Of a stretch of 64,000 nucleotides of DNA, positions 1 to 64,000 are shown in pieces. The stretch comes from Paracoccaceae bacterium (GTDB lineage Bacteria; Pseudomonadota; Alphaproteobacteria; Rhodobacterales; Rhodobacteraceae): positions 5,660-69,659 of the forward strand of contig JBHJGX010000017.1 of assembly GCA_050331395.1 (NCBI GenBank), given 5' to 3'. A program made the translations under genes and the position numbers. The notes beneath the pieces were generated by a model that was given only the letters and a program-made list of their open reading frames with translations, was not told the DNA's origin and did not search any database. Every line of letters begins with the position of its first letter. The first letter of the stretch is position 1.

Positions 1-621
<621 letters not shown>

Positions 622-648
622 TTAGCACTCAGCAAACCTGAGTGCTAC
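622..648 (-). promoter_or_regulatory. CIRCE (HrcA operator) upstream of groES
   Basis: TTAGCACTC-N9-GAGTGCTAC, one mismatch to consensus TTAGCACTC-N9-GAGTGCTAA, 50 bp upstream of groES. Confidence 0.93.
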
Positions 649-657
649 CAGCGGCCC

Positions 658-686
658 ATTTGGCGAAGGGTCACGCGCCTGTCAAG
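658..686 (-). promoter_or_regulatory. Probable heat-shock (RpoH-type) promoter of groESL
   Basis: Minus strand CTTGAC-N17-CCAAAT immediately upstream of the CIRCE. Confidence 0.55.
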
Positions 687-902
687 ATGTCGCGAGGGAT
701 TTTGCGAGCGAAGGGCCCGCGAACGCTGCACCTGCTCCGCGAGCCGGTGAGACCTAAGGACAGGGATCGCCGTTCGCGAGGGGTGGAAGGCCAAAAATGC
801 GCGCTGACCGGCCCTGAGACGGACCAGTCAGCCGAATGGGCCGGGTGAATTTCGGCCTACGGCCGGCCCTCTCGGACCGGCTTCGATCAGCGATGCTTTC
901 GA

Positions 903-1595
903 TCAGCGACGGCTTCGTATGACGAGCGCCCCAAGCCCGCTCAAGAGCAAGAGCGCCGATGCTGGCAGCGGGACCACCGCCTCGCCGCCTTCCTCAACGA
1001 AGGTCGCAAAACCGAAATCGCTGCTCGGCCCACCGACGAAATTGCCATTGTTCGCACTGAACGGCGCCCCCGGAACATAGGACCGCGTGTTGTCGGCGAT
1101 CTCGATAAACCACCTGTAAGACGTGCCGGCAGAAGCACCCTGTGGGGCGCCGGGGCTCAGCAGGATGCCGAGGGTGTCTCCGGCGTTGACCGATGCCGGG
1201 TTGGCAAAACCGAGGTCGATCAACATCGGGGCGTCTGTGGTCACGTCCGCCGGGCCAAAGCTCGTAGTTGAGAGCGTGTCGACGACGGTGATCGGGGTCG
1301 ACGTTCCGCTCAAGGTGACGATGCTCACATCCACGTCGAAATCCGGCGTGGCGAGCGGGTTCCGGATCAGTTGGAGCTGAACGCGCGTCAGGTCGCCGGT
1401 GATGCCGACCACGAAGGTCTGCAAGAGTTCATTCGTGAAGTCGGTGTCCGCGAAAAACCCGACGGTAGGCCCGCCCGAGATTCCGAAACCGTCAACGGTA
1501 ATCAGATTGTCCTGATCGATGGTGTCGGCGGTGGCAACGGAGGTGAGGCACGCAAGTGGCGCCGCGAAAGCGACAGTGAAAAAAAACTTCGGCAT
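903..1595 (-). CDS. VPLPA-CTERM (PEP-CTERM variant) sorting-domain surface protein
   Basis: Signal peptide MPKFFFTVAFAAPLACLTSVATA; C-terminus VVPLPASALLLLSGLGALVIRSRR (motif, TM helix, basic tail); GGGAG RBS before ATG 1595. Confidence 0.88.
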   Translation of the reverse strand: MPKFFFTVAFAAPLACLTSVATADTIDQDNLITVDGFGISGGPTVGFFADTDFTNELLQTFVVGITGDLTRVQLQLIRNPLATPDFDVDVSIVTLSGTSTPITVVDTLSTTSFGPADVTTDAPMLIDLGFANPASVNAGDTLGILLSPGAPQGASAGTSYRWFIEIADNTRSYVPGAPFSANNGNFVGGPSSDFGFATFVEEGGEAVVPLPASALLLLSGLGALVIRSRR

Positions 1596-1734
1596 TGGAC
1601 ACTCCCTATCGGCGTGAAACGATTGTAACATGCGTTTCTAACAACTTTGTGACCGATGTGCGGGTTTCCACCTCGCCAAAAACCCGGTGCGCGTGTAAAA
1701 AACGGGACCGATTAATGAGTTGGTGGAGATCGCG

Positions 1735-2820
1735 ATGATTGCTCGGATGGTGTCCTACGCCGCTTGTCTCTGGCTCGCCGGACTGGTGGTGCCTGGAGAC
1801 GCCGAGGCCCGCTGCCGCGGCACGGATCTGATGGCTGAGCTCGCGCGTCAGGACCCGGCCGCCCACAACGCGATCCTCGACGCGGCCGCAGAGGTCCCGA
1901 ATGGCGAGGGCATCTTTTGGCAAGTTGCCCGGCCGGACAGTCCCGAGACGGCGCCCTCCTATCTTCTCGGCACCTTGCACAGCACCGCCGCCGCCGCCCG
2001 CGGACTGCCCGCTCCGGTGGCAGAAGCGCTCGACCGGGCCCGGGTCCTCCTCGTCGAGATCAGCGCCGAGGAGAAGGCCCGCATGCAAGCCCGCATGACC
2101 AGCGATCCGACCTTTGCGTTCGCGACGGGCGGGCCGACGCTGTCCGAGCGGCTCGGGCCCGACGTGCTGCCGATCGCCCGGCGCGCGCTGGCGAGCCGCG
2201 GCGTGCCGCTCGCGATTGCGGACCGGATGAAGCCCGCCCTCGTCGTCTCGATGATCGCGCTGCCCGCCTGCGAGCTGGCCAATCTCCGCCAGGGCGCCCG
2301 GGTCCTCGACGAAGCGGTGATCGCCATCGCAGAGACCGCAGGCACGCCGGTCCAAGGCCTCGAGACCGTCGATGCGGCCTTTGCCGCCTTCGATGCGCTC
2401 TCCGAGGCGGAGATGACCCAGCTGCTCACCGACGGCTTCCGGGCGATCGACGCAGAGGAAGACCTGCGCGCGACGCTGGAAGAACTCTATGCGGCCGAGC
2501 GGATCGCAGCGATCATGGAGTTCAACATCTGGTTTTCCGACAGCCGCGACGGTGGGCGCGACACGCGCGCCAGCGCCGAGGCGCTCGAACGCACGCTGCT
2601 GGCGGAGCGGAACCGGCTCTGGCTGCCCGCGATCCTGGCCGAAATGTCGAAGGGCGGCGTGCTCGTCGCCGTGGGGGCGCTGCACATGACCGGCCGGCAC
2701 GGGCTTGTCGCCCTGCTCCGGGCGAAGGGCTATGAGGTCGAGCGGGTCGCGCTCGGGGACGCGCCGGCCGTCGCCCCGCCGCGGCCGGGCTTCACGCGCC
2801 CGCCCCAAGCAGAAGACTGA
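1735..2820 (+). CDS. TraB/GumN family protein
   Basis: Signal peptide; SYLLGTLH, GLET, LLAERNRLW and VAVGALH motifs; GGAG RBS before ATG 1735. Confidence 0.88.
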   Translation: MIARMVSYAACLWLAGLVVPGDAEARCRGTDLMAELARQDPAAHNAILDAAAEVPNGEGIFWQVARPDSPETAPSYLLGTLHSTAAAARGLPAPVAEALDRARVLLVEISAEEKARMQARMTSDPTFAFATGGPTLSERLGPDVLPIARRALASRGVPLAIADRMKPALVVSMIALPACELANLRQGARVLDEAVIAIAETAGTPVQGLETVDAAFAAFDALSEAEMTQLLTDGFRAIDAEEDLRATLEELYAAERIAAIMEFNIWFSDSRDGGRDTRASAEALERTLLAERNRLWLPAILAEMSKGGVLVAVGALHMTGRHGLVALLRAKGYEVERVALGDAPAVAPPRPGFTRPPQAED

Positions 2821-3244
2821 CCGCCGCGCCCGCCGTCAGCGGCCATCTGAGCCGTGGCCACCAAGCCGGCGCACCCCCTGCTCGCGTCAGCGCGACATCC
2901 GCCCCGAGAAGCGCGACGAAGCCGAGGGCGAGAAGCGCGAGCGACCAAGGCGGTGCAAGGGCACCGGCCACCGCCCAAGCATAAAGCGCCGGCACCACCG
3001 ATCCGGCGATCGGTCCCCAGTCGGGGCCGCGGCCGAGCCCCGCCGCCGCAAAGCCCCATCGGCAGCCGCCCATGAAGGAGAGGATCGCGACGCCGTAGCC
3101 CTCGAGCCAAGTAACCGCTGCGCCTTGCCAGCCCGCCGGCCCGAAACTCGCCAGGAGCGCGAGACCCGCAAAGGGCAGCACGCCGGCACCCCCGAGCCAG
3201 AGGGCGGCCGGGGGGACCTGGTCGGAACGCAGAGGGTCGGTCAT
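2792..3244 (-). CDS. DUF3429 family membrane protein
   Basis: LGGAGVLPF, YGVAILSFMGGCRWG and WWPRLRWPLT motifs; four hydrophobic segments. Confidence 0.82.
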   Translation of the reverse strand: MTDPLRSDQVPPAALWLGGAGVLPFAGLALLASFGPAGWQGAAVTWLEGYGVAILSFMGGCRWGFAAAGLGRGPDWGPIAGSVVPALYAWAVAGALAPPWSLALLALGFVALLGADVALTRAGGAPAWWPRLRWPLTAGAAVSLLLGAGA

Positions 3245-3306
3245 CGGGTGGCTCCGTCGGTGTTCGCGCGCTTGATCACCGCCAGCGCAGTGCCAAGTTC
3301 TCAAGC

Positions 3307-3699
3307 ATGAGCACAGATCTATCCGATACCGCCCCCGAGACAAACGTTGCCCGCGCCGACCCGAGGGCGGCGCACATCGTTTATTATGACGGCAACTGCC
3401 CGGTCTGCCGGCGCGAAATTGGCTGGTATGGCCGGATGCGCGGCGCCGAGGACGTGCGCTTCGTTGATATCGTCGATGCGCCCGTGCCCGACGGGTTCAC
3501 CCGAGAGGCGCTCTTGCGGCGCTTCACGGTCATCCGCCGGGACGGGGTCGCCGCTTCGGGCGCCCGCGGCTTTGCCGCGCTCTGGCGCGCGCTCGGACCG
3601 ACGCGTCTGCTCGGACGGGTCGCCGAACGACCGCCGATCGTCTGGATCGCGGAAGGCGCCTATCGGCTCTTCTTGCGGATCCGCAAGCTCTGGCGCTGA
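3307..3699 (+). CDS. DCC1-like thiol-disulfide oxidoreductase (DUF393)
   Basis: VYYDGNCPVCRREI (DxxCxxC) motif near the N-terminus. Confidence 0.88.
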   Translation: MSTDLSDTAPETNVARADPRAAHIVYYDGNCPVCRREIGWYGRMRGAEDVRFVDIVDAPVPDGFTREALLRRFTVIRRDGVAASGARGFAALWRALGPTRLLGRVAERPPIVWIAEGAYRLFLRIRKLWR

Positions 3700-3762
3700 G
3701 GCGCCTTGCCGGGGACGGCATCGCGCGGCAAGGTTCGTGTACATCGGAGAAAGACTGATCCC

Positions 3763-5193
3763 ATGCGCCGCACCGCCCGCGTCACCGGCACGCTCTGTGC
3801 CGTTCTCGGCCTCGGCTGGACCGGCCTCTGGTTCGCAGGCAGCTACGCGGCCGATGAGGGTTTGGTCCGCGCCCTGGACGATGCGGCGGCCGCCGGAATG
3901 GACGTGTCGCTCGGCGCCCGGCGGTTCACCGGGTTTCCCTTCGCTCTCCGCGCCGAATTGGCCGATCTGGCGCTCCGAGACCCGTCGAGCGGGGCGGAGC
4001 TGCATTTCCCCCGGCTGACCGGCGGGGTCGCAGTCGATGATCCGACCGCCGTCGTGACCCGATTGCCGAACCAGTTCACCATGCGCCTGCCGGTGGCGGG
4101 TCGCATGGTGCCGATCGAGGTGGAAGCCGAAGACGCAGTCTTGAGAGCGACGGGGTTCGCGGACCCGGCCCCGCGCCTGGAAATCCGGGCAGCGCGGCTC
4201 CTCTTCGTCCACGCTGAGGCGGCCGACGCGCCGGCACTCGCGCTCGAGATGATCGGTGCCGAGGGCACGCTGACGGCGCCCGCACCCGACGGCTCCGGAG
4301 CGGCGAAAGGGCAGCTTCGGCTCGACCGACTGGATTGGGCGGGACAAAGCGGTCGGCCGGCACTCGTTGCTGAGGGCAATCTCGATGGGGTGGCGCTCAC
4401 ATTCGGGGCAAAGCCCGCGAGCCCGGGGGCGGCGACGGAACTCGACCTCGCGGTCACAGCGGTCAGGGGGCGCGGCCGCGTCGTCCCGCCGGCAGAAAGC
4501 GCCCCCCGTCGCATCGACTGGGAGGTGACGACGCTCTCGGCGACGCTCGAATTTGCAAATGCGCGGGCCCGCGCGGGCCTCGCCTCGGAGCGGACGCGCG
4601 TGAGCCTCCCTGCGGCGGACGGGCCCGCCACCGCGCTCATTGCCGACGCCGCCGAAGCGCGGGCCGATCTGCCGCTCAACACGGAGCACGCGCCAGCACC
4701 CGTCGCCGCTTCGATCCGGCTCGCGCGCCTCGACGGTGACGCCGCCTTCTGGTCCGCGGCCGACCCCGACGACGTGCTGCCCCGAGAACCGCTCGGCATC
4801 AGCCTCGATCTCTCAGGCGACGTCCGCCCACAGGCGCCGGGTGCACCGCGGACGCGGCTTCCGGGAACCGCGATGTCGCTGCCGTTCGCAATCGGGACGC
4901 TCCGCCTCGACGGAGCCGAGATTTCCGGCCTTGGCGCGCGGGCGACCGCGTCGGGCGTCCTCGACCTCGCCTCGGGCAATCCGCCACAGGAAGGACGGTT
5001 GGGGGTCGCCGTCGAAGGGGCTGGCGCACTCCTCGGCGCGCTCCGGCGCACGCAGCTCGTGCCGCTCGAACTCGTGCAGGCGGCGGGGCTTGCCCTTTTC
5101 TACTTCGAGCGCTCGGCTGTGCCTGGGCGGCTGACGACGGAACTGCGGCTCGATGGTGGTCGCTTGTTCTTGAACGGCAAACCGATCCGCTGA
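3763..5193 (+). CDS. DUF2125 domain protein
   Basis: N-terminal TM (LGWTGLWF), FTGFPFALR motif, C-terminal LFLNGKPI typical of the family. Confidence 0.75.
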   Translation: MRRTARVTGTLCAVLGLGWTGLWFAGSYAADEGLVRALDDAAAAGMDVSLGARRFTGFPFALRAELADLALRDPSSGAELHFPRLTGGVAVDDPTAVVTRLPNQFTMRLPVAGRMVPIEVEAEDAVLRATGFADPAPRLEIRAARLLFVHAEAADAPALALEMIGAEGTLTAPAPDGSGAAKGQLRLDRLDWAGQSGRPALVAEGNLDGVALTFGAKPASPGAATELDLAVTAVRGRGRVVPPAESAPRRIDWEVTTLSATLEFANARARAGLASERTRVSLPAADGPATALIADAAEARADLPLNTEHAPAPVAASIRLARLDGDAAFWSAADPDDVLPREPLGISLDLSGDVRPQAPGAPRTRLPGTAMSLPFAIGTLRLDGAEISGLGARATASGVLDLASGNPPQEGRLGVAVEGAGALLGALRRTQLVPLELVQAAGLALFYFERSAVPGRLTTELRLDGGRLFLNGKPIR

Positions 5194-5228
5194 ACCGAAG
5201 CCCTCGAATTCGCGCCACTCAAAAGATT

Positions 5229-5427
5229 GCGCCGCCCCGAGTGAGGAGGCGGGCTCGCCCGCCCCCGCAACGAGACGATCTCTTGCCCCGGCACCGCCGG
5301 GGCACCGCTTGAGCCGGCCGCCTCCGAAGGCGGACGGATTTACCGGCGACGCCTCGGGGCTCCGCCCCTCCGCGTCACGAGATTGCCTCGCGCGGGCGCG
5401 CCGGACGAGCCGGCGCTTGCGCTCAGG
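5229..5427 (+). repeat. 199-bp multi-hairpin intergenic element, copy A
   Basis: Aligns without gaps to the reverse complement of 7071-7269 with 13 mismatches (hand count); 5344-5427 is identical. Confidence 0.95.
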
Positions 5428-5528
5428 CGAGACCGCGGACGAGAACCCTCGGCGCTTTACCGGCCGTCGCCATGTGTCCGAGCCTACATGGCAGACACGC
5501 TGCGCCCGCACCCAACGACACTCGCCGA

Positions 5529-5840
5529 CTATAGGACAAATCCTTGGCGCGCCGCATTCGCTTCGGCCTCGATCCGGCTTGCGAAGCCGCGCGAGGCTGC
5601 GCCGACGACCCGACCGTCGGCCGCATAGCGCCGCCAACGGTAGCGTCCCCGCTTATCGATGTAGAAATCCCACCGGTCCTGCGGATCGGCGCCGCGGGTC
5701 ATATTCGCTTCGCACGCAGCCCGATCGCCGAAACCCTCCGAGGACGCCCCGACCACATCGCCGGCCTGGTCGAGACGCCGCCAGCGATAGGCGCCGCGTT
5801 TGTCCTGAAAGACCTCGAACCGATCTCCATCGCCCGTCAT
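5529..5840 (-). CDS. YegP/DUF1508 family protein (tandem domains)
   Basis: Two repeats FEVFQDKRGAYRWR...VVGASSEGF and WDFYIDKRGRYRWR...VVGAASRGF; GGAGG RBS before ATG 5840. Confidence 0.85.
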   Translation of the reverse strand: MTGDGDRFEVFQDKRGAYRWRRLDQAGDVVGASSEGFGDRAACEANMTRGADPQDRWDFYIDKRGRYRWRRYAADGRVVGAASRGFASRIEAEANAARQGFVL

Positions 5841-5930
5841 GCCCGTCCTCCCCGCGTTGAGCGGCCCGGGCGCCGCCGACGGCAGTCTAGCACGCTTCGC
5901 GCCGCCCCGCCGCAGGTCGCGCACGGGCCG

Positions 5931-6947
5931 CTAGCTCTCCAGAAGTTCGAGGATCCGACCGTGAAGGCCGGTCGGCACCACGACACCTTCGGTTTCGCTC
6001 CGCGCCCGGTTGCCAAGGCGCCGGTCTCCCGGCAAGCGCACGCCCTCTTCGCGCCCGAGTTCCGCAAATAGCGCCTCGGCCCGCGCGAGGCCCGAGGGGC
6101 CGCCGAACCGCCCGGGATCGATGGCGATCAGAATTTCACCGCCCAGTTGCGGGCCGCCGACGCTTGCCGACGCGCCGGCTTCGAGGCTCGTCACTTCATC
6201 GAGAAGCGGGCCGGCCAACAGATCGACCATGAGTGCGATCGCCGCCCCTTTGTAGCCGCCGAAGGCGCATTGTGCACCGCCCTCCAGGATGGCCTTCGGA
6301 TCGGTCGTCGGTTGGCCTTCCGCATCGATCCCGGCACCCTTGGAAACCGGACGACCGTCGCGGGCATGGATCTGAAGCTCTCCGCGAGCCATCGCGGCCG
6401 AGGCCTGGTCCCAGACCATCGCTCCGCCGCCGGGGCGCGGCCAGGCGAACGACATCGGGTTTGTGCCGAAGACCGGCCGACGACCGCCTGCCGCCGTGAC
6501 ATAAGGCGGCGAGGACGTCATCGCCAGCGCGACGAGACCCTCTGAGGCCAGGCGCTCGGTCTCCGGCCAAAGGGCAGCGAAATGCACGGTCCTTCGAAGC
6601 GAGAGCGCAGCGATCCCGGTCTCACGCGCGAGCGCGGCCAGTGGCGGCAGCACCACGGGATGCGCAACCGAAGCGAAACCGCAATCTCCTTCACCGGCGA
6701 GAACGGCGGGGGCGCTTTGGCGAACCGACGGACGTGCCCGGCCGTTGGCCACCCGGGCTTCGAGCAACGCCACATGCCCGGGCAGCCGAAAGAGCCCGTG
6801 GCTCTTTGCGCCATCTCTTTCGGCCATGGTCATATTCTCGGCGATCGCCGCGGCATTCTCCGGGTCGCAGCCCCTCGCGACCAACACGCGCTCTGCCAAT
6901 CCGCGGATCTCCCCAAGCGACAGCCGCACGCCCTCGATAATTTCCAT
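5931..6947 (-). CDS. Ldh_2 family oxidoreductase, DpkA/LhpD-like (cyclic imine reductase candidate)
   Basis: AERDGAKSHGLFRL, FGTNPMSFAWP, DQASAAMARGE and FGGYKGAAIALMVDLLAG motifs; GGAGGAG RBS. Confidence 0.85.
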   Translation of the reverse strand: MEIIEGVRLSLGEIRGLAERVLVARGCDPENAAAIAENMTMAERDGAKSHGLFRLPGHVALLEARVANGRARPSVRQSAPAVLAGEGDCGFASVAHPVVLPPLAALARETGIAALSLRRTVHFAALWPETERLASEGLVALAMTSSPPYVTAAGGRRPVFGTNPMSFAWPRPGGGAMVWDQASAAMARGELQIHARDGRPVSKGAGIDAEGQPTTDPKAILEGGAQCAFGGYKGAAIALMVDLLAGPLLDEVTSLEAGASASVGGPQLGGEILIAIDPGRFGGPSGLARAEALFAELGREEGVRLPGDRRLGNRARSETEGVVVPTGLHGRILELLES

Positions 6948-7070
6948 AGCTTTCTCCTCCTGCTCTCACGGGTTGCGGAGAGACTGAACGCCGATACGGC
7001 AAAGGAAAAGAGCGTTGACGAAGACCCAGCCTTTAGCGGCAGTCATGCGCCGCGCGCGTCGCGGATCCCA

Positions 7071-7269
7071 CCTGAGCGCAAGCGCCGGCTCGTCCGGCGC
7101 GCCCGCGCGAGGCAATCTCGTGACGCGGAGGGGCGGAGCCCCGAGGCGTCGCCGATAAGCCCGTCCGCCTTTGAAGGCGGACGGCTCAAGCGGTGCCCCG
7201 GCGGTGCCGGTGCAAGAGTTTGTCTCGCTGCGGGGGCGGGCGGGCCCGCCTCCTCGCTCGGGCCGGCGC
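7071..7269 (-). repeat. 199-bp multi-hairpin intergenic element, copy B (inverted relative to A)
   Basis: Reverse complement matches 5229-5427 at about 93.5% with no indels. Confidence 0.95.
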
Positions 7270-7362
7270 CGGGCGGCGGGCAGCGCGCGCAATGCGATCT
7301 GACGCGGTTTCCCTTGCCCTGCGGAGCGACGCGGCTCTAGGGTCCTTGTTAGGAGTGCGCGA

Positions 7363-8163
7363 ATGACACTGCGTGGACAAATCGGGATCATTGGCGGCAC
7401 AGGCGCGCTCGGCAGCGCAATCGCCCTCGCGCTTTTAGAGACCGGAACCGTCCGGCCGTCCGATCTCGTGGTGGCGAACCGTTCTGGCGAGCTCGGGCCG
7501 CTCGCGGATTGGCAGGAGGTTCGGGTGACCACCTCGGCCGAGGTTCTCGTCCACGCTGCCGGGTTGGTTTTGCTCGCGGTCCCGCCCGACCAAGCGGCGG
7601 GCCTTCGGATCCACGCACCGGGCCGGCTTGTCGTCTCGGTCATGGCCGGTGTTTCGCTTGCGCGTCTTGCAGAAATCGCCGGCTCCGGGCGCGTCGTCCG
7701 CGCCATGTCGAGCCCCGCCGCGCGCCGGCGGCTCGCTTTCTCGCCGTTCATGGCCGGACCGGCTGCTTCGGCCGAGGACGTGGTTCAAGTTCGCACTCTC
7801 TTCGCGGCCTGCGGGATCGCCGAGGAAATCGAGGACGAAGCGCTGCTCGACGTCTTCACCGCGCTCACGGGGCCAGTGCCCGGTTTCGTCGCCGCCGTGG
7901 CCGCAGCCATGGCCGCTTGGGCCGAGGCCCGCGGCGCGCCGCCGGCCACCGCCGAGCGGGCCGTGAGGCAGCTCTTCCTGGCAAGCGGCAGGCTGATCGC
8001 CGAGAGCCCGAATCCGCCCTCGGCCGAGGTCGCCGCAATGATCGCCTATGGTGGCACGACTGCGGCAGGGCTCGATCGGTTGGCCGCCTCCCCCTTCGCC
8101 GAGGCGCTGGCCGATGCCCTCGACGCCGCAGCCCGCCGGGCCGGACGCATCGCCGAGGGGTGA
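7363..8163 (+). CDS. Pyrroline-5-carboxylate reductase family protein (ProC-like)
   Basis: IGIIGGTGALG Rossmann motif, VVSVMAGV, VVRAMSSP, TALTGPVPGF and YGGTTAAGL motifs. Confidence 0.85.
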   Translation: MTLRGQIGIIGGTGALGSAIALALLETGTVRPSDLVVANRSGELGPLADWQEVRVTTSAEVLVHAAGLVLLAVPPDQAAGLRIHAPGRLVVSVMAGVSLARLAEIAGSGRVVRAMSSPAARRRLAFSPFMAGPAASAEDVVQVRTLFAACGIAEEIEDEALLDVFTALTGPVPGFVAAVAAAMAAWAEARGAPPATAERAVRQLFLASGRLIAESPNPPSAEVAAMIAYGGTTAAGLDRLAASPFAEALADALDAAARRAGRIAEG

Positions 8164-8190
8164 GCCCTCGGGTGGCCGCGATCGGGGGGC

Positions 8191-8219
8191 TTGCCCGCGC
8201 GCCCGCTTCGCCCTATCGA
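8191..8219 (+). promoter_or_regulatory. Sigma70-type promoter for leuA leader
   Basis: TTGCCC-N17-TATCGA; predicted +1 coincides with the leader ATG at 8226. Confidence 0.6.
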
Positions 8220-8225
8220 ACGCCC

Positions 8226-8288
8226 ATGATCACCGCTGCACCGACCTGCCGCCCGGCGACCGCGCTCCTTCTCCTTACCGGCCCCTGA
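8226..8288 (+). CDS. leuA leader peptide MITAAPTCRPATALLLLTGP
   Basis: 20-aa uORF with four consecutive Leu codons (CTC CTT CTC CTT) 100 bp upstream of leuA; its stop lies in a strong hairpin. Confidence 0.82.
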   Translation: MITAAPTCRPATALLLLTGP

Positions 8289-8322
8289 GCGTGCCGGGTC
8301 CCGCGGCGCGCGCGCTCAGGGG
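8282..8322 (+). promoter_or_regulatory. Attenuator hairpin of leuA leader
   Basis: CCCCTGAGCG...CGCTCAGGGG 10-bp perfect stem overlapping the leader stop codon; no U-tract. Confidence 0.7.
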
Positions 8323-8388
8323 ATCCGACGACGCGCCGCCCCAACCGGGCCGTCCCGAGGGCGCCCCTTGCCGGCGAGAGAGAGACCC

Positions 8389-9960
8389 ATGACCGACACC
8401 GACACCGCTGCCCCGGCCGAGCTGCCGCGGGTCAAGATCTTCGACACGACGCTGCGCGACGGGGAGCAGTCCCCCGGCGCCTCCATGACCCTCGACGAGA
8501 AGCTGCAGATCGCCGCGCTTCTCGACGACATGGGGGTCGACATCATCGAGGCCGGGTTCCCGATCGCCTCCGAGGGCGATTTCGAGGCGGTCTCCGCAAT
8601 CGCCCGGGCGACCCGATCCGCGGTGGTGGCCGGCCTCGCCCGCGCCTCCAAGGGCGATATCGACCGGGCTTGGGCGGCGCTCGAAGGCGCCCGGCGGCCG
8701 CGCATCCATACCTTCATCGGCACCTCCCCCATTCACCGGGAGCATCAGCTCGCGATGAGCAAGGAGCAGGTGCTCGAGAAGATCGCCGAGACCGTCGCCC
8801 ATGCGCGCCGCCTTGCCGACGACGTGCAATGGTCGCCGATGGACGCGACCCGCACCGAGTTCGACTTTCTGGTCGAGAGCGTGCGGATTGCCGTCGAGGC
8901 CGGCGCCAGCACGATCAACATCCCCGATACTGTCGGCTACACGGCACCGCGCGAATCGGCCGAGTTGATCCGCCGGCTCCGCGAGGCGATCCCCGAGCTC
9001 GCCGGCTGCACGGTCTCGACCCATTGCCATAACGACCTTGGCATGGCGACGGCAAACGCGCTTGCCGCCGTCGAGGCGGGCGCCCGGCAGATCGAGTGCA
9101 CGGTGAACGGCCTCGGCGAGCGCGCGGGGAACACGGCGCTCGAAGAGGTTGTGATGGCGCTCCGGGTGCGCGCCGACATCCTTCCCTTTGCCACCGGCAT
9201 AGAGACCCGGCGATTGATGGCGGCAAGCCGGATGGTTGCCACCGCGGCGGGCTTTCCGGTGCAGTATAACAAGGCGATCGTCGGCAAGAATGCCTTTGCG
9301 CACGAATCCGGCATCCATCAAGACGGGATGCTCAAGAACGCGCAAACTTTCGAGATCATGCGCCCCGAGGATGTCGGTCTCAGCCAGACGAACCTCGTGA
9401 TGGGCAAGCATTCGGGACGCCACGCCTTCAGGACCAAGCTGTCGGAACTTGGCATCGACTTGGGCGAGAACGCGCTCAACGATGCGTTCGTGCGTTTCAA
9501 GGCGCTCGCCGACAGCAAAAAAGAGGTTTACGACGACGACCTCTTGGCGATTGTCGAGCAAGCGGCGGCGGAGGCAGGCTCGGAGCGGGTCAAGCTCAAA
9601 TTCCTGCGGGCGATCTCCGGGACCGAGGCGCCGAAATCCGCCGATGTGACGCTCGAGATCGACGGCCGGGAGCTCCGGGCAACGGCCCATGGCGACGGGC
9701 CCGTCGATGCGGCCTTTGCGGCGATCTCGGCCCTCGTTGCCCATGAGGCGGTGCTGGAACTCTATCAAATCAAGGCAGTGACGGAGGGCACCGACGCCCA
9801 GGCCCATGTGCAGGTGCGCCTCCGTGAGCATGGCCGCTTCGCGTCCGCCCAGGCCTCGGACACCGATACGGTGGTGGCGTCGGCCCGGGCCTATGTGCAG
9901 TGCCTGAACAAGCTGATCCTGCGGCGCGAGAAGTCGGCGGCGATCACCGCGACGGGATAG
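8389..9960 (+). CDS. leuA: 2-isopropylmalate synthase
   Basis: IFDTTLRDGEQSPG, HCHNDLGMA, GERAGNTALEE and HESGIHQDG motifs plus regulatory C-terminal domain. Confidence 0.97.
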   Translation: MTDTDTAAPAELPRVKIFDTTLRDGEQSPGASMTLDEKLQIAALLDDMGVDIIEAGFPIASEGDFEAVSAIARATRSAVVAGLARASKGDIDRAWAALEGARRPRIHTFIGTSPIHREHQLAMSKEQVLEKIAETVAHARRLADDVQWSPMDATRTEFDFLVESVRIAVEAGASTINIPDTVGYTAPRESAELIRRLREAIPELAGCTVSTHCHNDLGMATANALAAVEAGARQIECTVNGLGERAGNTALEEVVMALRVRADILPFATGIETRRLMAASRMVATAAGFPVQYNKAIVGKNAFAHESGIHQDGMLKNAQTFEIMRPEDVGLSQTNLVMGKHSGRHAFRTKLSELGIDLGENALNDAFVRFKALADSKKEVYDDDLLAIVEQAAAEAGSERVKLKFLRAISGTEAPKSADVTLEIDGRELRATAHGDGPVDAAFAAISALVAHEAVLELYQIKAVTEGTDAQAHVQVRLREHGRFASAQASDTDTVVASARAYVQCLNKLILRREKSAAITATG

Positions 9961-10945
9961 GTTGCTCCTGCGGGGCGCCGAGACGGGGCCCCGCCCCCTG
10001 CCCTGGCCAATTGAGCATGGCCCGGATCGGTCGGGAGACGATGAGCGGCGTCACGAAGATGCCGACCGTCGCCGCGGCCAGGAAAAGCTCGGCATCGGGC
10101 CGGTCCACGAGGCAGCCGGCCGACGCAGCCCACACCAGCGTGACGTTCCGGTTGCCGCTCAGAAGCCCCAAGGTCAAGGCCCGCGCCCGGCCTTCCTCGA
10201 AGAAGAGCGCCGCCCCCAGCGCCTGAAAGCCGAGATTGAGCGTAAAGGCGAGCAGGATCACGCCGGCAACCGTCGCGGGGGCCGCGAGGATCCGCATCGC
10301 CATGCCGTCCATGGCGCCGATCGCGACGATCACGAGGCCGAAGACCGCGATCCCGGTCATCGCCTGAGGGTTCCGCGCCACGCTTTGCCCGGCATAGCGA
10401 CGAAGCAGCTCCGCCACCGCGGCCGCGCCGCCGACGATCACCGCAAGCTTGAGCGCCATGCCGGTCGGGTCGATCGACAGCGCGTCGCCGGTCAGGGCCT
10501 CGGCAAGTGGCGGGAGATAGACGGGCGAGAGCGCGGTCGGCACCACGATCGCCAGAAGCGCCAGCGCCGGGTTGAGGCCGAAGATCGCGGCGACGGCAGC
10601 GACGCTGCCCGCGGGCGGGGCGAGAGCGGCGAGGATCATGCCGTGTTCGATCCCCTCGGGCAGTTCGGCGAGCGTGACGATGCCGAGGGTGACGAGCGGG
10701 ACGCCGAGGCTCGCCCAAAGGAGAAGGCGCACGAGATTTGGCGCGGCGGCGATCTCGGCGCGGAGCATCGCGCCGTCGGCTTTGAGGAACGCGCCGAGCA
10801 TGAAGACGAACACGGCGATGCCCATGACCGGCTTGGCCGCTGCGGCCACGGCCGGACAGAGGATGCCGGCCAGCGCTCCGGCGGCGAGCACGCACACGCC
10901 GTTCCGGCCGCAGAAGTCGAGAAACCCGAAGAAAATCCTGCGCAT
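9944..10945 (-). CDS. Bile acid:sodium symporter (BASS)-like transporter
   Basis: About ten hydrophobic segments; LAPPAGSVAA and GLLSGNRNVTL motifs. Confidence 0.72.
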   Translation of the reverse strand: MRRIFFGFLDFCGRNGVCVLAAGALAGILCPAVAAAAKPVMGIAVFVFMLGAFLKADGAMLRAEIAAAPNLVRLLLWASLGVPLVTLGIVTLAELPEGIEHGMILAALAPPAGSVAAVAAIFGLNPALALLAIVVPTALSPVYLPPLAEALTGDALSIDPTGMALKLAVIVGGAAAVAELLRRYAGQSVARNPQAMTGIAVFGLVIVAIGAMDGMAMRILAAPATVAGVILLAFTLNLGFQALGAALFFEEGRARALTLGLLSGNRNVTLVWAASAGCLVDRPDAELFLAAATVGIFVTPLIVSRPIRAMLNWPGQGAGPRLGAPQEQPIPSR

Positions 10946-11087
10946 GTGACCACTCCCGAAATGAGATTGCTGGAGCCGGGGCTCCGGGGATGGCTTTGAG
11001 ATCGGGTGAACGGCCGCGTGGGGCTGTGTCGCGCATCACAGGGAAGTGCAGGTTGCACACCGCAGCGCGGGAGCGGGCAGCGAAGGG

Positions 11088-11103
11088 CGTGACGATCGTC
11101 ACG
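11088..11103. promoter_or_regulatory. Perfect 16-bp palindrome, CRP/FNR-family-like operator
   Basis: CGTGACGATCGTCACG = GTGA-N6-TCAC core, between divergent genes. Confidence 0.45.
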
Positions 11104-11179
11104 GCGCCCGGCATCGCGCGCTTGCCGACACGTCCCGCGGGGCGCAGGCTCACCGGCGAGGGCGGGCATGGAGACCCCG

Positions 11180-13650
<2,471 letters not shown>

Positions 13651-13654
13651 GCGG

Positions 13655-14572
13655 ATGGTACGGCCCGGGACACGCGGCGGACGGGGCATCGGCTCGGAGG
13701 AGGAAGCGGGCCTTGTCCGCGCGGTCCGCAGGACCGTCTTTGGCGCGGTCGTGATCGCGGGGCTCGTGATCTTTGTGCTCTGGCGGGTGGAGAACCCGCG
13801 GCTCGAGCGTCTGCGGCTTGCGGTCATCGACACGGTGATGCCGTCGATGGAGGTCGTCACGCGGCCGATCCACTTCCTCTCGGACCTGACCAGCGACTAT
13901 CAGAATTTCCTCGACGTCTACGACCAGAACCGCGCGCTCCGGCGCGAGATCCAGGCGCTGCGGGCTTGGCGCGAGACCGCGCGGCAGTTCGAGGAAGAAA
14001 ACGCTCAGCTCCGCGCGCTCAACAACCTCAACCTCGCCCCGCGCACGAGTTTCGTCACCGGAGACGTGATCGCCGATTCGGGCGGGCCGTTTCTCGAATC
14101 AGCGATCGTGAATGTGGGCGGGCGCGACGGCGTGACCGACGGTGCGGCCGCGGTCGACGGGCTCGGCCTCGTCGGCCGGGTCTCCGGCGTCGGCGACGCG
14201 GCGAGCCGGATCCTCCTCCTCACCGATTTCTCCTCGCGCGTCCCGGTGATCGTGCGGCCCGAGGGGCGGCGCGCGATCCTCGCCGGCGACGGCACGCCCG
14301 CGCCGCGGCTCGAGTTCCTCGACAAGCCGGATCTGGTCAGCCCGGGCGATTTGGTCGAGACCTCCGGCGACGGCACGGTCTTTCCGCCGGATCTCGCCGT
14401 CGGCCGGGTCATCGTGACCGAGACCAAAGAACTCCGCGTGGCGCTTCATTCAGATCTTGGCCGGCTCGAATTCGTGCGCTTGCTGTCCTATCGACCCGAT
14501 ACGCGGATCGACCGTCCGGGCGGGCTGATCCTGCCGTCGCCGGCGGCGGACGGCATCGCCCAAGGGGACTGA
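13655..14572 (+). CDS. mreC: Rod shape-determining protein MreC
   Basis: TM, coiled coil (EEENAQLRALNN), VIADSGGPF, GLVGRV and TSGDGTVFPP; follows mreB. Confidence 0.95.
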   Translation: MVRPGTRGGRGIGSEEEAGLVRAVRRTVFGAVVIAGLVIFVLWRVENPRLERLRLAVIDTVMPSMEVVTRPIHFLSDLTSDYQNFLDVYDQNRALRREIQALRAWRETARQFEEENAQLRALNNLNLAPRTSFVTGDVIADSGGPFLESAIVNVGGRDGVTDGAAAVDGLGLVGRVSGVGDAASRILLLTDFSSRVPVIVRPEGRRAILAGDGTPAPRLEFLDKPDLVSPGDLVETSGDGTVFPPDLAVGRVIVTETKELRVALHSDLGRLEFVRLLSYRPDTRIDRPGGLILPSPAADGIAQGD

Positions 14573-14587
14573 ACGAGGGACACGCGG

Positions 14588-15130
14588 ATGGCGCTGACCG
14601 ATCTCTCCGGCCGACGGCTTCTGCAGATGGCGCTCGTGCTCGCGCTCGCCTGGCTCGCCGTGGCGGTCGAGGCCGCGCCGGTCGGGCTCGGGGCGCTGTC
14701 GATCCCGTCGCCGGATCTCCTCTTCTGTGTGCTTGCGGTCTGGGCGGTGCGCGAGCCCAAGGCCGCCCCGGTGCTGCTCGTCTTCGCCGTCGGGCTCATG
14801 CGCGATTTTCTCGCCGATCTGCCGGCCGGGCTCGGCGCCCTCGGCCTTGTGCTCGCCATCGAGACGTTGAAGGCCCAACGCGCCCGCCTCGCCCGCCAGC
14901 CCTTCGTCGTCGAGTGGATCGTCGCCGCGCTTGTGGCGCTTGCCATGGCGCTCATGCTCTGGGTCGGCATGGTGATCAGCCTCGCTCAGCCGCCCTATGC
15001 GGCGCTTTTGGCCCAGCAATACGCGGTCACCATGGCTGCCTATCCGCTGGTCGCACTCCTCCTGCGGCTCGCCTTCGGTCTGAGAAGCCAGATCGCGCCG
15101 GGCGCCCGGGCCGCCGGCGAAGGAGGCTGA
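14588..15130 (+). CDS. mreD: Rod shape-determining protein MreD
   Basis: Hydrophobic protein with PSPDLL and GLMRDFL motifs, between mreC and mrdA. Confidence 0.9.
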   Translation: MALTDLSGRRLLQMALVLALAWLAVAVEAAPVGLGALSIPSPDLLFCVLAVWAVREPKAAPVLLVFAVGLMRDFLADLPAGLGALGLVLAIETLKAQRARLARQPFVVEWIVAALVALAMALMLWVGMVISLAQPPYAALLAQQYAVTMAAYPLVALLLRLAFGLRSQIAPGARAAGEGG

Positions 15131-15133
15131 GCC

Positions 15134-17140
15134 ATGCGTCGCCGCTTTCGCCGCCCCGGGGTCTGGCGCCGTCTCTTCCGTCGGCGACGCGCGATCTCCG
15201 AGGCCCGCCGCCGACCTGAGGTCCCGATCCAGTCGCGGATCAGCCGCCGCGGCTTCGTCGTCTTCGGCGCGCAGCTTTTGGTCGCGGGGGGGCTCGCCTG
15301 GCGGATCCGGCAATTGCAGATCCACGAGGCCGAGCACTACCGCCACCTTGCCGAAGAGAACCGGATCAATCTCCGGCTGATCGCGCCAGCGCGCGGTCAG
15401 ATTTTCGACCGCACCGGCAATCCGCTGGCCATCAACCAGCAGAACTATCGCGTGGTGATGATCCGCGAACAGGCCGGCGAGCCGCAGGACGTGCTGGATC
15501 GCCTCAGCCGGATCATCCGCATCTCGGATCGCCAGCGAAGCCGCATTCTCGAGGAGATGGACGAAAAGAGCCCCTTCGTGCCGCTGGTGGTCGCCGAGCA
15601 CCTGGCCTGGGACGACTTCGCCGCGGTCAACGCCAACGCCCCCGCGTTGCCCGGCGTCCTGCCCGAGGTCGGGCTCTCGCGGCATTATCCGGTCGGGCCC
15701 GAGATCGCGCATATCGTGGGCTATGTGGGTCGGGTCACCCAGAAAGATCTCGAGCGCGAGGGCACGCCCGACCCGATCCTGCAAATCCCCGAATTCCAGA
15801 TCGGCAAGCGCGGGATCGAACGCGGCGCCGAGCGCGCGCTCCGCGGCAAAGCGGGCACCCGGCGGATCGAGGTGAACGCCCTCGGCCGGGTGATCCGCGA
15901 GCTCGGCGGGGTCGACGGCGAGCCCGGGCCCGATCTGCACCTGACCGTCGATCTCGGCGTCCAGAGCTACGCCCTTGCCCGGCTCGAGAACCAGTCGGCC
16001 GCGGCCGTGGTCATGGACGTGACGAACGGCGATCTGCTCGCGCTCGCCTCTTCGCCGGGCTACGAGCCCAACCTCTTTGTCCGCGGCATCTCTCAGGCAA
16101 ACTACAACGCGCTCCTCCAGCACCAGTACCGCCCGCTCCACAACAAATGGGCGAGCGGCATGTACCCACCCGGCTCCACATACAAGATGGTGGTGGCGCT
16201 CGCCGCGCTCGAAGCGGGCGTCGTCTCGCCGGACGAGACGGTCTTTTGCAACAGCCGTTACGAGCTCGGGAACCGCACGTTCCATTGCTGGAGCCGCGGC
16301 GGGCACGGGCATATGGCTCTGAGGGCCGCGATCGAGCGGTCGTGCGACGTTTATTTCTACGAGGTCGCCAAGCGGGTCGGCATCGAGCGCATCGCCGAGA
16401 TGTCGCGCCGGCTCGGGCTCGGGGTCGAACACGATCTGCCGCTGCCCGAGATCCGCTCGGGGCTGATCCCCGACAAAGCATGGAAGGAACGCAACCGCGA
16501 CGAGGCTTGGCTGGTCGGCGACACGCTGAACGCGGGGATCGGCCAGGGTTTCGTGCTCGCGACCCCGCTCCAGCTCGCGGTGATGACGGCACGGATCGCC
16601 ACCGGCCGTGCAGTGACGCCGCGGCTTCTGCGCGCCCGCGGCGGCGTGCCCTTGGCCGCCGGCCACGCTCCCGATCTCGGCATCGCGCCCGAGCACCTCG
16701 CCCTCGTGCGCGCGGGCATGGACGACGTGGTGAACGATCGCCGCGGCACGGCCTATGCCGCGCGGATCGCCGATCCGGCCGGCCGGGTGGCGGGCAAGAC
16801 CGGGACGAGCCAGGTCCGCAACATCACCGCCGCCGAGCGCGCCCAAGGCGTCATCCGCAACGAGGACCTCCCCTGGGAGCGCCGGGACCATGCGCTTTTC
16901 GTCGCCTTTGCGCCGATGAGCGCCCCGCGCTATGCGATCTCGGTCGTGGTCGAGCATGGCGGCGGCGGCAGCCGGGCGGCCGCGCCGGTGGCCCGCGATA
17001 TCCTGCTTCGGGTGCTCTACGGACCGCGCCCGCCGCTCAGCGCCTATCCCGCCGGCCAGCGCCCCGAGCGCCCGGCCCGCGAGCCCGAGCCCCGCCCGGG
17101 TCCGACCGGGCCCGAGGATCCTCCGCGGATCCGAGCTTGA
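15134..17140 (+). CDS. mrdA: Penicillin-binding protein 2
   Basis: AEENRI, YPPGSTYK (SxxK), SCDVYFY (SxD) and AGKTGTSQ (KTG) motifs. Confidence 0.96.
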   Translation: MRRRFRRPGVWRRLFRRRRAISEARRRPEVPIQSRISRRGFVVFGAQLLVAGGLAWRIRQLQIHEAEHYRHLAEENRINLRLIAPARGQIFDRTGNPLAINQQNYRVVMIREQAGEPQDVLDRLSRIIRISDRQRSRILEEMDEKSPFVPLVVAEHLAWDDFAAVNANAPALPGVLPEVGLSRHYPVGPEIAHIVGYVGRVTQKDLEREGTPDPILQIPEFQIGKRGIERGAERALRGKAGTRRIEVNALGRVIRELGGVDGEPGPDLHLTVDLGVQSYALARLENQSAAAVVMDVTNGDLLALASSPGYEPNLFVRGISQANYNALLQHQYRPLHNKWASGMYPPGSTYKMVVALAALEAGVVSPDETVFCNSRYELGNRTFHCWSRGGHGHMALRAAIERSCDVYFYEVAKRVGIERIAEMSRRLGLGVEHDLPLPEIRSGLIPDKAWKERNRDEAWLVGDTLNAGIGQGFVLATPLQLAVMTARIATGRAVTPRLLRARGGVPLAAGHAPDLGIAPEHLALVRAGMDDVVNDRRGTAYAARIADPAGRVAGKTGTSQVRNITAAERAQGVIRNEDLPWERRDHALFVAFAPMSAPRYAISVVVEHGGGGSRAAAPVARDILLRVLYGPRPPLSAYPAGQRPERPAREPEPRPGPTGPEDPPRIRA

Positions 17141-17145
17141 TCGGT

Positions 17146-18291
17146 ATGCGCCCGATGACCCTCGTCGACCGGGACCGCCGTGCGCCGATGTCGATCGCGA
17201 CCAAGCTACTGCGCCTCAACTGGGCGCTGATGCTCTTGATCTGCGCGGTCTCGGGGATCGGGTTCTTGATGCTCTACTCGGTGGCGGGCGGCAGCTTCGA
17301 GCCCTGGGCCGGGCGGCAGATGAGCCGCTTCGGCGCGGGCGTCGCGCTGATGATCGTGATTGCCATCATCGATATCCGGGTCTGGCGCTGGCTCGCCCCG
17401 ATCGCCTATCTGGGGGCGCTCGGTCTCTTGATCGCGGTCGAATTCGTCGGCGAGACCGGCATGGGCGCCCGGCGCTGGATCCGGCTGGGGCCGCTCCAAC
17501 TGCAACCGTCCGAGCTGATGAAGATCGCTCTCGTGATGGCGCTGGCGAGCTATTACGCATGGCTCGAGCCGCGCAAGATCTCGCGGCCCTTTTGGGTGAT
17601 CCCGCCGGCGGTGCTGACCCTCGTGCCCATGGTGCTCGTGCTCAAACAGCCCGATCTCGGCACGGCGCTTCTGCTCGGGCTGGGCGGCACCGTGGTGATC
17701 TTCGCCGCCGGCGTGTCGCTCTGGTATTTCGGCACGGCGCTCGCCCTCGGCGGAGCGGGCATCTGGGCGGTGTTGGCCTCGCGCGGGACCGAGTGGCAGG
17801 TGCTCAAAGACTATCAGTACCGGCGGATCGACACCTTTCTGGATCCGTCCAAGGATCCGCTCGGTGCCGGGTATCACATCACCCAATCCAAGATCGCCAT
17901 GGGCTCGGGTGGGGAAGTCGGCCGCGGCTTCATGCAAGGCACCCAGTCCCGGCTGAACTTCCTGCCGGAAAAGCACACGGATTTCATCTTTACGACGCTC
18001 GCCGAAGAGTTCGGCGCCATGGGCTCGTTCATGCTGTTGGCGCTCTATGCCCTGATCACGCTCTTCGGCTATGTGGCGGTGCTCACGAACCGAGACCGGT
18101 TCGGCGCGCTGCTGATCGCCGGGTTGACCGCAACGTTCTTCTTCTTTTGGGCGGCAAACATGGCGATGGTGATGGGCCTTATTCCGATCGTCGGGGTGCC
18201 GTTGCCGCTCGTCTCCTATGGCGGCTCGGCGATGCTGGTGCTGCTGATGGCGTTCGGACTGATTCAATCCGCCCACATCCACCGCCAGTAA
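17146..18291 (+). CDS. rodA: Rod shape-determining protein RodA (SEDS family)
   Basis: GARRWI, LQPSELMK, KQPDLGT, GAGYHITQSKIAMGSGG, LPEKHTDFIF and PLVSYGGS; start 17146 or 17155. Confidence 0.96.
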   Translation: MRPMTLVDRDRRAPMSIATKLLRLNWALMLLICAVSGIGFLMLYSVAGGSFEPWAGRQMSRFGAGVALMIVIAIIDIRVWRWLAPIAYLGALGLLIAVEFVGETGMGARRWIRLGPLQLQPSELMKIALVMALASYYAWLEPRKISRPFWVIPPAVLTLVPMVLVLKQPDLGTALLLGLGGTVVIFAAGVSLWYFGTALALGGAGIWAVLASRGTEWQVLKDYQYRRIDTFLDPSKDPLGAGYHITQSKIAMGSGGEVGRGFMQGTQSRLNFLPEKHTDFIFTTLAEEFGAMGSFMLLALYALITLFGYVAVLTNRDRFGALLIAGLTATFFFFWAANMAMVMGLIPIVGVPLPLVSYGGSAMLVLLMAFGLIQSAHIHRQ

Positions 18292-18339
18292 AGCGGGGCG
18301 CCGCGGCAGGCCCCTCCCGGCGATCCGATGGCCTCTGCG

Positions 18340-19161
18340 TCAGACCCGGCGGCGGACGGCACCGAGCGCGGCGAGCCCCGTCATCAGCAGCCAGGCGCTG
18401 GCCGGCAGCGGCACCACGCTCTGCCGGTCGGGAAGGACGAACTCCACGGCCTGGGTCCCGGCCCGAGGGGTCAGCGTGGCGCCCTCCGGCAGCGGTGTCT
18501 CGAGGAAGAGCGCGAGCGTGTTATTGAGATCCACCGTCGCACTGCCGCATCCGGGCGCGCAAGTCGCGGCTGCGAGAATAGCCAGACTCGCGCTGAGGCT
18601 CACGGTATCCCCGTCCTCGACAGTGGCCTCGGCACGGAGGGTCTCGTTAAAGTTCACGCCGAATACCCCCCCCGAACCGACCCTCAAAAAATCACTGCCG
18701 ATGTCGCCGCCCGTGACTTGGATGCTGATGGAGCTATCGACCTGGAAAGCGGCATTGAGTGTCGTTCGAAGGGCCGACCCGGTCGCCAGCGCACCGATTG
18801 CGAGCGTGGTGGCAGGGCCGGAATAATCGAAGATCACAGCTTGGGTGTCGACGTTCACCTCCAGCGGAGAGGGGCCTCCGTCGGGGCCGAACTGTATGAT
18901 CTCGGAGAACGCGCGCAGACTGAACGTCCCGGCATCGACCGAGCCCGATGCTGTGTAGTCTGTCCAGAAATTGTCAACGGACAAAACCTCGTTGACCGAG
19001 GCCGACACGTTCGCCTCCGAGATCGAGCCGGCATTCGCCCCGACGCGGAGCTCACCCGTGCCATTGTTCGTGATGCCCACCGTGGCGGCATGGGCGGCGC
19101 CGGAGGCCATCACGATGGCCGACGCCACCGCCAGGCCCATTAACTTAAACTGGGTACACAT
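18340..19161 (-). CDS. VPLPA-CTERM sorting-domain surface protein
   Basis: Signal peptide ending AAHA; C-terminus VVPLPASAWLLMTGLAALGAVRRRV. Confidence 0.88.
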   Translation of the reverse strand: MCTQFKLMGLAVASAIVMASGAAHAATVGITNNGTGELRVGANAGSISEANVSASVNEVLSVDNFWTDYTASGSVDAGTFSLRAFSEIIQFGPDGGPSPLEVNVDTQAVIFDYSGPATTLAIGALATGSALRTTLNAAFQVDSSISIQVTGGDIGSDFLRVGSGGVFGVNFNETLRAEATVEDGDTVSLSASLAILAAATCAPGCGSATVDLNNTLALFLETPLPEGATLTPRAGTQAVEFVLPDRQSVVPLPASAWLLMTGLAALGAVRRRV

Positions 19162-19481
19162 TCCGCATCTCCCGAACCCATGTTAATGTAATCGAAGCAT
19201 AACCCGGAAGGTCGCGATTCGGCAACAACTCCGGAAGCGGCGGACGCCGCATGCGCGCCTTGCCACGGCCGCGCCTCCGCCGGACCGCAGGCGCCGCGCG
19301 ACGACCCAGTCCCGCCACACCCCGGCCGGCGCGGGAGGCTCTCCCCACCGCCGCGCCGCCGCACCGCGATGCGGCATACTCGGCAGAAGCCGGGCGGCGC
19401 GGCCGACCGCGCGTGTTGCCGGGCGCGCGGCCTCCTAGGGTCGGGCCGAAGCGAGGGGTCGGGACGGCAGGGGAGAGGTCG

Positions 19482-20426
19482 ATGACGCGCATCGTGTTTG
19501 CGGGCAAGCCCGAACAGCGCCCCGACTATGGCCGGGCGCTCGCCGAAGCCCTCGCCGCGGAGGGCGTCGACGCCGAGGTCGTCATGGACCCGGCCCATGC
19601 GGATCCCGCGAGCGTCGACTACCTCGTTCTGGCACCGTCCGGGCCGGTCACGGATTTCGCGCCCTATTCCCGGCTCCGGGCGATCCTCAATCTCTGGGCG
19701 GGCGTCGAGCAGGCGCTCGAGCTGCCGCTTCCGCCCGATGTGCCGCTCGTGCGGATGGTCGAGCACGGGCTCACCCGTGGCATGATCGAATACGTCGTCG
19801 GACATGTGCTCCGCTATCACCTGGATATCGACCGTTATGTCCACGGCCTGCCGGTCGGCGAATGGGAGGTGAGCTATCCGCCGCTCGCCGAACAGCGCTC
19901 GGTGGTGATCTTCGGCCTCGGCACCCTCGGCACGCCCGCGGCCGAAGCGCTCGCAGGCCTCGGGTTCCGGGTCGCGGGCTGGTCCCGAAGCCCTAAAGCC
20001 GTCCCCGGGGTCGACTGCCTCTCGGGGGCCGACGGCTTCGAGGCGGCCCTCCGACGCGCCGAGATTGCCGTCCTTCTGCTGCCGCTCACGCCAGAGACCG
20101 AGCGGATCTTCGATGCGCGTGCCTTCGCGGCGATGCCGGCGGGCGCGCGGGTGATCAATGCGGGCCGCGGCCCGTTGATCGACGACGCCGCGCTTTTGGC
20201 TGCCCTTGATGCGGGGCGCCTAAGCCATGCGACCCTCGACGTCTTCGATATCGAGCCGTTACCCGCCGACGATCCCTATTGGCAGCACCCGCAGGTGACC
20301 GTGACGCCCCATATCGCGAGCGGCACCCGGCCCCAGACCGCCTCGGCCAGCATCGCCGCGAATATCGCCCGCGATCTTCGGGGAGAGCCGATGGCCCCGA
20401 TCGTCGACCGGAGCCGCGGCTACTAG
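19482..20426 (+). CDS. ghrA: Glyoxylate/hydroxypyruvate reductase A-like D-2-hydroxyacid dehydrogenase
   Basis: LWAGVE, GLGTLG, INAGRG, LDVFDIEPLP and TPHIAS motifs; GGAGAGG RBS. Confidence 0.88.
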   Translation: MTRIVFAGKPEQRPDYGRALAEALAAEGVDAEVVMDPAHADPASVDYLVLAPSGPVTDFAPYSRLRAILNLWAGVEQALELPLPPDVPLVRMVEHGLTRGMIEYVVGHVLRYHLDIDRYVHGLPVGEWEVSYPPLAEQRSVVIFGLGTLGTPAAEALAGLGFRVAGWSRSPKAVPGVDCLSGADGFEAALRRAEIAVLLLPLTPETERIFDARAFAAMPAGARVINAGRGPLIDDAALLAALDAGRLSHATLDVFDIEPLPADDPYWQHPQVTVTPHIASGTRPQTASASIAANIARDLRGEPMAPIVDRSRGY

Positions 20427-20447
20427 CGCGCCCCCACCGCCGAGGAG

Positions 20448-21236
20448 TTGCCGATGCCCGACCCGAAAGCTTCGAGACCGAGCGGCCGCTCCGCGCGTCG
20501 CCGGCGGCGCGTTCCCCTTTGGATCCGCACGCGGGCCAACTTTCTCACCGGGCTCGTGGTCGTCGTCCCGATTTTGACGACGATCTATCTCACTTGGACG
20601 ATCATCACCTTCGTCGACAGCCAGATCGTTCCGCTGGTGCCCGCGGTCTATAACCCCCGCACCTACATCGAGACGGACATTCCGGGCTTTGGCGTCGTCG
20701 TCTTCCTGATCTTCACGACGCTCGTCGGCTATTTCACGAAATGGGTGTTCGGCCGGCAGATCATCAATCTCGGCGAGAACATCGTCGACCGAATGCCCGT
20801 AGTACGCTCGGTCTATAACGCGATGAAACAGATCGTCGAGACCGCGCTCAGCCAATCGAAGGGATCCTTCAGCCGCGCCTGCGTGATCGAATATCCCCGC
20901 CGCGGCGTATGGGCGATCGCCTTCGTCTCGACGAACACCAAGGGCGAAATCCCCCACCGGACGAGCCAAGAACCGATGATGTCGGTCTTTTTGCCGACAA
21001 CGCCCAACCCGACCTCGGGCTTCTTGCTCTTCGTTCCCACCAAAGACGTGGTTCTTCTGGACATGTCCGTGGAAGATGCCGCGAAGTTGGTGATTTCGGC
21101 GGGGCTCGTCACACCGCCGATGACCGAGGAAGCCGCCGCGGCCGCGCGCGCGGGAAGACCCCTTGCGGCCGCCGGTGCGCTTGAAGGGGCGGGCCAGGGT
21201 GCCCCGCCCAAGCGCGGAGCCGACGATCCGGCCTGA
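20448..21236 (+). CDS. DUF502 domain membrane protein
   Basis: FLTGLVVVVP, MPVVRSVY, IEYPRRG and FLPTTPNPTSGF motifs. Confidence 0.92.
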   Translation: MPMPDPKASRPSGRSARRRRRVPLWIRTRANFLTGLVVVVPILTTIYLTWTIITFVDSQIVPLVPAVYNPRTYIETDIPGFGVVVFLIFTTLVGYFTKWVFGRQIINLGENIVDRMPVVRSVYNAMKQIVETALSQSKGSFSRACVIEYPRRGVWAIAFVSTNTKGEIPHRTSQEPMMSVFLPTTPNPTSGFLLFVPTKDVVLLDMSVEDAAKLVISAGLVTPPMTEEAAAAARAGRPLAAAGALEGAGQGAPPKRGADDPA

Positions 21237-21249
21237 GCAGGGTCGGGCT

Positions 21250-23031
21250 TCAGTCCGGTGAAACCCACCACGTCTCGGGCCGGAACCCGTAGAGCGCATC
21301 CCGCGCAGGCTTAGCCACCCGGTCAGTCGCCGCGACCCGGTCCTCGGTCAGATGCCCGAACGGCACCACATAAATCCCCGATGACAGCACCCGGTCGAGC
21401 GCCCGCACCGCTGCCCGGTAAGGGTCGATCCCCTCGGCGGCCAAGATGGCCCGGATCATCGCGTCGATCGCCGGGTGGTCGGCGCCCATATAGTTCCGCG
21501 TGCCCTCGGCCGAGACGCCCCGACTGCCGAAATAGAGCCACTGCTCGGTGCCGGGGCTGAGCGACAGCGACCAGCGGTTGACCGTGATGTCGAAATCATA
21601 GCCTCGCCGCCGCTCGGCGAACTGCGCCGCATCGACCCGGCGCACCGAGAGCGCAACCCCGATCCGAGCGAGCGACCGGGCCCAGAGGCTGGCCAGCGTC
21701 TCGTGTTCGTCCGACTGCACGACGACCTCGAGCGCAAGAACCTGCCCCGCCGCATCGCGCCGTTCCGCGCCCTCGACCCGCCAGCCCGCCGCATCGAGGA
21801 GCCGCCCGGCCCGCCGGAGCGCCCGCCGCCCGCCCGCCGCCGGATCGGGTCGCCAACCGGTCTCCAGCGTCCCCTCGGGCAAGGTCTCGGCGAACGGCAT
21901 GAGGAGTGCGCGCTCGCGCCCGTCGGCCGGACCCTCGAACGCCAGAACCGAGCCGTCCCAATAGCTCTGCGTCCGCGCATAGGCCCCCCGATAGATCCGC
22001 GCGTTCGCCCATTCCCAGTCGAAGGCCAGCGCCAGGGCCTCGCGCACCCGACGGTCGTCGAGGGGCGGACGGCGCGTATTGAAGACGAAACCCTCCATGC
22101 CCGACGGTCGGTCATGCGGGATCGCCACTTGCCGGAGCCGCCCCGCCGCGACCGCGGGCAACGGGGCATAGCCCTCGGCCCAGCGCACCGGATCGCCCTC
22201 GGCAAAAAGCGAAACCGCACCGGTCGCCACCGCCGACCAGACCGCATCGCCGTTCAGAAAATAGTCGAAACGGAGCTCGTCGGCGTTGTGAACCCCGCGG
22301 TAAACCGGCAGATCCCGCGCCCACCAGTCCTGATCGGCGCGCAGGGTGAGCGACCGCCCGGGCTCGTATGCGGCGACCCGGTAGGGCCCCGAGCCGATCG
22401 GCGCCTCGAGCGGGTTCTCGCCGAAGGCCCGACCCGCCCACTGGCCGGCCTTGAGAACCGGCCGCAGCCCCATGATGAGCGGCAGCTCGCGGTTCGCCTC
22501 GGAGAACCGGATGGTCAACTCCCCCGCTCCCGTCTCCTCCATCGAGGCGATCGCCTCCCACCCCGCCCGGTACCGCGGATGCCCCTCGCGTCCGAGCGTC
22601 TCGAAGGACCAGATCACATCGGCGACGGTGACGGGGCTTCCGTCGGAGAAGCGCGCCCGCGGATCGAGGGTAAAGCGCACCCAGCTGCGGTCTGCCGGCA
22701 CCTCGACCCGCTCGGCCAGTCCCGCGTAAAGCGTGAAGGGTTCGTCCCAGGAGCGCACGAGGAGGCTCTCGACGGTGAAAACCCGAAGCGGCCAGGGTGC
22801 CCGTCCGCGGAGCAGAAAGCCGTTCAGGCTGTCGAACCCGCCGGTCTCGGCAAAGCTGAGGCGGCCGCCTCGCGGCGCGTGCGGATTGGCGTAAGGCAGA
22901 TGCGCGAACCCCTCGCCAAGCGCCGGGGGGCCATGCATGGCAAGCCCATGGGTCGCGCGTGGGGCGGCGTCCGGTGCGGTTTTGGCCGAGACACCAACCA
23001 AGGCAAAGCCAAGGGCAATGGCAAAACACAT
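21250..23031 (-). CDS. Orphan ABC transporter substrate-binding protein, family 5 (YejA-like)
   Basis: HGLAMHGPP, YANPHAPRGG, FDSLN, PIGSGPY, FNTRRPPLDDRRVREAL and SPGTEQ; start position uncertain. Confidence 0.88.
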   Translation of the reverse strand: MCFAIALGFALVGVSAKTAPDAAPRATHGLAMHGPPALGEGFAHLPYANPHAPRGGRLSFAETGGFDSLNGFLLRGRAPWPLRVFTVESLLVRSWDEPFTLYAGLAERVEVPADRSWVRFTLDPRARFSDGSPVTVADVIWSFETLGREGHPRYRAGWEAIASMEETGAGELTIRFSEANRELPLIMGLRPVLKAGQWAGRAFGENPLEAPIGSGPYRVAAYEPGRSLTLRADQDWWARDLPVYRGVHNADELRFDYFLNGDAVWSAVATGAVSLFAEGDPVRWAEGYAPLPAVAAGRLRQVAIPHDRPSGMEGFVFNTRRPPLDDRRVREALALAFDWEWANARIYRGAYARTQSYWDGSVLAFEGPADGRERALLMPFAETLPEGTLETGWRPDPAAGGRRALRRAGRLLDAAGWRVEGAERRDAAGQVLALEVVVQSDEHETLASLWARSLARIGVALSVRRVDAAQFAERRRGYDFDITVNRWSLSLSPGTEQWLYFGSRGVSAEGTRNYMGADHPAIDAMIRAILAAEGIDPYRAAVRALDRVLSSGIYVVPFGHLTEDRVAATDRVAKPARDALYGFRPETWWVSPD

Positions 23032-23095
23032 AACGATCCGAACGCGGTACGCCCATGAGCTTACGCCGTTCCTTATGCTCTGGTGGAAAATTGGC

Positions 23096-23124
23096 TTGCC
23101 GGACCGGGGTTGATTGCGTACATT
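23096..23124 (+). promoter_or_regulatory. Sigma70-type promoter
   Basis: TTGCCG-N17-TACATT in an AT-enriched intergenic stretch. Confidence 0.6.
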
Positions 23125-23130
23125 GGAATC

Positions 23131-23207
23131 ACTGCTCGATAGGTTTCTTGCCTGTATGAAACCTGCCTCAATATTGTATGCGCCTCCTTCGGGAGGCGCT
23201 TTTTTTT
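23131..23207 (+). ncRNA. Putative ~77-nt small RNA
   Basis: Lies between the promoter above and a strong intrinsic terminator; internal hairpin AGGTTTC/GAAACCT (23141-23164); no credible ORF. Confidence 0.55.
23180..23207 (+). terminator. Rho-independent terminator
   Basis: GCGCCTCC-TTCG-GGAGGCGC followed by T8. Confidence 0.9.
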
Positions 23208-23329
23208 GGGCACTCTGCCGGTCTTCCCACTTCATTCAGGCCCCCTGTCTCGCTTAGGCTCCGGTCGGGGCGCCACACGCGCCCGGCCTTCGCTCCGCCC
23301 GACACCACCACACCACAGGGGAAATTCCT

Positions 23330-24115
23330 ATGTCGATCGCAGGAAAGATCGCCGTGATCACCGGCTCGAATTCGGGCATCGGGCTCGGCGTTGCCGAGGA
23401 ACTCGCGAAACGCGGCGCAAAGATCGCCCTCAACTCGTTCAGCGATCGCGCCGAGGACCATGCCATCGCCGAGCGCATGGCCAGCGAGACCGGCGCCGAA
23501 GTCAAATACGTCCAGGCCGACATGTCGAAGCCCGAACAGTGCCGCGCGCTGGTGGCCAAGACCGTGGAACTTTTCGGCGGGATCGACATTCTGGTGAACA
23601 ATGCGGGCATTCAGCACGTCGCCAAGATCGAGGAATTTCCGGCCGAGAAATGGGACGCGATACTCGCGATCAATCTGTCCTCGGCCTTCCACACCACGGC
23701 GGCAGCGCTGCCGGAGATGCGCAAACGCGGCTGGGGTCGGGTAGTCAATATCGCGTCTGCGCACGGGCTGACGGCCTCGCCGTTCAAATCGGCCTATGTC
23801 GCCGCAAAACACGGGATCGTCGGGCTCTCAAAAGTGGTCGCGCTCGAGACCGCCGAGGAAGAGATAACCTGCAACGCTGTGTGCCCAGGCTATGTGCTTA
23901 CGCCACTGGTGGAGGAGCAGATCCCCGACACCATGGCGCAGTACAATATGAGCCGGGACGACGTGATCCGGAATGTCCTTTTGGAGCGCCAACCGTCCAA
24001 GGCCTTCGCGACCACCGCACAATTGGGGGGGACGGTGGCGTTTCTCTGCTCCGACGATGCCGCGCAAATCACCGGAACGACGATATCGGTGGATGGTGGC
24101 TGGACCGCGATCTGA
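23330..24115 (+). CDS. bdhA: D-3-hydroxybutyrate dehydrogenase
   Basis: TGSNSGIG, NNAGIQHV, ASPFKSAYVAAKHG, CPGYVLTPLV and LLERQPSK motifs. Confidence 0.93.
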   Translation: MSIAGKIAVITGSNSGIGLGVAEELAKRGAKIALNSFSDRAEDHAIAERMASETGAEVKYVQADMSKPEQCRALVAKTVELFGGIDILVNNAGIQHVAKIEEFPAEKWDAILAINLSSAFHTTAAALPEMRKRGWGRVVNIASAHGLTASPFKSAYVAAKHGIVGLSKVVALETAEEEITCNAVCPGYVLTPLVEEQIPDTMAQYNMSRDDVIRNVLLERQPSKAFATTAQLGGTVAFLCSDDAAQITGTTISVDGGWTAI

Positions 24116-24143
24116 AAACTGGCCTGGCCCAATGGCCGCCGGA

Positions 24144-24187
24144 GCCGCTCGGGTCGCCCGCATCAAGATGCGGTCGACCTGAGCGGC
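24144..24187. repeat. Long palindrome between convergent genes
   Basis: GCCGCTCGGGTCGCCCGCATC-AA-GATGCGGTCGACCTGAGCGGC, 21-bp arms with one mismatch and one G-T pair. Confidence 0.8.
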
Positions 24188-24248
24188 GCGCACTCAAGCG
24201 TCGGATTTTGGTGCAGCAGTCGCATCTTGGCCGAGCGCAGGCGGGGCC

Positions 24249-24740
24249 TCAGGCCTTCCAGAAAACGAAAATCGCCCAGAGGGCTGCAAGCCCGACCGCC
24301 CCCCAGAGGGGCGAACCTAAAATCCCGAGCCATGCCAGCAGGATATAGGCCGACCCTAGGAGCGAGATGAAGAGCCGGTCGCCCCGGGTCGTGTCCAAGC
24401 CCAGAAGGCCACGCCTCGGATTGCCGCCCGGCGAGACGATCTCGCGCCCGGTCATCAAGGCGAGGCACATGAGCACGAACAGGAAAAACGCGCCCGTCTC
24501 CGGCGTCCAGGCCATCCATGCGAGCGGCACGAGTTCGGGTCCGGTCGCCGGGGAGGCCGTCGCTGCGGCGCCCCAGCCGCCGGTGGCTGCCGCCGGTGCG
24601 GGCTCTTCGAGCAGCCCCCGCGCGATCAGCCAAGCCTCGACCGGCGCGCGCCACGGCTCGGGCGCAATGCACCAAGCCACCCCTGCCCCCGCGCCGAGGG
24701 CGACCAGATAGGCAAGCAGCGCGCCCAGAACCTTTCGCAT
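24249..24740 (-). CDS. DUF2160 small membrane protein (GlpU-like) with N-terminal extension
   Basis: AWMAWT and TTRGDRLFISLLGSAYILLAWLG motifs; last gene of the ABC operon. Confidence 0.85.
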   Translation of the reverse strand: MRKVLGALLAYLVALGAGAGVAWCIAPEPWRAPVEAWLIARGLLEEPAPAAATGGWGAAATASPATGPELVPLAWMAWTPETGAFFLFVLMCLALMTGREIVSPGGNPRRGLLGLDTTRGDRLFISLLGSAYILLAWLGILGSPLWGAVGLAALWAIFVFWKA

Positions 24741-24750
24741 CTTTGCCCCT

Positions 24751-25551
24751 TCACACCCGGCCGAGGGCGAAGCCCTTGGCGATGTAGTTGCGCACGAAAT
24801 AGATCACGAAAGCTCCCGGGATGATCGTTAGAACGCCGGCTGCCGCCAGAAGCCCGAGTTCGTAGCCCGCCGTCGAGGCCGTGCGGGTCATGGTGGCGGC
24901 GATCGGTTTGGCCTCGACCGAAGTGAGCGTCTTGGCGAGCAACAATTCGACCCAGGAGAACATGAAACAGAAGAACGCTGCGACGCCGACGCCCGACCGG
25001 ATCGTCGGCAGGAAGATCCGAAAGAAAAAGCGCGGAAACGAATACCCGTCGATATAGGCGGTCTCGTCGAGTTCGCGGGGGACGCCGCGCATGAAGCCTT
25101 CGAGGATCCAGACTGCGAGCGGAATATTAAAGAGGCAATGAGCAAGCGCGACGGCCACATGCGTGTCGAAGAGCCCGACCGCCGAGTAAAGCTGAAAGAA
25201 CGGCAGGGCGAAGACCGCGGGTGGCGCCATTCGATTGGTCAAGAGCCAAAAGAAGAGATGCTTGTCGCCAAGGAACCGATAACGCGAGAACGCATAGGCC
25301 GCCGGCAGCGCCACGCCCACGGACACCACTGTATTGATCGACACATAGATCAACGAGTTGATGTATCCCCAGTACCAGGTGGGGTCGCTAAAGATGACCG
25401 CATAATTCTCGAGGGTGAATTGCTGTGGGAATGGCGTGAACCCGCCGAGGATCTCGTTCGTGGTCTTGAAGGACATGGCGACGAGCCAGTAGATTGGCAC
25501 CATCAGAAACATGATATAAATGGTCAGCACAAGCCAGGCGACATACCTCAT
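24751..25551 (-). CDS. Carbohydrate ABC permease (GlpQ-like)
   Basis: LDETAYIDGYS EAA loop; FFWLLTNRMAPPAVF. Confidence 0.92.
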   Translation of the reverse strand: MRYVAWLVLTIYIMFLMVPIYWLVAMSFKTTNEILGGFTPFPQQFTLENYAVIFSDPTWYWGYINSLIYVSINTVVSVGVALPAAYAFSRYRFLGDKHLFFWLLTNRMAPPAVFALPFFQLYSAVGLFDTHVAVALAHCLFNIPLAVWILEGFMRGVPRELDETAYIDGYSFPRFFFRIFLPTIRSGVGVAAFFCFMFSWVELLLAKTLTSVEAKPIAATMTRTASTAGYELGLLAAAGVLTIIPGAFVIYFVRNYIAKGFALGRV

Positions 25552-26414
25552 GCGCGGTCACCCCGGGTCATCAGCGTATAGAATAGCCAGGAGACCAGAA
25601 GCGTCATCAAGAAGTAGATGAGACTCATCGCGGCTGCGGGCCCGAGGTCGAATTGTCCGAGGGCGATCTTGACCAGATCGATCGACAGGAAGGTCGTCGA
25701 ATTCCCCGGTCCGCCGCCGGTCAGCACCGAGACTTCGGTATAGATCATAAAGCTGTCCATGAAGCGCAGCAGGACCGCGATGGTCAGCACCTGGCTCATC
25801 TTCGGCAGTTCGATATGGCGGAAGATCGCGAGCCGGCTCGCCCCGTCGATGCGCGCGGCCTGATAATAGGCGTCCGGGATCGCCACCAGCCCCGCATAGG
25901 CCAAAAGCACCACCAGCGAGGTCCAGTGCCAGACATCCATCGCGACGATGGTCGCCCACGCGTCCCAGGGGTCTTGCGTAAAGTTGTAATCGATCCCCGC
26001 CCCGTTCAGCGTCGCACCCAAAAGCCCGATATCAGGCAGCGCGAGGATATTCCACATGGCCCCGACCACGTTCCACGGGATGAGGAGCGGCAGCGCCATC
26101 AGGACGAGACAGACGGGCACGAACGGCCCCGAGCGCGGCATGCAGAGCGCGATCGCCACCCCGAGGGGGATTTCGATGAGCAGGATGATCCCGGTAAAGA
26201 GCAGTTGCCGGCCGAGGGCCGCGTGAAAGCGCTCAGAATTCAGGATCTGCTCGTACCATTGCACGCCCGACCAGAGAAAGACGTTGTTCCCGAATGTCTC
26301 CTGCACCGAGTAATTGACGACGGTCATCAGCGGCACGAGCGCGTTGAAGGCCACAAGGATGAGCACCGGCAGGACCATCCACCAGGCGGCATTGTTCTGA
26401 ATACGGGCCGACAT
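25548..26414 (-). CDS. Carbohydrate ABC permease (GlpP-like)
   Basis: YYQAARIDGAS EAA loop; LLRFMDSF; VLTGGGPG. Confidence 0.92.
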   Translation of the reverse strand: MSARIQNNAAWWMVLPVLILVAFNALVPLMTVVNYSVQETFGNNVFLWSGVQWYEQILNSERFHAALGRQLLFTGIILLIEIPLGVAIALCMPRSGPFVPVCLVLMALPLLIPWNVVGAMWNILALPDIGLLGATLNGAGIDYNFTQDPWDAWATIVAMDVWHWTSLVVLLAYAGLVAIPDAYYQAARIDGASRLAIFRHIELPKMSQVLTIAVLLRFMDSFMIYTEVSVLTGGGPGNSTTFLSIDLVKIALGQFDLGPAAAMSLIYFLMTLLVSWLFYTLMTRGDRA

Positions 26415-27511
26415 CAGGCCTCCTCCCCGGCCAAGCGGCCATCGGCATAGAGATAGGTGCGCGCCGGGTCGAGGCGGACGCGCGGCTCGGCCGGGATCTC
26501 GGCATGTTCGGGCGCGAGAAGCGCGATCGGATGGCCGGCGAGGCGGAGCGTGACCACCCGAAAGCGCCCGGCATCGGCGATTTTGACGAGGGCGGCCGGA
26601 TGTCCCTCGGGATCGAGGCGGACGAATTCCGGACGCACGCCGATCTCGAGCCGGGCATTGCCAGCGCCGGGGCGCGCGTTCGCGGTCTCGACGGGGACGG
26701 CCTCGGCGCCGTCGGCGGGCGCAATCAAGGTGCGCCCGGTGGCGATCGACGCGGGCAGTAAATTCATCCCCGGCGAGCCGATGAAATGCCCGACAAAGGT
26801 GTGCATCGGCCGCTCGAAAAGCTCGATGGGCGTGCCGGTCTGGACGACTTCGCCGGCCGACATGACAACGACGCGGTCGGCGAAGGTGAGCGCCTCGGTC
26901 TGGTCATGGGTCACATAGATCATCGTCGCGCCAACTTTCTGGTGCAACTCCTTGAGCTTGGACCGGAGCTGCCATTTCAGATGCGGATCGATTACCGTGA
27001 GCGGCTCGTCGAAGAGGATCGCGGCGACGTCTTCGCGCACGAGGCCGCGGCCGAGGGAAATCTTCTGCTTCTCGTCGGCCGAGAGCCCGGCCGCGCGCGT
27101 GTCGAGCATCGGCGCGAGTTCGAGCATCTCGGCGATCTCGGCGACCCGGGCGGCGATCTTCGCCGCCGGCACCCGGCGGTTGCGGAGCGGGAAGGCCAGG
27201 TTCTCCGCCACGGTCATGGTGTCGTAGATCACCGGGAACTGGAAGACCTGGGCGATGTTCCGCCGGTCGGGGCCGCGGCGGGTGACATCGTCGCCGTCGA
27301 AGCGGATCCGCCCCTCAGTCGGGCGCAAGAGCCCCGAAATCAGGTTCAGGAGCGTGGTCTTTCCGCATCCCGACGGCCCGAGGAGCGCATAGGCGCCACC
27401 GTCCTGCCATTCGAGATCGAGCGATTGAAGCGCCCAATCGCCGGGGGCCCCGGTGCGCCGCGCGCGCGGCACATAGGAGTGGCGGAGGCCGTCAAGCGTG
27501 ATCGTGGCCAT
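26414..27511 (-). CDS. ABC transporter ATP-binding protein (GlpT-like)
   Basis: GPSGCGKTT, LFDEPL and YVTHDQ motifs. Confidence 0.93.
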   Translation of the reverse strand: MATITLDGLRHSYVPRARRTGAPGDWALQSLDLEWQDGGAYALLGPSGCGKTTLLNLISGLLRPTEGRIRFDGDDVTRRGPDRRNIAQVFQFPVIYDTMTVAENLAFPLRNRRVPAAKIAARVAEIAEMLELAPMLDTRAAGLSADEKQKISLGRGLVREDVAAILFDEPLTVIDPHLKWQLRSKLKELHQKVGATMIYVTHDQTEALTFADRVVVMSAGEVVQTGTPIELFERPMHTFVGHFIGSPGMNLLPASIATGRTLIAPADGAEAVPVETANARPGAGNARLEIGVRPEFVRLDPEGHPAALVKIADAGRFRVVTLRLAGHPIALLAPEHAEIPAEPRVRLDPARTYLYADGRLAGEEA

Positions 27512-28584
27512 CAGGCGCCCACCCGTCGGCCGTCAGCGTCGAAATAGAGGCATGCGCTGGGCTCGAGCCAGAAGGTCGCCGTCTCGCCGACTTCGGCCGG
27601 GTGGATGCCGTGGCTGAGGCTGACCCAGGTGGTGTCGGCCACCTCGAAATGCGCGACAGTCTCCGAGCCCGAGAGCTCGGTCACGAGAACCCGGCCGGTG
27701 ACAGCGACGGTGCCCTCGCGGGCGACCGGATGGACCGCATGGGGCCGAATGCCCACCGTGTAGGCCCCATCGGCGAGGCTCGAAATCCTGTCGGGCGCGG
27801 TCCATGTCACCGCCGCCCCGCCGGTCGGCAACCGGATCTCGCCGCCCCGTTTCTCGACCCCAGCCGCGTTCATCGGCGGCTCGGAGAAGACCCGCGCCGT
27901 CGTCAGATCGCGGGGATCGCGGTAAAGCGCACTCGTCGGGCCGAACCCGGTCACCCGCCCCTCGTGAAGCGTCGCCGTATGCCCGCCGAGCAACAGCGCC
28001 TCGGTCGGTTCGGTCGTCGCATAGACCACCACCGCGCCGCGGTCCGCGAAGAGACGCGGCAATTCCTCGCGCAGCTCTTCCCGCAGCTTGAAATCGAGGT
28101 TTGCGAGCGGCTCGTCGAGTAGGACGAGATCCGCGTCCTTGACGAGCGCGCGGGCGAGCGCCGTGCGCTGCTGCTGCCCGCCTGAGAGCTCGGACGGCCG
28201 GCGCTCGAGCATCGGGGTCAACCGCAAGAGCTCGGCGGTCTCGCGCACGCGTGCATCGAGGGCCGCGCGCGCCATGCCCGCCACGCGCAGCGGCGACGCG
28301 ATATTCTCATAGACCGACATCGACGGGTAATTGATGAATTGTTGGTGGACCATCGCGACCCGCCGGCGGCGCACGGAGACCCCGGTCACGTCACGCCCGT
28401 CGAAGCGCACGCGGCCTCCGGTCGGCCGCTCGAGCCCGGCCATCAGATGCATCAGCGTCGTCTTGCCCGCCCGGGTCACGCCGAGCAGGCAATTGAAGCC
28501 CCCGCGCTCGATCGTGAGATCGGTGGGGTGGATATGCGTCTCCGCCCCCACCTGCAGGCTCACTTGGCTGAGCTCGAGCGTCAT
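27511..28584 (-). CDS. ABC transporter ATP-binding protein (GlpS-like)
   Basis: GVTRAGKTT Walker A, LSGGQQQR signature and LLDEPLANLD. Confidence 0.93.
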   Translation of the reverse strand: MTLELSQVSLQVGAETHIHPTDLTIERGGFNCLLGVTRAGKTTLMHLMAGLERPTGGRVRFDGRDVTGVSVRRRRVAMVHQQFINYPSMSVYENIASPLRVAGMARAALDARVRETAELLRLTPMLERRPSELSGGQQQRTALARALVKDADLVLLDEPLANLDFKLREELREELPRLFADRGAVVVYATTEPTEALLLGGHTATLHEGRVTGFGPTSALYRDPRDLTTARVFSEPPMNAAGVEKRGGEIRLPTGGAAVTWTAPDRISSLADGAYTVGIRPHAVHPVAREGTVAVTGRVLVTELSGSETVAHFEVADTTWVSLSHGIHPAEVGETATFWLEPSACLYFDADGRRVGA

Positions 28585-28618
28585 CGTCTCCCTTCGACGG
28601 GGGCGCCTGCCCCGTCCC

Positions 28619-29179
28619 TCAGCGCGCCCGGACTTTGAACCAAAAGTCGAAAGCGCCCGAATTGTTGGCGTAGGCGTCCCGTTTGCCGCCGTCGTTCACG
28701 AGCACCTGGATCGGGTAGCCCGTGCGGAAGGTCATCAGGTTCGGCCGGTTGCGGTCCGTCGAGTTGATCGAATACGCGATCTTGGTGTCGGGCTGCCAGA
28801 CGACGATGGCATAGCGCGGCACGTCCGGGAACAGATACCCCTGCCCCGCCCGTTGGCCGGTGCCCTGCGGCGACTGGACGTTCGTATTGCCCGAAGACCA
28901 GCGAATATCGTCCACATAGACGACCATCTCCGCCGCCTGCACCGCCTGGCCGCCCCGAAGCACGAGCCTCGAATAGGCGTTCACCGCGGCGTTGTTGATC
29001 TTGTACCACGCGTCGGCGTTCTCGACCCCGCCCTCGGGGACTGCGGCGACGGTGGACTCAGGCAGGTCGAACCCGCCGGCAAGCTCGTTCACATTGACTT
29101 GCCCGGCAGCAGGAAGCGCGAGGCCGACGACAAGCGCAACCGCGGCGGCCGGACGGAGGAGAGCGGCAGAGATGGACAT
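28619..29179 (-). CDS. Secreted protein with probable LecA/PA-IL-like lectin domain
   Basis: Signal peptide ending AAG; SPQG, GQGYLFPD, AIVV and LVND..AYANNSGAF align with LecA GPQG, DQGLICHD, ALVM and IYND..TYGNNSGSF (LecA sequence from memory). Confidence 0.62.
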   Translation of the reverse strand: MSISAALLRPAAAVALVVGLALPAAGQVNVNELAGGFDLPESTVAAVPEGGVENADAWYKINNAAVNAYSRLVLRGGQAVQAAEMVVYVDDIRWSSGNTNVQSPQGTGQRAGQGYLFPDVPRYAIVVWQPDTKIAYSINSTDRNRPNLMTFRTGYPIQVLVNDGGKRDAYANNSGAFDFWFKVRAR

Positions 29180-29285
29180 GTGTAACCTTTCATGAGCGAA
29201 CAGCGCCGAGGATGCGATGGCAAGAACACAGCCAGTATGGCACAGCCAGCCGGTCTTCGGGGACGGTTTCGCTCGGCGGTCGGGA

Positions 29286-29307
29286 GGCGGGGCAGGCGCG
29301 CCCCGCC
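29286..29307 (-). other. GC-rich hairpin after the substrate-binding gene
   Basis: GGCGGGGC-N6-GCCCCGCC, typical position for an mRNA-stabilising stem in ABC operons. Confidence 0.5.
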
Positions 29308-29316
29308 CGGTCGACC

Positions 29317-31053
29317 TCAGTTCGCGTCCTGCCAGCGCTTGATCAGGTCCTCATAAGCGACCGTCTCGCCCTGCGGCTTCTCGTTGTCGAGTTTGGGCTT
29401 TGGCGAGCCGGGCTGCGAGAGCCAGTACTCCGCCTCGCGGGGCTCGTTGAGGCGCGGACCGCACCCGTTGTAGACGCCGGCCTGCTCGTCCGCCGCCTGC
29501 ATCCGCGCCATCACCGTGTCCATTTCCTGTGCGAGCCGGTCCATCGCTTCCTGCGGCGTAAACGCGCCCGAATTCACGTCGCCGATCTGCTGCCACCAGA
29601 TCTGGGCGAGCTTGGGGTAGTCGGGCACATTGATGCCGGTCGGGGACCACAGCACCCGGTCCGGCGAGCGATAGAACTCGACCAGACCGCCGAGCTTGGG
29701 CGCGCGTTCGGTAAAGCTCTCGTGCCGAACGGTACTGTCACGGATGAAGGTCAGACCCACATGGCTCTTGCGGACATCGACGGTTTTCGACGTCACGAAT
29801 TGCGCATAGAGCCAAGCCGCTTTACGCCGCTCGACGGGGGTCGACGTGAACAGTGTCCATGAACCCGCATCCTGATAGCCGAGCTTCTGGCCTTCTTCCC
29901 AGTAGGGGCCGTGGGGCGACGGCGCCATCCGCCAGAGCGGGTTGCCCTCCGCATCCACAGTGTTGTTGCCGTCGGACTGGGGCGCGACCATCGACTGGGT
30001 AAAGGCCGTATACCAAAAGATCTGCTGCGCCACGTTGCCCTGCGAGAGCGCCGGCAAGGACTGGTAGAAGTCATAGTTCGCGGCCGCGGGCGGCGCGTAT
30101 TTCCGAAGCCACTCGTCCCATTTGCGGATCGCGTAAACCGCCGCCGGCCCGTTCGCCGCGCCGCCGCGCGTCACCGACGCGCCGACCGGGTTACAGCTGC
30201 CCTCGGGCATCCGGATGCCCCACTCGTCCACCGGCACGCCGTTCGGCCGCCCGGTCGAGCCTGCGCCCGCCATCGAGAGCCAGGCATCGGTCATTCGCCA
30301 GCCGAGATCGGGCGCACGCTTGCCGTAATCCATATGGCCGTAGATCCGTACGCCGTCGATCTCGCGCACATGTTCCGAGAAAAACTCGGCGATATCCTCA
30401 TAAGCCGACCAGTTGACCGGCACGCCGAGATCGTAACCATAGATCTCGCGGAACTGCTCCTGAAAGTCCTCTCGGTCGAACCAGTCTTTGCGGAACCAGT
30501 AGAGATTGGCGAATTGCTGGTCGGGCAACTGATAGAGTTTCCCATCGGGCCCGGTGGTGAAGGAAATTCCCATGAAATCGTCGAGGTCGAGACCCGGGTT
30601 GGTAACCTCCGCGCCCTCGCCTGCCATCCAGTCGGTCAGGTTCTGCGCAAGCCCGAGCCGCGCATGGGTACCGATCAGGTCGCTGTCGTTCACATAGGCG
30701 TCGTAGAGGTTCCGGCCGGTCTGAAGCTGGGTTTGGACAGCCTGCACCACCTCGCCCTCGCCGAGCAGCTGGTGGTTCACCCGGATGCCGGTGATCTCCT
30801 CGAACGCCCGGGTCAGGGTCTCGGCCTCGTAGCTGTGCGTCGGGATCGTTTCGGAGAGGACGTTGATCTCCATCCCGGCGAACGGCTCAGCGGCCTCGAT
30901 GAACCACTCCATCTCCGCGAGCTGCTCCTCGCGGCTGAGCGCGGAGGGCTGAAATTCGTCGTCGATCCAACGCTCTGCCGCGCCGATATCCGCAGCGGCC
31001 GGCGCGGCCAGAACGAGCGCGAGCGCAGACGCGACCCAAAGGCTTCTGATCAT
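29317..31053 (-). CDS. Glycerol ABC transporter substrate-binding protein (GlpV-like)
   Basis: Signal peptide; SETIPTHSYE, QLPDQQFANLYWFR and YQDAGSWT motifs; divergent from glpD-glpK. Confidence 0.9.
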   Translation of the reverse strand: MIRSLWVASALALVLAAPAAADIGAAERWIDDEFQPSALSREEQLAEMEWFIEAAEPFAGMEINVLSETIPTHSYEAETLTRAFEEITGIRVNHQLLGEGEVVQAVQTQLQTGRNLYDAYVNDSDLIGTHARLGLAQNLTDWMAGEGAEVTNPGLDLDDFMGISFTTGPDGKLYQLPDQQFANLYWFRKDWFDREDFQEQFREIYGYDLGVPVNWSAYEDIAEFFSEHVREIDGVRIYGHMDYGKRAPDLGWRMTDAWLSMAGAGSTGRPNGVPVDEWGIRMPEGSCNPVGASVTRGGAANGPAAVYAIRKWDEWLRKYAPPAAANYDFYQSLPALSQGNVAQQIFWYTAFTQSMVAPQSDGNNTVDAEGNPLWRMAPSPHGPYWEEGQKLGYQDAGSWTLFTSTPVERRKAAWLYAQFVTSKTVDVRKSHVGLTFIRDSTVRHESFTERAPKLGGLVEFYRSPDRVLWSPTGINVPDYPKLAQIWWQQIGDVNSGAFTPQEAMDRLAQEMDTVMARMQAADEQAGVYNGCGPRLNEPREAEYWLSQPGSPKPKLDNEKPQGETVAYEDLIKRWQDAN

Positions 31054-31230
31054 CCGATCCTCCCTGATCTGGGCTGGCTCTCCCGACCAACCTCGGCGCA
31101 AAGACACCACCATCGGACCCGGTGGTCAACGCTTTTCACCGGCCGCAGGCGCGAGCGGCCGGCAGCCTTCGGCGGGGCCCGCGGGTGGAGGCTTCGTGGC
31201 AAGAGAAGACTGAAACTTCCGCACCTCGGA

Positions 31231-31246
31231 AAAACGCGCGCGTTTT
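31231..31246. promoter_or_regulatory. Perfect 16-bp palindrome in the glp divergent promoter region
   Basis: AAAACGCGCGCGTTTT, followed by TTCG/CGAA half-sites at about 31266-31275. Confidence 0.4.
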
Positions 31247-31337
31247 CGGGGCTCTGCCCGTCGGATTCGCCGAACACGGTTCTGATCGAGCCGGTGCAAG
31301 CGATATGGTAAGGACTGTGCGCAAAGGAGGAGCCAAT

Positions 31338-32861
31338 ATGACCAGCGAGATCTTCGACCTCGCCATCGTCGGTGGTGGCGTAAACGGCTGCGGGATCGCC
31401 CGGGATGCCGTCGGCCGCGGCCTGAGCGTCACGCTTTGCGAACAAGGCGACCTCGCACAGGCGACCTCGTCGTCCTCGACAAAATTGTTCCACGGCGGGC
31501 TCCGTTATCTCGAACACTACGAGTTCCGGTTGGTCCGCCAGAGCCTCGTCGAACGCGAAGTCCTGCTCCGAGCCATGCCGCATATATCTTGGCCCATGCG
31601 CTTCGTGCTGCCGCATCATCGGGGATTGCGCCCCGCCTGGCTGCTGCGCCTCGGTCTTTTTCTCTACGATCATCTGGGCGGACGGAAAATCCTGCCTGGA
31701 ACGCGGACCGTGGATTTGCGCAGCGATCCGGTGGGCCGGGCGCTTAAGCCGGATTTCACCAAGGCGTTCGAGTACTCGGATTGTTGGGTCGAGGACTCGA
31801 TGCTCGTTGCACTCAATGCCCGCGACGCGGCCGACCGGGGCGCCGAGATCCGCACCCGCACTCGGCTGGAGACCGCCGAGCGGCGTGACGGCCTTTGGCA
31901 TCTGACCTATCGGGATGTCGAGACCGGCGCGACCGAGGCCCGGCGAGCCCGCGGGCTCGTCAATGCGGGCGGCCCATGGGTCGAAGACGTGATCCGTGGC
32001 GCGCTTCGCCAAAATACCGCCGCACGCATTCGCCTCGTCCGCGGCAGTCATCTTGTGGTGCCGCGGCTGACCGACCATGATCGCGCCTATATTTTTCAAA
32101 ACTCCGACCAGAGGATCGTATTCGCGATCCCTTATGAAGAGGACTTCACCCTCATCGGCACGACGGATGTCGAGCATAAGGACCTGGACGACATTCGCTG
32201 TACGGACGAGGAAGCGGAGTATCTGTGCCGCGCCGCGTCCGAGTATTTCGCTGAACCGGTCACGGCCGACCGCATCGTTTGGCGCTATGCGGGGGTACGG
32301 CCGCTCTATGACGACGGACAGTCCTCTGCGTCGAAGGCCACTCGGGATTACGTTTTGACGGCCGAGGATGCGGACGGACAGGCGCCGCTTCTCAATGTCT
32401 TCGGCGGGAAAATCACGACATTTCGAAAGCTTGCCGAAGCCGCGCTCGAAAAGCTGCGGCCATGGTATCCGGCCATGGGTGGCGGATGGACCGCGCGCGC
32501 GGCGCTGCCGGGCGGCGACTTTCCCCATGACGGGGTCGCGGCGCTTGTCGCCGATTTGTCGGCCGAACACCCCTATCTTGGCGTGCGGCGGGCCCGGCGC
32601 TTGGTGCGCGCCTATGGCACCGAGGCGCGGTTGATGCTGGACGGAGCGACCTCGGAAGCCGATCTCGGTCCTGAATTCGGCGCCGGTCTGACCGCGCGGG
32701 AGGTTCGTTGGATGCGCGACCGGCTTTGGGCGCGAACGGCCGAGGATATCCTTTGGCGCCGATCGAAACTCGGCCTCCGCGTAACCGCTGAGGAAACAGC
32801 ACGGCTCCGGCGTTTCCTCGCCGAGGACGGTCCATCGAGCGCCCGAGCCGCGGCCGAGTGA
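31338..32861 (+). CDS. glpD: Aerobic glycerol-3-phosphate dehydrogenase
   Basis: DLAIVGGGVNGCGIARDAVGRG, TSSSSTKLFHGGLRYLE and GGKITTFR; AGGAGG RBS. Confidence 0.97.
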   Translation: MTSEIFDLAIVGGGVNGCGIARDAVGRGLSVTLCEQGDLAQATSSSSTKLFHGGLRYLEHYEFRLVRQSLVEREVLLRAMPHISWPMRFVLPHHRGLRPAWLLRLGLFLYDHLGGRKILPGTRTVDLRSDPVGRALKPDFTKAFEYSDCWVEDSMLVALNARDAADRGAEIRTRTRLETAERRDGLWHLTYRDVETGATEARRARGLVNAGGPWVEDVIRGALRQNTAARIRLVRGSHLVVPRLTDHDRAYIFQNSDQRIVFAIPYEEDFTLIGTTDVEHKDLDDIRCTDEEAEYLCRAASEYFAEPVTADRIVWRYAGVRPLYDDGQSSASKATRDYVLTAEDADGQAPLLNVFGGKITTFRKLAEAALEKLRPWYPAMGGGWTARAALPGGDFPHDGVAALVADLSAEHPYLGVRRARRLVRAYGTEARLMLDGATSEADLGPEFGAGLTAREVRWMRDRLWARTAEDILWRRSKLGLRVTAEETARLRRFLAEDGPSSARAAAE

Positions 32862-32939
32862 GCGCAGCCGACGCCTGGTCCCCTTGCCAACGCCCCCCGA
32901 CCGCGGTTCGATGCGAAAAAACGGTAAGGGGAGGGAGAT

Positions 32940-34445
32940 ATGACGACACCGACAGGCAGGGCGGGCCACGTGCTCGCCATCGACCAGGGGACAACCTCGA
33001 CCAGAGCCATGGTCTTCGACGGCGCCTTTCGCGTCGTCGCCGTCGCACAGCAAGAGTTTCCGCAGTATTTTCCTCAATCGGGCTGGGTCGAGCACGATCC
33101 GGAGGATCTTTGGGCGACAACGGTCGCCACCTGCCGTGCGGCACTCGAACGCGCGGGCTTGCGCGCCGGGGACGTGGCAGCCATCGGGGTCACGAACCAA
33201 CGCGAAACCACACTCGTCTGGGATCGCACCACAGGCCGCGCAATCCATCCCGCGATCGTCTGGCAGGATCGCCGCACCGCAGAACGCGCCGCGCGACTTC
33301 GCGACCAGGGCCACGAAACGCTGATCTCGCAGCGGACCGGGCTGCTCTGTGACCCGTATTTCTCCGGAACGAAAATCGGCTGGATCCTCGATCGGGTGAA
33401 CGGCGCGCGACGTCGGGCCGAGGCGGGCGAGCTCGCGTTCGGGACCGTCGACAGTTGGCTGATTTGGCGGCTCACGGCAGGAGCGGTCCATGTGACGGAC
33501 GCGACCAATGCGGCGCGCACGCTTCTCTTCGACATTCGCGCGAACCGTTGGGACCCGGAGATTTGCGCGCTTCTCGGTGTGCCGGAGGCGATGCTGCCCG
33601 AAGTGCGCGACAGCGCCGGCAGTTTCGGGACAGCGCGGGCGGATTTGTTCGGCGGCGCGATCGAGATCCGAGGGGTCGCCGGCGACCAACAGGCCGCCAC
33701 CGTTGGCCAAGCCTGTTTCCGTCCGGGGATGATCAAATCGACCTATGGCACAGGATGTTTCGCGGTGGTGAACACCGGCGACCGTCCGATCGCGTCCGAA
33801 AACCGGTTGCTCACCACCATCGCCTATCGGCTCGGCGGCCGCACGACCTATGCGCTCGAAGGCTCGATCTTCGTTGCCGGTGCCGTGGTCCAATGGCTGC
33901 GCGATGGCCTCAAGATCATCCGCGACGCGCCCGAGACCGAACCACTTGCCAAAAGCAGCGACCCCGAGGCGGCCGTCTATCTGGTGCCAGCTTTTGTCGG
34001 CCTCGGCGCGCCTTATTGGGACGCGGACTGCCGGGGCGCGAACTTCGGGCTCACACGGAATACAGGGCCAGCGGAGTTTGCGCGGGCGGCGCTCGAGAGC
34101 GTTGGTTATCAGACCCGCGATCTGCTCGAGGCGATGCACCGGGATCTGGGACCGATGGGGGAGACGGTACTCCGTGTCGATGGGGGGATGACTGCGTCGG
34201 ATTGGTCGATGCAGTTTCTCGCCGACATCCTGGGCGCGCCTGTCGACCGGCCGAACGTCCTTGAGACCACCGCGCTCGGGGCCGCATGGCTCGCCGGATC
34301 TGCGGCTGGGGTGTATCCGGATCAAGACGGTTTTGCCGCCGCATGGGCGGTAGATCGCCGATTTGAGCCGTCTATGGAGGGCGAGCTGCGGGAGCGCAAA
34401 TATCTCGGTTGGAAGGACGCGGTCGCCCGGACATTGACCCGTTAG
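32940..34445 (+). CDS. glpK: Glycerol kinase
   Basis: [40 protein letters not shown] and RVDGGM motifs. Confidence 0.98.
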
Positions 34446-34685
34446 CCTGATATGTCGTCGGCGGAGAGGCGGGACGCCAAGCATCCAGAGAAGGACGACC
34501 ACATATTCGACACCGCCCCGCCACCAGATCGCGTCCCTTCTTTCTCTCGCCCGCATAACCGTGATCTACCCCGCGAAGGTTAATCGCGGCTGAATACGGC
34601 GCATGGGGCTCGCGGACCTGCGCCTTTGTGTTAAACCACTGGGGCTTTTCGTATTCCTGCCCGCTCGATCCAAGGAGGCCCCTTC

Positions 34686-35315
34686 ATGCCGATCCGCGCC
34701 GTTTCGCTCGCCTCGCTATTCTATCTACTGGTTGGAATAGGCGCGGCGCCGGGTTTCGACCTGACAGAAGATAGGGAGCTGCGGGCAGGCCCGACTGAGG
34801 CCGCCCCATCGCTGGCGACCCTCTCGGTCGGCGACAGCGTCACGCAGTTCCGCTGCCGCGAGACCGACGGCGACCGCTGGTGCCTGATTGCCGCCGGCAC
34901 CGCAATCGGCTGGGTGCCCGCCGAGACCTTGAGCGAAGGCCGCCAGGAGCCCGCAATCCGGGAGGGACTGCTCGACAGTGTTTGGACCGTCGCGCACCTG
35001 CAGGCCGAGCCGCCGAGCTTGATCGAGGCGCCTTGGATCGGCTTTGTCCAAGGCCGCGCCGGCGGGTTCGCCGGGTGCAACCGCTTCGAAGCGCCCTTCG
35101 GAACAGCGGAAAACGACGAAATTCACTTCAGCCCCCTTGCACTTACGCGCAAGGCCTGCCCGGGGCGGATGGAAGCGATCGAGCGACGCTTCGTCGGCGC
35201 CATCTGGGCCGCGCGATACTGGGCGGCGAGCGAAGACGCGATGGCGCTCCTCGATGGCGACGGACGGATACTGGCCGGGTTCGTGCGGCGAGACGGCGAA
35301 GCGATCGATCAATAG
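34686..35315 (+). CDS. Exported SH3-like + META (HslJ-like) domain protein
   Basis: Signal peptide; RAGP...GWVP SH3-like segment; GFAGCNRF and LTRKACP META motifs. Confidence 0.78.
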   Translation: MPIRAVSLASLFYLLVGIGAAPGFDLTEDRELRAGPTEAAPSLATLSVGDSVTQFRCRETDGDRWCLIAAGTAIGWVPAETLSEGRQEPAIREGLLDSVWTVAHLQAEPPSLIEAPWIGFVQGRAGGFAGCNRFEAPFGTAENDEIHFSPLALTRKACPGRMEAIERRFVGAIWAARYWAASEDAMALLDGDGRILAGFVRRDGEAIDQ

Positions 35316-35393
35316 GCGTCTATCGACCACCAGGCACGCTTGATTCTACCGATCGGACGATAGAACTCTACATCGCTCGGCAGGGTGCTGGGC

Positions 35394-35780
35394 TCAGGCC
35401 CTTTCCAATGCGTAGCGACGGAGGACGTCGAGCGGCACGATATCGAGCGCCCGCCGATGGGTGGCCGTCAGTTTGACCCGCGGCGCCCGACCATGTTCAT
35501 GCGCCTCCAGAAAGCGGGCCGCACAGAGACACCATTGGCTGCCAGCGGTCAGGCCTGCGAACCCGAACTCGGGCCGCGGGGTCGAGAGATCGTTCCCCAT
35601 GCTCTTCGAAAAGCTGAGAAAATCCTCGGTCATCACCGCGCAGACCGTATGGCTTCCGCGATCCATCGCATTCGTGTCGCAACAGCCGTTGCGGAAGAAG
35701 CCAGTGACCGGATCGTGGCTGCAGGGCTCGAGCAACTCACCTAACACGTTGATCGACGGATCGAGTTCCACGGCGCGCAT
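35394..35780 (-). CDS. DUF2237 family protein
   Basis: NVLGELLEPCS, TGFFRNGCC, GNDLSTPRPEFGF and WCLCAARF motifs. Confidence 0.9.
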   Translation of the reverse strand: MRAVELDPSINVLGELLEPCSHDPVTGFFRNGCCDTNAMDRGSHTVCAVMTEDFLSFSKSMGNDLSTPRPEFGFAGLTAGSQWCLCAARFLEAHEHGRAPRVKLTATHRRALDIVPLDVLRRYALERA

Positions 35781-35853
35781 GCGACACTCCCTTGTACGGT
35801 TCCTTGCCGACCACGATTTAGCCGCAACCGATCCGAGAAACAGGAGAGACCCG

Positions 35854-36411
35854 ATGCGACTGCGGAGACGCGATTTTCTCTCAAGCGCCATAGCATTGGC
35901 AACACTGGCAAAACCGGCGCTCGGCGCTGAGCGGGAGGTCATCGAGGCCCGTGTCGAGTTGGCGCTCCAGCGGCTTTATCGCGACGTCCCGGGAGCAGCG
36001 GAGCTGCGCGACCGGGCTGTCGGCCTGTTGGTGATGCCGGCGGTGGTGAAGGGCGGTTTCCTGTTGGGCGGAACCTATGGCGAAGGGGCGCTGAGGCTTG
36101 CGGAGGACGGCTTCCAGGAAACGGCCGGCTATTATTCGGTTGCCGGCGTATCGCTCGGGCTGCAGGCCGGTGTGCAGGAGACGAGCCACGTCCTCTTCTT
36201 CCTGACCGATCGATCGCTAGAGCGCTTCCGGACATCGGACGGGTGGGAAATCGGCGCCGATGCCGAGGCGACCTTTCCGGACACCACCGCCAATATCGGA
36301 CTGACCTCGACGGAGTTTCGCAAGCCCATCGTGGCGCTCGTCTTTGCCGGATCGGGCCTCCTGGTCGGGGCGAGCCTGGAGGGCGCGAAATACTCCCGGA
36401 TCGTCCGATAG
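35854..36411 (+). CDS. YSC84/SYLF lipid-binding domain protein with twin-arginine signal
   Basis: RRRDFL Tat motif; GGTYGEG, SLGLQAG and GASLEGAK motifs. Confidence 0.85.
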   Translation: MRLRRRDFLSSAIALATLAKPALGAEREVIEARVELALQRLYRDVPGAAELRDRAVGLLVMPAVVKGGFLLGGTYGEGALRLAEDGFQETAGYYSVAGVSLGLQAGVQETSHVLFFLTDRSLERFRTSDGWEIGADAEATFPDTTANIGLTSTEFRKPIVALVFAGSGLLVGASLEGAKYSRIVR

Positions 36412-36449
36412 ATAGGCGGACCAGCACAGTTTCGGACCCTGGGCCACCC

Positions 36450-36983
36450 CTAGGCGGCCGGATGCGACGCGGACCCTTCCTGGCAGGCGCCGCAGCGGCC
36501 GATGACCTCGACGATCGTGGTCTCCGGCACGAAGCCGGTGCGCACCGCGGCCGCCCGAAGCGGCTCGCCGATATCGCCCACGGGCATCTCAGCCACCGCG
36601 CCGCACTCCCGGCAGATCAAGAAAGAGGCATCGTGACCGGGCTCGTTGCTGTCGGTGCCATAGCCTTCCTCGGGACAGGCGCAGGCCACATAGGCATTCA
36701 ACCGCTCGATCCGGTGGGCAAAACCGTTCTTCACGAGGAAATCGAGCGCCCGGTAAGCGACCGGCGGCTGCGGCTGCGCCCCTTCCGAGGTGAGACGGCG
36801 AAGCACGTCGTAGGCACCGAGCGCACGATGGCTTTCCAGGAGGATTTCCATCACCCGGAGACGGAGCCCGGTCAGCCGCAACCCCCGTGCCCGGCAGGCC
36901 GCGCGCATCGCCTCGAGGGCGGCGGTTCGGCACGCCGCGTGGTTGTGCGCGCGAAACACGTCGATGTTCGGATCGTCCGCCAC
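36450..36983 (-). CDS. zur: Fur family regulator, Zur-like
   Basis: HNHAAC, GLRLT, GAYDVL, PPVAYRALDFL, HRIERLNAY and FLICRECG; GTG start with GGAG RBS. Confidence 0.82.
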   Translation of the reverse strand: MADDPNIDVFRAHNHAACRTAALEAMRAACRARGLRLTGLRLRVMEILLESHRALGAYDVLRRLTSEGAQPQPPVAYRALDFLVKNGFAHRIERLNAYVACACPEEGYGTDSNEPGHDASFLICRECGAVAEMPVGDIGEPLRAAAVRTGFVPETTIVEVIGRCGACQEGSASHPAA

Positions 36984-37130
36984 GGGGTCTCCTCGTACGG
37001 TTGCGAGGTTAGATATCACGAAACTGACGGCGTGCGACCCCCGATCCGCCCGGTGTAGGGCCCGCGACCCGGCACCGCTGCAGGGCTGCCCCAACCGCCG
37101 ATACGCGGTGTCCGACGGCCGTCTCAGAGA

Positions 37131-37742
37131 CTAGCCGGCGAGGAAGATGTGCAGCGCCACGGGGCCGTGTGCCCCCAATTGCAGCGTTTGCCCGATATCG
37201 GCCGAGCGCGAGGGGCCCGTGACCAAGTTTACCGTCCGCGGGTCCTGACCGAGCGCCCGCCAACGGGCCCACATCTCCTCATAGCCCGCCGTGACGTCCT
37301 CGGCCGCGAGATAGACAAAATGCGTCTCGCCAAGGAAGGTGAGCGTGACCGGGTTCTCGGGCCCCGATGCGAGGAGCAGCGTGCCGGTCTCGGCCGAGGC
37401 GAGCGGTGCGCGGGAGAGTGTTGCCGGCTCGACGAGGCGGCCGGGGCCGGTCGTCCGCTCGATCCCGCCCCAGTCCCGGTCGAAAAGCGGGTCGGTGCCG
37501 GTGCGGATTGCAGCCGGGAGATTGCGGCTGCGAAGTTCGTCGGCGAGGGCGGCCGGCAGCGCATCGGGTCCGGCGATCCGGCTGACGGTTGCATCGACGG
37601 CCTTCGCCTTCTGAACGAACTGCGCGAGGCGGGCCGTGCCCTCGGCGCGGGCCTGCGCGGGCACCGGTGCCGCTGGCACGGGGCCAGGCGCGCCGCTTGT
37701 CGTGTGCCGGATGCGGCCGAGGATCCGCTCCCGGGCGGTCAC
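37131..37742 (-). CDS. lutC: Lactate utilization protein C (LutC/YkgG)
   Basis: AETGTL and NLVTGPSRSADIGQTLQLGAHGP; GTG start overlapping the lutB stop. Confidence 0.9.
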   Translation of the reverse strand: MTARERILGRIRHTTSGAPGPVPAAPVPAQARAEGTARLAQFVQKAKAVDATVSRIAGPDALPAALADELRSRNLPAAIRTGTDPLFDRDWGGIERTTGPGRLVEPATLSRAPLASAETGTLLLASGPENPVTLTFLGETHFVYLAAEDVTAGYEEMWARWRALGQDPRTVNLVTGPSRSADIGQTLQLGAHGPVALHIFLAG

Positions 37743-39163
37743 CGGGGGCCCCTCCACTGGCTCTGGAATGTGCCGCCGACCGGGGGGACCGGGAAATCCC
37801 GCTCGCCGGTCCAGCCCGAACCGAGGGGCATCCAGCGAAGCCGCGGGCGCCCCCATCCAAGCAGTTTCAAACCGAAATTCGCAAACCGAGAAACCACCGC
37901 GTAAAGCCGCGGAGACCGCGCCACCCGCCGCCAGACGCCGAGCCCGTAGCGCGCTGCGGCGGGCGTCAGCCCTTTCTCAAACTCCTGCGCGCGATAGGCC
38001 CGCATCATCCGCGGCAACGGGATCCGCATTGGGCAGACGGCCTCGCAGCGCCCGCAGAAGGTGGAAGCGTTCGGCAGCTGACCGCCCTCCTTCACGCCGA
38101 TGAGAGACGGCGTCAGCACCGCCCCCATCGGCCCCGGATAGACCCAGCCATAGGCATGTCCGCCGACCGCGCCATAAACCGGGCAATGGTTCATGCAGGC
38201 GCCGCAACGGATACAGCGGAGCATGTCCGCGAACTCAGTGCCGAGCATTCCCGTGCGCCCGTTGTCGAGAAGCACCACGTGGAATTCTTCGGGCCCGTCC
38301 GGATCATCGGCCCGCCGCGGCCCCCTCGAGAAAGTCGTGTAGACCGAGCTCTCCTGCCCCGTCGCCGACCGCGCAAGCACCCGCAGGATCGTCGAAGCGC
38401 TCTCCAGATCCGGCACGATCTTCTCGATCGATGCCATGACCACATGGACCCGCGGGATCGACTGGGACAAGTCGCCATTGCCTTCGTTCGTCACGATGAT
38501 CGACTGGCCGGTCTCGGCGATGAGCATGTTCGCGCCGGTAATGCCGACCTCTGCGCTGAAATACTTCTCGCGGAGCACGCCGCGCGCCTCCGCCAGGAGC
38601 CCGGAAAGTTCGGACAGCGAGCGGCCCTCCGGCAGGTGGGTGTGCGCCTTGCGAAATTCGGCCTCGACCTCGGGCACGGTCACATGCACCGCCGGCGCGA
38701 TGATGTGCGACGGGATCTCGCCGCGGAGCTGGATGATGTATTCGCCCAGATCCGTCTCATGCGGGTGAATGCCGTGCGCGGCCAGGTGATCGTTGATCCC
38801 GCATTCCTCCGAGATCATCGACTTGCCTTTGTTCACCCGGCTCGCGCCGGCCTTCCGGCAGATCTCGAGGACGATCGCCCGGGCGTCCTCCGCCGTCTCG
38901 GCCCAGTGGACCTGCCCGCCCGAGGCGGCAACCTGCGCCTCATAGCGTTCGAGATAATGGTCGAGATGGGCGAGCACGTGGTTCTTGAGGTCGCGGGCGG
39001 CATCACGGATCGCGTCGAATTCGGGCATCGCTGCGCGAGCGGCGGCACGTTTCTTGACAAAGCCGCCGGCGCCGCCGGACATCGCCGACTGCAAGTTGCG
39101 GTTGGCGAGCGCCGCGCGGGCGTTTTCCTTAAAACGCGGGGTCGTCGGTTGATGGACGGTCAT
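37739..39163 (-). CDS. lutB: Lactate utilization protein B (Fe-S subunit)
   Basis: ETDLGEYIIQL, PSHIIAPAVH, CIRCGACMNHCPVY and STFCGRCEAVCP. Confidence 0.95.
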   Translation of the reverse strand: MTVHQPTTPRFKENARAALANRNLQSAMSGGAGGFVKKRAAARAAMPEFDAIRDAARDLKNHVLAHLDHYLERYEAQVAASGGQVHWAETAEDARAIVLEICRKAGASRVNKGKSMISEECGINDHLAAHGIHPHETDLGEYIIQLRGEIPSHIIAPAVHVTVPEVEAEFRKAHTHLPEGRSLSELSGLLAEARGVLREKYFSAEVGITGANMLIAETGQSIIVTNEGNGDLSQSIPRVHVVMASIEKIVPDLESASTILRVLARSATGQESSVYTTFSRGPRRADDPDGPEEFHVVLLDNGRTGMLGTEFADMLRCIRCGACMNHCPVYGAVGGHAYGWVYPGPMGAVLTPSLIGVKEGGQLPNASTFCGRCEAVCPMRIPLPRMMRAYRAQEFEKGLTPAAARYGLGVWRRVARSPRLYAVVSRFANFGLKLLGWGRPRLRWMPLGSGWTGERDFPVPPVGGTFQSQWRGPR

Positions 39164-39930
39164 TCGGCCTCTCCGATCGCGGGGCTGCGGGTGTCGCCCG
39201 CGAGCACTTCGCCGACATGACGCGCATGCACGGGCCGCCCCTCGCGGCTGAGCTTGCCGGCCATGTTCATCAGGCAGCCGAGATCGCCGGCGAGCACCAG
39301 ATCGGCGCCGGTCTCGGCGATCGCAGCGGTCTTGTTCCCGGCCATCTTGTTGGAAATGTCGGGGTATTTCACGCAGAACGTGCCGCCGAAGCCGCAGCAG
39401 ACCTCCGCGTCGGCCATTTCTTCGAGCGCGAGCCCCTCGACCGTGCCGAGGAGGCGCCGGGGTTGGGACTTGACGCCGAGCGCGCGGAGCCCCGAACAGC
39501 TGTCGTGATAGGTCACGCGGGCGGGGAACGCGGCCGCGACCCGCTCGACGCCCAAAACATCGGTCAGAAAGCTCGTGATTTCATGGGTCCGCGCGGCCAA
39601 GGCGCGGGCATCGTCTTCCATCGGATCGCCCTTCAGGATCTCCGGGTAATCCTTGACCACCGTCGCCGCGCAAGAGCCCGACGGCACCACCACATGATCG
39701 AAGCCCTGAAAGGCCCGGATCATCGCCCGCGCCTGATCGGCGGCGCCGGCGCGGTCGCCCGAATTCCAGTTGGGCTGGCCGCAGCAGCTTTGCCGCGGGA
39801 CATGAACGGTGCAGCCGGCCTCCTCGAGCAGTTTCACCGAGGCGAACCCGACGGTCGGACGGATCATGTCCACGAGGCAGGTGATCATCAGCGCCACGTG
39901 CGGGCGGGCGGGGGAAGATGCGTTCTCCAT
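39160..39930 (-). CDS. lutA: Lactate utilization protein A (CCG-domain subunit)
   Basis: TCLVD, QSCCGQP, PSGSC, YHDSC and CCGFGGTF motifs. Confidence 0.94.
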   Translation of the reverse strand: MENASSPARPHVALMITCLVDMIRPTVGFASVKLLEEAGCTVHVPRQSCCGQPNWNSGDRAGAADQARAMIRAFQGFDHVVVPSGSCAATVVKDYPEILKGDPMEDDARALAARTHEITSFLTDVLGVERVAAAFPARVTYHDSCSGLRALGVKSQPRRLLGTVEGLALEEMADAEVCCGFGGTFCVKYPDISNKMAGNKTAAIAETGADLVLAGDLGCLMNMAGKLSREGRPVHARHVGEVLAGDTRSPAIGEAE

Positions 39931-40120
39931 GCGGTTGACGCTAGCGGCGGCGCGGTCGGCCGGCAACTCCGCGCCCCTGCGGTTCTCGCGCGCGGGTCCG
40001 GGCCCTGCCGTCTGTGACGACGGCACTTGGCAGCCCGGATGCAATGGTGTACCGGCCACGCTCCCGCGGTGCTTACACCCCTGGAGGATCTCCGCGGCAG
40101 TTGTCAAAGGAGCAAAAGTC

Positions 40121-40747
40121 ATGGCGAAGATGTCGGATCTCGACGCCACGCTGCGCACCGAGACGGGCAAAGGGGCTGCCCGTCGTGCGCGCGAACGGAA
40201 CCTCGTTCCGGGCGTCGTTTATGGCGGGGGCAAAGATCCCGTCTCGATCAATGTAAAGTACAACGAACTCTACAAAGAGGTGAAGGCAGGGAAATTCCTG
40301 TCAAAGTTGATCAATCTCAAGATCGACGGGCAGGACAACACGGTGATCTGCCGGAGTGTCCAGCGCGACATCCGCCGTGATCTGCCCACCCATGTGGATT
40401 TTCTGCGCCTCTCCGAGCGCTCGCGGATCAACCTGTTCATTCCGGTCGAATTTGTGAACCATGAGGAGAGCCCCGGCCTCAAGCGCGGCGGCATTCTGAC
40501 CGTGGTGCGTCCCGAAGTCGAACTCAAGGTCAACGCGTCGAGCATCCCGGATCACGTCACCGCGGATCTGGCGGGGCTGAAGATCGGCGACACGGTCAAG
40601 ATCTCGAACATCAATTTGCCCCAGGGCACGCGGCCGATGATCACCGATCGCGACTTCATGATCGCCAATATCGCCGCGCCGAAGGGCGTAGGCGGCGGCG
40701 ATGACGAGGACGAAGCCGAGGGCGAGACCGAGGCCGCCGAGGCCTGA
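40121..40747 (+). CDS. rplY: 50S ribosomal protein L25/Ctc
   Basis: GKGAARRAR, VPGVVYG, HVDFLR and PGLKRGG; acidic tail; AGGAG RBS. Confidence 0.96.
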   Translation: MAKMSDLDATLRTETGKGAARRARERNLVPGVVYGGGKDPVSINVKYNELYKEVKAGKFLSKLINLKIDGQDNTVICRSVQRDIRRDLPTHVDFLRLSERSRINLFIPVEFVNHEESPGLKRGGILTVVRPEVELKVNASSIPDHVTADLAGLKIGDTVKISNINLPQGTRPMITDRDFMIANIAAPKGVGGGDDEDEAEGETEAAEA

Positions 40748-40937
40748 TCAGATGGATGCCGGGCGGGTCAGGCGCAGGCGACCGCCTCGCCTGGGTCCGA
40801 CCGCACGACCGCCCGACAGGGTCCCCGCGGGGGGCGGGCGCTTTCCTCGATCTGCCCGCTGTGCGAAGGCGAGAATGCTCGTTTTCGTCTCGCAATCGGT
40901 GTAATCTCTATTTCGAGAAATCGACAGGGAGCGAGGC

Positions 40938-41957
40938 ATGAGAATACCGGTCCTGTGGGCGGGCGCGTTCGCGCTGCTCGCCACCCCGACGATCGCCGAC
41001 GCGACGGAATGGCGCGTCTCGCTCTGGGGCAAGCGCCGCGCTTTTACCGAGCATGTGGAGCATCTCGCCCGGCTCGTCTCCCAGCGAACCCGCGGAGAGT
41101 TCCGGATCGAACTCTTTTACGGCGGCTTGGCGCCGAGCCGCGAGAACCTCGCCGGCATCGCCGACGGGCGCTTCGAAATGGCGCAATTCTGTGCGGGCTA
41201 TCACCCGGAGAAAAACCGCGCGATCACCGTTCTCGAATTGCCGTTCATCGGCACGGCGACGCTCGAGGAAGAACGCGCCATCAGTGAAAGCGTGTATGCC
41301 CACCCCGCGGCGGTCCGCGAGATGCAACAGTGGAACGCAAAGCTGCTGATGCCGACGCCGCTGCCGCAGTATAACCTCGTCGGTGTCGGGCCGCGCCCCG
41401 ACGGTCTCGACTGGTTCGACGGCAAGACGATCCGCGCCACGGGCGGCATCGGCCGGGCCCTCGGCGAACTTGGCTCGGAGACACGGTCGCTGACCGCGAC
41501 GGAGACCTACGCAGCCCTCGAAAGCGGCGCCCTCGACGCGGTCGCCTTCGCGCAGCACGCCCATTTCGCCTTTAACACGATCGCGCTCGCGGAGTGGTGG
41601 ACCGCCAACCTGAACCCGGGCAGCGTCAACTGCCCGGTCGTCGTGAACATCGACGCCTACGAGGCGCTGCCGGAGGCTCACCGGGCCGCGCTCGACGCCG
41701 CCGTCGCCCCGGCGCTCGACTATTATCTCCTGAACTACGCGGATTTGATCGGCAAATGGAACGTGGTGCTCGAGCTTTTCGGCGTCCCCGTCGTCGCTCT
41801 CGAGCCCGAGACCAAGGCCGCGATCATCGCCCGCACCGCCGAGGCGGCCAGGACGGCCTGGCTCGAAGACATGGCCGAGGCCGGGCTTCCGGGACAGGAA
41901 CTGCTCGATCTCGTCGATGACCGGCTCTCGGTTCTGCAGGGCGGCGAGGGCGGCTGA
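40938..41957 (+). CDS. TRAP transporter substrate-binding protein (DctP-like), orphan
   Basis: Signal peptide; FYGGLA, VLELPF, IRATGG and YAALESGALD motifs. Confidence 0.85.
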   Translation: MRIPVLWAGAFALLATPTIADATEWRVSLWGKRRAFTEHVEHLARLVSQRTRGEFRIELFYGGLAPSRENLAGIADGRFEMAQFCAGYHPEKNRAITVLELPFIGTATLEEERAISESVYAHPAAVREMQQWNAKLLMPTPLPQYNLVGVGPRPDGLDWFDGKTIRATGGIGRALGELGSETRSLTATETYAALESGALDAVAFAQHAHFAFNTIALAEWWTANLNPGSVNCPVVVNIDAYEALPEAHRAALDAAVAPALDYYLLNYADLIGKWNVVLELFGVPVVALEPETKAAIIARTAEAARTAWLEDMAEAGLPGQELLDLVDDRLSVLQGGEGG

Positions 41958-41966
41958 CGAGGGCGC

Positions 41967-41995
41967 TGGACCGAGCGCTTTCGCGCCGCTATAGC
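41967..41995 (+). promoter_or_regulatory. Sigma70-type promoter of ileS leader
   Basis: TGGACC-N17-TATAGC; predicted +1 about 42002-42003. Confidence 0.55.
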
Positions 41996-42002
41996 GGACG
42001 CG

Positions 42003-42056
42003 ATGGTTTGGGTGCATCGCATCGCCGGTCGAATTAGGGGCCCGGTCCGCGGCTGA
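42003..42056 (+). CDS. Putative ileS leader peptide MVWVHRIAGRIRGPVRG
   Basis: 17-aa uORF starting at the predicted +1; two Ile codons; stop lies in the loop of a 12-bp hairpin (42042-42070). Confidence 0.45.
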   Translation: MVWVHRIAGRIRGPVRG

Positions 42057-42120
42057 TGGCTGCGGGCCGGGTTTCGCACGGCCCGAGATCCCCCGACCCC
42101 CACAGCTGCGAGGCCGCCCC

Positions 42121-45012
42121 ATGTGCGCCGACACCCCCGACACGACTGTCGACTACAAAGACACCCTCTTTTTGCCCGAAACGGACTTTCCGATGCGCGC
42201 GGGCCTGCCGAAGCGCGAGCCGGGCTGGCTCGACCGGTGGGACCGGATCGGCGTCTATGCCCGCCTTCGCGAGACCGCCGCCGGCCGCACGCCCTTTGCC
42301 CTCCATGACGGGCCGCCCTATGCGAACGGGCACCTCCATATCGGGCATGCGCTCAACAAGATCCTGAAGGATTTCGTCGTCCGCTCGGCGCAGATGCGCG
42401 GCTACGACAGTCGCTACGTCCCCGGCTGGGACTGCCACGGGCTCCCGATCGAGTGGAAAATTGAGGAGGCCTATCGCAAGAAAGGCAAGTCGAAGGACGC
42501 CGTCCCGGTCAACGAACTCCGGGCGGAATGCCGCAAATTCGCCGAAGGCTGGATCGACGTTCAGCGCGACGAGTTCAAGCGGATGGGCGTCACCGGGGAT
42601 TGGGAGACCCCCTATCTCACCATGTCCTTCGAAGCGGAGGCGACCATCGCCGCGGAATTTCACCGCTTCGTTATGAACGGCAGCGTCTATCAGGGCTCGA
42701 AGCCCGTGATGTGGTCGCCCATGGAGAAGACCGCCCTTGCGGAGGCCGAGGTCGAGTATCAAGACCGCCAGGTCGACACGATTTACGTAAAGTTCCCGGT
42801 CACGGACGGCGACCTTGCTGGCGCGTCGGTGGTGATCTGGACGACGACGCCGTGGACGATCCCGTCGAACAAGGGGATCTCGTTCGGGACGGACATCGCG
42901 TATGGGCTTTATGAGATCACGGATGCGCCCGACGGGAACTGGGTCCGGACCGACGAGACGCTGGTCATGGCCGATGCGCTTGCCGCCGACATCCTGGGCC
43001 GCGCCCGATTGAACGAGGGGCAGTGGAAGCGGGTGCGCGACGTCTCCGCGCGTGAGTTGTCCGGACGCATCTGCGCCCATCCGTTCCGCGAGGCCGATCC
43101 CTTCTGGGATTATGACGTGCCGCTCCTCGCCGGCGATTTCGTCACCGACGACACCGGCTCGGGGTTCGTGCATTGCGCTCCCAGCCATGGCGAGGACGAC
43201 TACGAGCTCTTTCGCCAGAAGGGGATGCTCGACCGGATCACCCACAACGTGACCGAGGAGGGCGGCTTCGCCGACCACGTGCCCTTTTTCCACGGCACCT
43301 ACATCCTCAGCCGGAAAGGCACCGAAGGCACCGCCAATAAGGCCGTCATCGAAAAGCTGAAGGAGGTCGGCCGGCTCGCCGCCACCCGTCGCCAAACGAT
43401 CTCCGACGCCCATTCCTGGCGCTCGAAGGCGCCGGTGATCCGTCTGAACCGCCCGCAATGGTTCGCCGCCATCGACAAGCCGCTAGAGGACGGGCTCGGC
43501 GAGCACGGCGACACGATCCGCGCCCGTGCCCTCACCTCGATCAACGAGCTGGTGGCCTGGACGCCGAAAACCGGTCAGAACCGGCTCCGTTCGATGATGG
43601 AGAGCCGCCCGGACTGGGTGCTCTCGCGCCAGCGCGCCTGGGGCGTGCCGCTCGCCTGTTTCATGCGCCGGACCGAGGCGGGGGTCGAACTCCTCCGAGA
43701 CGCGGCGGTGAACACCCGCATCGTCGAGGCGTTCCGCCAAGAGGGCGCGGATGCCTGGTTCGCCGAGGGCGCGGCCGAGCGGTTCCTCGCGGGCCGGAGT
43801 GACGCGGAAACCTGGGAGCAGGTGACCGACATCCTCGATGTCTGGTTCGATTCCGGCAGCACCCATGCCTTCGTTCTCCGCGACCGCGCCGACGGCGTCT
43901 GGCCGGCGGACGTCTATCTCGAAGGCACCGACCAGCACCGGGGCTGGTTCCACTCGTCGCTCCTCCAGGCCTGCGGCACCCGCGGCCGGGCGCCCTACAA
44001 GGCGGTCGTGACCCACGGGTTCACGCTCGACGAAAAGGGGCAGAAGATGTCCAAATCGCTGGGCAACACGATCGCGCCCGAGGACGTGATCAAGGAGTAC
44101 GGGGCGGACATCCTCAGGCTCTGGGTTGCGCAAGCCGATTATACCGCGGACCAGCGGATCGGGCCGGAGATCCTGAAGGGCACAGCCGACAGTTATCGGC
44201 GGTTGCGGAACACGCTGCGGTTTCTACTCGGCGCGTTGTCGGGTTGGGACGAGGCCGAGCGGGTTACACCGGCCGAGATGCCCGAGCTCGAACGGCTAAT
44301 GCTGCATCGCCTCGCCGAACTCGACGGTCAGGTCCGCGAAGGCTATGCCGCCTTCGATTTCCAGGCGGTGTTCCAGACGCTCTTCAACTTCGCGACGGGG
44401 GATCTCTCGGCCTTTTACTTCGATATCCGCAAAGACGCGCTCTATTGCGATGCCGCCGACAGCCTCCGACGGCGGGCCTGCCGGACGGTGATGGACGCAC
44501 TCTTCCATCGGCTGGTGACCTGGCTCGCGCCGGTCTTGGTTTTCACCATGGAGGAGGTCTGGCTCTCCCGGTTCGGCGAAGATGCGGGTTCGGTGCATCT
44601 CGAGGATTTCCCCGAGACCCCGGCCGCCTGGCGCGACGATGCGCTGGCGGCGCGGTGGGCGCGGATCCGGTCGGCCCGGCGCGTCGTGAACGGCGCGCTG
44701 GAGGTCGCCCGCCGGGAGAAGGTGATCGGCGCCTCGCTCGAGGCCGCGCCCGTCCTCTATGTGAGCAATGAGGAGATCGCGGCCGCCGTGCGCAGCGTCG
44801 ATATGGCGGAGCTTTGCATCACCTCAAAGCTGACGCTTGCCGAACACACGCCGCCCGCGAAGGCATTCCGCGCCGACGATCCGAGCATCGGCGTCGCCTT
44901 CGAGCGGGCCGCCGGCAATAAATGCGCCCGCTGCTGGAAGGTGACCGACGAGGTGGGACAGCAGTCTCGTCCCGATTTGTGCCGCCGGTGCGACGCCGTG
45001 GTGTCCCGATGA
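42121..45012 (+). CDS. ileS: Isoleucine--tRNA ligase
   Basis: HDGPPYANGHLHIGH, PGWDCHGLPIE, LEGTDQHRGWF, KMSKS and C-terminal KCARCW. Confidence 0.98.
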   Translation: MCADTPDTTVDYKDTLFLPETDFPMRAGLPKREPGWLDRWDRIGVYARLRETAAGRTPFALHDGPPYANGHLHIGHALNKILKDFVVRSAQMRGYDSRYVPGWDCHGLPIEWKIEEAYRKKGKSKDAVPVNELRAECRKFAEGWIDVQRDEFKRMGVTGDWETPYLTMSFEAEATIAAEFHRFVMNGSVYQGSKPVMWSPMEKTALAEAEVEYQDRQVDTIYVKFPVTDGDLAGASVVIWTTTPWTIPSNKGISFGTDIAYGLYEITDAPDGNWVRTDETLVMADALAADILGRARLNEGQWKRVRDVSARELSGRICAHPFREADPFWDYDVPLLAGDFVTDDTGSGFVHCAPSHGEDDYELFRQKGMLDRITHNVTEEGGFADHVPFFHGTYILSRKGTEGTANKAVIEKLKEVGRLAATRRQTISDAHSWRSKAPVIRLNRPQWFAAIDKPLEDGLGEHGDTIRARALTSINELVAWTPKTGQNRLRSMMESRPDWVLSRQRAWGVPLACFMRRTEAGVELLRDAAVNTRIVEAFRQEGADAWFAEGAAERFLAGRSDAETWEQVTDILDVWFDSGSTHAFVLRDRADGVWPADVYLEGTDQHRGWFHSSLLQACGTRGRAPYKAVVTHGFTLDEKGQKMSKSLGNTIAPEDVIKEYGADILRLWVAQADYTADQRIGPEILKGTADSYRRLRNTLRFLLGALSGWDEAERVTPAEMPELERLMLHRLAELDGQVREGYAAFDFQAVFQTLFNFATGDLSAFYFDIRKDALYCDAADSLRRRACRTVMDALFHRLVTWLAPVLVFTMEEVWLSRFGEDAGSVHLEDFPETPAAWRDDALAARWARIRSARRVVNGALEVARREKVIGASLEAAPVLYVSNEEIAAAVRSVDMAELCITSKLTLAEHTPPAKAFRADDPSIGVAFERAAGNKCARCWKVTDEVGQQSRPDLCRRCDAVVSR

Positions 45013-45120
45013 TCCCGAAGGATTGCGTAAATATCCCACTCGGCGCCGCATTTTCGTCCAATTTCACGACTAGTTTAACAACTGTGTGCGTAGCGTATCG
45101 ATTGGAGGCCAAAGTAGGCG

Positions 45121-45480
45121 ATGGCACTGAACACAATCACATCTTGGGCAATCGGGCTGGCAGTCGTGGCGGCGACCGCGGCGCCCGTCGGACCGATGGC
45201 GTCCGCCGAAGGGTCGGACGCCGTCCCGATCCAGGCGGGCATCCGAAGCGCTCTGCCCGAACCGACCGGGCTCACCTGCGACGAGATGCGGTGGGTTCTC
45301 GATCGGCTCGACCAATCGGGCTATCGCGGAGCCGGCCCGCTCGGACCCGAGCATCGGGATTTCGCGGTGTTCGCCTATGAAGATCGCCTGGCCCGGATTT
45401 TCTATCGCGACTGCACCCTTCGGGCGTCGCGGCTGCCCGCGCCCGAGCGCACTGCGTTCTTCTCGCACGCCGGTCGCTAA
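45121..45480 (+). CDS. Hypothetical exported protein
   Basis: Signal peptide, two Cys, plausible RBS; no family recognised. Confidence 0.62.
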   Translation: MALNTITSWAIGLAVVAATAAPVGPMASAEGSDAVPIQAGIRSALPEPTGLTCDEMRWVLDRLDQSGYRGAGPLGPEHRDFAVFAYEDRLARIFYRDCTLRASRLPAPERTAFFSHAGR

Positions 45481-45504
45481 GGGCATCATCGGGCCGGGCG
45501 GGTC

Positions 45505-45990
45505 ATGACCGGCGAGACACCCGCTCCGACTGCCCGGAACACCGCCGCACTTGCGCTCGTCTGGGCGGCGCTCATCTGCCTCGTCGTCGATCGGGCCACC
45601 AAGCTCTGGGTGATCGACGGGCTCGATTTGCCGAACCTCGGCCGGATCGACGTCGTGCCTCCGTTTCTGAATTTCGTAATGGCCTGGAATACCGGGATCA
45701 ATTTCGGCATCGGGTCGGAGGCGGACCTCCGCTGGGCGCTGGTGGCGCTCGCTGTCGCGATCAGCATCGGGCTCGCCGTCTGGGTTCTCCGCCGCGGCCA
45801 GCCCTTTCTGGCGGGAGCCGCCGGCGCAGTGATCGGCGGAGCCCTCGGAAATGCCTGGGACCGGATCCAGTACGGCGCCGTTGCGGATTTCCTGAACATG
45901 AGCTGCTGCGGGATCGTGAACCCTTTTGCGTTCAATGTGGCCGATGTCGCGATTTTCGTGGGCGCTGTGCTCATCGCCTGGAAAGCGTGA
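45505..45990 (+). CDS. lspA: Lipoprotein signal peptidase
   Basis: DRATK, AWNTGINFG, GGALGNAWDR and FNVADVAI motifs. Confidence 0.96.
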   Translation: MTGETPAPTARNTAALALVWAALICLVVDRATKLWVIDGLDLPNLGRIDVVPPFLNFVMAWNTGINFGIGSEADLRWALVALAVAISIGLAVWVLRRGQPFLAGAAGAVIGGALGNAWDRIQYGAVADFLNMSCCGIVNPFAFNVADVAIFVGAVLIAWKA

Positions 45991-46088
45991 CGGGCCGGGG
46001 ATTGCGATTTCGGGTCATTCGGGGCAGGTTTGCGTCGTTCGAGAGCGGTCCCGCCGGGCCGCCTGAGTGCCGTCCGAGGAGGACCGCC

Positions 46089-47075
46089 ATGCCCCGTTTC
46101 ACCGCTGCCCCGATCCTGCTGATGGGCGTCGCCCTCGCCGGCTGTGACACGATCGGCGATCCCTTCGAGGAGTTCAGCGCCCGACGGAACGCGCCCGACG
46201 AATTTCAGGTGATCGCGCGGGACGAATTGCGGATGCCCGGCAACGTGATCGCCGCCTCGCCCGGCGCACTGCCGACGCCGTCCCCCGGGGCGCCTTCGCC
46301 GCTCGAGCCCGATCCCCAGGCCGAGGCGATCGCCGCCCTGACCGGAGGCAGGTCCGCCGCGACGCTTCCGCGGGGCACAGCGGCCAGCCGCGGGGAGAGC
46401 GCGCTTCTCGACGCCGCCGACGCGGCCCAGGCGTCGAGCGAAATCCGCAGCCAGATCGCCCGGGAGAACATCGAGCTTTCGGAAAATGCCCCCTACGAAC
46501 CACCGCTCCTTCTCGATCTGCTGACCGGCAGCTCGCCCGAATTCGATCCGGAGACCGTGCTCGATCCGGTGCAGGAGAGCCAGCGGCTGCAGACCCAGGG
46601 CGTGGCGACCCCGAACGACCCGGACGCGGTGGCTGTCGTTGAAGAGGTGGCCGAGCCAGAGGATCCGGACCCCTACTATGCGACGCGGAGCCTGCGCCGC
46701 GGCGTCGACAACAGGATCCCGACGAACACGTCCACACCGGCTTTTCCGGCCGAGCCACGCACGGCACGCACCGCACCGGTGGCCGAAGAACCGGCGGAAC
46801 CGCGCATCCGCTTCGATCCGAGCGTCGATGCGGCCGCGGAAGCGCAACGGGCGCTCACGGCGCCGCAGATCCGGTCCCAATCGACGTCGGACCCGGCGCC
46901 TCAACCGGACCCCCAGGCCGCGGCCCCGCGGACGGCAACCCGGCAACGGCCGGCGCCGAGCGCTCCAACGGCTCCGGCGAACCGGGCCCCGGCGCCAGAG
47001 CCGTCGCAGCCGCCTGCAAGCGCCCCGACCCCGGCCGAGCCGCGCCCGGCCGAGCCCACCGTCCTCAGCTTTTGA
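46089..47075 (+). CDS. DUF3035 family lipoprotein with Pro/Ala-rich tail
   Basis: Lipobox LAGC; APDEFQV and LPTPSPGAPS motifs. Confidence 0.82.
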   Translation: MPRFTAAPILLMGVALAGCDTIGDPFEEFSARRNAPDEFQVIARDELRMPGNVIAASPGALPTPSPGAPSPLEPDPQAEAIAALTGGRSAATLPRGTAASRGESALLDAADAAQASSEIRSQIARENIELSENAPYEPPLLLDLLTGSSPEFDPETVLDPVQESQRLQTQGVATPNDPDAVAVVEEVAEPEDPDPYYATRSLRRGVDNRIPTNTSTPAFPAEPRTARTAPVAEEPAEPRIRFDPSVDAAAEAQRALTAPQIRSQSTSDPAPQPDPQAAAPRTATRQRPAPSAPTAPANRAPAPEPSQPPASAPTPAEPRPAEPTVLSF

Positions 47076-47168
47076 GCCGGGCCGCCCCCCGACAGGCTCG
47101 GCCCCGCTGGCCGGGCGGTGCGTTCGCGCCTATCTAAGCACGAACTCAACAATCATAGGCGGAACCCC

Positions 47169-48503
47169 ATGCGCGCTCCCCTCATCGCCGCGCTTCTGAG
47201 CGTCCCAGGACTGGCCGTCCCGGCGCTCGCAAGCCCGGATGTCAGCCAATTCACCTTGGAGAATGGACTTCGCGGCATCGTGATCGAGGATCACCGGGCG
47301 CCCGTGGTCACCCACATGGTCTGGTACCCGGTCGGTGCCGCGGACGAGCCCCATGGCCAGTCGGGGATTGCCCATTTCCTAGAGCACCTGATGTTCAAGG
47401 GTACCGATGAGATCCCCGAAGGCGCGTTCTCCAAAATCGTCGCCGAGAACGGCGGCCAGGACAACGCCTTCACCTCATATGACTACACGGCCTATTTCCA
47501 GCGGATCGCGGCCGACCGGCTCGATATTGTCATGGAAATGGAAGCCGACCGGATGCGGGATCTTGTTCTCAACGACCGGATCGTGGCGACCGAGCGGGAT
47601 GTGATCCTCGAGGAACGCGCGCAGCGCACGGACAACAGCCCGCAGGCCCTTTTTTCCGAGCAGTTGAGTGCGGCGCTCTATCTGAATCACCCTTACGGAG
47701 TGCCGGTGATCGGCTGGCGGCACGAGATGGAGACCCTCGATCTCGATGACGCCTTCGCCTTTTACGAGCGTTACTATGCCCCGGACAATGCGATCCTGGT
47801 GGTCGCCGGCGATGTGGAGCCGAGCGAGGTCAAACGCCTTGCCGAGATCCACTACGGGCCGCTCGAGCCGTCGGGGCGCCCGCCCGAGGCCCGTCCTCTG
47901 GATCCGCCGCAATTGGCGGAACGGCGTCTTGCGATGTCCGACCCGCGGGTCCGGCAACCTTATGTGGTGCGCTCCTACAAGACCCCGTCGCGGGGCACCG
48001 GCGATCCGGCCGAGGCGGCCGCGCTCGAGGTGCTCTCGCGGATCCTCGGCAGCGGCGTCTCCTCGAGGCTCTCGAAACGGCTCGAGCTCGAAGGAAAGAC
48101 GGCGATCAGCGCCGGCGCATGGTACGCAGCCGAGCGGCGCGACTACGGCACGTTCACCGTCTTTGGCGTGCCCGTTGAGGGGATCGAGCTCGACCGGGTC
48201 GAAGCGGATATCGACGCGGTCCTCGCCGAAATCGTCGCCGACGGGCCGACCGAGGCCGAGCTTGCCCGCGTGAAGCGCGTCTTCAAGACCGATTGGATCT
48301 ACGCCCAGGACAGCCAGCGCACGCTCGCCAACCGCTACGGGTCGGGCCTGGCGAACGGCTATACCGTCGCCGAGATCGAAGGCTGGCCCGATCTGATCGC
48401 CGCAGTCACCGCCGAGGACGTGCGCCGCGTGGCGGCCGAGCATTTGGTGCGGGAGCGGTCGGTCACCGGTCGTCTGACCCGCGCGGTCGAGGAGCAGGGC
48501 TGA
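47169..48503 (+). CDS. M16 family zinc peptidase (catalytic subunit)
   Basis: GIAHFLEHLMFKGT (HxxEH), NAFTSYDYT and ERDVILEER. Confidence 0.95.
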   Translation: MRAPLIAALLSVPGLAVPALASPDVSQFTLENGLRGIVIEDHRAPVVTHMVWYPVGAADEPHGQSGIAHFLEHLMFKGTDEIPEGAFSKIVAENGGQDNAFTSYDYTAYFQRIAADRLDIVMEMEADRMRDLVLNDRIVATERDVILEERAQRTDNSPQALFSEQLSAALYLNHPYGVPVIGWRHEMETLDLDDAFAFYERYYAPDNAILVVAGDVEPSEVKRLAEIHYGPLEPSGRPPEARPLDPPQLAERRLAMSDPRVRQPYVVRSYKTPSRGTGDPAEAAALEVLSRILGSGVSSRLSKRLELEGKTAISAGAWYAAERRDYGTFTVFGVPVEGIELDRVEADIDAVLAEIVADGPTEAELARVKRVFKTDWIYAQDSQRTLANRYGSGLANGYTVAEIEGWPDLIAAVTAEDVRRVAAEHLVRERSVTGRLTRAVEEQG

Positions 48504-49816
48504 TGCGAAGACTACTCATTGCCGCCGTCGCTCTGCTTGGTCTCGGGGGCGGCCTCGGGGCCACGGCCAGCGCCGCCGTCGAGATCCAAGAGCTCGTGAG
48601 CGAGACCGGCGTTCCGTTTTGGCTCGTCGAAGAGGATGCCGTGCCCATCGTCGCCGTGGAGATCGAATTCACGGGCGGCGCGCGGCTCGACCCGCAGGAC
48701 CGGGCCGGGCTCGCCAACATGCTCGCCGGGCTCCTCGACAAAGGATCGGGCGATCTCGATGCGGTCGCCTTTTCGGACCGGTCCGACGAGATCGGGGCTC
48801 GGCTCGGCTTCGGTGCGGGCCGCGACAGCGTCTCGGCGAGCGCGCGGATGTTGGCCGAGGATCCGGTCCCGGGCGCGGAGTTGCTAAATCTCGCCTTGAC
48901 CGAGCCCCGCTTCGATGCGGACGCCGTCGAGCGCGCGCGCGGCCGCATTCTGTCGTCCATCGCCTCCGACGAGACCGATCCCTCCGCAGTCGCCTCCAAG
49001 GCCTGGTTCGCCCGCGCGTTCCCCGATCACCCATACGGGCGGCCGAGCGACGGAACCGCCGAGAGCGTCGCCGCGATCTCGGTCGAGGACCTGCGCGCGG
49101 GCCATACGCGCCTCCTCACCCGCGCACGGGCGACCGTCGCCATCGTCGGCGCGATCGGCGCGGCCGAGGCCAAGGCCCTGGTCGACCGGATCTTTGCCGG
49201 CATCCCCGAGGGCGAGACGCCCGCACCGGTCGACGAGGCGCCCGCCCCGCCGGCTGGGATCGAGGTGATCGGGCTCGACGTCCCGCAATCCGTGGCGGTC
49301 TTCGGGCACCCGGGGATCCCGCGCGACGATCCGGATTTTTTCGCGGCCTTCGTCGTCAATCACGTGCTCGGGGGCGGCGGGTTCTCGTCGCGCCTCATGC
49401 AGGAAGTGCGCGAAGAACGCGGCCTCGCTTACGGTGTCTACGCCTCACTTGCCGATCTCGATGCGGCCGATCTGGTGATCGGACGGGTGCAAACCCAAAA
49501 CGCGCGCATGGCCGAGAGCCTCGACGTCATCCGGGACGAGTGGCGGCGGATCGCCGAAGCGGGCCTGAGTGCAGAGGACCTGGACAAGGCGAAACGCTAT
49601 CTGACGGGCGCGTTCCCACTCCGCTTCGACTCGAATGCGAAGATCGCCGGGTATCTGGTTTTCCTGCAGAAGGAGGGCCTAGGGGCGGCATATCTGACCG
49701 AACGCAACGACCGGGTCGAGGCCGTCACGCTCGAGGACGCGGCCCGGGTCGCACGCCGGCTCTACGACGCCGACGCCCTCTCGATCGTCGTGGTCGGCGA
49801 GCCGGCCGGCCTCTGA
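48503..49816 (+). CDS. M16 family peptidase (non-catalytic partner)
   Basis: GLANMLAGLLDKGSG (no HxxEH), FPDHPYGRP, LGGGGFSSRLMQEVREERGLAY; translationally coupled to the upstream gene. Confidence 0.93.
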   Translation: MRRLLIAAVALLGLGGGLGATASAAVEIQELVSETGVPFWLVEEDAVPIVAVEIEFTGGARLDPQDRAGLANMLAGLLDKGSGDLDAVAFSDRSDEIGARLGFGAGRDSVSASARMLAEDPVPGAELLNLALTEPRFDADAVERARGRILSSIASDETDPSAVASKAWFARAFPDHPYGRPSDGTAESVAAISVEDLRAGHTRLLTRARATVAIVGAIGAAEAKALVDRIFAGIPEGETPAPVDEAPAPPAGIEVIGLDVPQSVAVFGHPGIPRDDPDFFAAFVVNHVLGGGGFSSRLMQEVREERGLAYGVYASLADLDAADLVIGRVQTQNARMAESLDVIRDEWRRIAEAGLSAEDLDKAKRYLTGAFPLRFDSNAKIAGYLVFLQKEGLGAAYLTERNDRVEAVTLEDAARVARRLYDADALSIVVVGEPAGL

Positions 49817-49825
49817 GAGGCGGGG

Positions 49826-50677
49826 GTGGAGATCGTCCGCACGATCTCCGCCCTGCGCGCCCGCGTCGGCGAGTGGCGCCGTGCCGGCGAGACGGTCGGG
49901 CTGGTGCCGACCATGGGCGCGCTCCATGACGGGCATCTGAGCCTCGTTCGGATCATGCGGGCCGAGACCCGCCGCACCGTCGCGACCATCTTCGTCAATC
50001 CCACGCAATTCGGACCGACGGAAGATCTGGCCGCTTATCCCCGCGACGAGGCCCGCGATGCGGCGCTTTTCGAGGCCAAGGGGGTCGATCTGCTTTTCGC
50101 CCCCAGCGTCGCCGAAATGTATCCGCCCGGCTTCGCGACCGAGGTCCGGGTCGGGGGCCTCACCGCCGTGCTCGATGGCGCCGCCCGGCCCGGCCATTTC
50201 GACGGCGTCGCGCAGGTGGTGACCAAGCTCCTCAATCAGGCGGGAGCAGATGCGGCGATCTTCGGCGAGAAGGACTGGCAGCAACTCGCGGTGATCCGGC
50301 GCCTCGCCCGCGATCTCGATATCCCGACACGGATCCTCGGCGGGCCGATCCGGCGCGAAGCGGACGGCCTCGCCATGTCCTCGCGGAACCGCTACCTGAC
50401 CGAGGCCGAACGACGGGTGGCGCCCGCGATCTTTCGCACGCTCACCGAGGCGGCCGCTCGGATCGCCGAGGGAGCGGCTCCCAGCGAGGCCACGGGACGG
50501 GCGGCCGACGCGCTTCTGCAGGCGGGCTTCGCGAAGGTCGATTACATCGAGTGCCGGACAGCGGACGGGCTCGGAGCCGTCGAGCGCCACGCGCCCGCGG
50601 TCCCTGCCCGCGTCTTCGGCGCCGCCCATCTCGGCCGCGCGCGGCTTATCGACAACGTCCCCGTCCCCGATCTATAG
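49826..50677 (+). CDS. panC: Pantoate--beta-alanine ligase
   Basis: VPTMGALHDGH, FVNPTQF, RPGHFDGV, FGEKDWQQ, GLAMSSRN and RLIDN. Confidence 0.97.
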   Translation: MEIVRTISALRARVGEWRRAGETVGLVPTMGALHDGHLSLVRIMRAETRRTVATIFVNPTQFGPTEDLAAYPRDEARDAALFEAKGVDLLFAPSVAEMYPPGFATEVRVGGLTAVLDGAARPGHFDGVAQVVTKLLNQAGADAAIFGEKDWQQLAVIRRLARDLDIPTRILGGPIRREADGLAMSSRNRYLTEAERRVAPAIFRTLTEAAARIAEGAAPSEATGRAADALLQAGFAKVDYIECRTADGLGAVERHAPAVPARVFGAAHLGRARLIDNVPVPDL

Positions 50678-50685
50678 CCCGCGTT

Positions 50686-51132
50686 ATGAACGCGCTCCGA
50701 CATCTCGACTATCCCCCCGTCTGGCTCGTCGCCCATATGGCGGTCGCCTCGTTCATGGCGCATGTCTGGGCGCCCTTGGCGGGCTGGGGGCTGATCCCGG
50801 GCGGGCTCCTGATCGCCGCCGGGGTGGCGCTCATGGTCTGGGCCGCGCTCTCGTTTCGGAAGGCCGAGACGACGCTCGTGCCGCGTCGGGATCCCTCGGC
50901 GCTCGTCACCGAGGGGCCCTATGCCCGCAGCCGAAACCCGATCTATCTCGCCGATCTGATCATCCTGGCGGGCTGGGCGATCGCGCAAGGCTCGCTTGTG
51001 GCGCTCGTGCTGCTGGTGCCGCTTTGGCGCGTGCTCGAGGGTCGGTTCGTCCGCCCGGAAGAAGCGACGCTCGCGGCGCATCTCGGCGCCCCCTACGAGG
51101 CCTACAAGGCGCGGGTGCCGCGCTGGCTCTGA
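50686..51132 (+). CDS. Isoprenylcysteine carboxylmethyltransferase/PEMT family protein
   Basis: LVTEGPYARSRNPIYL, PEE and YKARVPRWL motifs. Confidence 0.88.
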   Translation: MNALRHLDYPPVWLVAHMAVASFMAHVWAPLAGWGLIPGGLLIAAGVALMVWAALSFRKAETTLVPRRDPSALVTEGPYARSRNPIYLADLIILAGWAIAQGSLVALVLLVPLWRVLEGRFVRPEEATLAAHLGAPYEAYKARVPRWL

Positions 51133-51978
51133 CTAATCGGCCGAGGCCCGCCCGTCCGGTGGCCCAGCTCCGGTGACCGTATCGAACCAATCGAGCGCCC
51201 GCCCGAGCCACGCGTCGGGGACCTCGTGGCCGCCCGGATGCAGCTCGACATCGATCCGACCCGCGTCGCAACTGGTCCAGGACCGCGTCCAGAGCCCGCT
51301 CTCGGCCGTGGCGCGGTCGGGCTGGCGCAGGCCGCAACCGAGCGTGGCCCGCAGGCGCTTGAGGCTCTCGAAGAAGTCGCCCTGGATCAGCCGGCCCTCG
51401 GCGAGCGGCCGCCCTTCGAGCGGCACGACCCGGTCCGCCCAGCCATGCGTGTGGTGGAGGACGACCCCGTTACCGCATTCCGCGGGCATTGGATCCCAAT
51501 AGGCGCCGGCGACTGGGGCGTAGGCGGCTGCCAGCGCGCTGTCGGCGCAGGCCGTGTCCCAAACCATCGAGCCTCCGCGCGAAAACCCGGCCAAGAGCAC
51601 CCGGTCCCGGTCGATCCCGCGGCGTGCCGCGTCCTCGAGGATCGCTTGAAAGAACGCCACGTCGTCGCGGGGATGCGCGAACCCGTCCTCCACGGCCCAG
51701 TCGTTTTGGGTACGGCCCTCCCGCGGGATGCCCTGGGGCAGAAGATAGGCGACGCCGCGTTCCGCGAGGGCCGCGAGCCGGTCGGTATCCCGCAGCATGC
51801 CGCGCGCGCTCGCCCCCCAGCCATGCAGGAACATGAGCACCGGCGGCGGCGCCTCGGCGGATGGCGGCAGGATCAGGTAATACTCGCCGCCCGCGACGGT
51901 GCAGGGCGCAGACGGCCCCGGACAGGCAGCGGCCGGCAGCGCCAAAAGCGCTAAGAGGCCGGAGACGAGCGCGCGCAT
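51133..51978 (-). CDS. Exported alpha/beta-hydrolase esterase (PHB-depolymerase-like family)
   Basis: Signal peptide; FLHGWG, AGFSRGGSM nucleophile elbow, HTHGWADRVVP and GGHEVP. Confidence 0.82.
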   Translation of the reverse strand: MRALVSGLLALLALPAAACPGPSAPCTVAGGEYYLILPPSAEAPPPVLMFLHGWGASARGMLRDTDRLAALAERGVAYLLPQGIPREGRTQNDWAVEDGFAHPRDDVAFFQAILEDAARRGIDRDRVLLAGFSRGGSMVWDTACADSALAAAYAPVAGAYWDPMPAECGNGVVLHHTHGWADRVVPLEGRPLAEGRLIQGDFFESLKRLRATLGCGLRQPDRATAESGLWTRSWTSCDAGRIDVELHPGGHEVPDAWLGRALDWFDTVTGAGPPDGRASAD

Positions 51979-52022
51979 ATGCGGTCCTCCTCGATAACCA
52001 TTCTCCTCGGAGATGGCCGCGA

Positions 52023-52817
52023 TCAGCGGCCCTTCCAGACCGGATCACGTTTCTCGGCAAAGGCGCGCGCGCCCTCTTGCTGGTCGTCGCTGTCGTAGAG
52101 CCGGTCGACGCTGGCGAGCTGTCGTTTGGTGATCCGCGACAACATGTCGTTGAAGCGCGTATCCTCGGCCTCCCGGACGATTTCCTTGATGGCGGCGTAG
52201 ACGAGCGGCGGGCCGCTCGCGAGCAGCGCGGCAAGCTCCCGGGCACGTGGCAGCAACGCGTCTGCCGGGCAGATCTCGCGCAGGAGGCCCCAGCGCTCCG
52301 CCTCGGCCGCATCGATCCAGCGGCCGGTTAGCAGCATGTCCATGGCCACGTGATAGGGGATGCGTTTCGGCAGCTTGATCGAGGCCGCATCGGCGACGGT
52401 CCCTGAGCGGATCTCGGGCAGCGCGAAGCTCGCCGTCTCCGAGGCGAGGATCAGGTCGCAAGAGAGCGCGAGTTCGAACCCGCCGCCGCAGCAGATGCCG
52501 TTCACCGCGGCGATCACGGGCTTGTTCATCTGGCCGAGCTCTTGCAGGCCGCCGAAGCCGCCGATGCCGTAATCCCCATCCACCGCATCGCCTTCGGCCG
52601 CGGCTTTGAGATCCCAGCCCGCGCAAAAGAACTTCGTGCCGCCGCCGGTGAGGATCGCGACCCTGAGCGCCGGGTCGTCACGGAACGCCTTGAAGACCTC
52701 GCCGAGACGCCGGGACGTCGCGAGGTCGATCGCGTTCGCTTTCGGCCGGTCGAGCGTGACCTCGAGCACGGCGCCATCGCGGCGGGTCTTTACGGGGCCG
52801 TCGGGGGTGTCGAGCAT
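52023..52817 (-). CDS. Enoyl-CoA hydratase, carnitinyl-CoA dehydratase-like
   Basis: DRPKANAID, FFCAGWDLK, GGFGG, AVNGICCGGGFE and DQQEGARAFAEKR. Confidence 0.88.
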   Translation of the reverse strand: MLDTPDGPVKTRRDGAVLEVTLDRPKANAIDLATSRRLGEVFKAFRDDPALRVAILTGGGTKFFCAGWDLKAAAEGDAVDGDYGIGGFGGLQELGQMNKPVIAAVNGICCGGGFELALSCDLILASETASFALPEIRSGTVADAASIKLPKRIPYHVAMDMLLTGRWIDAAEAERWGLLREICPADALLPRARELAALLASGPPLVYAAIKEIVREAEDTRFNDMLSRITKRQLASVDRLYDSDDQQEGARAFAEKRDPVWKGR

Positions 52818-52824
52818 GGGGACC

Positions 52825-54906
52825 TCAGGCGGATCGGAGGGCAGCAGAGGGGGCGGGCGCGAGACGAATGAGGGCATCGGCCGCCCATGCGCCTTGCGGC
52901 GTGACGATGAGCGGGTTGATGTCGAGCTCGAGAAGGCGGTCCGCCTCGGCGAGCGCATAGGCCTGGACGGCGAGGGCCGCCTCGACGGCCGCGCGCAGAT
53001 CCGCCTGCGGCCTGCCGCGATACCCCGCCAGAAGCGGCGCCATCCGGAGCCGGCCAAGGGCGGCCCGGATCTCCTCGGCAGTGCTCGGGATCAAGAGGGT
53101 CACGCTGTCGGCCAGGATCTCGGTCAGCGTGCCGCCCGCACCGAGGGTCAGGCCGAGGCCATAGGGCGCCTCGCGGGTGACGCCGACGAGAAGTTCGGCC
53201 ACCCCGTCGGCCACCATGCGCTCGACCAGATAGCCGTCGGGGGCCGCCATCGCGGCGCCGGCCGCGCGCACGGCCTCGGCATCGGCGAGGCCAAGGCGAA
53301 GCGCCCCGTGTTCGGTCTTGTGCGCGAGACCGAGTGCCTTGAGCACGACGGGAAACCCGATCTCAGCCGCCCGGTCCGCCGCCTCCTCGCGATTGGCCGC
53401 ATAGCGGCCTTCGGGCACCGCCAGCCCGTGCGCCGCGAGCGAGAGCTTAGCCATTCGTTCGTCGAGGAGCGCGCCGCCCTCTTCTGCGGCGGTCGAGGGC
53501 GGGGCGTCGAGCGGAAGCGGGGCCGGCCGGTCCCAAGCCTCGGCGATGTCAGCCGCGGCCTCGATTGCGGTAATCGCGTCCTCGATGCCGGCCAAGGGCG
53601 CAATCCCGGCCGCGAGCAGCGGGTCCGAGAGGAGATCGGGCATCCCCTCGGGCAGCGTCGCCACCACCGCCGTTCGGGTGCCGGTCCGGCCGGCCGCCGC
53701 CACGATCGCCTCGGTCGCCGAGACCCATGCCCCCGGCGGGGTGCGGTCGAGCCTCGGATAGTCGAGAACGAGCAAGCCGAGATCCGGGCCCGTCGCCAGC
53801 ACGGCCGCGAAGGTGTCGGTCATCCGCGCCACGTCGCCCCAAATAAAGGTATGATAGTCGAGCGGGTTCGCGACCGTCACAAAGGCGTTCAGCGTCGCGG
53901 CGATCCGGTCGCGCGCCCGCGCCTCGAAGGGCGGGAAGGCGACGCGCCGACCATGGGCCGTGTCGGCGATCAGGCTCGCTTCGCCGCCCGAACAAGACAT
54001 GGAAACGAGCCGCCTGCCAGGCAGCGCGCCGTGGCTGTGCAAGAGCTTGAGCATCTCGAGAAACGCGGTCAGCGTCGGGGCGAGCGGGATGCCGAGCCGC
54101 GCGAAGAACGCCCGCGACGCGGCATCCGAGCCCGCGAGCGAGGCGGTGTGCGAGAGCGTCGCCGCCCGCGCGCCCTCGGACCGGCCGACCTTGAGCGCGA
54201 CGATGGGCACGCGGCGGGCCCGCGCCTCGGCCGCCAGCGCCTCGAAGGCCGGGACATCGTCGACGCCTTCCACATGGAGCCCGAGCGCCGTCACCCGGTC
54301 GTCCGCCAGCAGCGCGAGGGCGATCTCCGCAAGGCTCGTCTGCGCCTGATTGCCGGCCGCCACCGCATAGCCGAGCGCGAGCCCGCGCGCCTGCATGGTG
54401 ATGTTGAGGAGCATGTTCGAGGACTGGGCGACGACGCCGACCCCGCGCGCCACGCGCCGCCCGCCATGGATGTCGGGCCAGAGGATGGCGCCGTCGAGAT
54501 AGTTGATGAGCCCGTAGCAATTGGGTCCGAGGATCGGCATCTCTCCCGCTGCCTCGACGAGTGCGGACTGGAGTGCGGCCCCCTCTCCGCTGCCCGTGTC
54601 GGTCTCGGCGAAACCGGAGGCGAAAGAAACCGCACCCCCTGCCCCCAACGCCGAGAGCGCAGCGACGATCTCGACGGTGGCCTTGCGGTTGACGGCGATG
54701 AAGGCCGCATCCGGCACGCCGGGCAACGCCTCGGCCGAGGCGACCGCAGGACAGCCACCGACCTCGGCTCGGGCCGGATGCACCGGCCAGACCGCGCCGC
54801 CATAGCCCATGCCGCGACAGGCCTCGACGACGGCCCCCGCCCACGTCCCGCCGCCAAAGACGGCGAGGCTCTCGGGCCGCAATAGGCGGGACAGATCGCG
54901 CGGCAT
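52825..54906 (-). CDS. Acyl-CoA synthetase (NDP-forming, acetate--CoA ligase family)
   Basis: CoA-binding N-domain, GPNCYG, HTASLAG, NPLDYH and ATP-grasp C-domain (HKTEHGA, ELDINP). Confidence 0.9.
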   Translation of the reverse strand: MPRDLSRLLRPESLAVFGGGTWAGAVVEACRGMGYGGAVWPVHPARAEVGGCPAVASAEALPGVPDAAFIAVNRKATVEIVAALSALGAGGAVSFASGFAETDTGSGEGAALQSALVEAAGEMPILGPNCYGLINYLDGAILWPDIHGGRRVARGVGVVAQSSNMLLNITMQARGLALGYAVAAGNQAQTSLAEIALALLADDRVTALGLHVEGVDDVPAFEALAAEARARRVPIVALKVGRSEGARAATLSHTASLAGSDAASRAFFARLGIPLAPTLTAFLEMLKLLHSHGALPGRRLVSMSCSGGEASLIADTAHGRRVAFPPFEARARDRIAATLNAFVTVANPLDYHTFIWGDVARMTDTFAAVLATGPDLGLLVLDYPRLDRTPPGAWVSATEAIVAAAGRTGTRTAVVATLPEGMPDLLSDPLLAAGIAPLAGIEDAITAIEAAADIAEAWDRPAPLPLDAPPSTAAEEGGALLDERMAKLSLAAHGLAVPEGRYAANREEAADRAAEIGFPVVLKALGLAHKTEHGALRLGLADAEAVRAAGAAMAAPDGYLVERMVADGVAELLVGVTREAPYGLGLTLGAGGTLTEILADSVTLLIPSTAEEIRAALGRLRMAPLLAGYRGRPQADLRAAVEAALAVQAYALAEADRLLELDINPLIVTPQGAWAADALIRLAPAPSAALRSA

Positions 54907-55034
54907 GGGCAGGGGTCCCTCTCGACGGGCCGCGATGGCCCTGGTGGCTCCGATCCGCTATTGGTGCCAGAGGGGCATGGGGGGCGAAAGGGGATTTCCG
55001 CTCCGAACGGTCCCGCTGGCTGAAGGGATGACCG

Positions 55035-55862
55035 ATGACCAAGATCGCCGTTCTCGTCGTCACGGTGGCCGCACTGCTTGCCTGTTTCCTGGGCGCGCTC
55101 GTCTTGTTCCGACACACGCTGATCTATCCCTTCGTGGAGGTGCCGCTTTCCAAGCAGGTCGGACTCGCCGACGGGCTGATCGAGATCGCCGCTGCGGACG
55201 GGACGCCACTCAGCGCCTGGGCGGCCGCACCCGAAGACGGGCGGCCGGTGATCCTCGCCTTCGGCGGCAATGGCGGATATCTGGCCGGCGAGGTCGCGCG
55301 GCTCGACCCCTACCGGCGGGCCGGGTACGGCGTTGTCGTTCTGAACTACCGCGGCGCAGGCGGCGCGCCCGGCTCACCGCAGGAAGCGAAGATCATCGCC
55401 GATGCGGTCGCGCTCTACGACGCCATGCCAGACATCGACGGCTTCGCGGCGGGTGCCGACGGGCCGCCGATCCTCTATGGCGCGAGCCTCGGGGCGGCCG
55501 TGGCGGTAGCTCTCGCGACCGAGCGGACCGCGCGCGCGTTGATCCTCGAAGCCCCCTTCGATCGGCTCTGCCGGGTGGTCGAGACGCGGATGCCGATCAT
55601 CCCCGCCTGCCTGATCTTGCCCGACGAGCGATGGCCGAGCGCGGAGCGGATCGCCGCGGTCGACGCACCGGTCCTGATCGTGCACGGGGATGCGGACCGC
55701 ATCGTGCCGTTCGCCCACGGACGGGCGCTCTATGAGGCGGCCGGCCCGCCCAAACGGTTCGAACGGATTGCCGGCGCCGGGCACAACGATCTCGCCGGAA
55801 ACGGCGCTCCTGCCGTCGGGCGCGCCTTCCTGGAGGACATCGCCGCCGGCGCGTTCGACTAA
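55035..55862 (+). CDS. Alpha/beta hydrolase (Bem46/ABHD-like)
   Basis: N-terminal TM; YRGAGG, YGASLGAAVA, VHGDADRIVP and AGHND. Confidence 0.88.
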   Translation: MTKIAVLVVTVAALLACFLGALVLFRHTLIYPFVEVPLSKQVGLADGLIEIAAADGTPLSAWAAAPEDGRPVILAFGGNGGYLAGEVARLDPYRRAGYGVVVLNYRGAGGAPGSPQEAKIIADAVALYDAMPDIDGFAAGADGPPILYGASLGAAVAVALATERTARALILEAPFDRLCRVVETRMPIIPACLILPDERWPSAERIAAVDAPVLIVHGDADRIVPFAHGRALYEAAGPPKRFERIAGAGHNDLAGNGAPAVGRAFLEDIAAGAFD

Positions 55863-56620
55863 GCCCCGAGGGGCAACTCGGGCGGGCCGCCCGCCTGGAT
55901 CAGCCGCTGCGTCCGGCCCTCTAGCACGATGCAGCTGAGCGGGCCGCCGAAGACTGCGCCCGTATCGACCCCGATCCGGTTCGGCCGCACGGTGACACGC
56001 TCGCTCGGCGTATGTCCGTGGACGATCACCGCCTCGTGCTCCGCATCCGAGGCGAGAAACGGGTGGCGGATCCACTGGAGCACGGTTTCCTCCTGCTCGG
56101 CGAGCGGCGTGCCCGGGCGGATGCCCGCATGCACGAAGGCATAGTCGCCGCGTTGGATTAGCGTCGGCAGCCCCCGCAAGAGCGCGACATGCGCCGTCGG
56201 CACGGCCGCCTTGGTTTGGGCATGGAGCGCCTCGCGGGCCGCAGCGTCGCGCACCTCGGGAGCGTCGACGCCATAGGACAAGAGCGTCTCGGGCCCCCCA
56301 TAGGCCATCCAGCTCTCGAAGTCCGGGAAATGGGCGTCGTCGAGGAAATCGAGGAGATACTGATCGTGGTTGCCGCGGACCGACCGCACCGGCCGCCCGG
56401 CCATGGTCTCGGCCAGCCAAGCGAGGACGCCGCAGCTGTCGGGGCCGCGGTCGATCAGATCGCCGAGCAGGACGATCTCATGGGACGGCACGGGCGAACG
56501 TGCGAGATCGTCTCCGATCGCCGCGTCGAGCGCGCGCAACAGGTCGAGCCTGCCATGCACGTCGCCGATTGCGTAGATGCGCACGCCTTGGGGGGCGGAG
56601 GCCTCGGGGATCGCGACCAT
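55859..56620 (-). CDS. Metallophosphoesterase (PPP/PrpA-like phosphatase)
   Basis: IGDVHG, LGDLIDRGPDS, RGNHD, FVHAG, VHGHT and DTGA motifs. Confidence 0.92.
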   Translation of the reverse strand: MVAIPEASAPQGVRIYAIGDVHGRLDLLRALDAAIGDDLARSPVPSHEIVLLGDLIDRGPDSCGVLAWLAETMAGRPVRSVRGNHDQYLLDFLDDAHFPDFESWMAYGGPETLLSYGVDAPEVRDAAAREALHAQTKAAVPTAHVALLRGLPTLIQRGDYAFVHAGIRPGTPLAEQEETVLQWIRHPFLASDAEHEAVIVHGHTPSERVTVRPNRIGVDTGAVFGGPLSCIVLEGRTQRLIQAGGPPELPLGA

Positions 56621-56688
56621 AGGCCCTCCGGTCACACGCACTGCATGGCGGCTGGACGCCGCGCTCCGGCGCTTGGCTGTCTATTGGA

Positions 56689-56895
56689 TCAGACGAGGCC
56701 TTCGCGTTGGGCCTTTTTGCGGGCGAGCTTCCGGGCCCGCCGGATCGCTTCGGCCTTTTCGCGGGCGCGCTTGACCGACGGCTTCTCGTAGTGCTGCCGG
56801 AGCTTCATTTCCCGGAAAATGCCTTCGCGCTGCATCTTCTTCTTGAGCGCTCGGAGCGCCTGATCGACGTTGTTATCGCGAACCTGAACCTGCAC
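56689..56895 (-). CDS. rpsU: 30S ribosomal protein S21
   Basis: [27 protein letters not shown]...YEKPS; GTG start with AAGGTGG RBS. Confidence 0.97.
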
Positions 56896-56946
56896 GTAGG
56901 GATCCACCTTTCGTTTGATCTGGATTTGGCATTAGGATGAGCGGCT

Positions 56947-56975
56947 TATATACGGGACATCTGGATGTCTGTCCA
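56947..56975 (-). promoter_or_regulatory. rpsU promoter with palindromic spacer
   Basis: Minus strand TGGACA-N17-TATATA; spacer contains GACATC-N2-GATGTC (56956-56969). Confidence 0.6.
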
Positions 56976-57059
56976 CCGCAGGGCAGTCCCGGACGGATCG
57001 GGCACGATTGCCGACCGACACCTGACAACTGCCGGCACCGCGACAGCGAGGGACCCGTT

Positions 57060-57743
57060 ATGCAAAGCATCGATGCGCAGCCCGACCACCTGGGAGAGGC
57101 GCGCGCGCGGCTCGTCACCGCCGCCCTTCCCCATGTGGCCTTCGACGGCTGGTCCGACGAAAGCCTGCGGCTTGCACTCGCCGAGACCGGGGTCGAGGAA
57201 AGCGTCGCCCGGCTGGTCTTTCCCCGGGGCGGCGTGGATATGGCGCTCGCTTTCCACACGATGATGGACGAGCGCCTGGCGGCCGAACTCGCGCATACGG
57301 ATCTCGCGGCCATGCGGATCCGCGACCGGGTCACCCACTGCGTCCGGCGCCGCCTCGAGCTGGTGGCCGATCACCGCGAGGCGGTGCGCCGCGGCGGGAC
57401 ACTGCTCGCCCTGCCGATCTATGCGGCCGACAGTGCCCGGGCGATTTGGTCGACCGCAGACACGATCTGGACGGCCTGCGGCGACACCGCGACCGACTAT
57501 AACTGGTATACCAAGCGGGCGATCCTCGCCTCGGTCTATTCCGCGACGCTGCTCTATTGGATCGGCGACGAGAGCGCCGGCCACGAGGACACCTGGCGCT
57601 TTCTCGACCGCCGGATCGATGGCGTCATGCAATTCGAGAAAGCGAAGGCCATGATCGAGAAGAACCCGGCCGCACAGGCCGTCCTCTGGGGGCCGATGCA
57701 GATCCTGAAGCTGGTGAAAGCCCCGGGCGCGGGGCGCGCCTGA
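57060..57743 (+). CDS. COQ9 family protein
   Basis: HVAFDGWS, FPRGG, GDTATDYNWYTKR and TWRFLDRRI; divergent from rpsU. Confidence 0.9.
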   Translation: MQSIDAQPDHLGEARARLVTAALPHVAFDGWSDESLRLALAETGVEESVARLVFPRGGVDMALAFHTMMDERLAAELAHTDLAAMRIRDRVTHCVRRRLELVADHREAVRRGGTLLALPIYAADSARAIWSTADTIWTACGDTATDYNWYTKRAILASVYSATLLYWIGDESAGHEDTWRFLDRRIDGVMQFEKAKAMIEKNPAAQAVLWGPMQILKLVKAPGAGRA

Positions 57744-57747
57744 GCCG

Positions 57748-58311
57748 TCAGCCGCCCGGCGCGGTCCCGGGCCGCAGATGCGCGAACATATGGGCGACGT
57801 AATCGGCCTTGCCGAGCGCGATGCCTTCTTTGCGCAGGATCGCATAGGCCGTGACCAGGTGGAAATAGTTCTGGGCGAGCGCCCAGTCGCGGACATAAAC
57901 CTCTGCCGACATGTCGAAGATCATGCCGTTCGGCAGCTCGAGCGCGATGGCCCGGTCGCTGTGACCGTCGAGCGCATCCTCAGGGAGAGCTTCGAGCACG
58001 CCAACGGTCTCGGCGATGAGGGCCTCGGCTTCCGCGACGGTGAGGGCCCCTACCCCGCTCCGCGCCGCCTCGGCGATAGCGACGGTCGCAGGCGGCAGCG
58101 CCTCGCCTCTTAGCCGTTGCATGGCCTCACGCGCCTGATAGCAGACGAAACGGACCTGAGCGGCGAGCGGGAACATATCCGGGGCGAGGCGCGCGGCCAT
58201 CATCCGGTCGGCCGCGGCGGCGCCCCTCTGATCGCGGGCCTTGGCGAGCCAGGCGGCCAAACCGCGCAGCATCTGGAGATAGGCGGGCACGAGGCGGTTG
58301 GTCGGTGTCAT
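57748..58311 (-). CDS. DUF1993 family protein
   Basis: RLAPDMFPLAAQV, YFHLVTAYAILR and LGKADY motifs. Confidence 0.9.
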   Translation of the reverse strand: MTPTNRLVPAYLQMLRGLAAWLAKARDQRGAAAADRMMAARLAPDMFPLAAQVRFVCYQAREAMQRLRGEALPPATVAIAEAARSGVGALTVAEAEALIAETVGVLEALPEDALDGHSDRAIALELPNGMIFDMSAEVYVRDWALAQNYFHLVTAYAILRKEGIALGKADYVAHMFAHLRPGTAPGG

Positions 58312-58375
58312 GGCGGTCTCCGGACGGTGCAGGCCGTCTAAGCGTGGCCGGACGCGTCAGAGTGGGCAAGCCGCA

Positions 58376-59449
58376 TCAACCCGTCCGGGGATGAAGTCTT
58401 GTAATGTGCCCCATCTTGCGGCCGGGCCGTGCCGCGCTCTTGCCGTAGATATGCAGCGCCGCGTCCTCGGCCGCGCGATTGGCCCAACCCTCGATATCGC
58501 TGCCGATCAGGTTCTCCATCACCGCGTCCGAGTGCCGCCGCCCGTCGCCGAGCGGCCAGCCGGTCACCGCGCGGATATGCTGCTCGAACTGATCGATCAG
58601 GCAGGCCTCCATGGTCCAGTGGCCGGTATTGTGCACCCGCGGCGCGATTTCATTGACCAAAAGTCGCCGGCCGACCGCGAACATCTCCACGCCCATCACG
58701 CCCACATAATCGAGGGCGGTGACGATCCGCCCGGCGCTCAGCACCGCATCCTGCAGGACTGGGCGGGCAATCGGTGCCGGCACGCGGGTCTCGCGCAAGA
58801 TCCCGCCATCGTGACGGTTGGCGCCGGGATCGTAGCAAACCACCCGCCCGTCGAGACCGCGCGCGGCGATCACCGAGATCTCCAGATCGAAGCCGACGCG
58901 CCCCTCGAGGATCGCGGGCTGGCAGCCGATCGCCTCCCAGGCGGCGGCAGCGTCCTCGGGACGCGCGATGGGGGCCTGGCCTTTGCCGTCATAGCCGAAG
59001 CGCCGGCTCTTGAGGATCGCCGGGCAGCCGATGTCCCCGAGCGCCGCCGCCAGATCGCCGGGACCGGAGACGGCCGCCCAGGGGGCCGTCGCGATGCCCG
59101 TCTGGTTGAGGAATTGTTTCTCCGCCACCCGGTCCTGGGCGATCGCGAGGGTGCCGGGCGACGGGCGCACGGGCGCGTGACGGGCGAGGATCTCGGCGGT
59201 CGCAGCCGGGACGTTCTCGAACTCGAAGGTCACCACATCGACCCCGGCAGCGAAGGTCGCAAGCGCGTCTGCGTCCTCGAAGCTTGCGCGCAGGTGCCGG
59301 GCGAGATGGGCGGCCGGCGGATCTTCAGCGGGATCGAACACCACCGCGCGGAAGCCGAGCCGCGCCGCCGCCATCGCCAGCATCCGCCCGAGCTGGCCGC
59401 CCCCGAGGATGCCGATCCGGCTCCCGGGCGGCAGCGCCTCAGAGCTCAC
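58376..59449 (-). CDS. purK: N5-carboxyaminoimidazole ribonucleotide synthase
   Basis: [39 protein letters not shown] and RKMGH. Confidence 0.96.
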
Positions 59450-59930
59450 GTACCGGCTCCTCGGCAACGCCCTCGGTTTGTGCAAGGCGCCAGGCGTCGA
59501 GCCGGGCCGCAAGCGCCGCATCCGACGTCGCGAGCATCGCCGCCGCGAAGAGCGCCGCATTGGCCGCGCCCGCCTCGCCGATCGCAAAGGTCGCGACCGG
59601 GACCCCCTTCGGCATCTGGACGATGGAGAGAAGACTGTCGAGCCCCGAGAGCGCCCGGCTCTGTACCGGCACGCCAAGCACGGGCACGCGCGTCTTGGCG
59701 GCCAGCATCCCCGGCAGATGCGCCGCCCCCCCTGCGCCAGCGATAATCGCGCCCAGCCCGCGGTCGGCGGCCGCCTCCGCATAGGCGAAGAGCCTATCGG
59801 GCGTCCGATGCGCCGAGACGATCCGGACCTCCCGGGCGATATCGAGCGCCTCCAGCACCGCGTCCGCGCGCGCCATGGTCGGCCAGTCCGACTGGCTCCC
59901 CATCACGATGCCGATCTTTGCCGTGCCCAT
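59439..59930 (-). CDS. purE: N5-CAIR mutase
   Basis: [26 protein letters not shown] and [13 protein letters not shown]. Confidence 0.97.
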
Positions 59931-59939
59931 GGGTATGCC

Positions 59940-60140
59940 TCAGGCGATGATATCGGGGTAAAGCACGTCTTCGATCCGGGCGATCCGGTCCTTGACGGCG
60001 AGCTTGCGCTTCTTGAGCCGCTGGATCTGGAGCCGGTCGGGCGAGGGCCGGGCCTCCTCCTCGCGGATCTCCCGCTCGAGCGCCGCGTGCTCCTGACGCA
60101 GAAGAACCAGCTCCGCCTTGAGAAGATCGTCCTCGCCCAT
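59940..60140 (-). CDS. DUF465/YdcH family coiled-coil protein
   Basis: LRQEHAALEREI and QRLKKRKLAVKDRI motifs; upstream of purE. Confidence 0.88.
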   Translation of the reverse strand: MGEDDLLKAELVLLRQEHAALEREIREEEARPSPDRLQIQRLKKRKLAVKDRIARIEDVLYPDIIA

Positions 60141-60321
60141 GCCGTTCCGTCTCGCCTTTCCCGACCGCGCTCGGCTCCTAACGCACTTCCGTGATGCGGG
60201 AAACGCCTTTCCCCGCTTCTTTCGCAGGATGGCGAGGGCGCAGATGCGAACGCCGGCACGTTGATTGGACATTGGCCCGTCCCCAGCTTACGGTCTGCAA
60301 TCTTCGGCGCTGAGGGAAGCG

Positions 60322-60501
60322 ATGCTGACGAAACTGCTATTCACTGCGCTCATCCTCGCGCTTGCCTGGCTGGTCTTCTTCCGACGCCGGCCGCGACCCT
60401 CCGCGCCTCAACCGCCGCGCATCCGGCTGGTGCGGTGTCCTGTCTGCCGCATTCACCATCCCCAAGGGGCGCCCTGCGCCTGTCAGCGGCTGCCCGACTG
60501 A
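60322..60501 (+). CDS. Small membrane-anchored protein with CxxC...CxC
   Basis: MLTKLLFTALILALAWLVFF TM followed by RCPVCRIHH...CAC; GAGGG RBS. Confidence 0.62.
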   Translation: MLTKLLFTALILALAWLVFFRRRPRPSAPQPPRIRLVRCPVCRIHHPQGAPCACQRLPD

Positions 60502-60556
60502 GCCGCCTCCCGACCCTGCGGCCGCCCGGCCGTCGGACCGATCCGAAGGACACTCC

Positions 60557-61525
60557 ATGCTGAGCGACCTCGTCTATATCGTGCTCGGGCTCGTTCTCCT
60601 CGTCGGCGCCGGCGACGCGCTGGTTCGCGGAGCCGTGGCCCTCTCGCTCCGCCTCGGGCTCTCGGCCATGCTGGTCAGCGCCACGGTCGTCGCCTTCGGA
60701 ACCTCGGCGCCCGAGCTTCTGATCTCGGTGCAGGCCGCGCTCGCCGGGTCGCCGGGGATCGCGCTCGGCAATGTCGTCGGCTCGAACATCGCGAATGTGC
60801 TCCTCGTACTCGGCGTGCCCGCGCTGATCCGGCCGCTGGCGGGCTGCGGGACCGAAGCGCATCGAAACCTCTATTTCATGATCGCGGCGACGGCGCTCTT
60901 CACGGCGCTGGTCTTCAGCGGCGAGATCGCCCTTCTCGGCGGGCTGGCGCTTCTTGCTCTGACCGCGCTCATGGTCGGCGACTCGGTGCGCATCGCGCTC
61001 CGCGGCGGCGGCAACGGCCCCTCCGAGGCGGATCTGGCCGAGATCGAGGACATCGACCCGCATATGGATGTCTGGAAGGTCCTGCTGCTCATCGGCGCCG
61101 GGCTGATCGGCCTGCCCCTCGGCGCGCATCTTCTCGTCGACGGCGCCCAGAGCATCGCCCGCGATCTCGGCGTGTCCGAGGCGGTCATCGGCCTCACGAT
61201 CGTGGCGATCGGTACGTCGTTACCGGAACTGGCAACCACCGTCGTCGCGGCGATCCGCGGGCAAGCGGACGTCGCCATCGGCAACGTCATAGGTTCCAAC
61301 ATCTTTAACATCACCGCGATCATCGGCACGGCTGCCCTCTTTGCGCCGCTGCCGATCCCGCCCGAGATCCTCACCCGCGACGTCTGGGTCATGCTGCTCG
61401 CGAGCGCGGTCCTGGTTCCTTACGTGCTCTTTTGCCGCTCTTTCGGCCGCGCGACGGGCACGGCTTTCGTCCTGGCCTATGCGGGCTATCTCTGTTTCAC
61501 CGCGACCGCAGCGACGGCCGGCTGA
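60557..61525 (+). CDS. Calcium/sodium antiporter (YrbG/CaCA family)
   Basis: Two alpha repeats: AFGTSAPEL...GNVVGSNIAN and AIGTSLPEL...GNVIGSNIFN. Confidence 0.94.
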   Translation: MLSDLVYIVLGLVLLVGAGDALVRGAVALSLRLGLSAMLVSATVVAFGTSAPELLISVQAALAGSPGIALGNVVGSNIANVLLVLGVPALIRPLAGCGTEAHRNLYFMIAATALFTALVFSGEIALLGGLALLALTALMVGDSVRIALRGGGNGPSEADLAEIEDIDPHMDVWKVLLLIGAGLIGLPLGAHLLVDGAQSIARDLGVSEAVIGLTIVAIGTSLPELATTVVAAIRGQADVAIGNVIGSNIFNITAIIGTAALFAPLPIPPEILTRDVWVMLLASAVLVPYVLFCRSFGRATGTAFVLAYAGYLCFTATAATAG

Positions 61526-61542
61526 GCATTTCGGGAGGCGGC

Positions 61543-62331
61543 ATGGGGCCGGGACGCGCGCTTATCACCGGCGGCGCCAGACGGATCGGGCGGGCCCTCG
61601 CCCTCGATCTTGCGGCGGCGGGCTGGGATGTGGCGATCCATTACAATGGATCGGCTGAGGCGGCTGAGGCGACCGTGGCTGAGATCAGGGAGGCCGCCCG
61701 GCGGGGGGTCGCGCTCCGGGGCGATCTGCTCGACCCGCGCGCCGTGCCCGATCTGGTGCCGACCGCAGCCGAAACGCTCGGCGGGCCGCTCACGCTTCTC
61801 GTGAACAATGCATCGCTCTTCGAGAACGACCGCGTGGGGTCCATCACCGCCGAGACTTGGTCACGTGCCATGGAAACCAACCTGCACGGCCCGGTCCTGC
61901 TGACCCAGGCCTTTGCCGCGCAGGCGCCCCGCGCCGCCGTCGATCCAGCGGGAGAGCCCGTTGCGCAGGCCGTCGTCGTCAACCTCATCGACCAGCGGGT
62001 GTGGAAGCCGACGCCGTTCTTTCAATCCTACACGCTCGCGAAATCCGCGCTCCTGAGCTTTACCCGCACCGCCGCGCAAGCGCTTGCGCCCGACATCCGG
62101 GTTGCGGCGATCGGGCCTGGGCCGACCCTGCGCGCCGAGCGCCAGTCCGAGGCGCATTTCCGTCGGCAACGCGCCGCCTGCGTCCTCAGCCGCGGCTCGG
62201 ATCCGGAGGATATCGCGGCGGCCCTGCGGTTCATCATCGGTTGCAAGGCGTTTACCGGTCAGATGCTCGCGATCGACGGAGGCCAGCACCTTGCCTGGGA
62301 GACGCCGGACGTCCAAGGCGTCGATCTGTGA
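61543..62331 (+). CDS. SDR family oxidoreductase (pteridine reductase-like)
   Basis: ITGGARRIG, VNNASLFE, YTLAK, IGPGPTL and DGGQHL. Confidence 0.88.
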   Translation: MGPGRALITGGARRIGRALALDLAAAGWDVAIHYNGSAEAAEATVAEIREAARRGVALRGDLLDPRAVPDLVPTAAETLGGPLTLLVNNASLFENDRVGSITAETWSRAMETNLHGPVLLTQAFAAQAPRAAVDPAGEPVAQAVVVNLIDQRVWKPTPFFQSYTLAKSALLSFTRTAAQALAPDIRVAAIGPGPTLRAERQSEAHFRRQRAACVLSRGSDPEDIAAALRFIIGCKAFTGQMLAIDGGQHLAWETPDVQGVDL

Positions 62332-62622
62332 GCGTGACCGGCCGGATGGGAGGGTTTTCCACGTCTCACAGCCCTACGATCGTGGAGGGTCTCACCGGCG
62401 GGACGGCCCTAATGTGTTGCAAAGCGCAAAGCAAGAATTTTAAGTTTCCCAGACATTTCAATGCCTTAAAAGATTGCATAAAATTTAGGCACACCGATGA
62501 AAGGTTAATGATCCCGGTTTTCTGGACCGGTCGCCCAGAGGTTTCCCACATTGTTATCCACAGGTTTCGGGGAGATCTTTTCGCTTGAAGCCGGCCGCGG
62601 ATTTACCCCACGAACCTGACCC
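62332..62622. other. Candidate chromosomal replication origin (AT-rich core, DnaA boxes, IHF-like site)
   Basis: About 36% GC over 62411-62520 (hand count); TTATCCACA 62554-62562; TTTCCCACA 62542-62550; TTTTCCACG 62355-62363; TTTCAATGCCTTA 62456-62468. Confidence 0.6.
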
Positions 62623-64000
62623 ATGAGTGACGCCGATTCGACCTCGTCCACGACCGATGCCGGCCCCCGGCCCGCCGTCGTGACCGGACCCGATGTCATC
62701 AAGGGCTACCTGCCGCGGCTTAAGGACAAGCCGGGCGTCTACCGGATGCTCGACCGAACGGGCGAGGTCCTTTATGTTGGAAAGGCGCGCGCCCTCAAGA
62801 AGCGTGTCGCGTCCTATGCGAAATTTGGCGGACACACGAACCGGATTGCTCGGATGATCGCCGAGACGGCCGCGATGGAGTTCATTTCCACCGAGACCGA
62901 GACCGAGGCTCTGCTCCTCGAGGCGAACCTCATCAAACAGCTCCGACCGCGGTTCAACGTCCTGCTGCGCGACGACAAATCCTTTCCGCACATTCTCATC
63001 GAGGCCGGCGCCTATCCGCTCATGCGTAAACATCGGGGCGCGCGAAAGGACAAAGGCCAGTATTTCGGCCCGTTCGCCTCGGCCGGCGCGGTCAATCGCA
63101 CGCTAAATCAGATGCAAAAGGCGTTTCTGCTCCGCACCTGTACGGACAGCGTCTTTGAAAGCCGGACCCGTCCGTGCCTTCTTTATCAAATCAAACGCTG
63201 CAGCGCGCCCTGCGTCGGCTATGTGTCGGAGGAGGACTATGCGGCTCTCGTCGAGGATGCCTGCCGGTTCCTCGAAGGGCGCTCGACCCGCGTGCAGCAG
63301 GACCTGGCCGCGCGGATGACCGAAGCGGCGCGCGGTATGGAGTTCGAGCGCGCGGCCATCTATCGCGACCGGATCCGCGCAATGGCCCAGATCCAGGGGC
63401 ATCAGGGCATCAATCCGCGCGTCACTGCCGAGGCCGATGTGATCGCCCTCCACCGCGAAGGCGGCCAAGCCTGCGTGCAGGTCTTCTTCTTCCGCAGTCA
63501 CCAAAATTGGGGAAACCGGGCGCATTTCCCACGGATCTCCGCCGAAGACAGCGACGAGACCATTCTGGAGGCGTTCCTCGGCCAGTTCTACTCAGAGAAA
63601 TCGCCGCCCCGGATGGTGCTTCTCAGTCACGAGACCCCCGGTCAGGCTCTCCTCGCCGAGGCACTCGCCACGCTCGCCGGGCGCCGGGTCGCCGTCGCTG
63701 TCCCGCAACGGGGCGAAAAGCGCGAACTGGTCGATCATGCCCGGCAAAACGCCCGGGAAGCGCTCGCCCGCAAACTCGCCGAGAGCGCGAGCCAGGCCAA
63801 ACTGCTCGACGGGCTTGCGGAGGCCTTCGGGCTGGACAGCCCGCCCGGACGGATCGAGGTCTATGACAACAGCCACATTCAAGGCGCCAACGCCGTCGGC
63901 GCGATGATCGTCGCGGGCCCCGAGGGCTTTCACAAAAGCCAGTACCGGAAGTTCAACATCAAAGACGCGGAGCTTACCCCCGGGGACGATTTCGGCATGA
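62623..64000 (+). CDS. uvrC: Excinuclease ABC subunit C, 5' part (runs off window end)
   Basis: [53 protein letters not shown] and RIEVYDNSH; absent from the ORF track because there is no stop in the window. Confidence 0.97.

Follow-up and report, generated by a model that had tools for sequence, protein, structure and literature searches.

Why is a gene for an exported protein with a predicted lectin fold located inside an operon for glycerol uptake? This question was raised by an open reading frame (ORF) in the window, the whole stretch of 64,000 nucleotides that was analysed here and that originates from a stromatolite metagenome. The answer which we favour, with slightly better than even confidence, is that the gene encodes an exported Ca2+-binding protein of the PA-IL superfamily, serving as a dispensable glycan- or glycoside-binding accessory that is co-induced with glycerol uptake and is not a subunit of the transporter.

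Gene and operon

The lectin-fold gene (28619..29179, reverse strand, stop codon included) was taken from the ORF list and the sequence. It runs from an ATG start to a TGA stop and encodes 186 amino acids. In a six-gene ABC operon, it is placed after the gene for the binding protein, 137 nt from the stop codon of the latter, and before the first of two ATPase genes, its own stop lying 34 nt from the ATG of that gene (28584). A ribosome binding site, GAAAGG, was read 6 nt 5' of the lectin start codon (29186..29191, reverse strand). An earlier, sequence-only reading of this DNA had described the gene as a signal-peptide ORF of 186 amino acids with its own ribosome binding site, 34 nt from the next start, and inspection of the sequence confirmed this. 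The GC3 of 0.84 and GC2 of 0.47 match the neighbouring operon genes (flanking GC3 0.79–0.87).

The N-terminus reads MSISAALLRPAAAVALVVGLALPAAG, followed by Q, with a charged n-region containing Arg9, a hydrophobic core of 12 residues (mean Kyte-Doolittle value 2.7) and a cleavage-type motif A-x-G. On these heuristic grounds a Sec signal peptide is predicted for residues 1–26 (29102..29179, reverse strand), with cleavage probably after AAG. Equivalent N-termini are present in both operon-embedded homologues, P0002 and P0003. The protein has no Cys and is therefore not a lipoprotein. Export is thus predicted, and the Sec signal would deliver the protein to the periplasm only, no route to the cell surface being evident.

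The mature protein begins with the short motif QVNVNELAGG and an Ala/Pro/Glu/Gly-rich linker (residues 27–55; 29015..29101, reverse strand), delimited with an alignment of the three operon-embedded proteins (A3). All three share this motif, as QVN[VL]NEL.GG or similar, with N29, N31 and G35 invariant. The low-complexity stretch from the motif to the domain varies in length, measuring about 20 residues here, roughly 30 in P0002 and roughly 60 in P0003, and in a single-sequence model residues 27–55 had a pLDDT below 50. The remainder, residues 56–186 (28622..29014, reverse strand), forms the PA-IL/LecA-like beta-sandwich domain predicted by AlphaFold2 and Foldseek.

All genes of the ABC operon are on the reverse strand. 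The first encodes a GlpV-type periplasmic substrate-binding protein (29317..31053; SBP_bac_1), the start of which is most likely at 31053 (578 amino acids) and not at 31113 (598 amino acids). Beyond the lectin-fold gene follow ABC ATPase 1 (GlpS-like, 27511..28584; ABC_tran and TOBE_2, with a UgpC-subfamily match below the cut-off), ABC ATPase 2 (GlpT-like, 26414..27511; ABC_tran and OB_MalK), permease 1 (25548..26414; BPD_transp_1), permease 2 (24751..25551; BPD_transp_1) and a small DUF2160 membrane protein (24249..24740; PF09928 at residues 75–162). This last protein has an N-terminal extension of about 70 amino acids here, its orthologues being 89–93 amino acids long. Divergent from the operon are, on the forward strand, glpD for glycerol-3-phosphate dehydrogenase (31338..32861; NCBIfam NF008899, 762 bits, cut-off 360) and glpK for glycerol kinase (32940..34445; TIGR01311, 675 bits, cut-off 590).

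The binding protein shares 62.5% identity, along 93% of its length, with the one encoded between the DUF2160 gene and glpK in Rhizobium leguminosarum, where the locus order is glpR-glpD-ATPase-ATPase-permease-permease-DUF2160-binding protein-glpK. This architecture is that of an experimentally characterised glycerol ABC transporter, according to Ding et al. 2012 as cited in PMC7912956. Expression of a homologous cluster in a Ralstonia strain was strongly raised on glycerol (PMC11223650). The same six components, with glpD and glpK adjacent, occur in R. leguminosarum VF39 (GlpS-T-P-Q-(DUF2160)-V) and in Cupriavidus metallidurans (Rmet_2229-2234). The orthology of the binding protein, the six components and the adjoining glpD and glpK together support the designation as a glycerol ABC operon, so that the sequence-only reading was correct in this respect; that the operon of the window transports glycerol and is induced by it is probable by orthology. 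The statement in the same reading that the window contains no galactosidase is likewise supported, to the extent that the scan of operon and other window genes detected no glycoside hydrolase among those covered. Compared with the Rhizobium/Cupriavidus type, the window operon has the extra exported lectin-fold gene after the binding-protein gene and the N-terminally extended DUF2160 protein. The binding-protein gene is first in the window and in Ruegeria, and last in the R. leguminosarum type.

Directly after the stop codon of the binding-protein gene a GC-rich stem-loop was found (29278..29316, reverse strand; −29 kcal/mol, z = −2.0), which has no U-tract and is therefore not a classical terminator. 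Hairpins comparable to it occur after the binding-protein gene of loci L004 and L008 and of the lectin-less Ruegeria operon, thus in four of four loci with the window included. It is a generic feature of the operon, of a kind that can favour the mRNA of the binding protein over that of distal genes, and it could attenuate the genes downstream. A second candidate hairpin, between the lectin and ATPase genes, was rejected, being no better than shuffled sequence (z = −0.8). In each of the three loci that carry the lectin gene, 18–34 nt lie between its stop codon and the ATPase start, and no promoter-like site was found in 24000–31600. Since the lectin gene lies 3' of the hairpin and this close to the ATPase gene, any mRNA extending to the ATPase and permease genes would have to cross it. 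Co-transcription is therefore suggested by the layout, and a gene at this position in the importer operon would be expressed whenever the transporter genes are transcribed.

Relationship to the PA-IL lectins

The lectin-fold protein gave no match in Pfam even at E≤1, and so stays below the threshold of PF07828, and none in NCBIfam at E≤0.01. A phmmer search of the PDB returned no PA-IL chain and no relevant match. In a single BLASTP comparison, with a LecA sequence checked against PDB entries 3zyb and 1l7l, residues 68–177 aligned to LecA 2–113 with 26% identity (E = 0.005). The Smith-Waterman score of 55 compares with 30.4±5.1 for shuffled sequences (z = 4.8), and one of 2000 shuffles reached 55. 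Because LecA was chosen after the fact, this pairwise signal is suggestive and not enough on its own; it would fail a database-wide correction, which the profile and fold evidence survives.

A full HMMER scan of 1.84 billion representative proteins revealed a sparse family of 48 relatives (representative clusters at 50% identity) at E≤1e-3. Common to them is a C-terminal domain, some 130 residues long, whose consensus reads W..N..VN ... LRA..I.VYA.DV.W ... SP.G.G..AG.GW.FP ... IV..Q ... VND..G.Y.DN.GAFD. Two long repetitive proteins matched over short stretches only, P0011 and P0047, were left out of the family alignment. The Pfam PA-IL model touched 4 of 46 members weakly (best E 0.0015), and DUF5014 matches in three members (best E 0.012) were discounted as noise. 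When the family profile was compared with 177,635 PDB sequences, the four best matches were all PA-IL lectins (E 0.025–0.19). Alignment by hhalign to LecA, PllA, a third PA-IL structure and EclA-N gave a probability of 91% and an E-value of 1e-6, over the last 31 columns only. At sequence level, statistics firmly support the similarity to PA-IL only within the last 30 residues or so, and full-length homology is drawn from the predicted model together with the collinear motif alignment. In the latter, a profile-profile alignment, Trp94, Pro104, Gly106, Gly175 and Phe177 correspond to LecA W33, P44, G46, G110 and F112. The LecA motifs that the sequence-only reading had seen in order are present and collinear, at an identity to LecA of about 18–26%.

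The fold was predicted with AlphaFold2 from family alignment A2, our own choice of 35 of the 46 sequences, and reached a pLDDT of 94.9 and a pTM of 0.89; a single-sequence prediction gave a pLDDT of 43. In a Foldseek search of the PDB with this model, ranks 1–11 were all LecA, PllA or EclA-N, with probability 1.00 and TM-scores of 0.49–0.76 (0.58–0.76 for the LecA chains), and these alignments spanned the whole domain (132–141 columns). From rank 12 onward there was a sharp drop, to E 0.12 or worse and a query-normalised TM-score of 0.42 or less. Among viral structures no meaningful match was found (best E 0.018, TM 0.27). As none but PA-IL lectins appear among the 11 best PDB matches, the predicted fold is the PA-IL/LecA beta-sandwich, and structure prediction bears out the relationship that had been read from the motifs.

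LecA (PA-IL, Pfam PF07828; PDB 1OKO, 2VXJ, 4CP9) has the same jelly-roll beta-sandwich of about 120–130 residues. It is a quorum-sensing-regulated virulence lectin. It differs from the lectin-fold protein in having no signal peptide or N-terminal linker and in not being encoded in an ABC operon, and the new protein has a 9-residue insertion after the 'AIVV' strand, with a near-invariant Gln129. PllA and EclA-N also share the fold; their sequences open with the lectin domain, as that of LecA does, and neither is encoded inside an operon. In EclA a second domain, which binds fucose, is joined to it, whereas the lectin-fold protein consists of a single domain. The protein belongs to a divergent sister family within the PA-IL superfamily, which has no annotation in the sources queried.

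Within the domain lies the putative Ca2+-binding motif V161-N-D163-x6-Y170-A-N172-N173-S-G175-A-F177 (28649..28699, reverse strand), identified by the PDB profile search and hhalign. Its counterpart in LecA is Y98-N-D100...Y105-G-N107-N108-S-G110-S-F112, and in the profile-profile alignment the LecA Ca2+ ligands Asp100, Asn107 and Asn108 correspond to Asp163, Asn172 and Asn173. As alignment A2 was a subset of our own choosing, conservation of this triad was recomputed on all 46 family members. It is intact in 38 of them, including the three operon-embedded ones, with column counts of 41/46 for D163, 38/46 for D or N at 172 and 41/46 for N173. PllA and EclA-N carry Asp at the Asn107 position ('DN'), as do 37 of the 46 members of the new family.

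LecA contacts galactose through a loop that has not been retained. His50 is replaced by Arg110 and Pro51 by Ala111, and the His50–Gln53 loop as a whole by a family-specific Gly-rich loop, SPxGxGxxAGxG[W/F/Y], with an aromatic residue at position 115 (Tyr115 here). The sequence-only reading had listed Asp100, Asn107, Asn108 and Gln53 as retained and His50 as replaced. This is upheld for the Ca2+ ligands and for His50. Gln53 does have an equivalent in Gln113 of this protein, but other members vary at that position (S, G, P, E or A). Galactoside specificity is thus unsupported, and any lectin activity is an extrapolation from the Ca2+ site. In LecA, Ca2+ mediates the binding of vicinal hydroxyls (PMC8048816). 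The crystal structure of EclA-N shows Ca2+ held by Asp114, Asp121, Asn122 and two backbone oxygens, in a protein that keeps the Ca2+ site, lacks the galactose residues and has no known ligand (PMC11875179). The lectin-fold protein is alike in having kept the Ca2+ site and lost the galactose residues. By analogy, Ca2+-dependent binding of a diol-bearing ligand is a reasonable inference.

Recurrence and divergence

Three lineages were found to carry the lectin-fold gene within the operon, and stromatolites or microbial mats are the source of at least two. Besides that of the window these are P0002 (45% identical), from an uncultured Limibaculum metagenome-assembled genome of a microbial-mat metagenome, and P0003 (35% identical), from a JGI metagenome. 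The slot in both is identical to that in the window, between a gene for a binding protein of about 580 amino acids and the first ATPase gene. Recurrence in glp loci, which had been named as a check on the first reading, was hence observed in two further lineages. Of the three outcomes named there as speaking against that reading, two were checked, and neither came true. With three lineages known, statistics on co-occurrence are thin. A neighbouring Limibaculum operon carries other unannotated inserted ORFs as well.

Wider searches added little to this distribution. A word-indexed homologue search retrieved only a 99% identical copy, and searches of 5.8 billion protein clusters, including those with the three-sequence alignment, limited the operon-embedded clade to P0001–P0003. 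Scans of species-representative genomes and JGI metagenomes added the known Limibaculum locus, one Alcaligenaceae locus and one non-glp locus. By tblastn no match to the lectin-fold protein was obtained in 72,556 plasmid records, and none of the 484 plasmid records with a similar binding-protein gene contained a lectin relative. A plasmid of Ruegeria conchae has the same operon order, binding-protein gene first, with 84 nt to the ATPase gene and no lectin gene. Locus L002 had seemed to offer a second context for the identical protein, but its sequence proved to be a mosaic, with an identity of 100% downstream of 29599 and of about 78% upstream of that point, and was therefore not counted as independent evidence; Logan contigs break at 29575–29602, where the depth doubles.

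The transporter proteins of the three loci are 73–89% identical to each other, compared with 35–45% for the lectin-fold protein. The slot was thus kept as the lectin gene evolved several times faster than its neighbours, which is a poor fit to a tightly coupled subunit. With its orthologue from the lectin-less R. conchae operon the binding protein shares 82–83% identity, and with the lectin-linked ones 81–89%. Being equally similar to both, it probably still handles the same substrate.

Possible roles of the protein

The fast divergence, the absence from most orthologous operons and the unchanged binding protein argue for a dispensable, environment-facing accessory, and against both a subunit of the transporter and a device for altering which substrate is imported. 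In the explanation that we prefer, Asp163, Asn172, Asn173 and backbone carbonyls would hold one Ca2+, by analogy with LecA, PllA and EclA-N, and this ion would coordinate two neighbouring hydroxyls of a sugar or polyol. Specificity would be set by the family-specific Gly-rich loop ending in the aromatic Tyr115, and need not be for galactose. In mat-dwelling Rhodobacterales the protein would bind glycans or glycosides, either in the periplasm or at the cell surface, being co-induced with glycerol uptake and not a stoichiometric part of the transport machinery. This would link the sensing or uptake of phototroph-derived carbon, in the form of glycerol, to a predicted carbohydrate-binding function in heterotrophs of mats and stromatolites. 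If the glycans of a partner are bound, attachment would be switched on by a nutrient that the partner releases.

A role in substrate capture, with the lectin binding floridoside, galactosylglycerol or glucosylglycerol in the periplasm and feeding these, or glycerol released from them, to the importer, is considered unlikely. Glyceryl glycosides are common compatible solutes in phototrophic mats, and the source communities are mats of this type. The slot between binding-protein and ATPase genes was kept in three lineages despite 35–45% identity, and a Ca2+ site of this kind is suited to cis or vicinal diols (PMC8048816). However, the binding protein is as similar to its lectin-less orthologue (82%) as to the lectin-linked ones, no glycosidase is encoded in the operon or was met with in the scan of window genes, the galactose-specific residues of LecA are not conserved in the family, and the lectin-fold protein evolves several times faster than the transporter. 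Capture of galactosylglycerols, as suggested in the sequence-only reading, is possible but has no positive support, as the binding protein gives no sign of a changed substrate.

We also regard it as rather improbable that the gene has no tie to glycerol, having been inserted from a mobile pool 3' of the hairpin and persisting as a passenger or serving an unrelated Ca2+-dependent or structural role. Two close family members outside glp loci are indeed carried on mobile elements, P0004 with relaxase, TrwB and ParE genes as neighbours and P0007 with an integrase and an RHS toxin gene. The operon-embedded clade is extremely rare (three proteins among the 5.8 billion clusters), and the additional ORFs of the Limibaculum operon would agree with insertion at such loci. 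Against this, the GC3 of the gene is fully matched to the host genes, the slot was retained through divergence to 35% identity, and none of the three copies has lost the Ca2+ triad or the residues that define the fold, which argues for long-term selection in the context of the operon.

Very unlikely, finally, is a periplasmic polyol buffer, in which a low-affinity, high-capacity Ca2+ site would bind the vicinal diol of glycerol and concentrate it near the high-affinity binding protein: the Ca2+ of LecA coordinates any suitably spaced hydroxyl pair, catechols included, virtual-screening poses place glycerol side chains on it (PMC8048816), and the protein is probably exported and co-encoded with a glycerol importer, but affinities of lectin Ca2+ sites for bare diols are usually millimolar and so physiologically marginal, glycerol ABC operons mostly do without a protein of this kind, and fast divergence is unexpected for a binder of an invariant small molecule. 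Recruitment of the protein as a second, low-affinity periplasmic tier, passing glycerol or glyceryl head groups bound through Ca2+-diol contacts to GlpV, is equally doubtful. Binding of glycerol or glyceryl glycosides would define a new class of accessory for ABC importers in binding-protein-dependent transport. Either way, the domain offers lectin research a new scaffold around a Ca2+ site, in which the specificity loop differs.

The PA-IL fold and its Ca2+ site were known already; new is a family too divergent for the Pfam PA-IL model and with exported members, unlike LecA. Literature searches found no description of a PA-IL-type lectin fold inside a nutrient ABC operon. The pairing with the glycerol operon is rare, and is the first case found of such a fold being kept in a nutrient-uptake operon. 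With about 48 clusters at 50% identity, the relatives define a divergent LecA/PA-IL branch that includes exported and protease-fused forms. Distant relatives other than those on mobile elements are standalone proteins or C-terminal modules of secreted S8 and C1 proteases, and their occurrence as binding modules on secreted proteases fits the glycan-binding role preferred here. A form in Thermostichus/Synechococcus is located near rbcLXS and is not linked to glp genes.

Lectin-like domains outside the glycerol operon

Across the lectin-like family, the domain was also found as the C-terminal module of subtilase (Peptidase_S8) and papain-family (Peptidase_C1) proteins. Fused or extended architectures are represented by members P0020 (758 aa), P0034 (472 aa) and P0013, and by about 13 members of roughly 290–340 aa, in which an unannotated N-terminal region of about 150–200 aa precedes the lectin-like domain. 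On a hydrophobicity heuristic, signal-peptide-like N-termini are present in about 14 of the 46 family members, whereas the others resemble the cytoplasmic LecA.

The calcium triad (Asp, Asp or Asn, Asn) is lost in P0015, P0018, P0022, P0028 and P0043 and partially lost in P0032, P0036 and P0038; VNFA...RRNGNF is an example of a degenerate triad region. Ca2+-dependent binding has probably disappeared from part of the family.

Next in closeness to the clade embedded in glycerol operons come P0004 (loci L012–L014) and P0007 (locus L009), which are located on mobile-element-like DNA. Their neighbouring genes encode either Replic_Relax, TrwB-like, ParE, RepB, ParB and resolvase proteins, or a phage-type integrase and an RHS/YD-repeat protein of 2850 aa.

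Extended DUF2160 protein and further ORFs of the glycerol operon

The DUF2160 membrane protein of the window (24249–24740, minus strand) counts 163 aa and that of the Limibaculum glycerol operon (L004, 7392–7871) 159 aa, compared to only 89–93 aa for the orthologues of Ruegeria, Rhizobium and locus L008. In both long proteins the additional length lies at the N-terminus, where about 70 aa include one more hydrophobic helix and the stretch GGWGAAA. Three further unannotated ORFs were located inside the Limibaculum operon, two of them between the second permease and DUF2160 (L004 6473–6745, 90 aa, and 6767–7240, 157 aa) and one after DUF2160 (7876–8514, 212 aa), whose N-terminus resembles that of a lipoprotein and ends in Cys. 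The glycerol operon of mat bacteria seems to gather accessory exported proteins.

A mosaic contig from the same stromatolite study

Logan contig L002, originating from the same stromatolite study as the window, was compared with window positions 27200–31400. From 29599 downstream, through the lectin and ATPase genes, the two are 100% identical; upstream of this breakpoint the identity is only about 78%. There, L002 has a DeoR/GlpR regulator where the window has glpD and glpK, and its binding protein is a different allele (dS 1.15, 86% amino acid identity). Logan contig ends fall at window 29575–29602 and the depth doubles at 29544–29677, which points to a strain mixture with a branch in the assembly graph, or to a recombination joint. 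L002 was not counted as independent evidence.

Remaining content of the window

An ORF of 1168 aa antisense to glpD and glpK (31050–34556, minus strand) was rejected as an artefact, since DNA of 68% GC yields such long open frames. No Pfam match (E≤1e-5) was obtained for three sizeable ORFs whose codon bias resembles that of coding sequence: 52606–54885 (plus strand, 759 aa), 9944–10945 (minus strand, 333 aa) and 903–1631 (minus strand, 242 aa). Neither tRNA genes nor Rfam matches were found in the window. The remainder is chromosomal housekeeping: mreB, mreC, a PBP2-type transpeptidase, leuA, ileS and panC, a Na/Ca exchanger, the binding protein of a TRAP transporter and lutABC-like genes.
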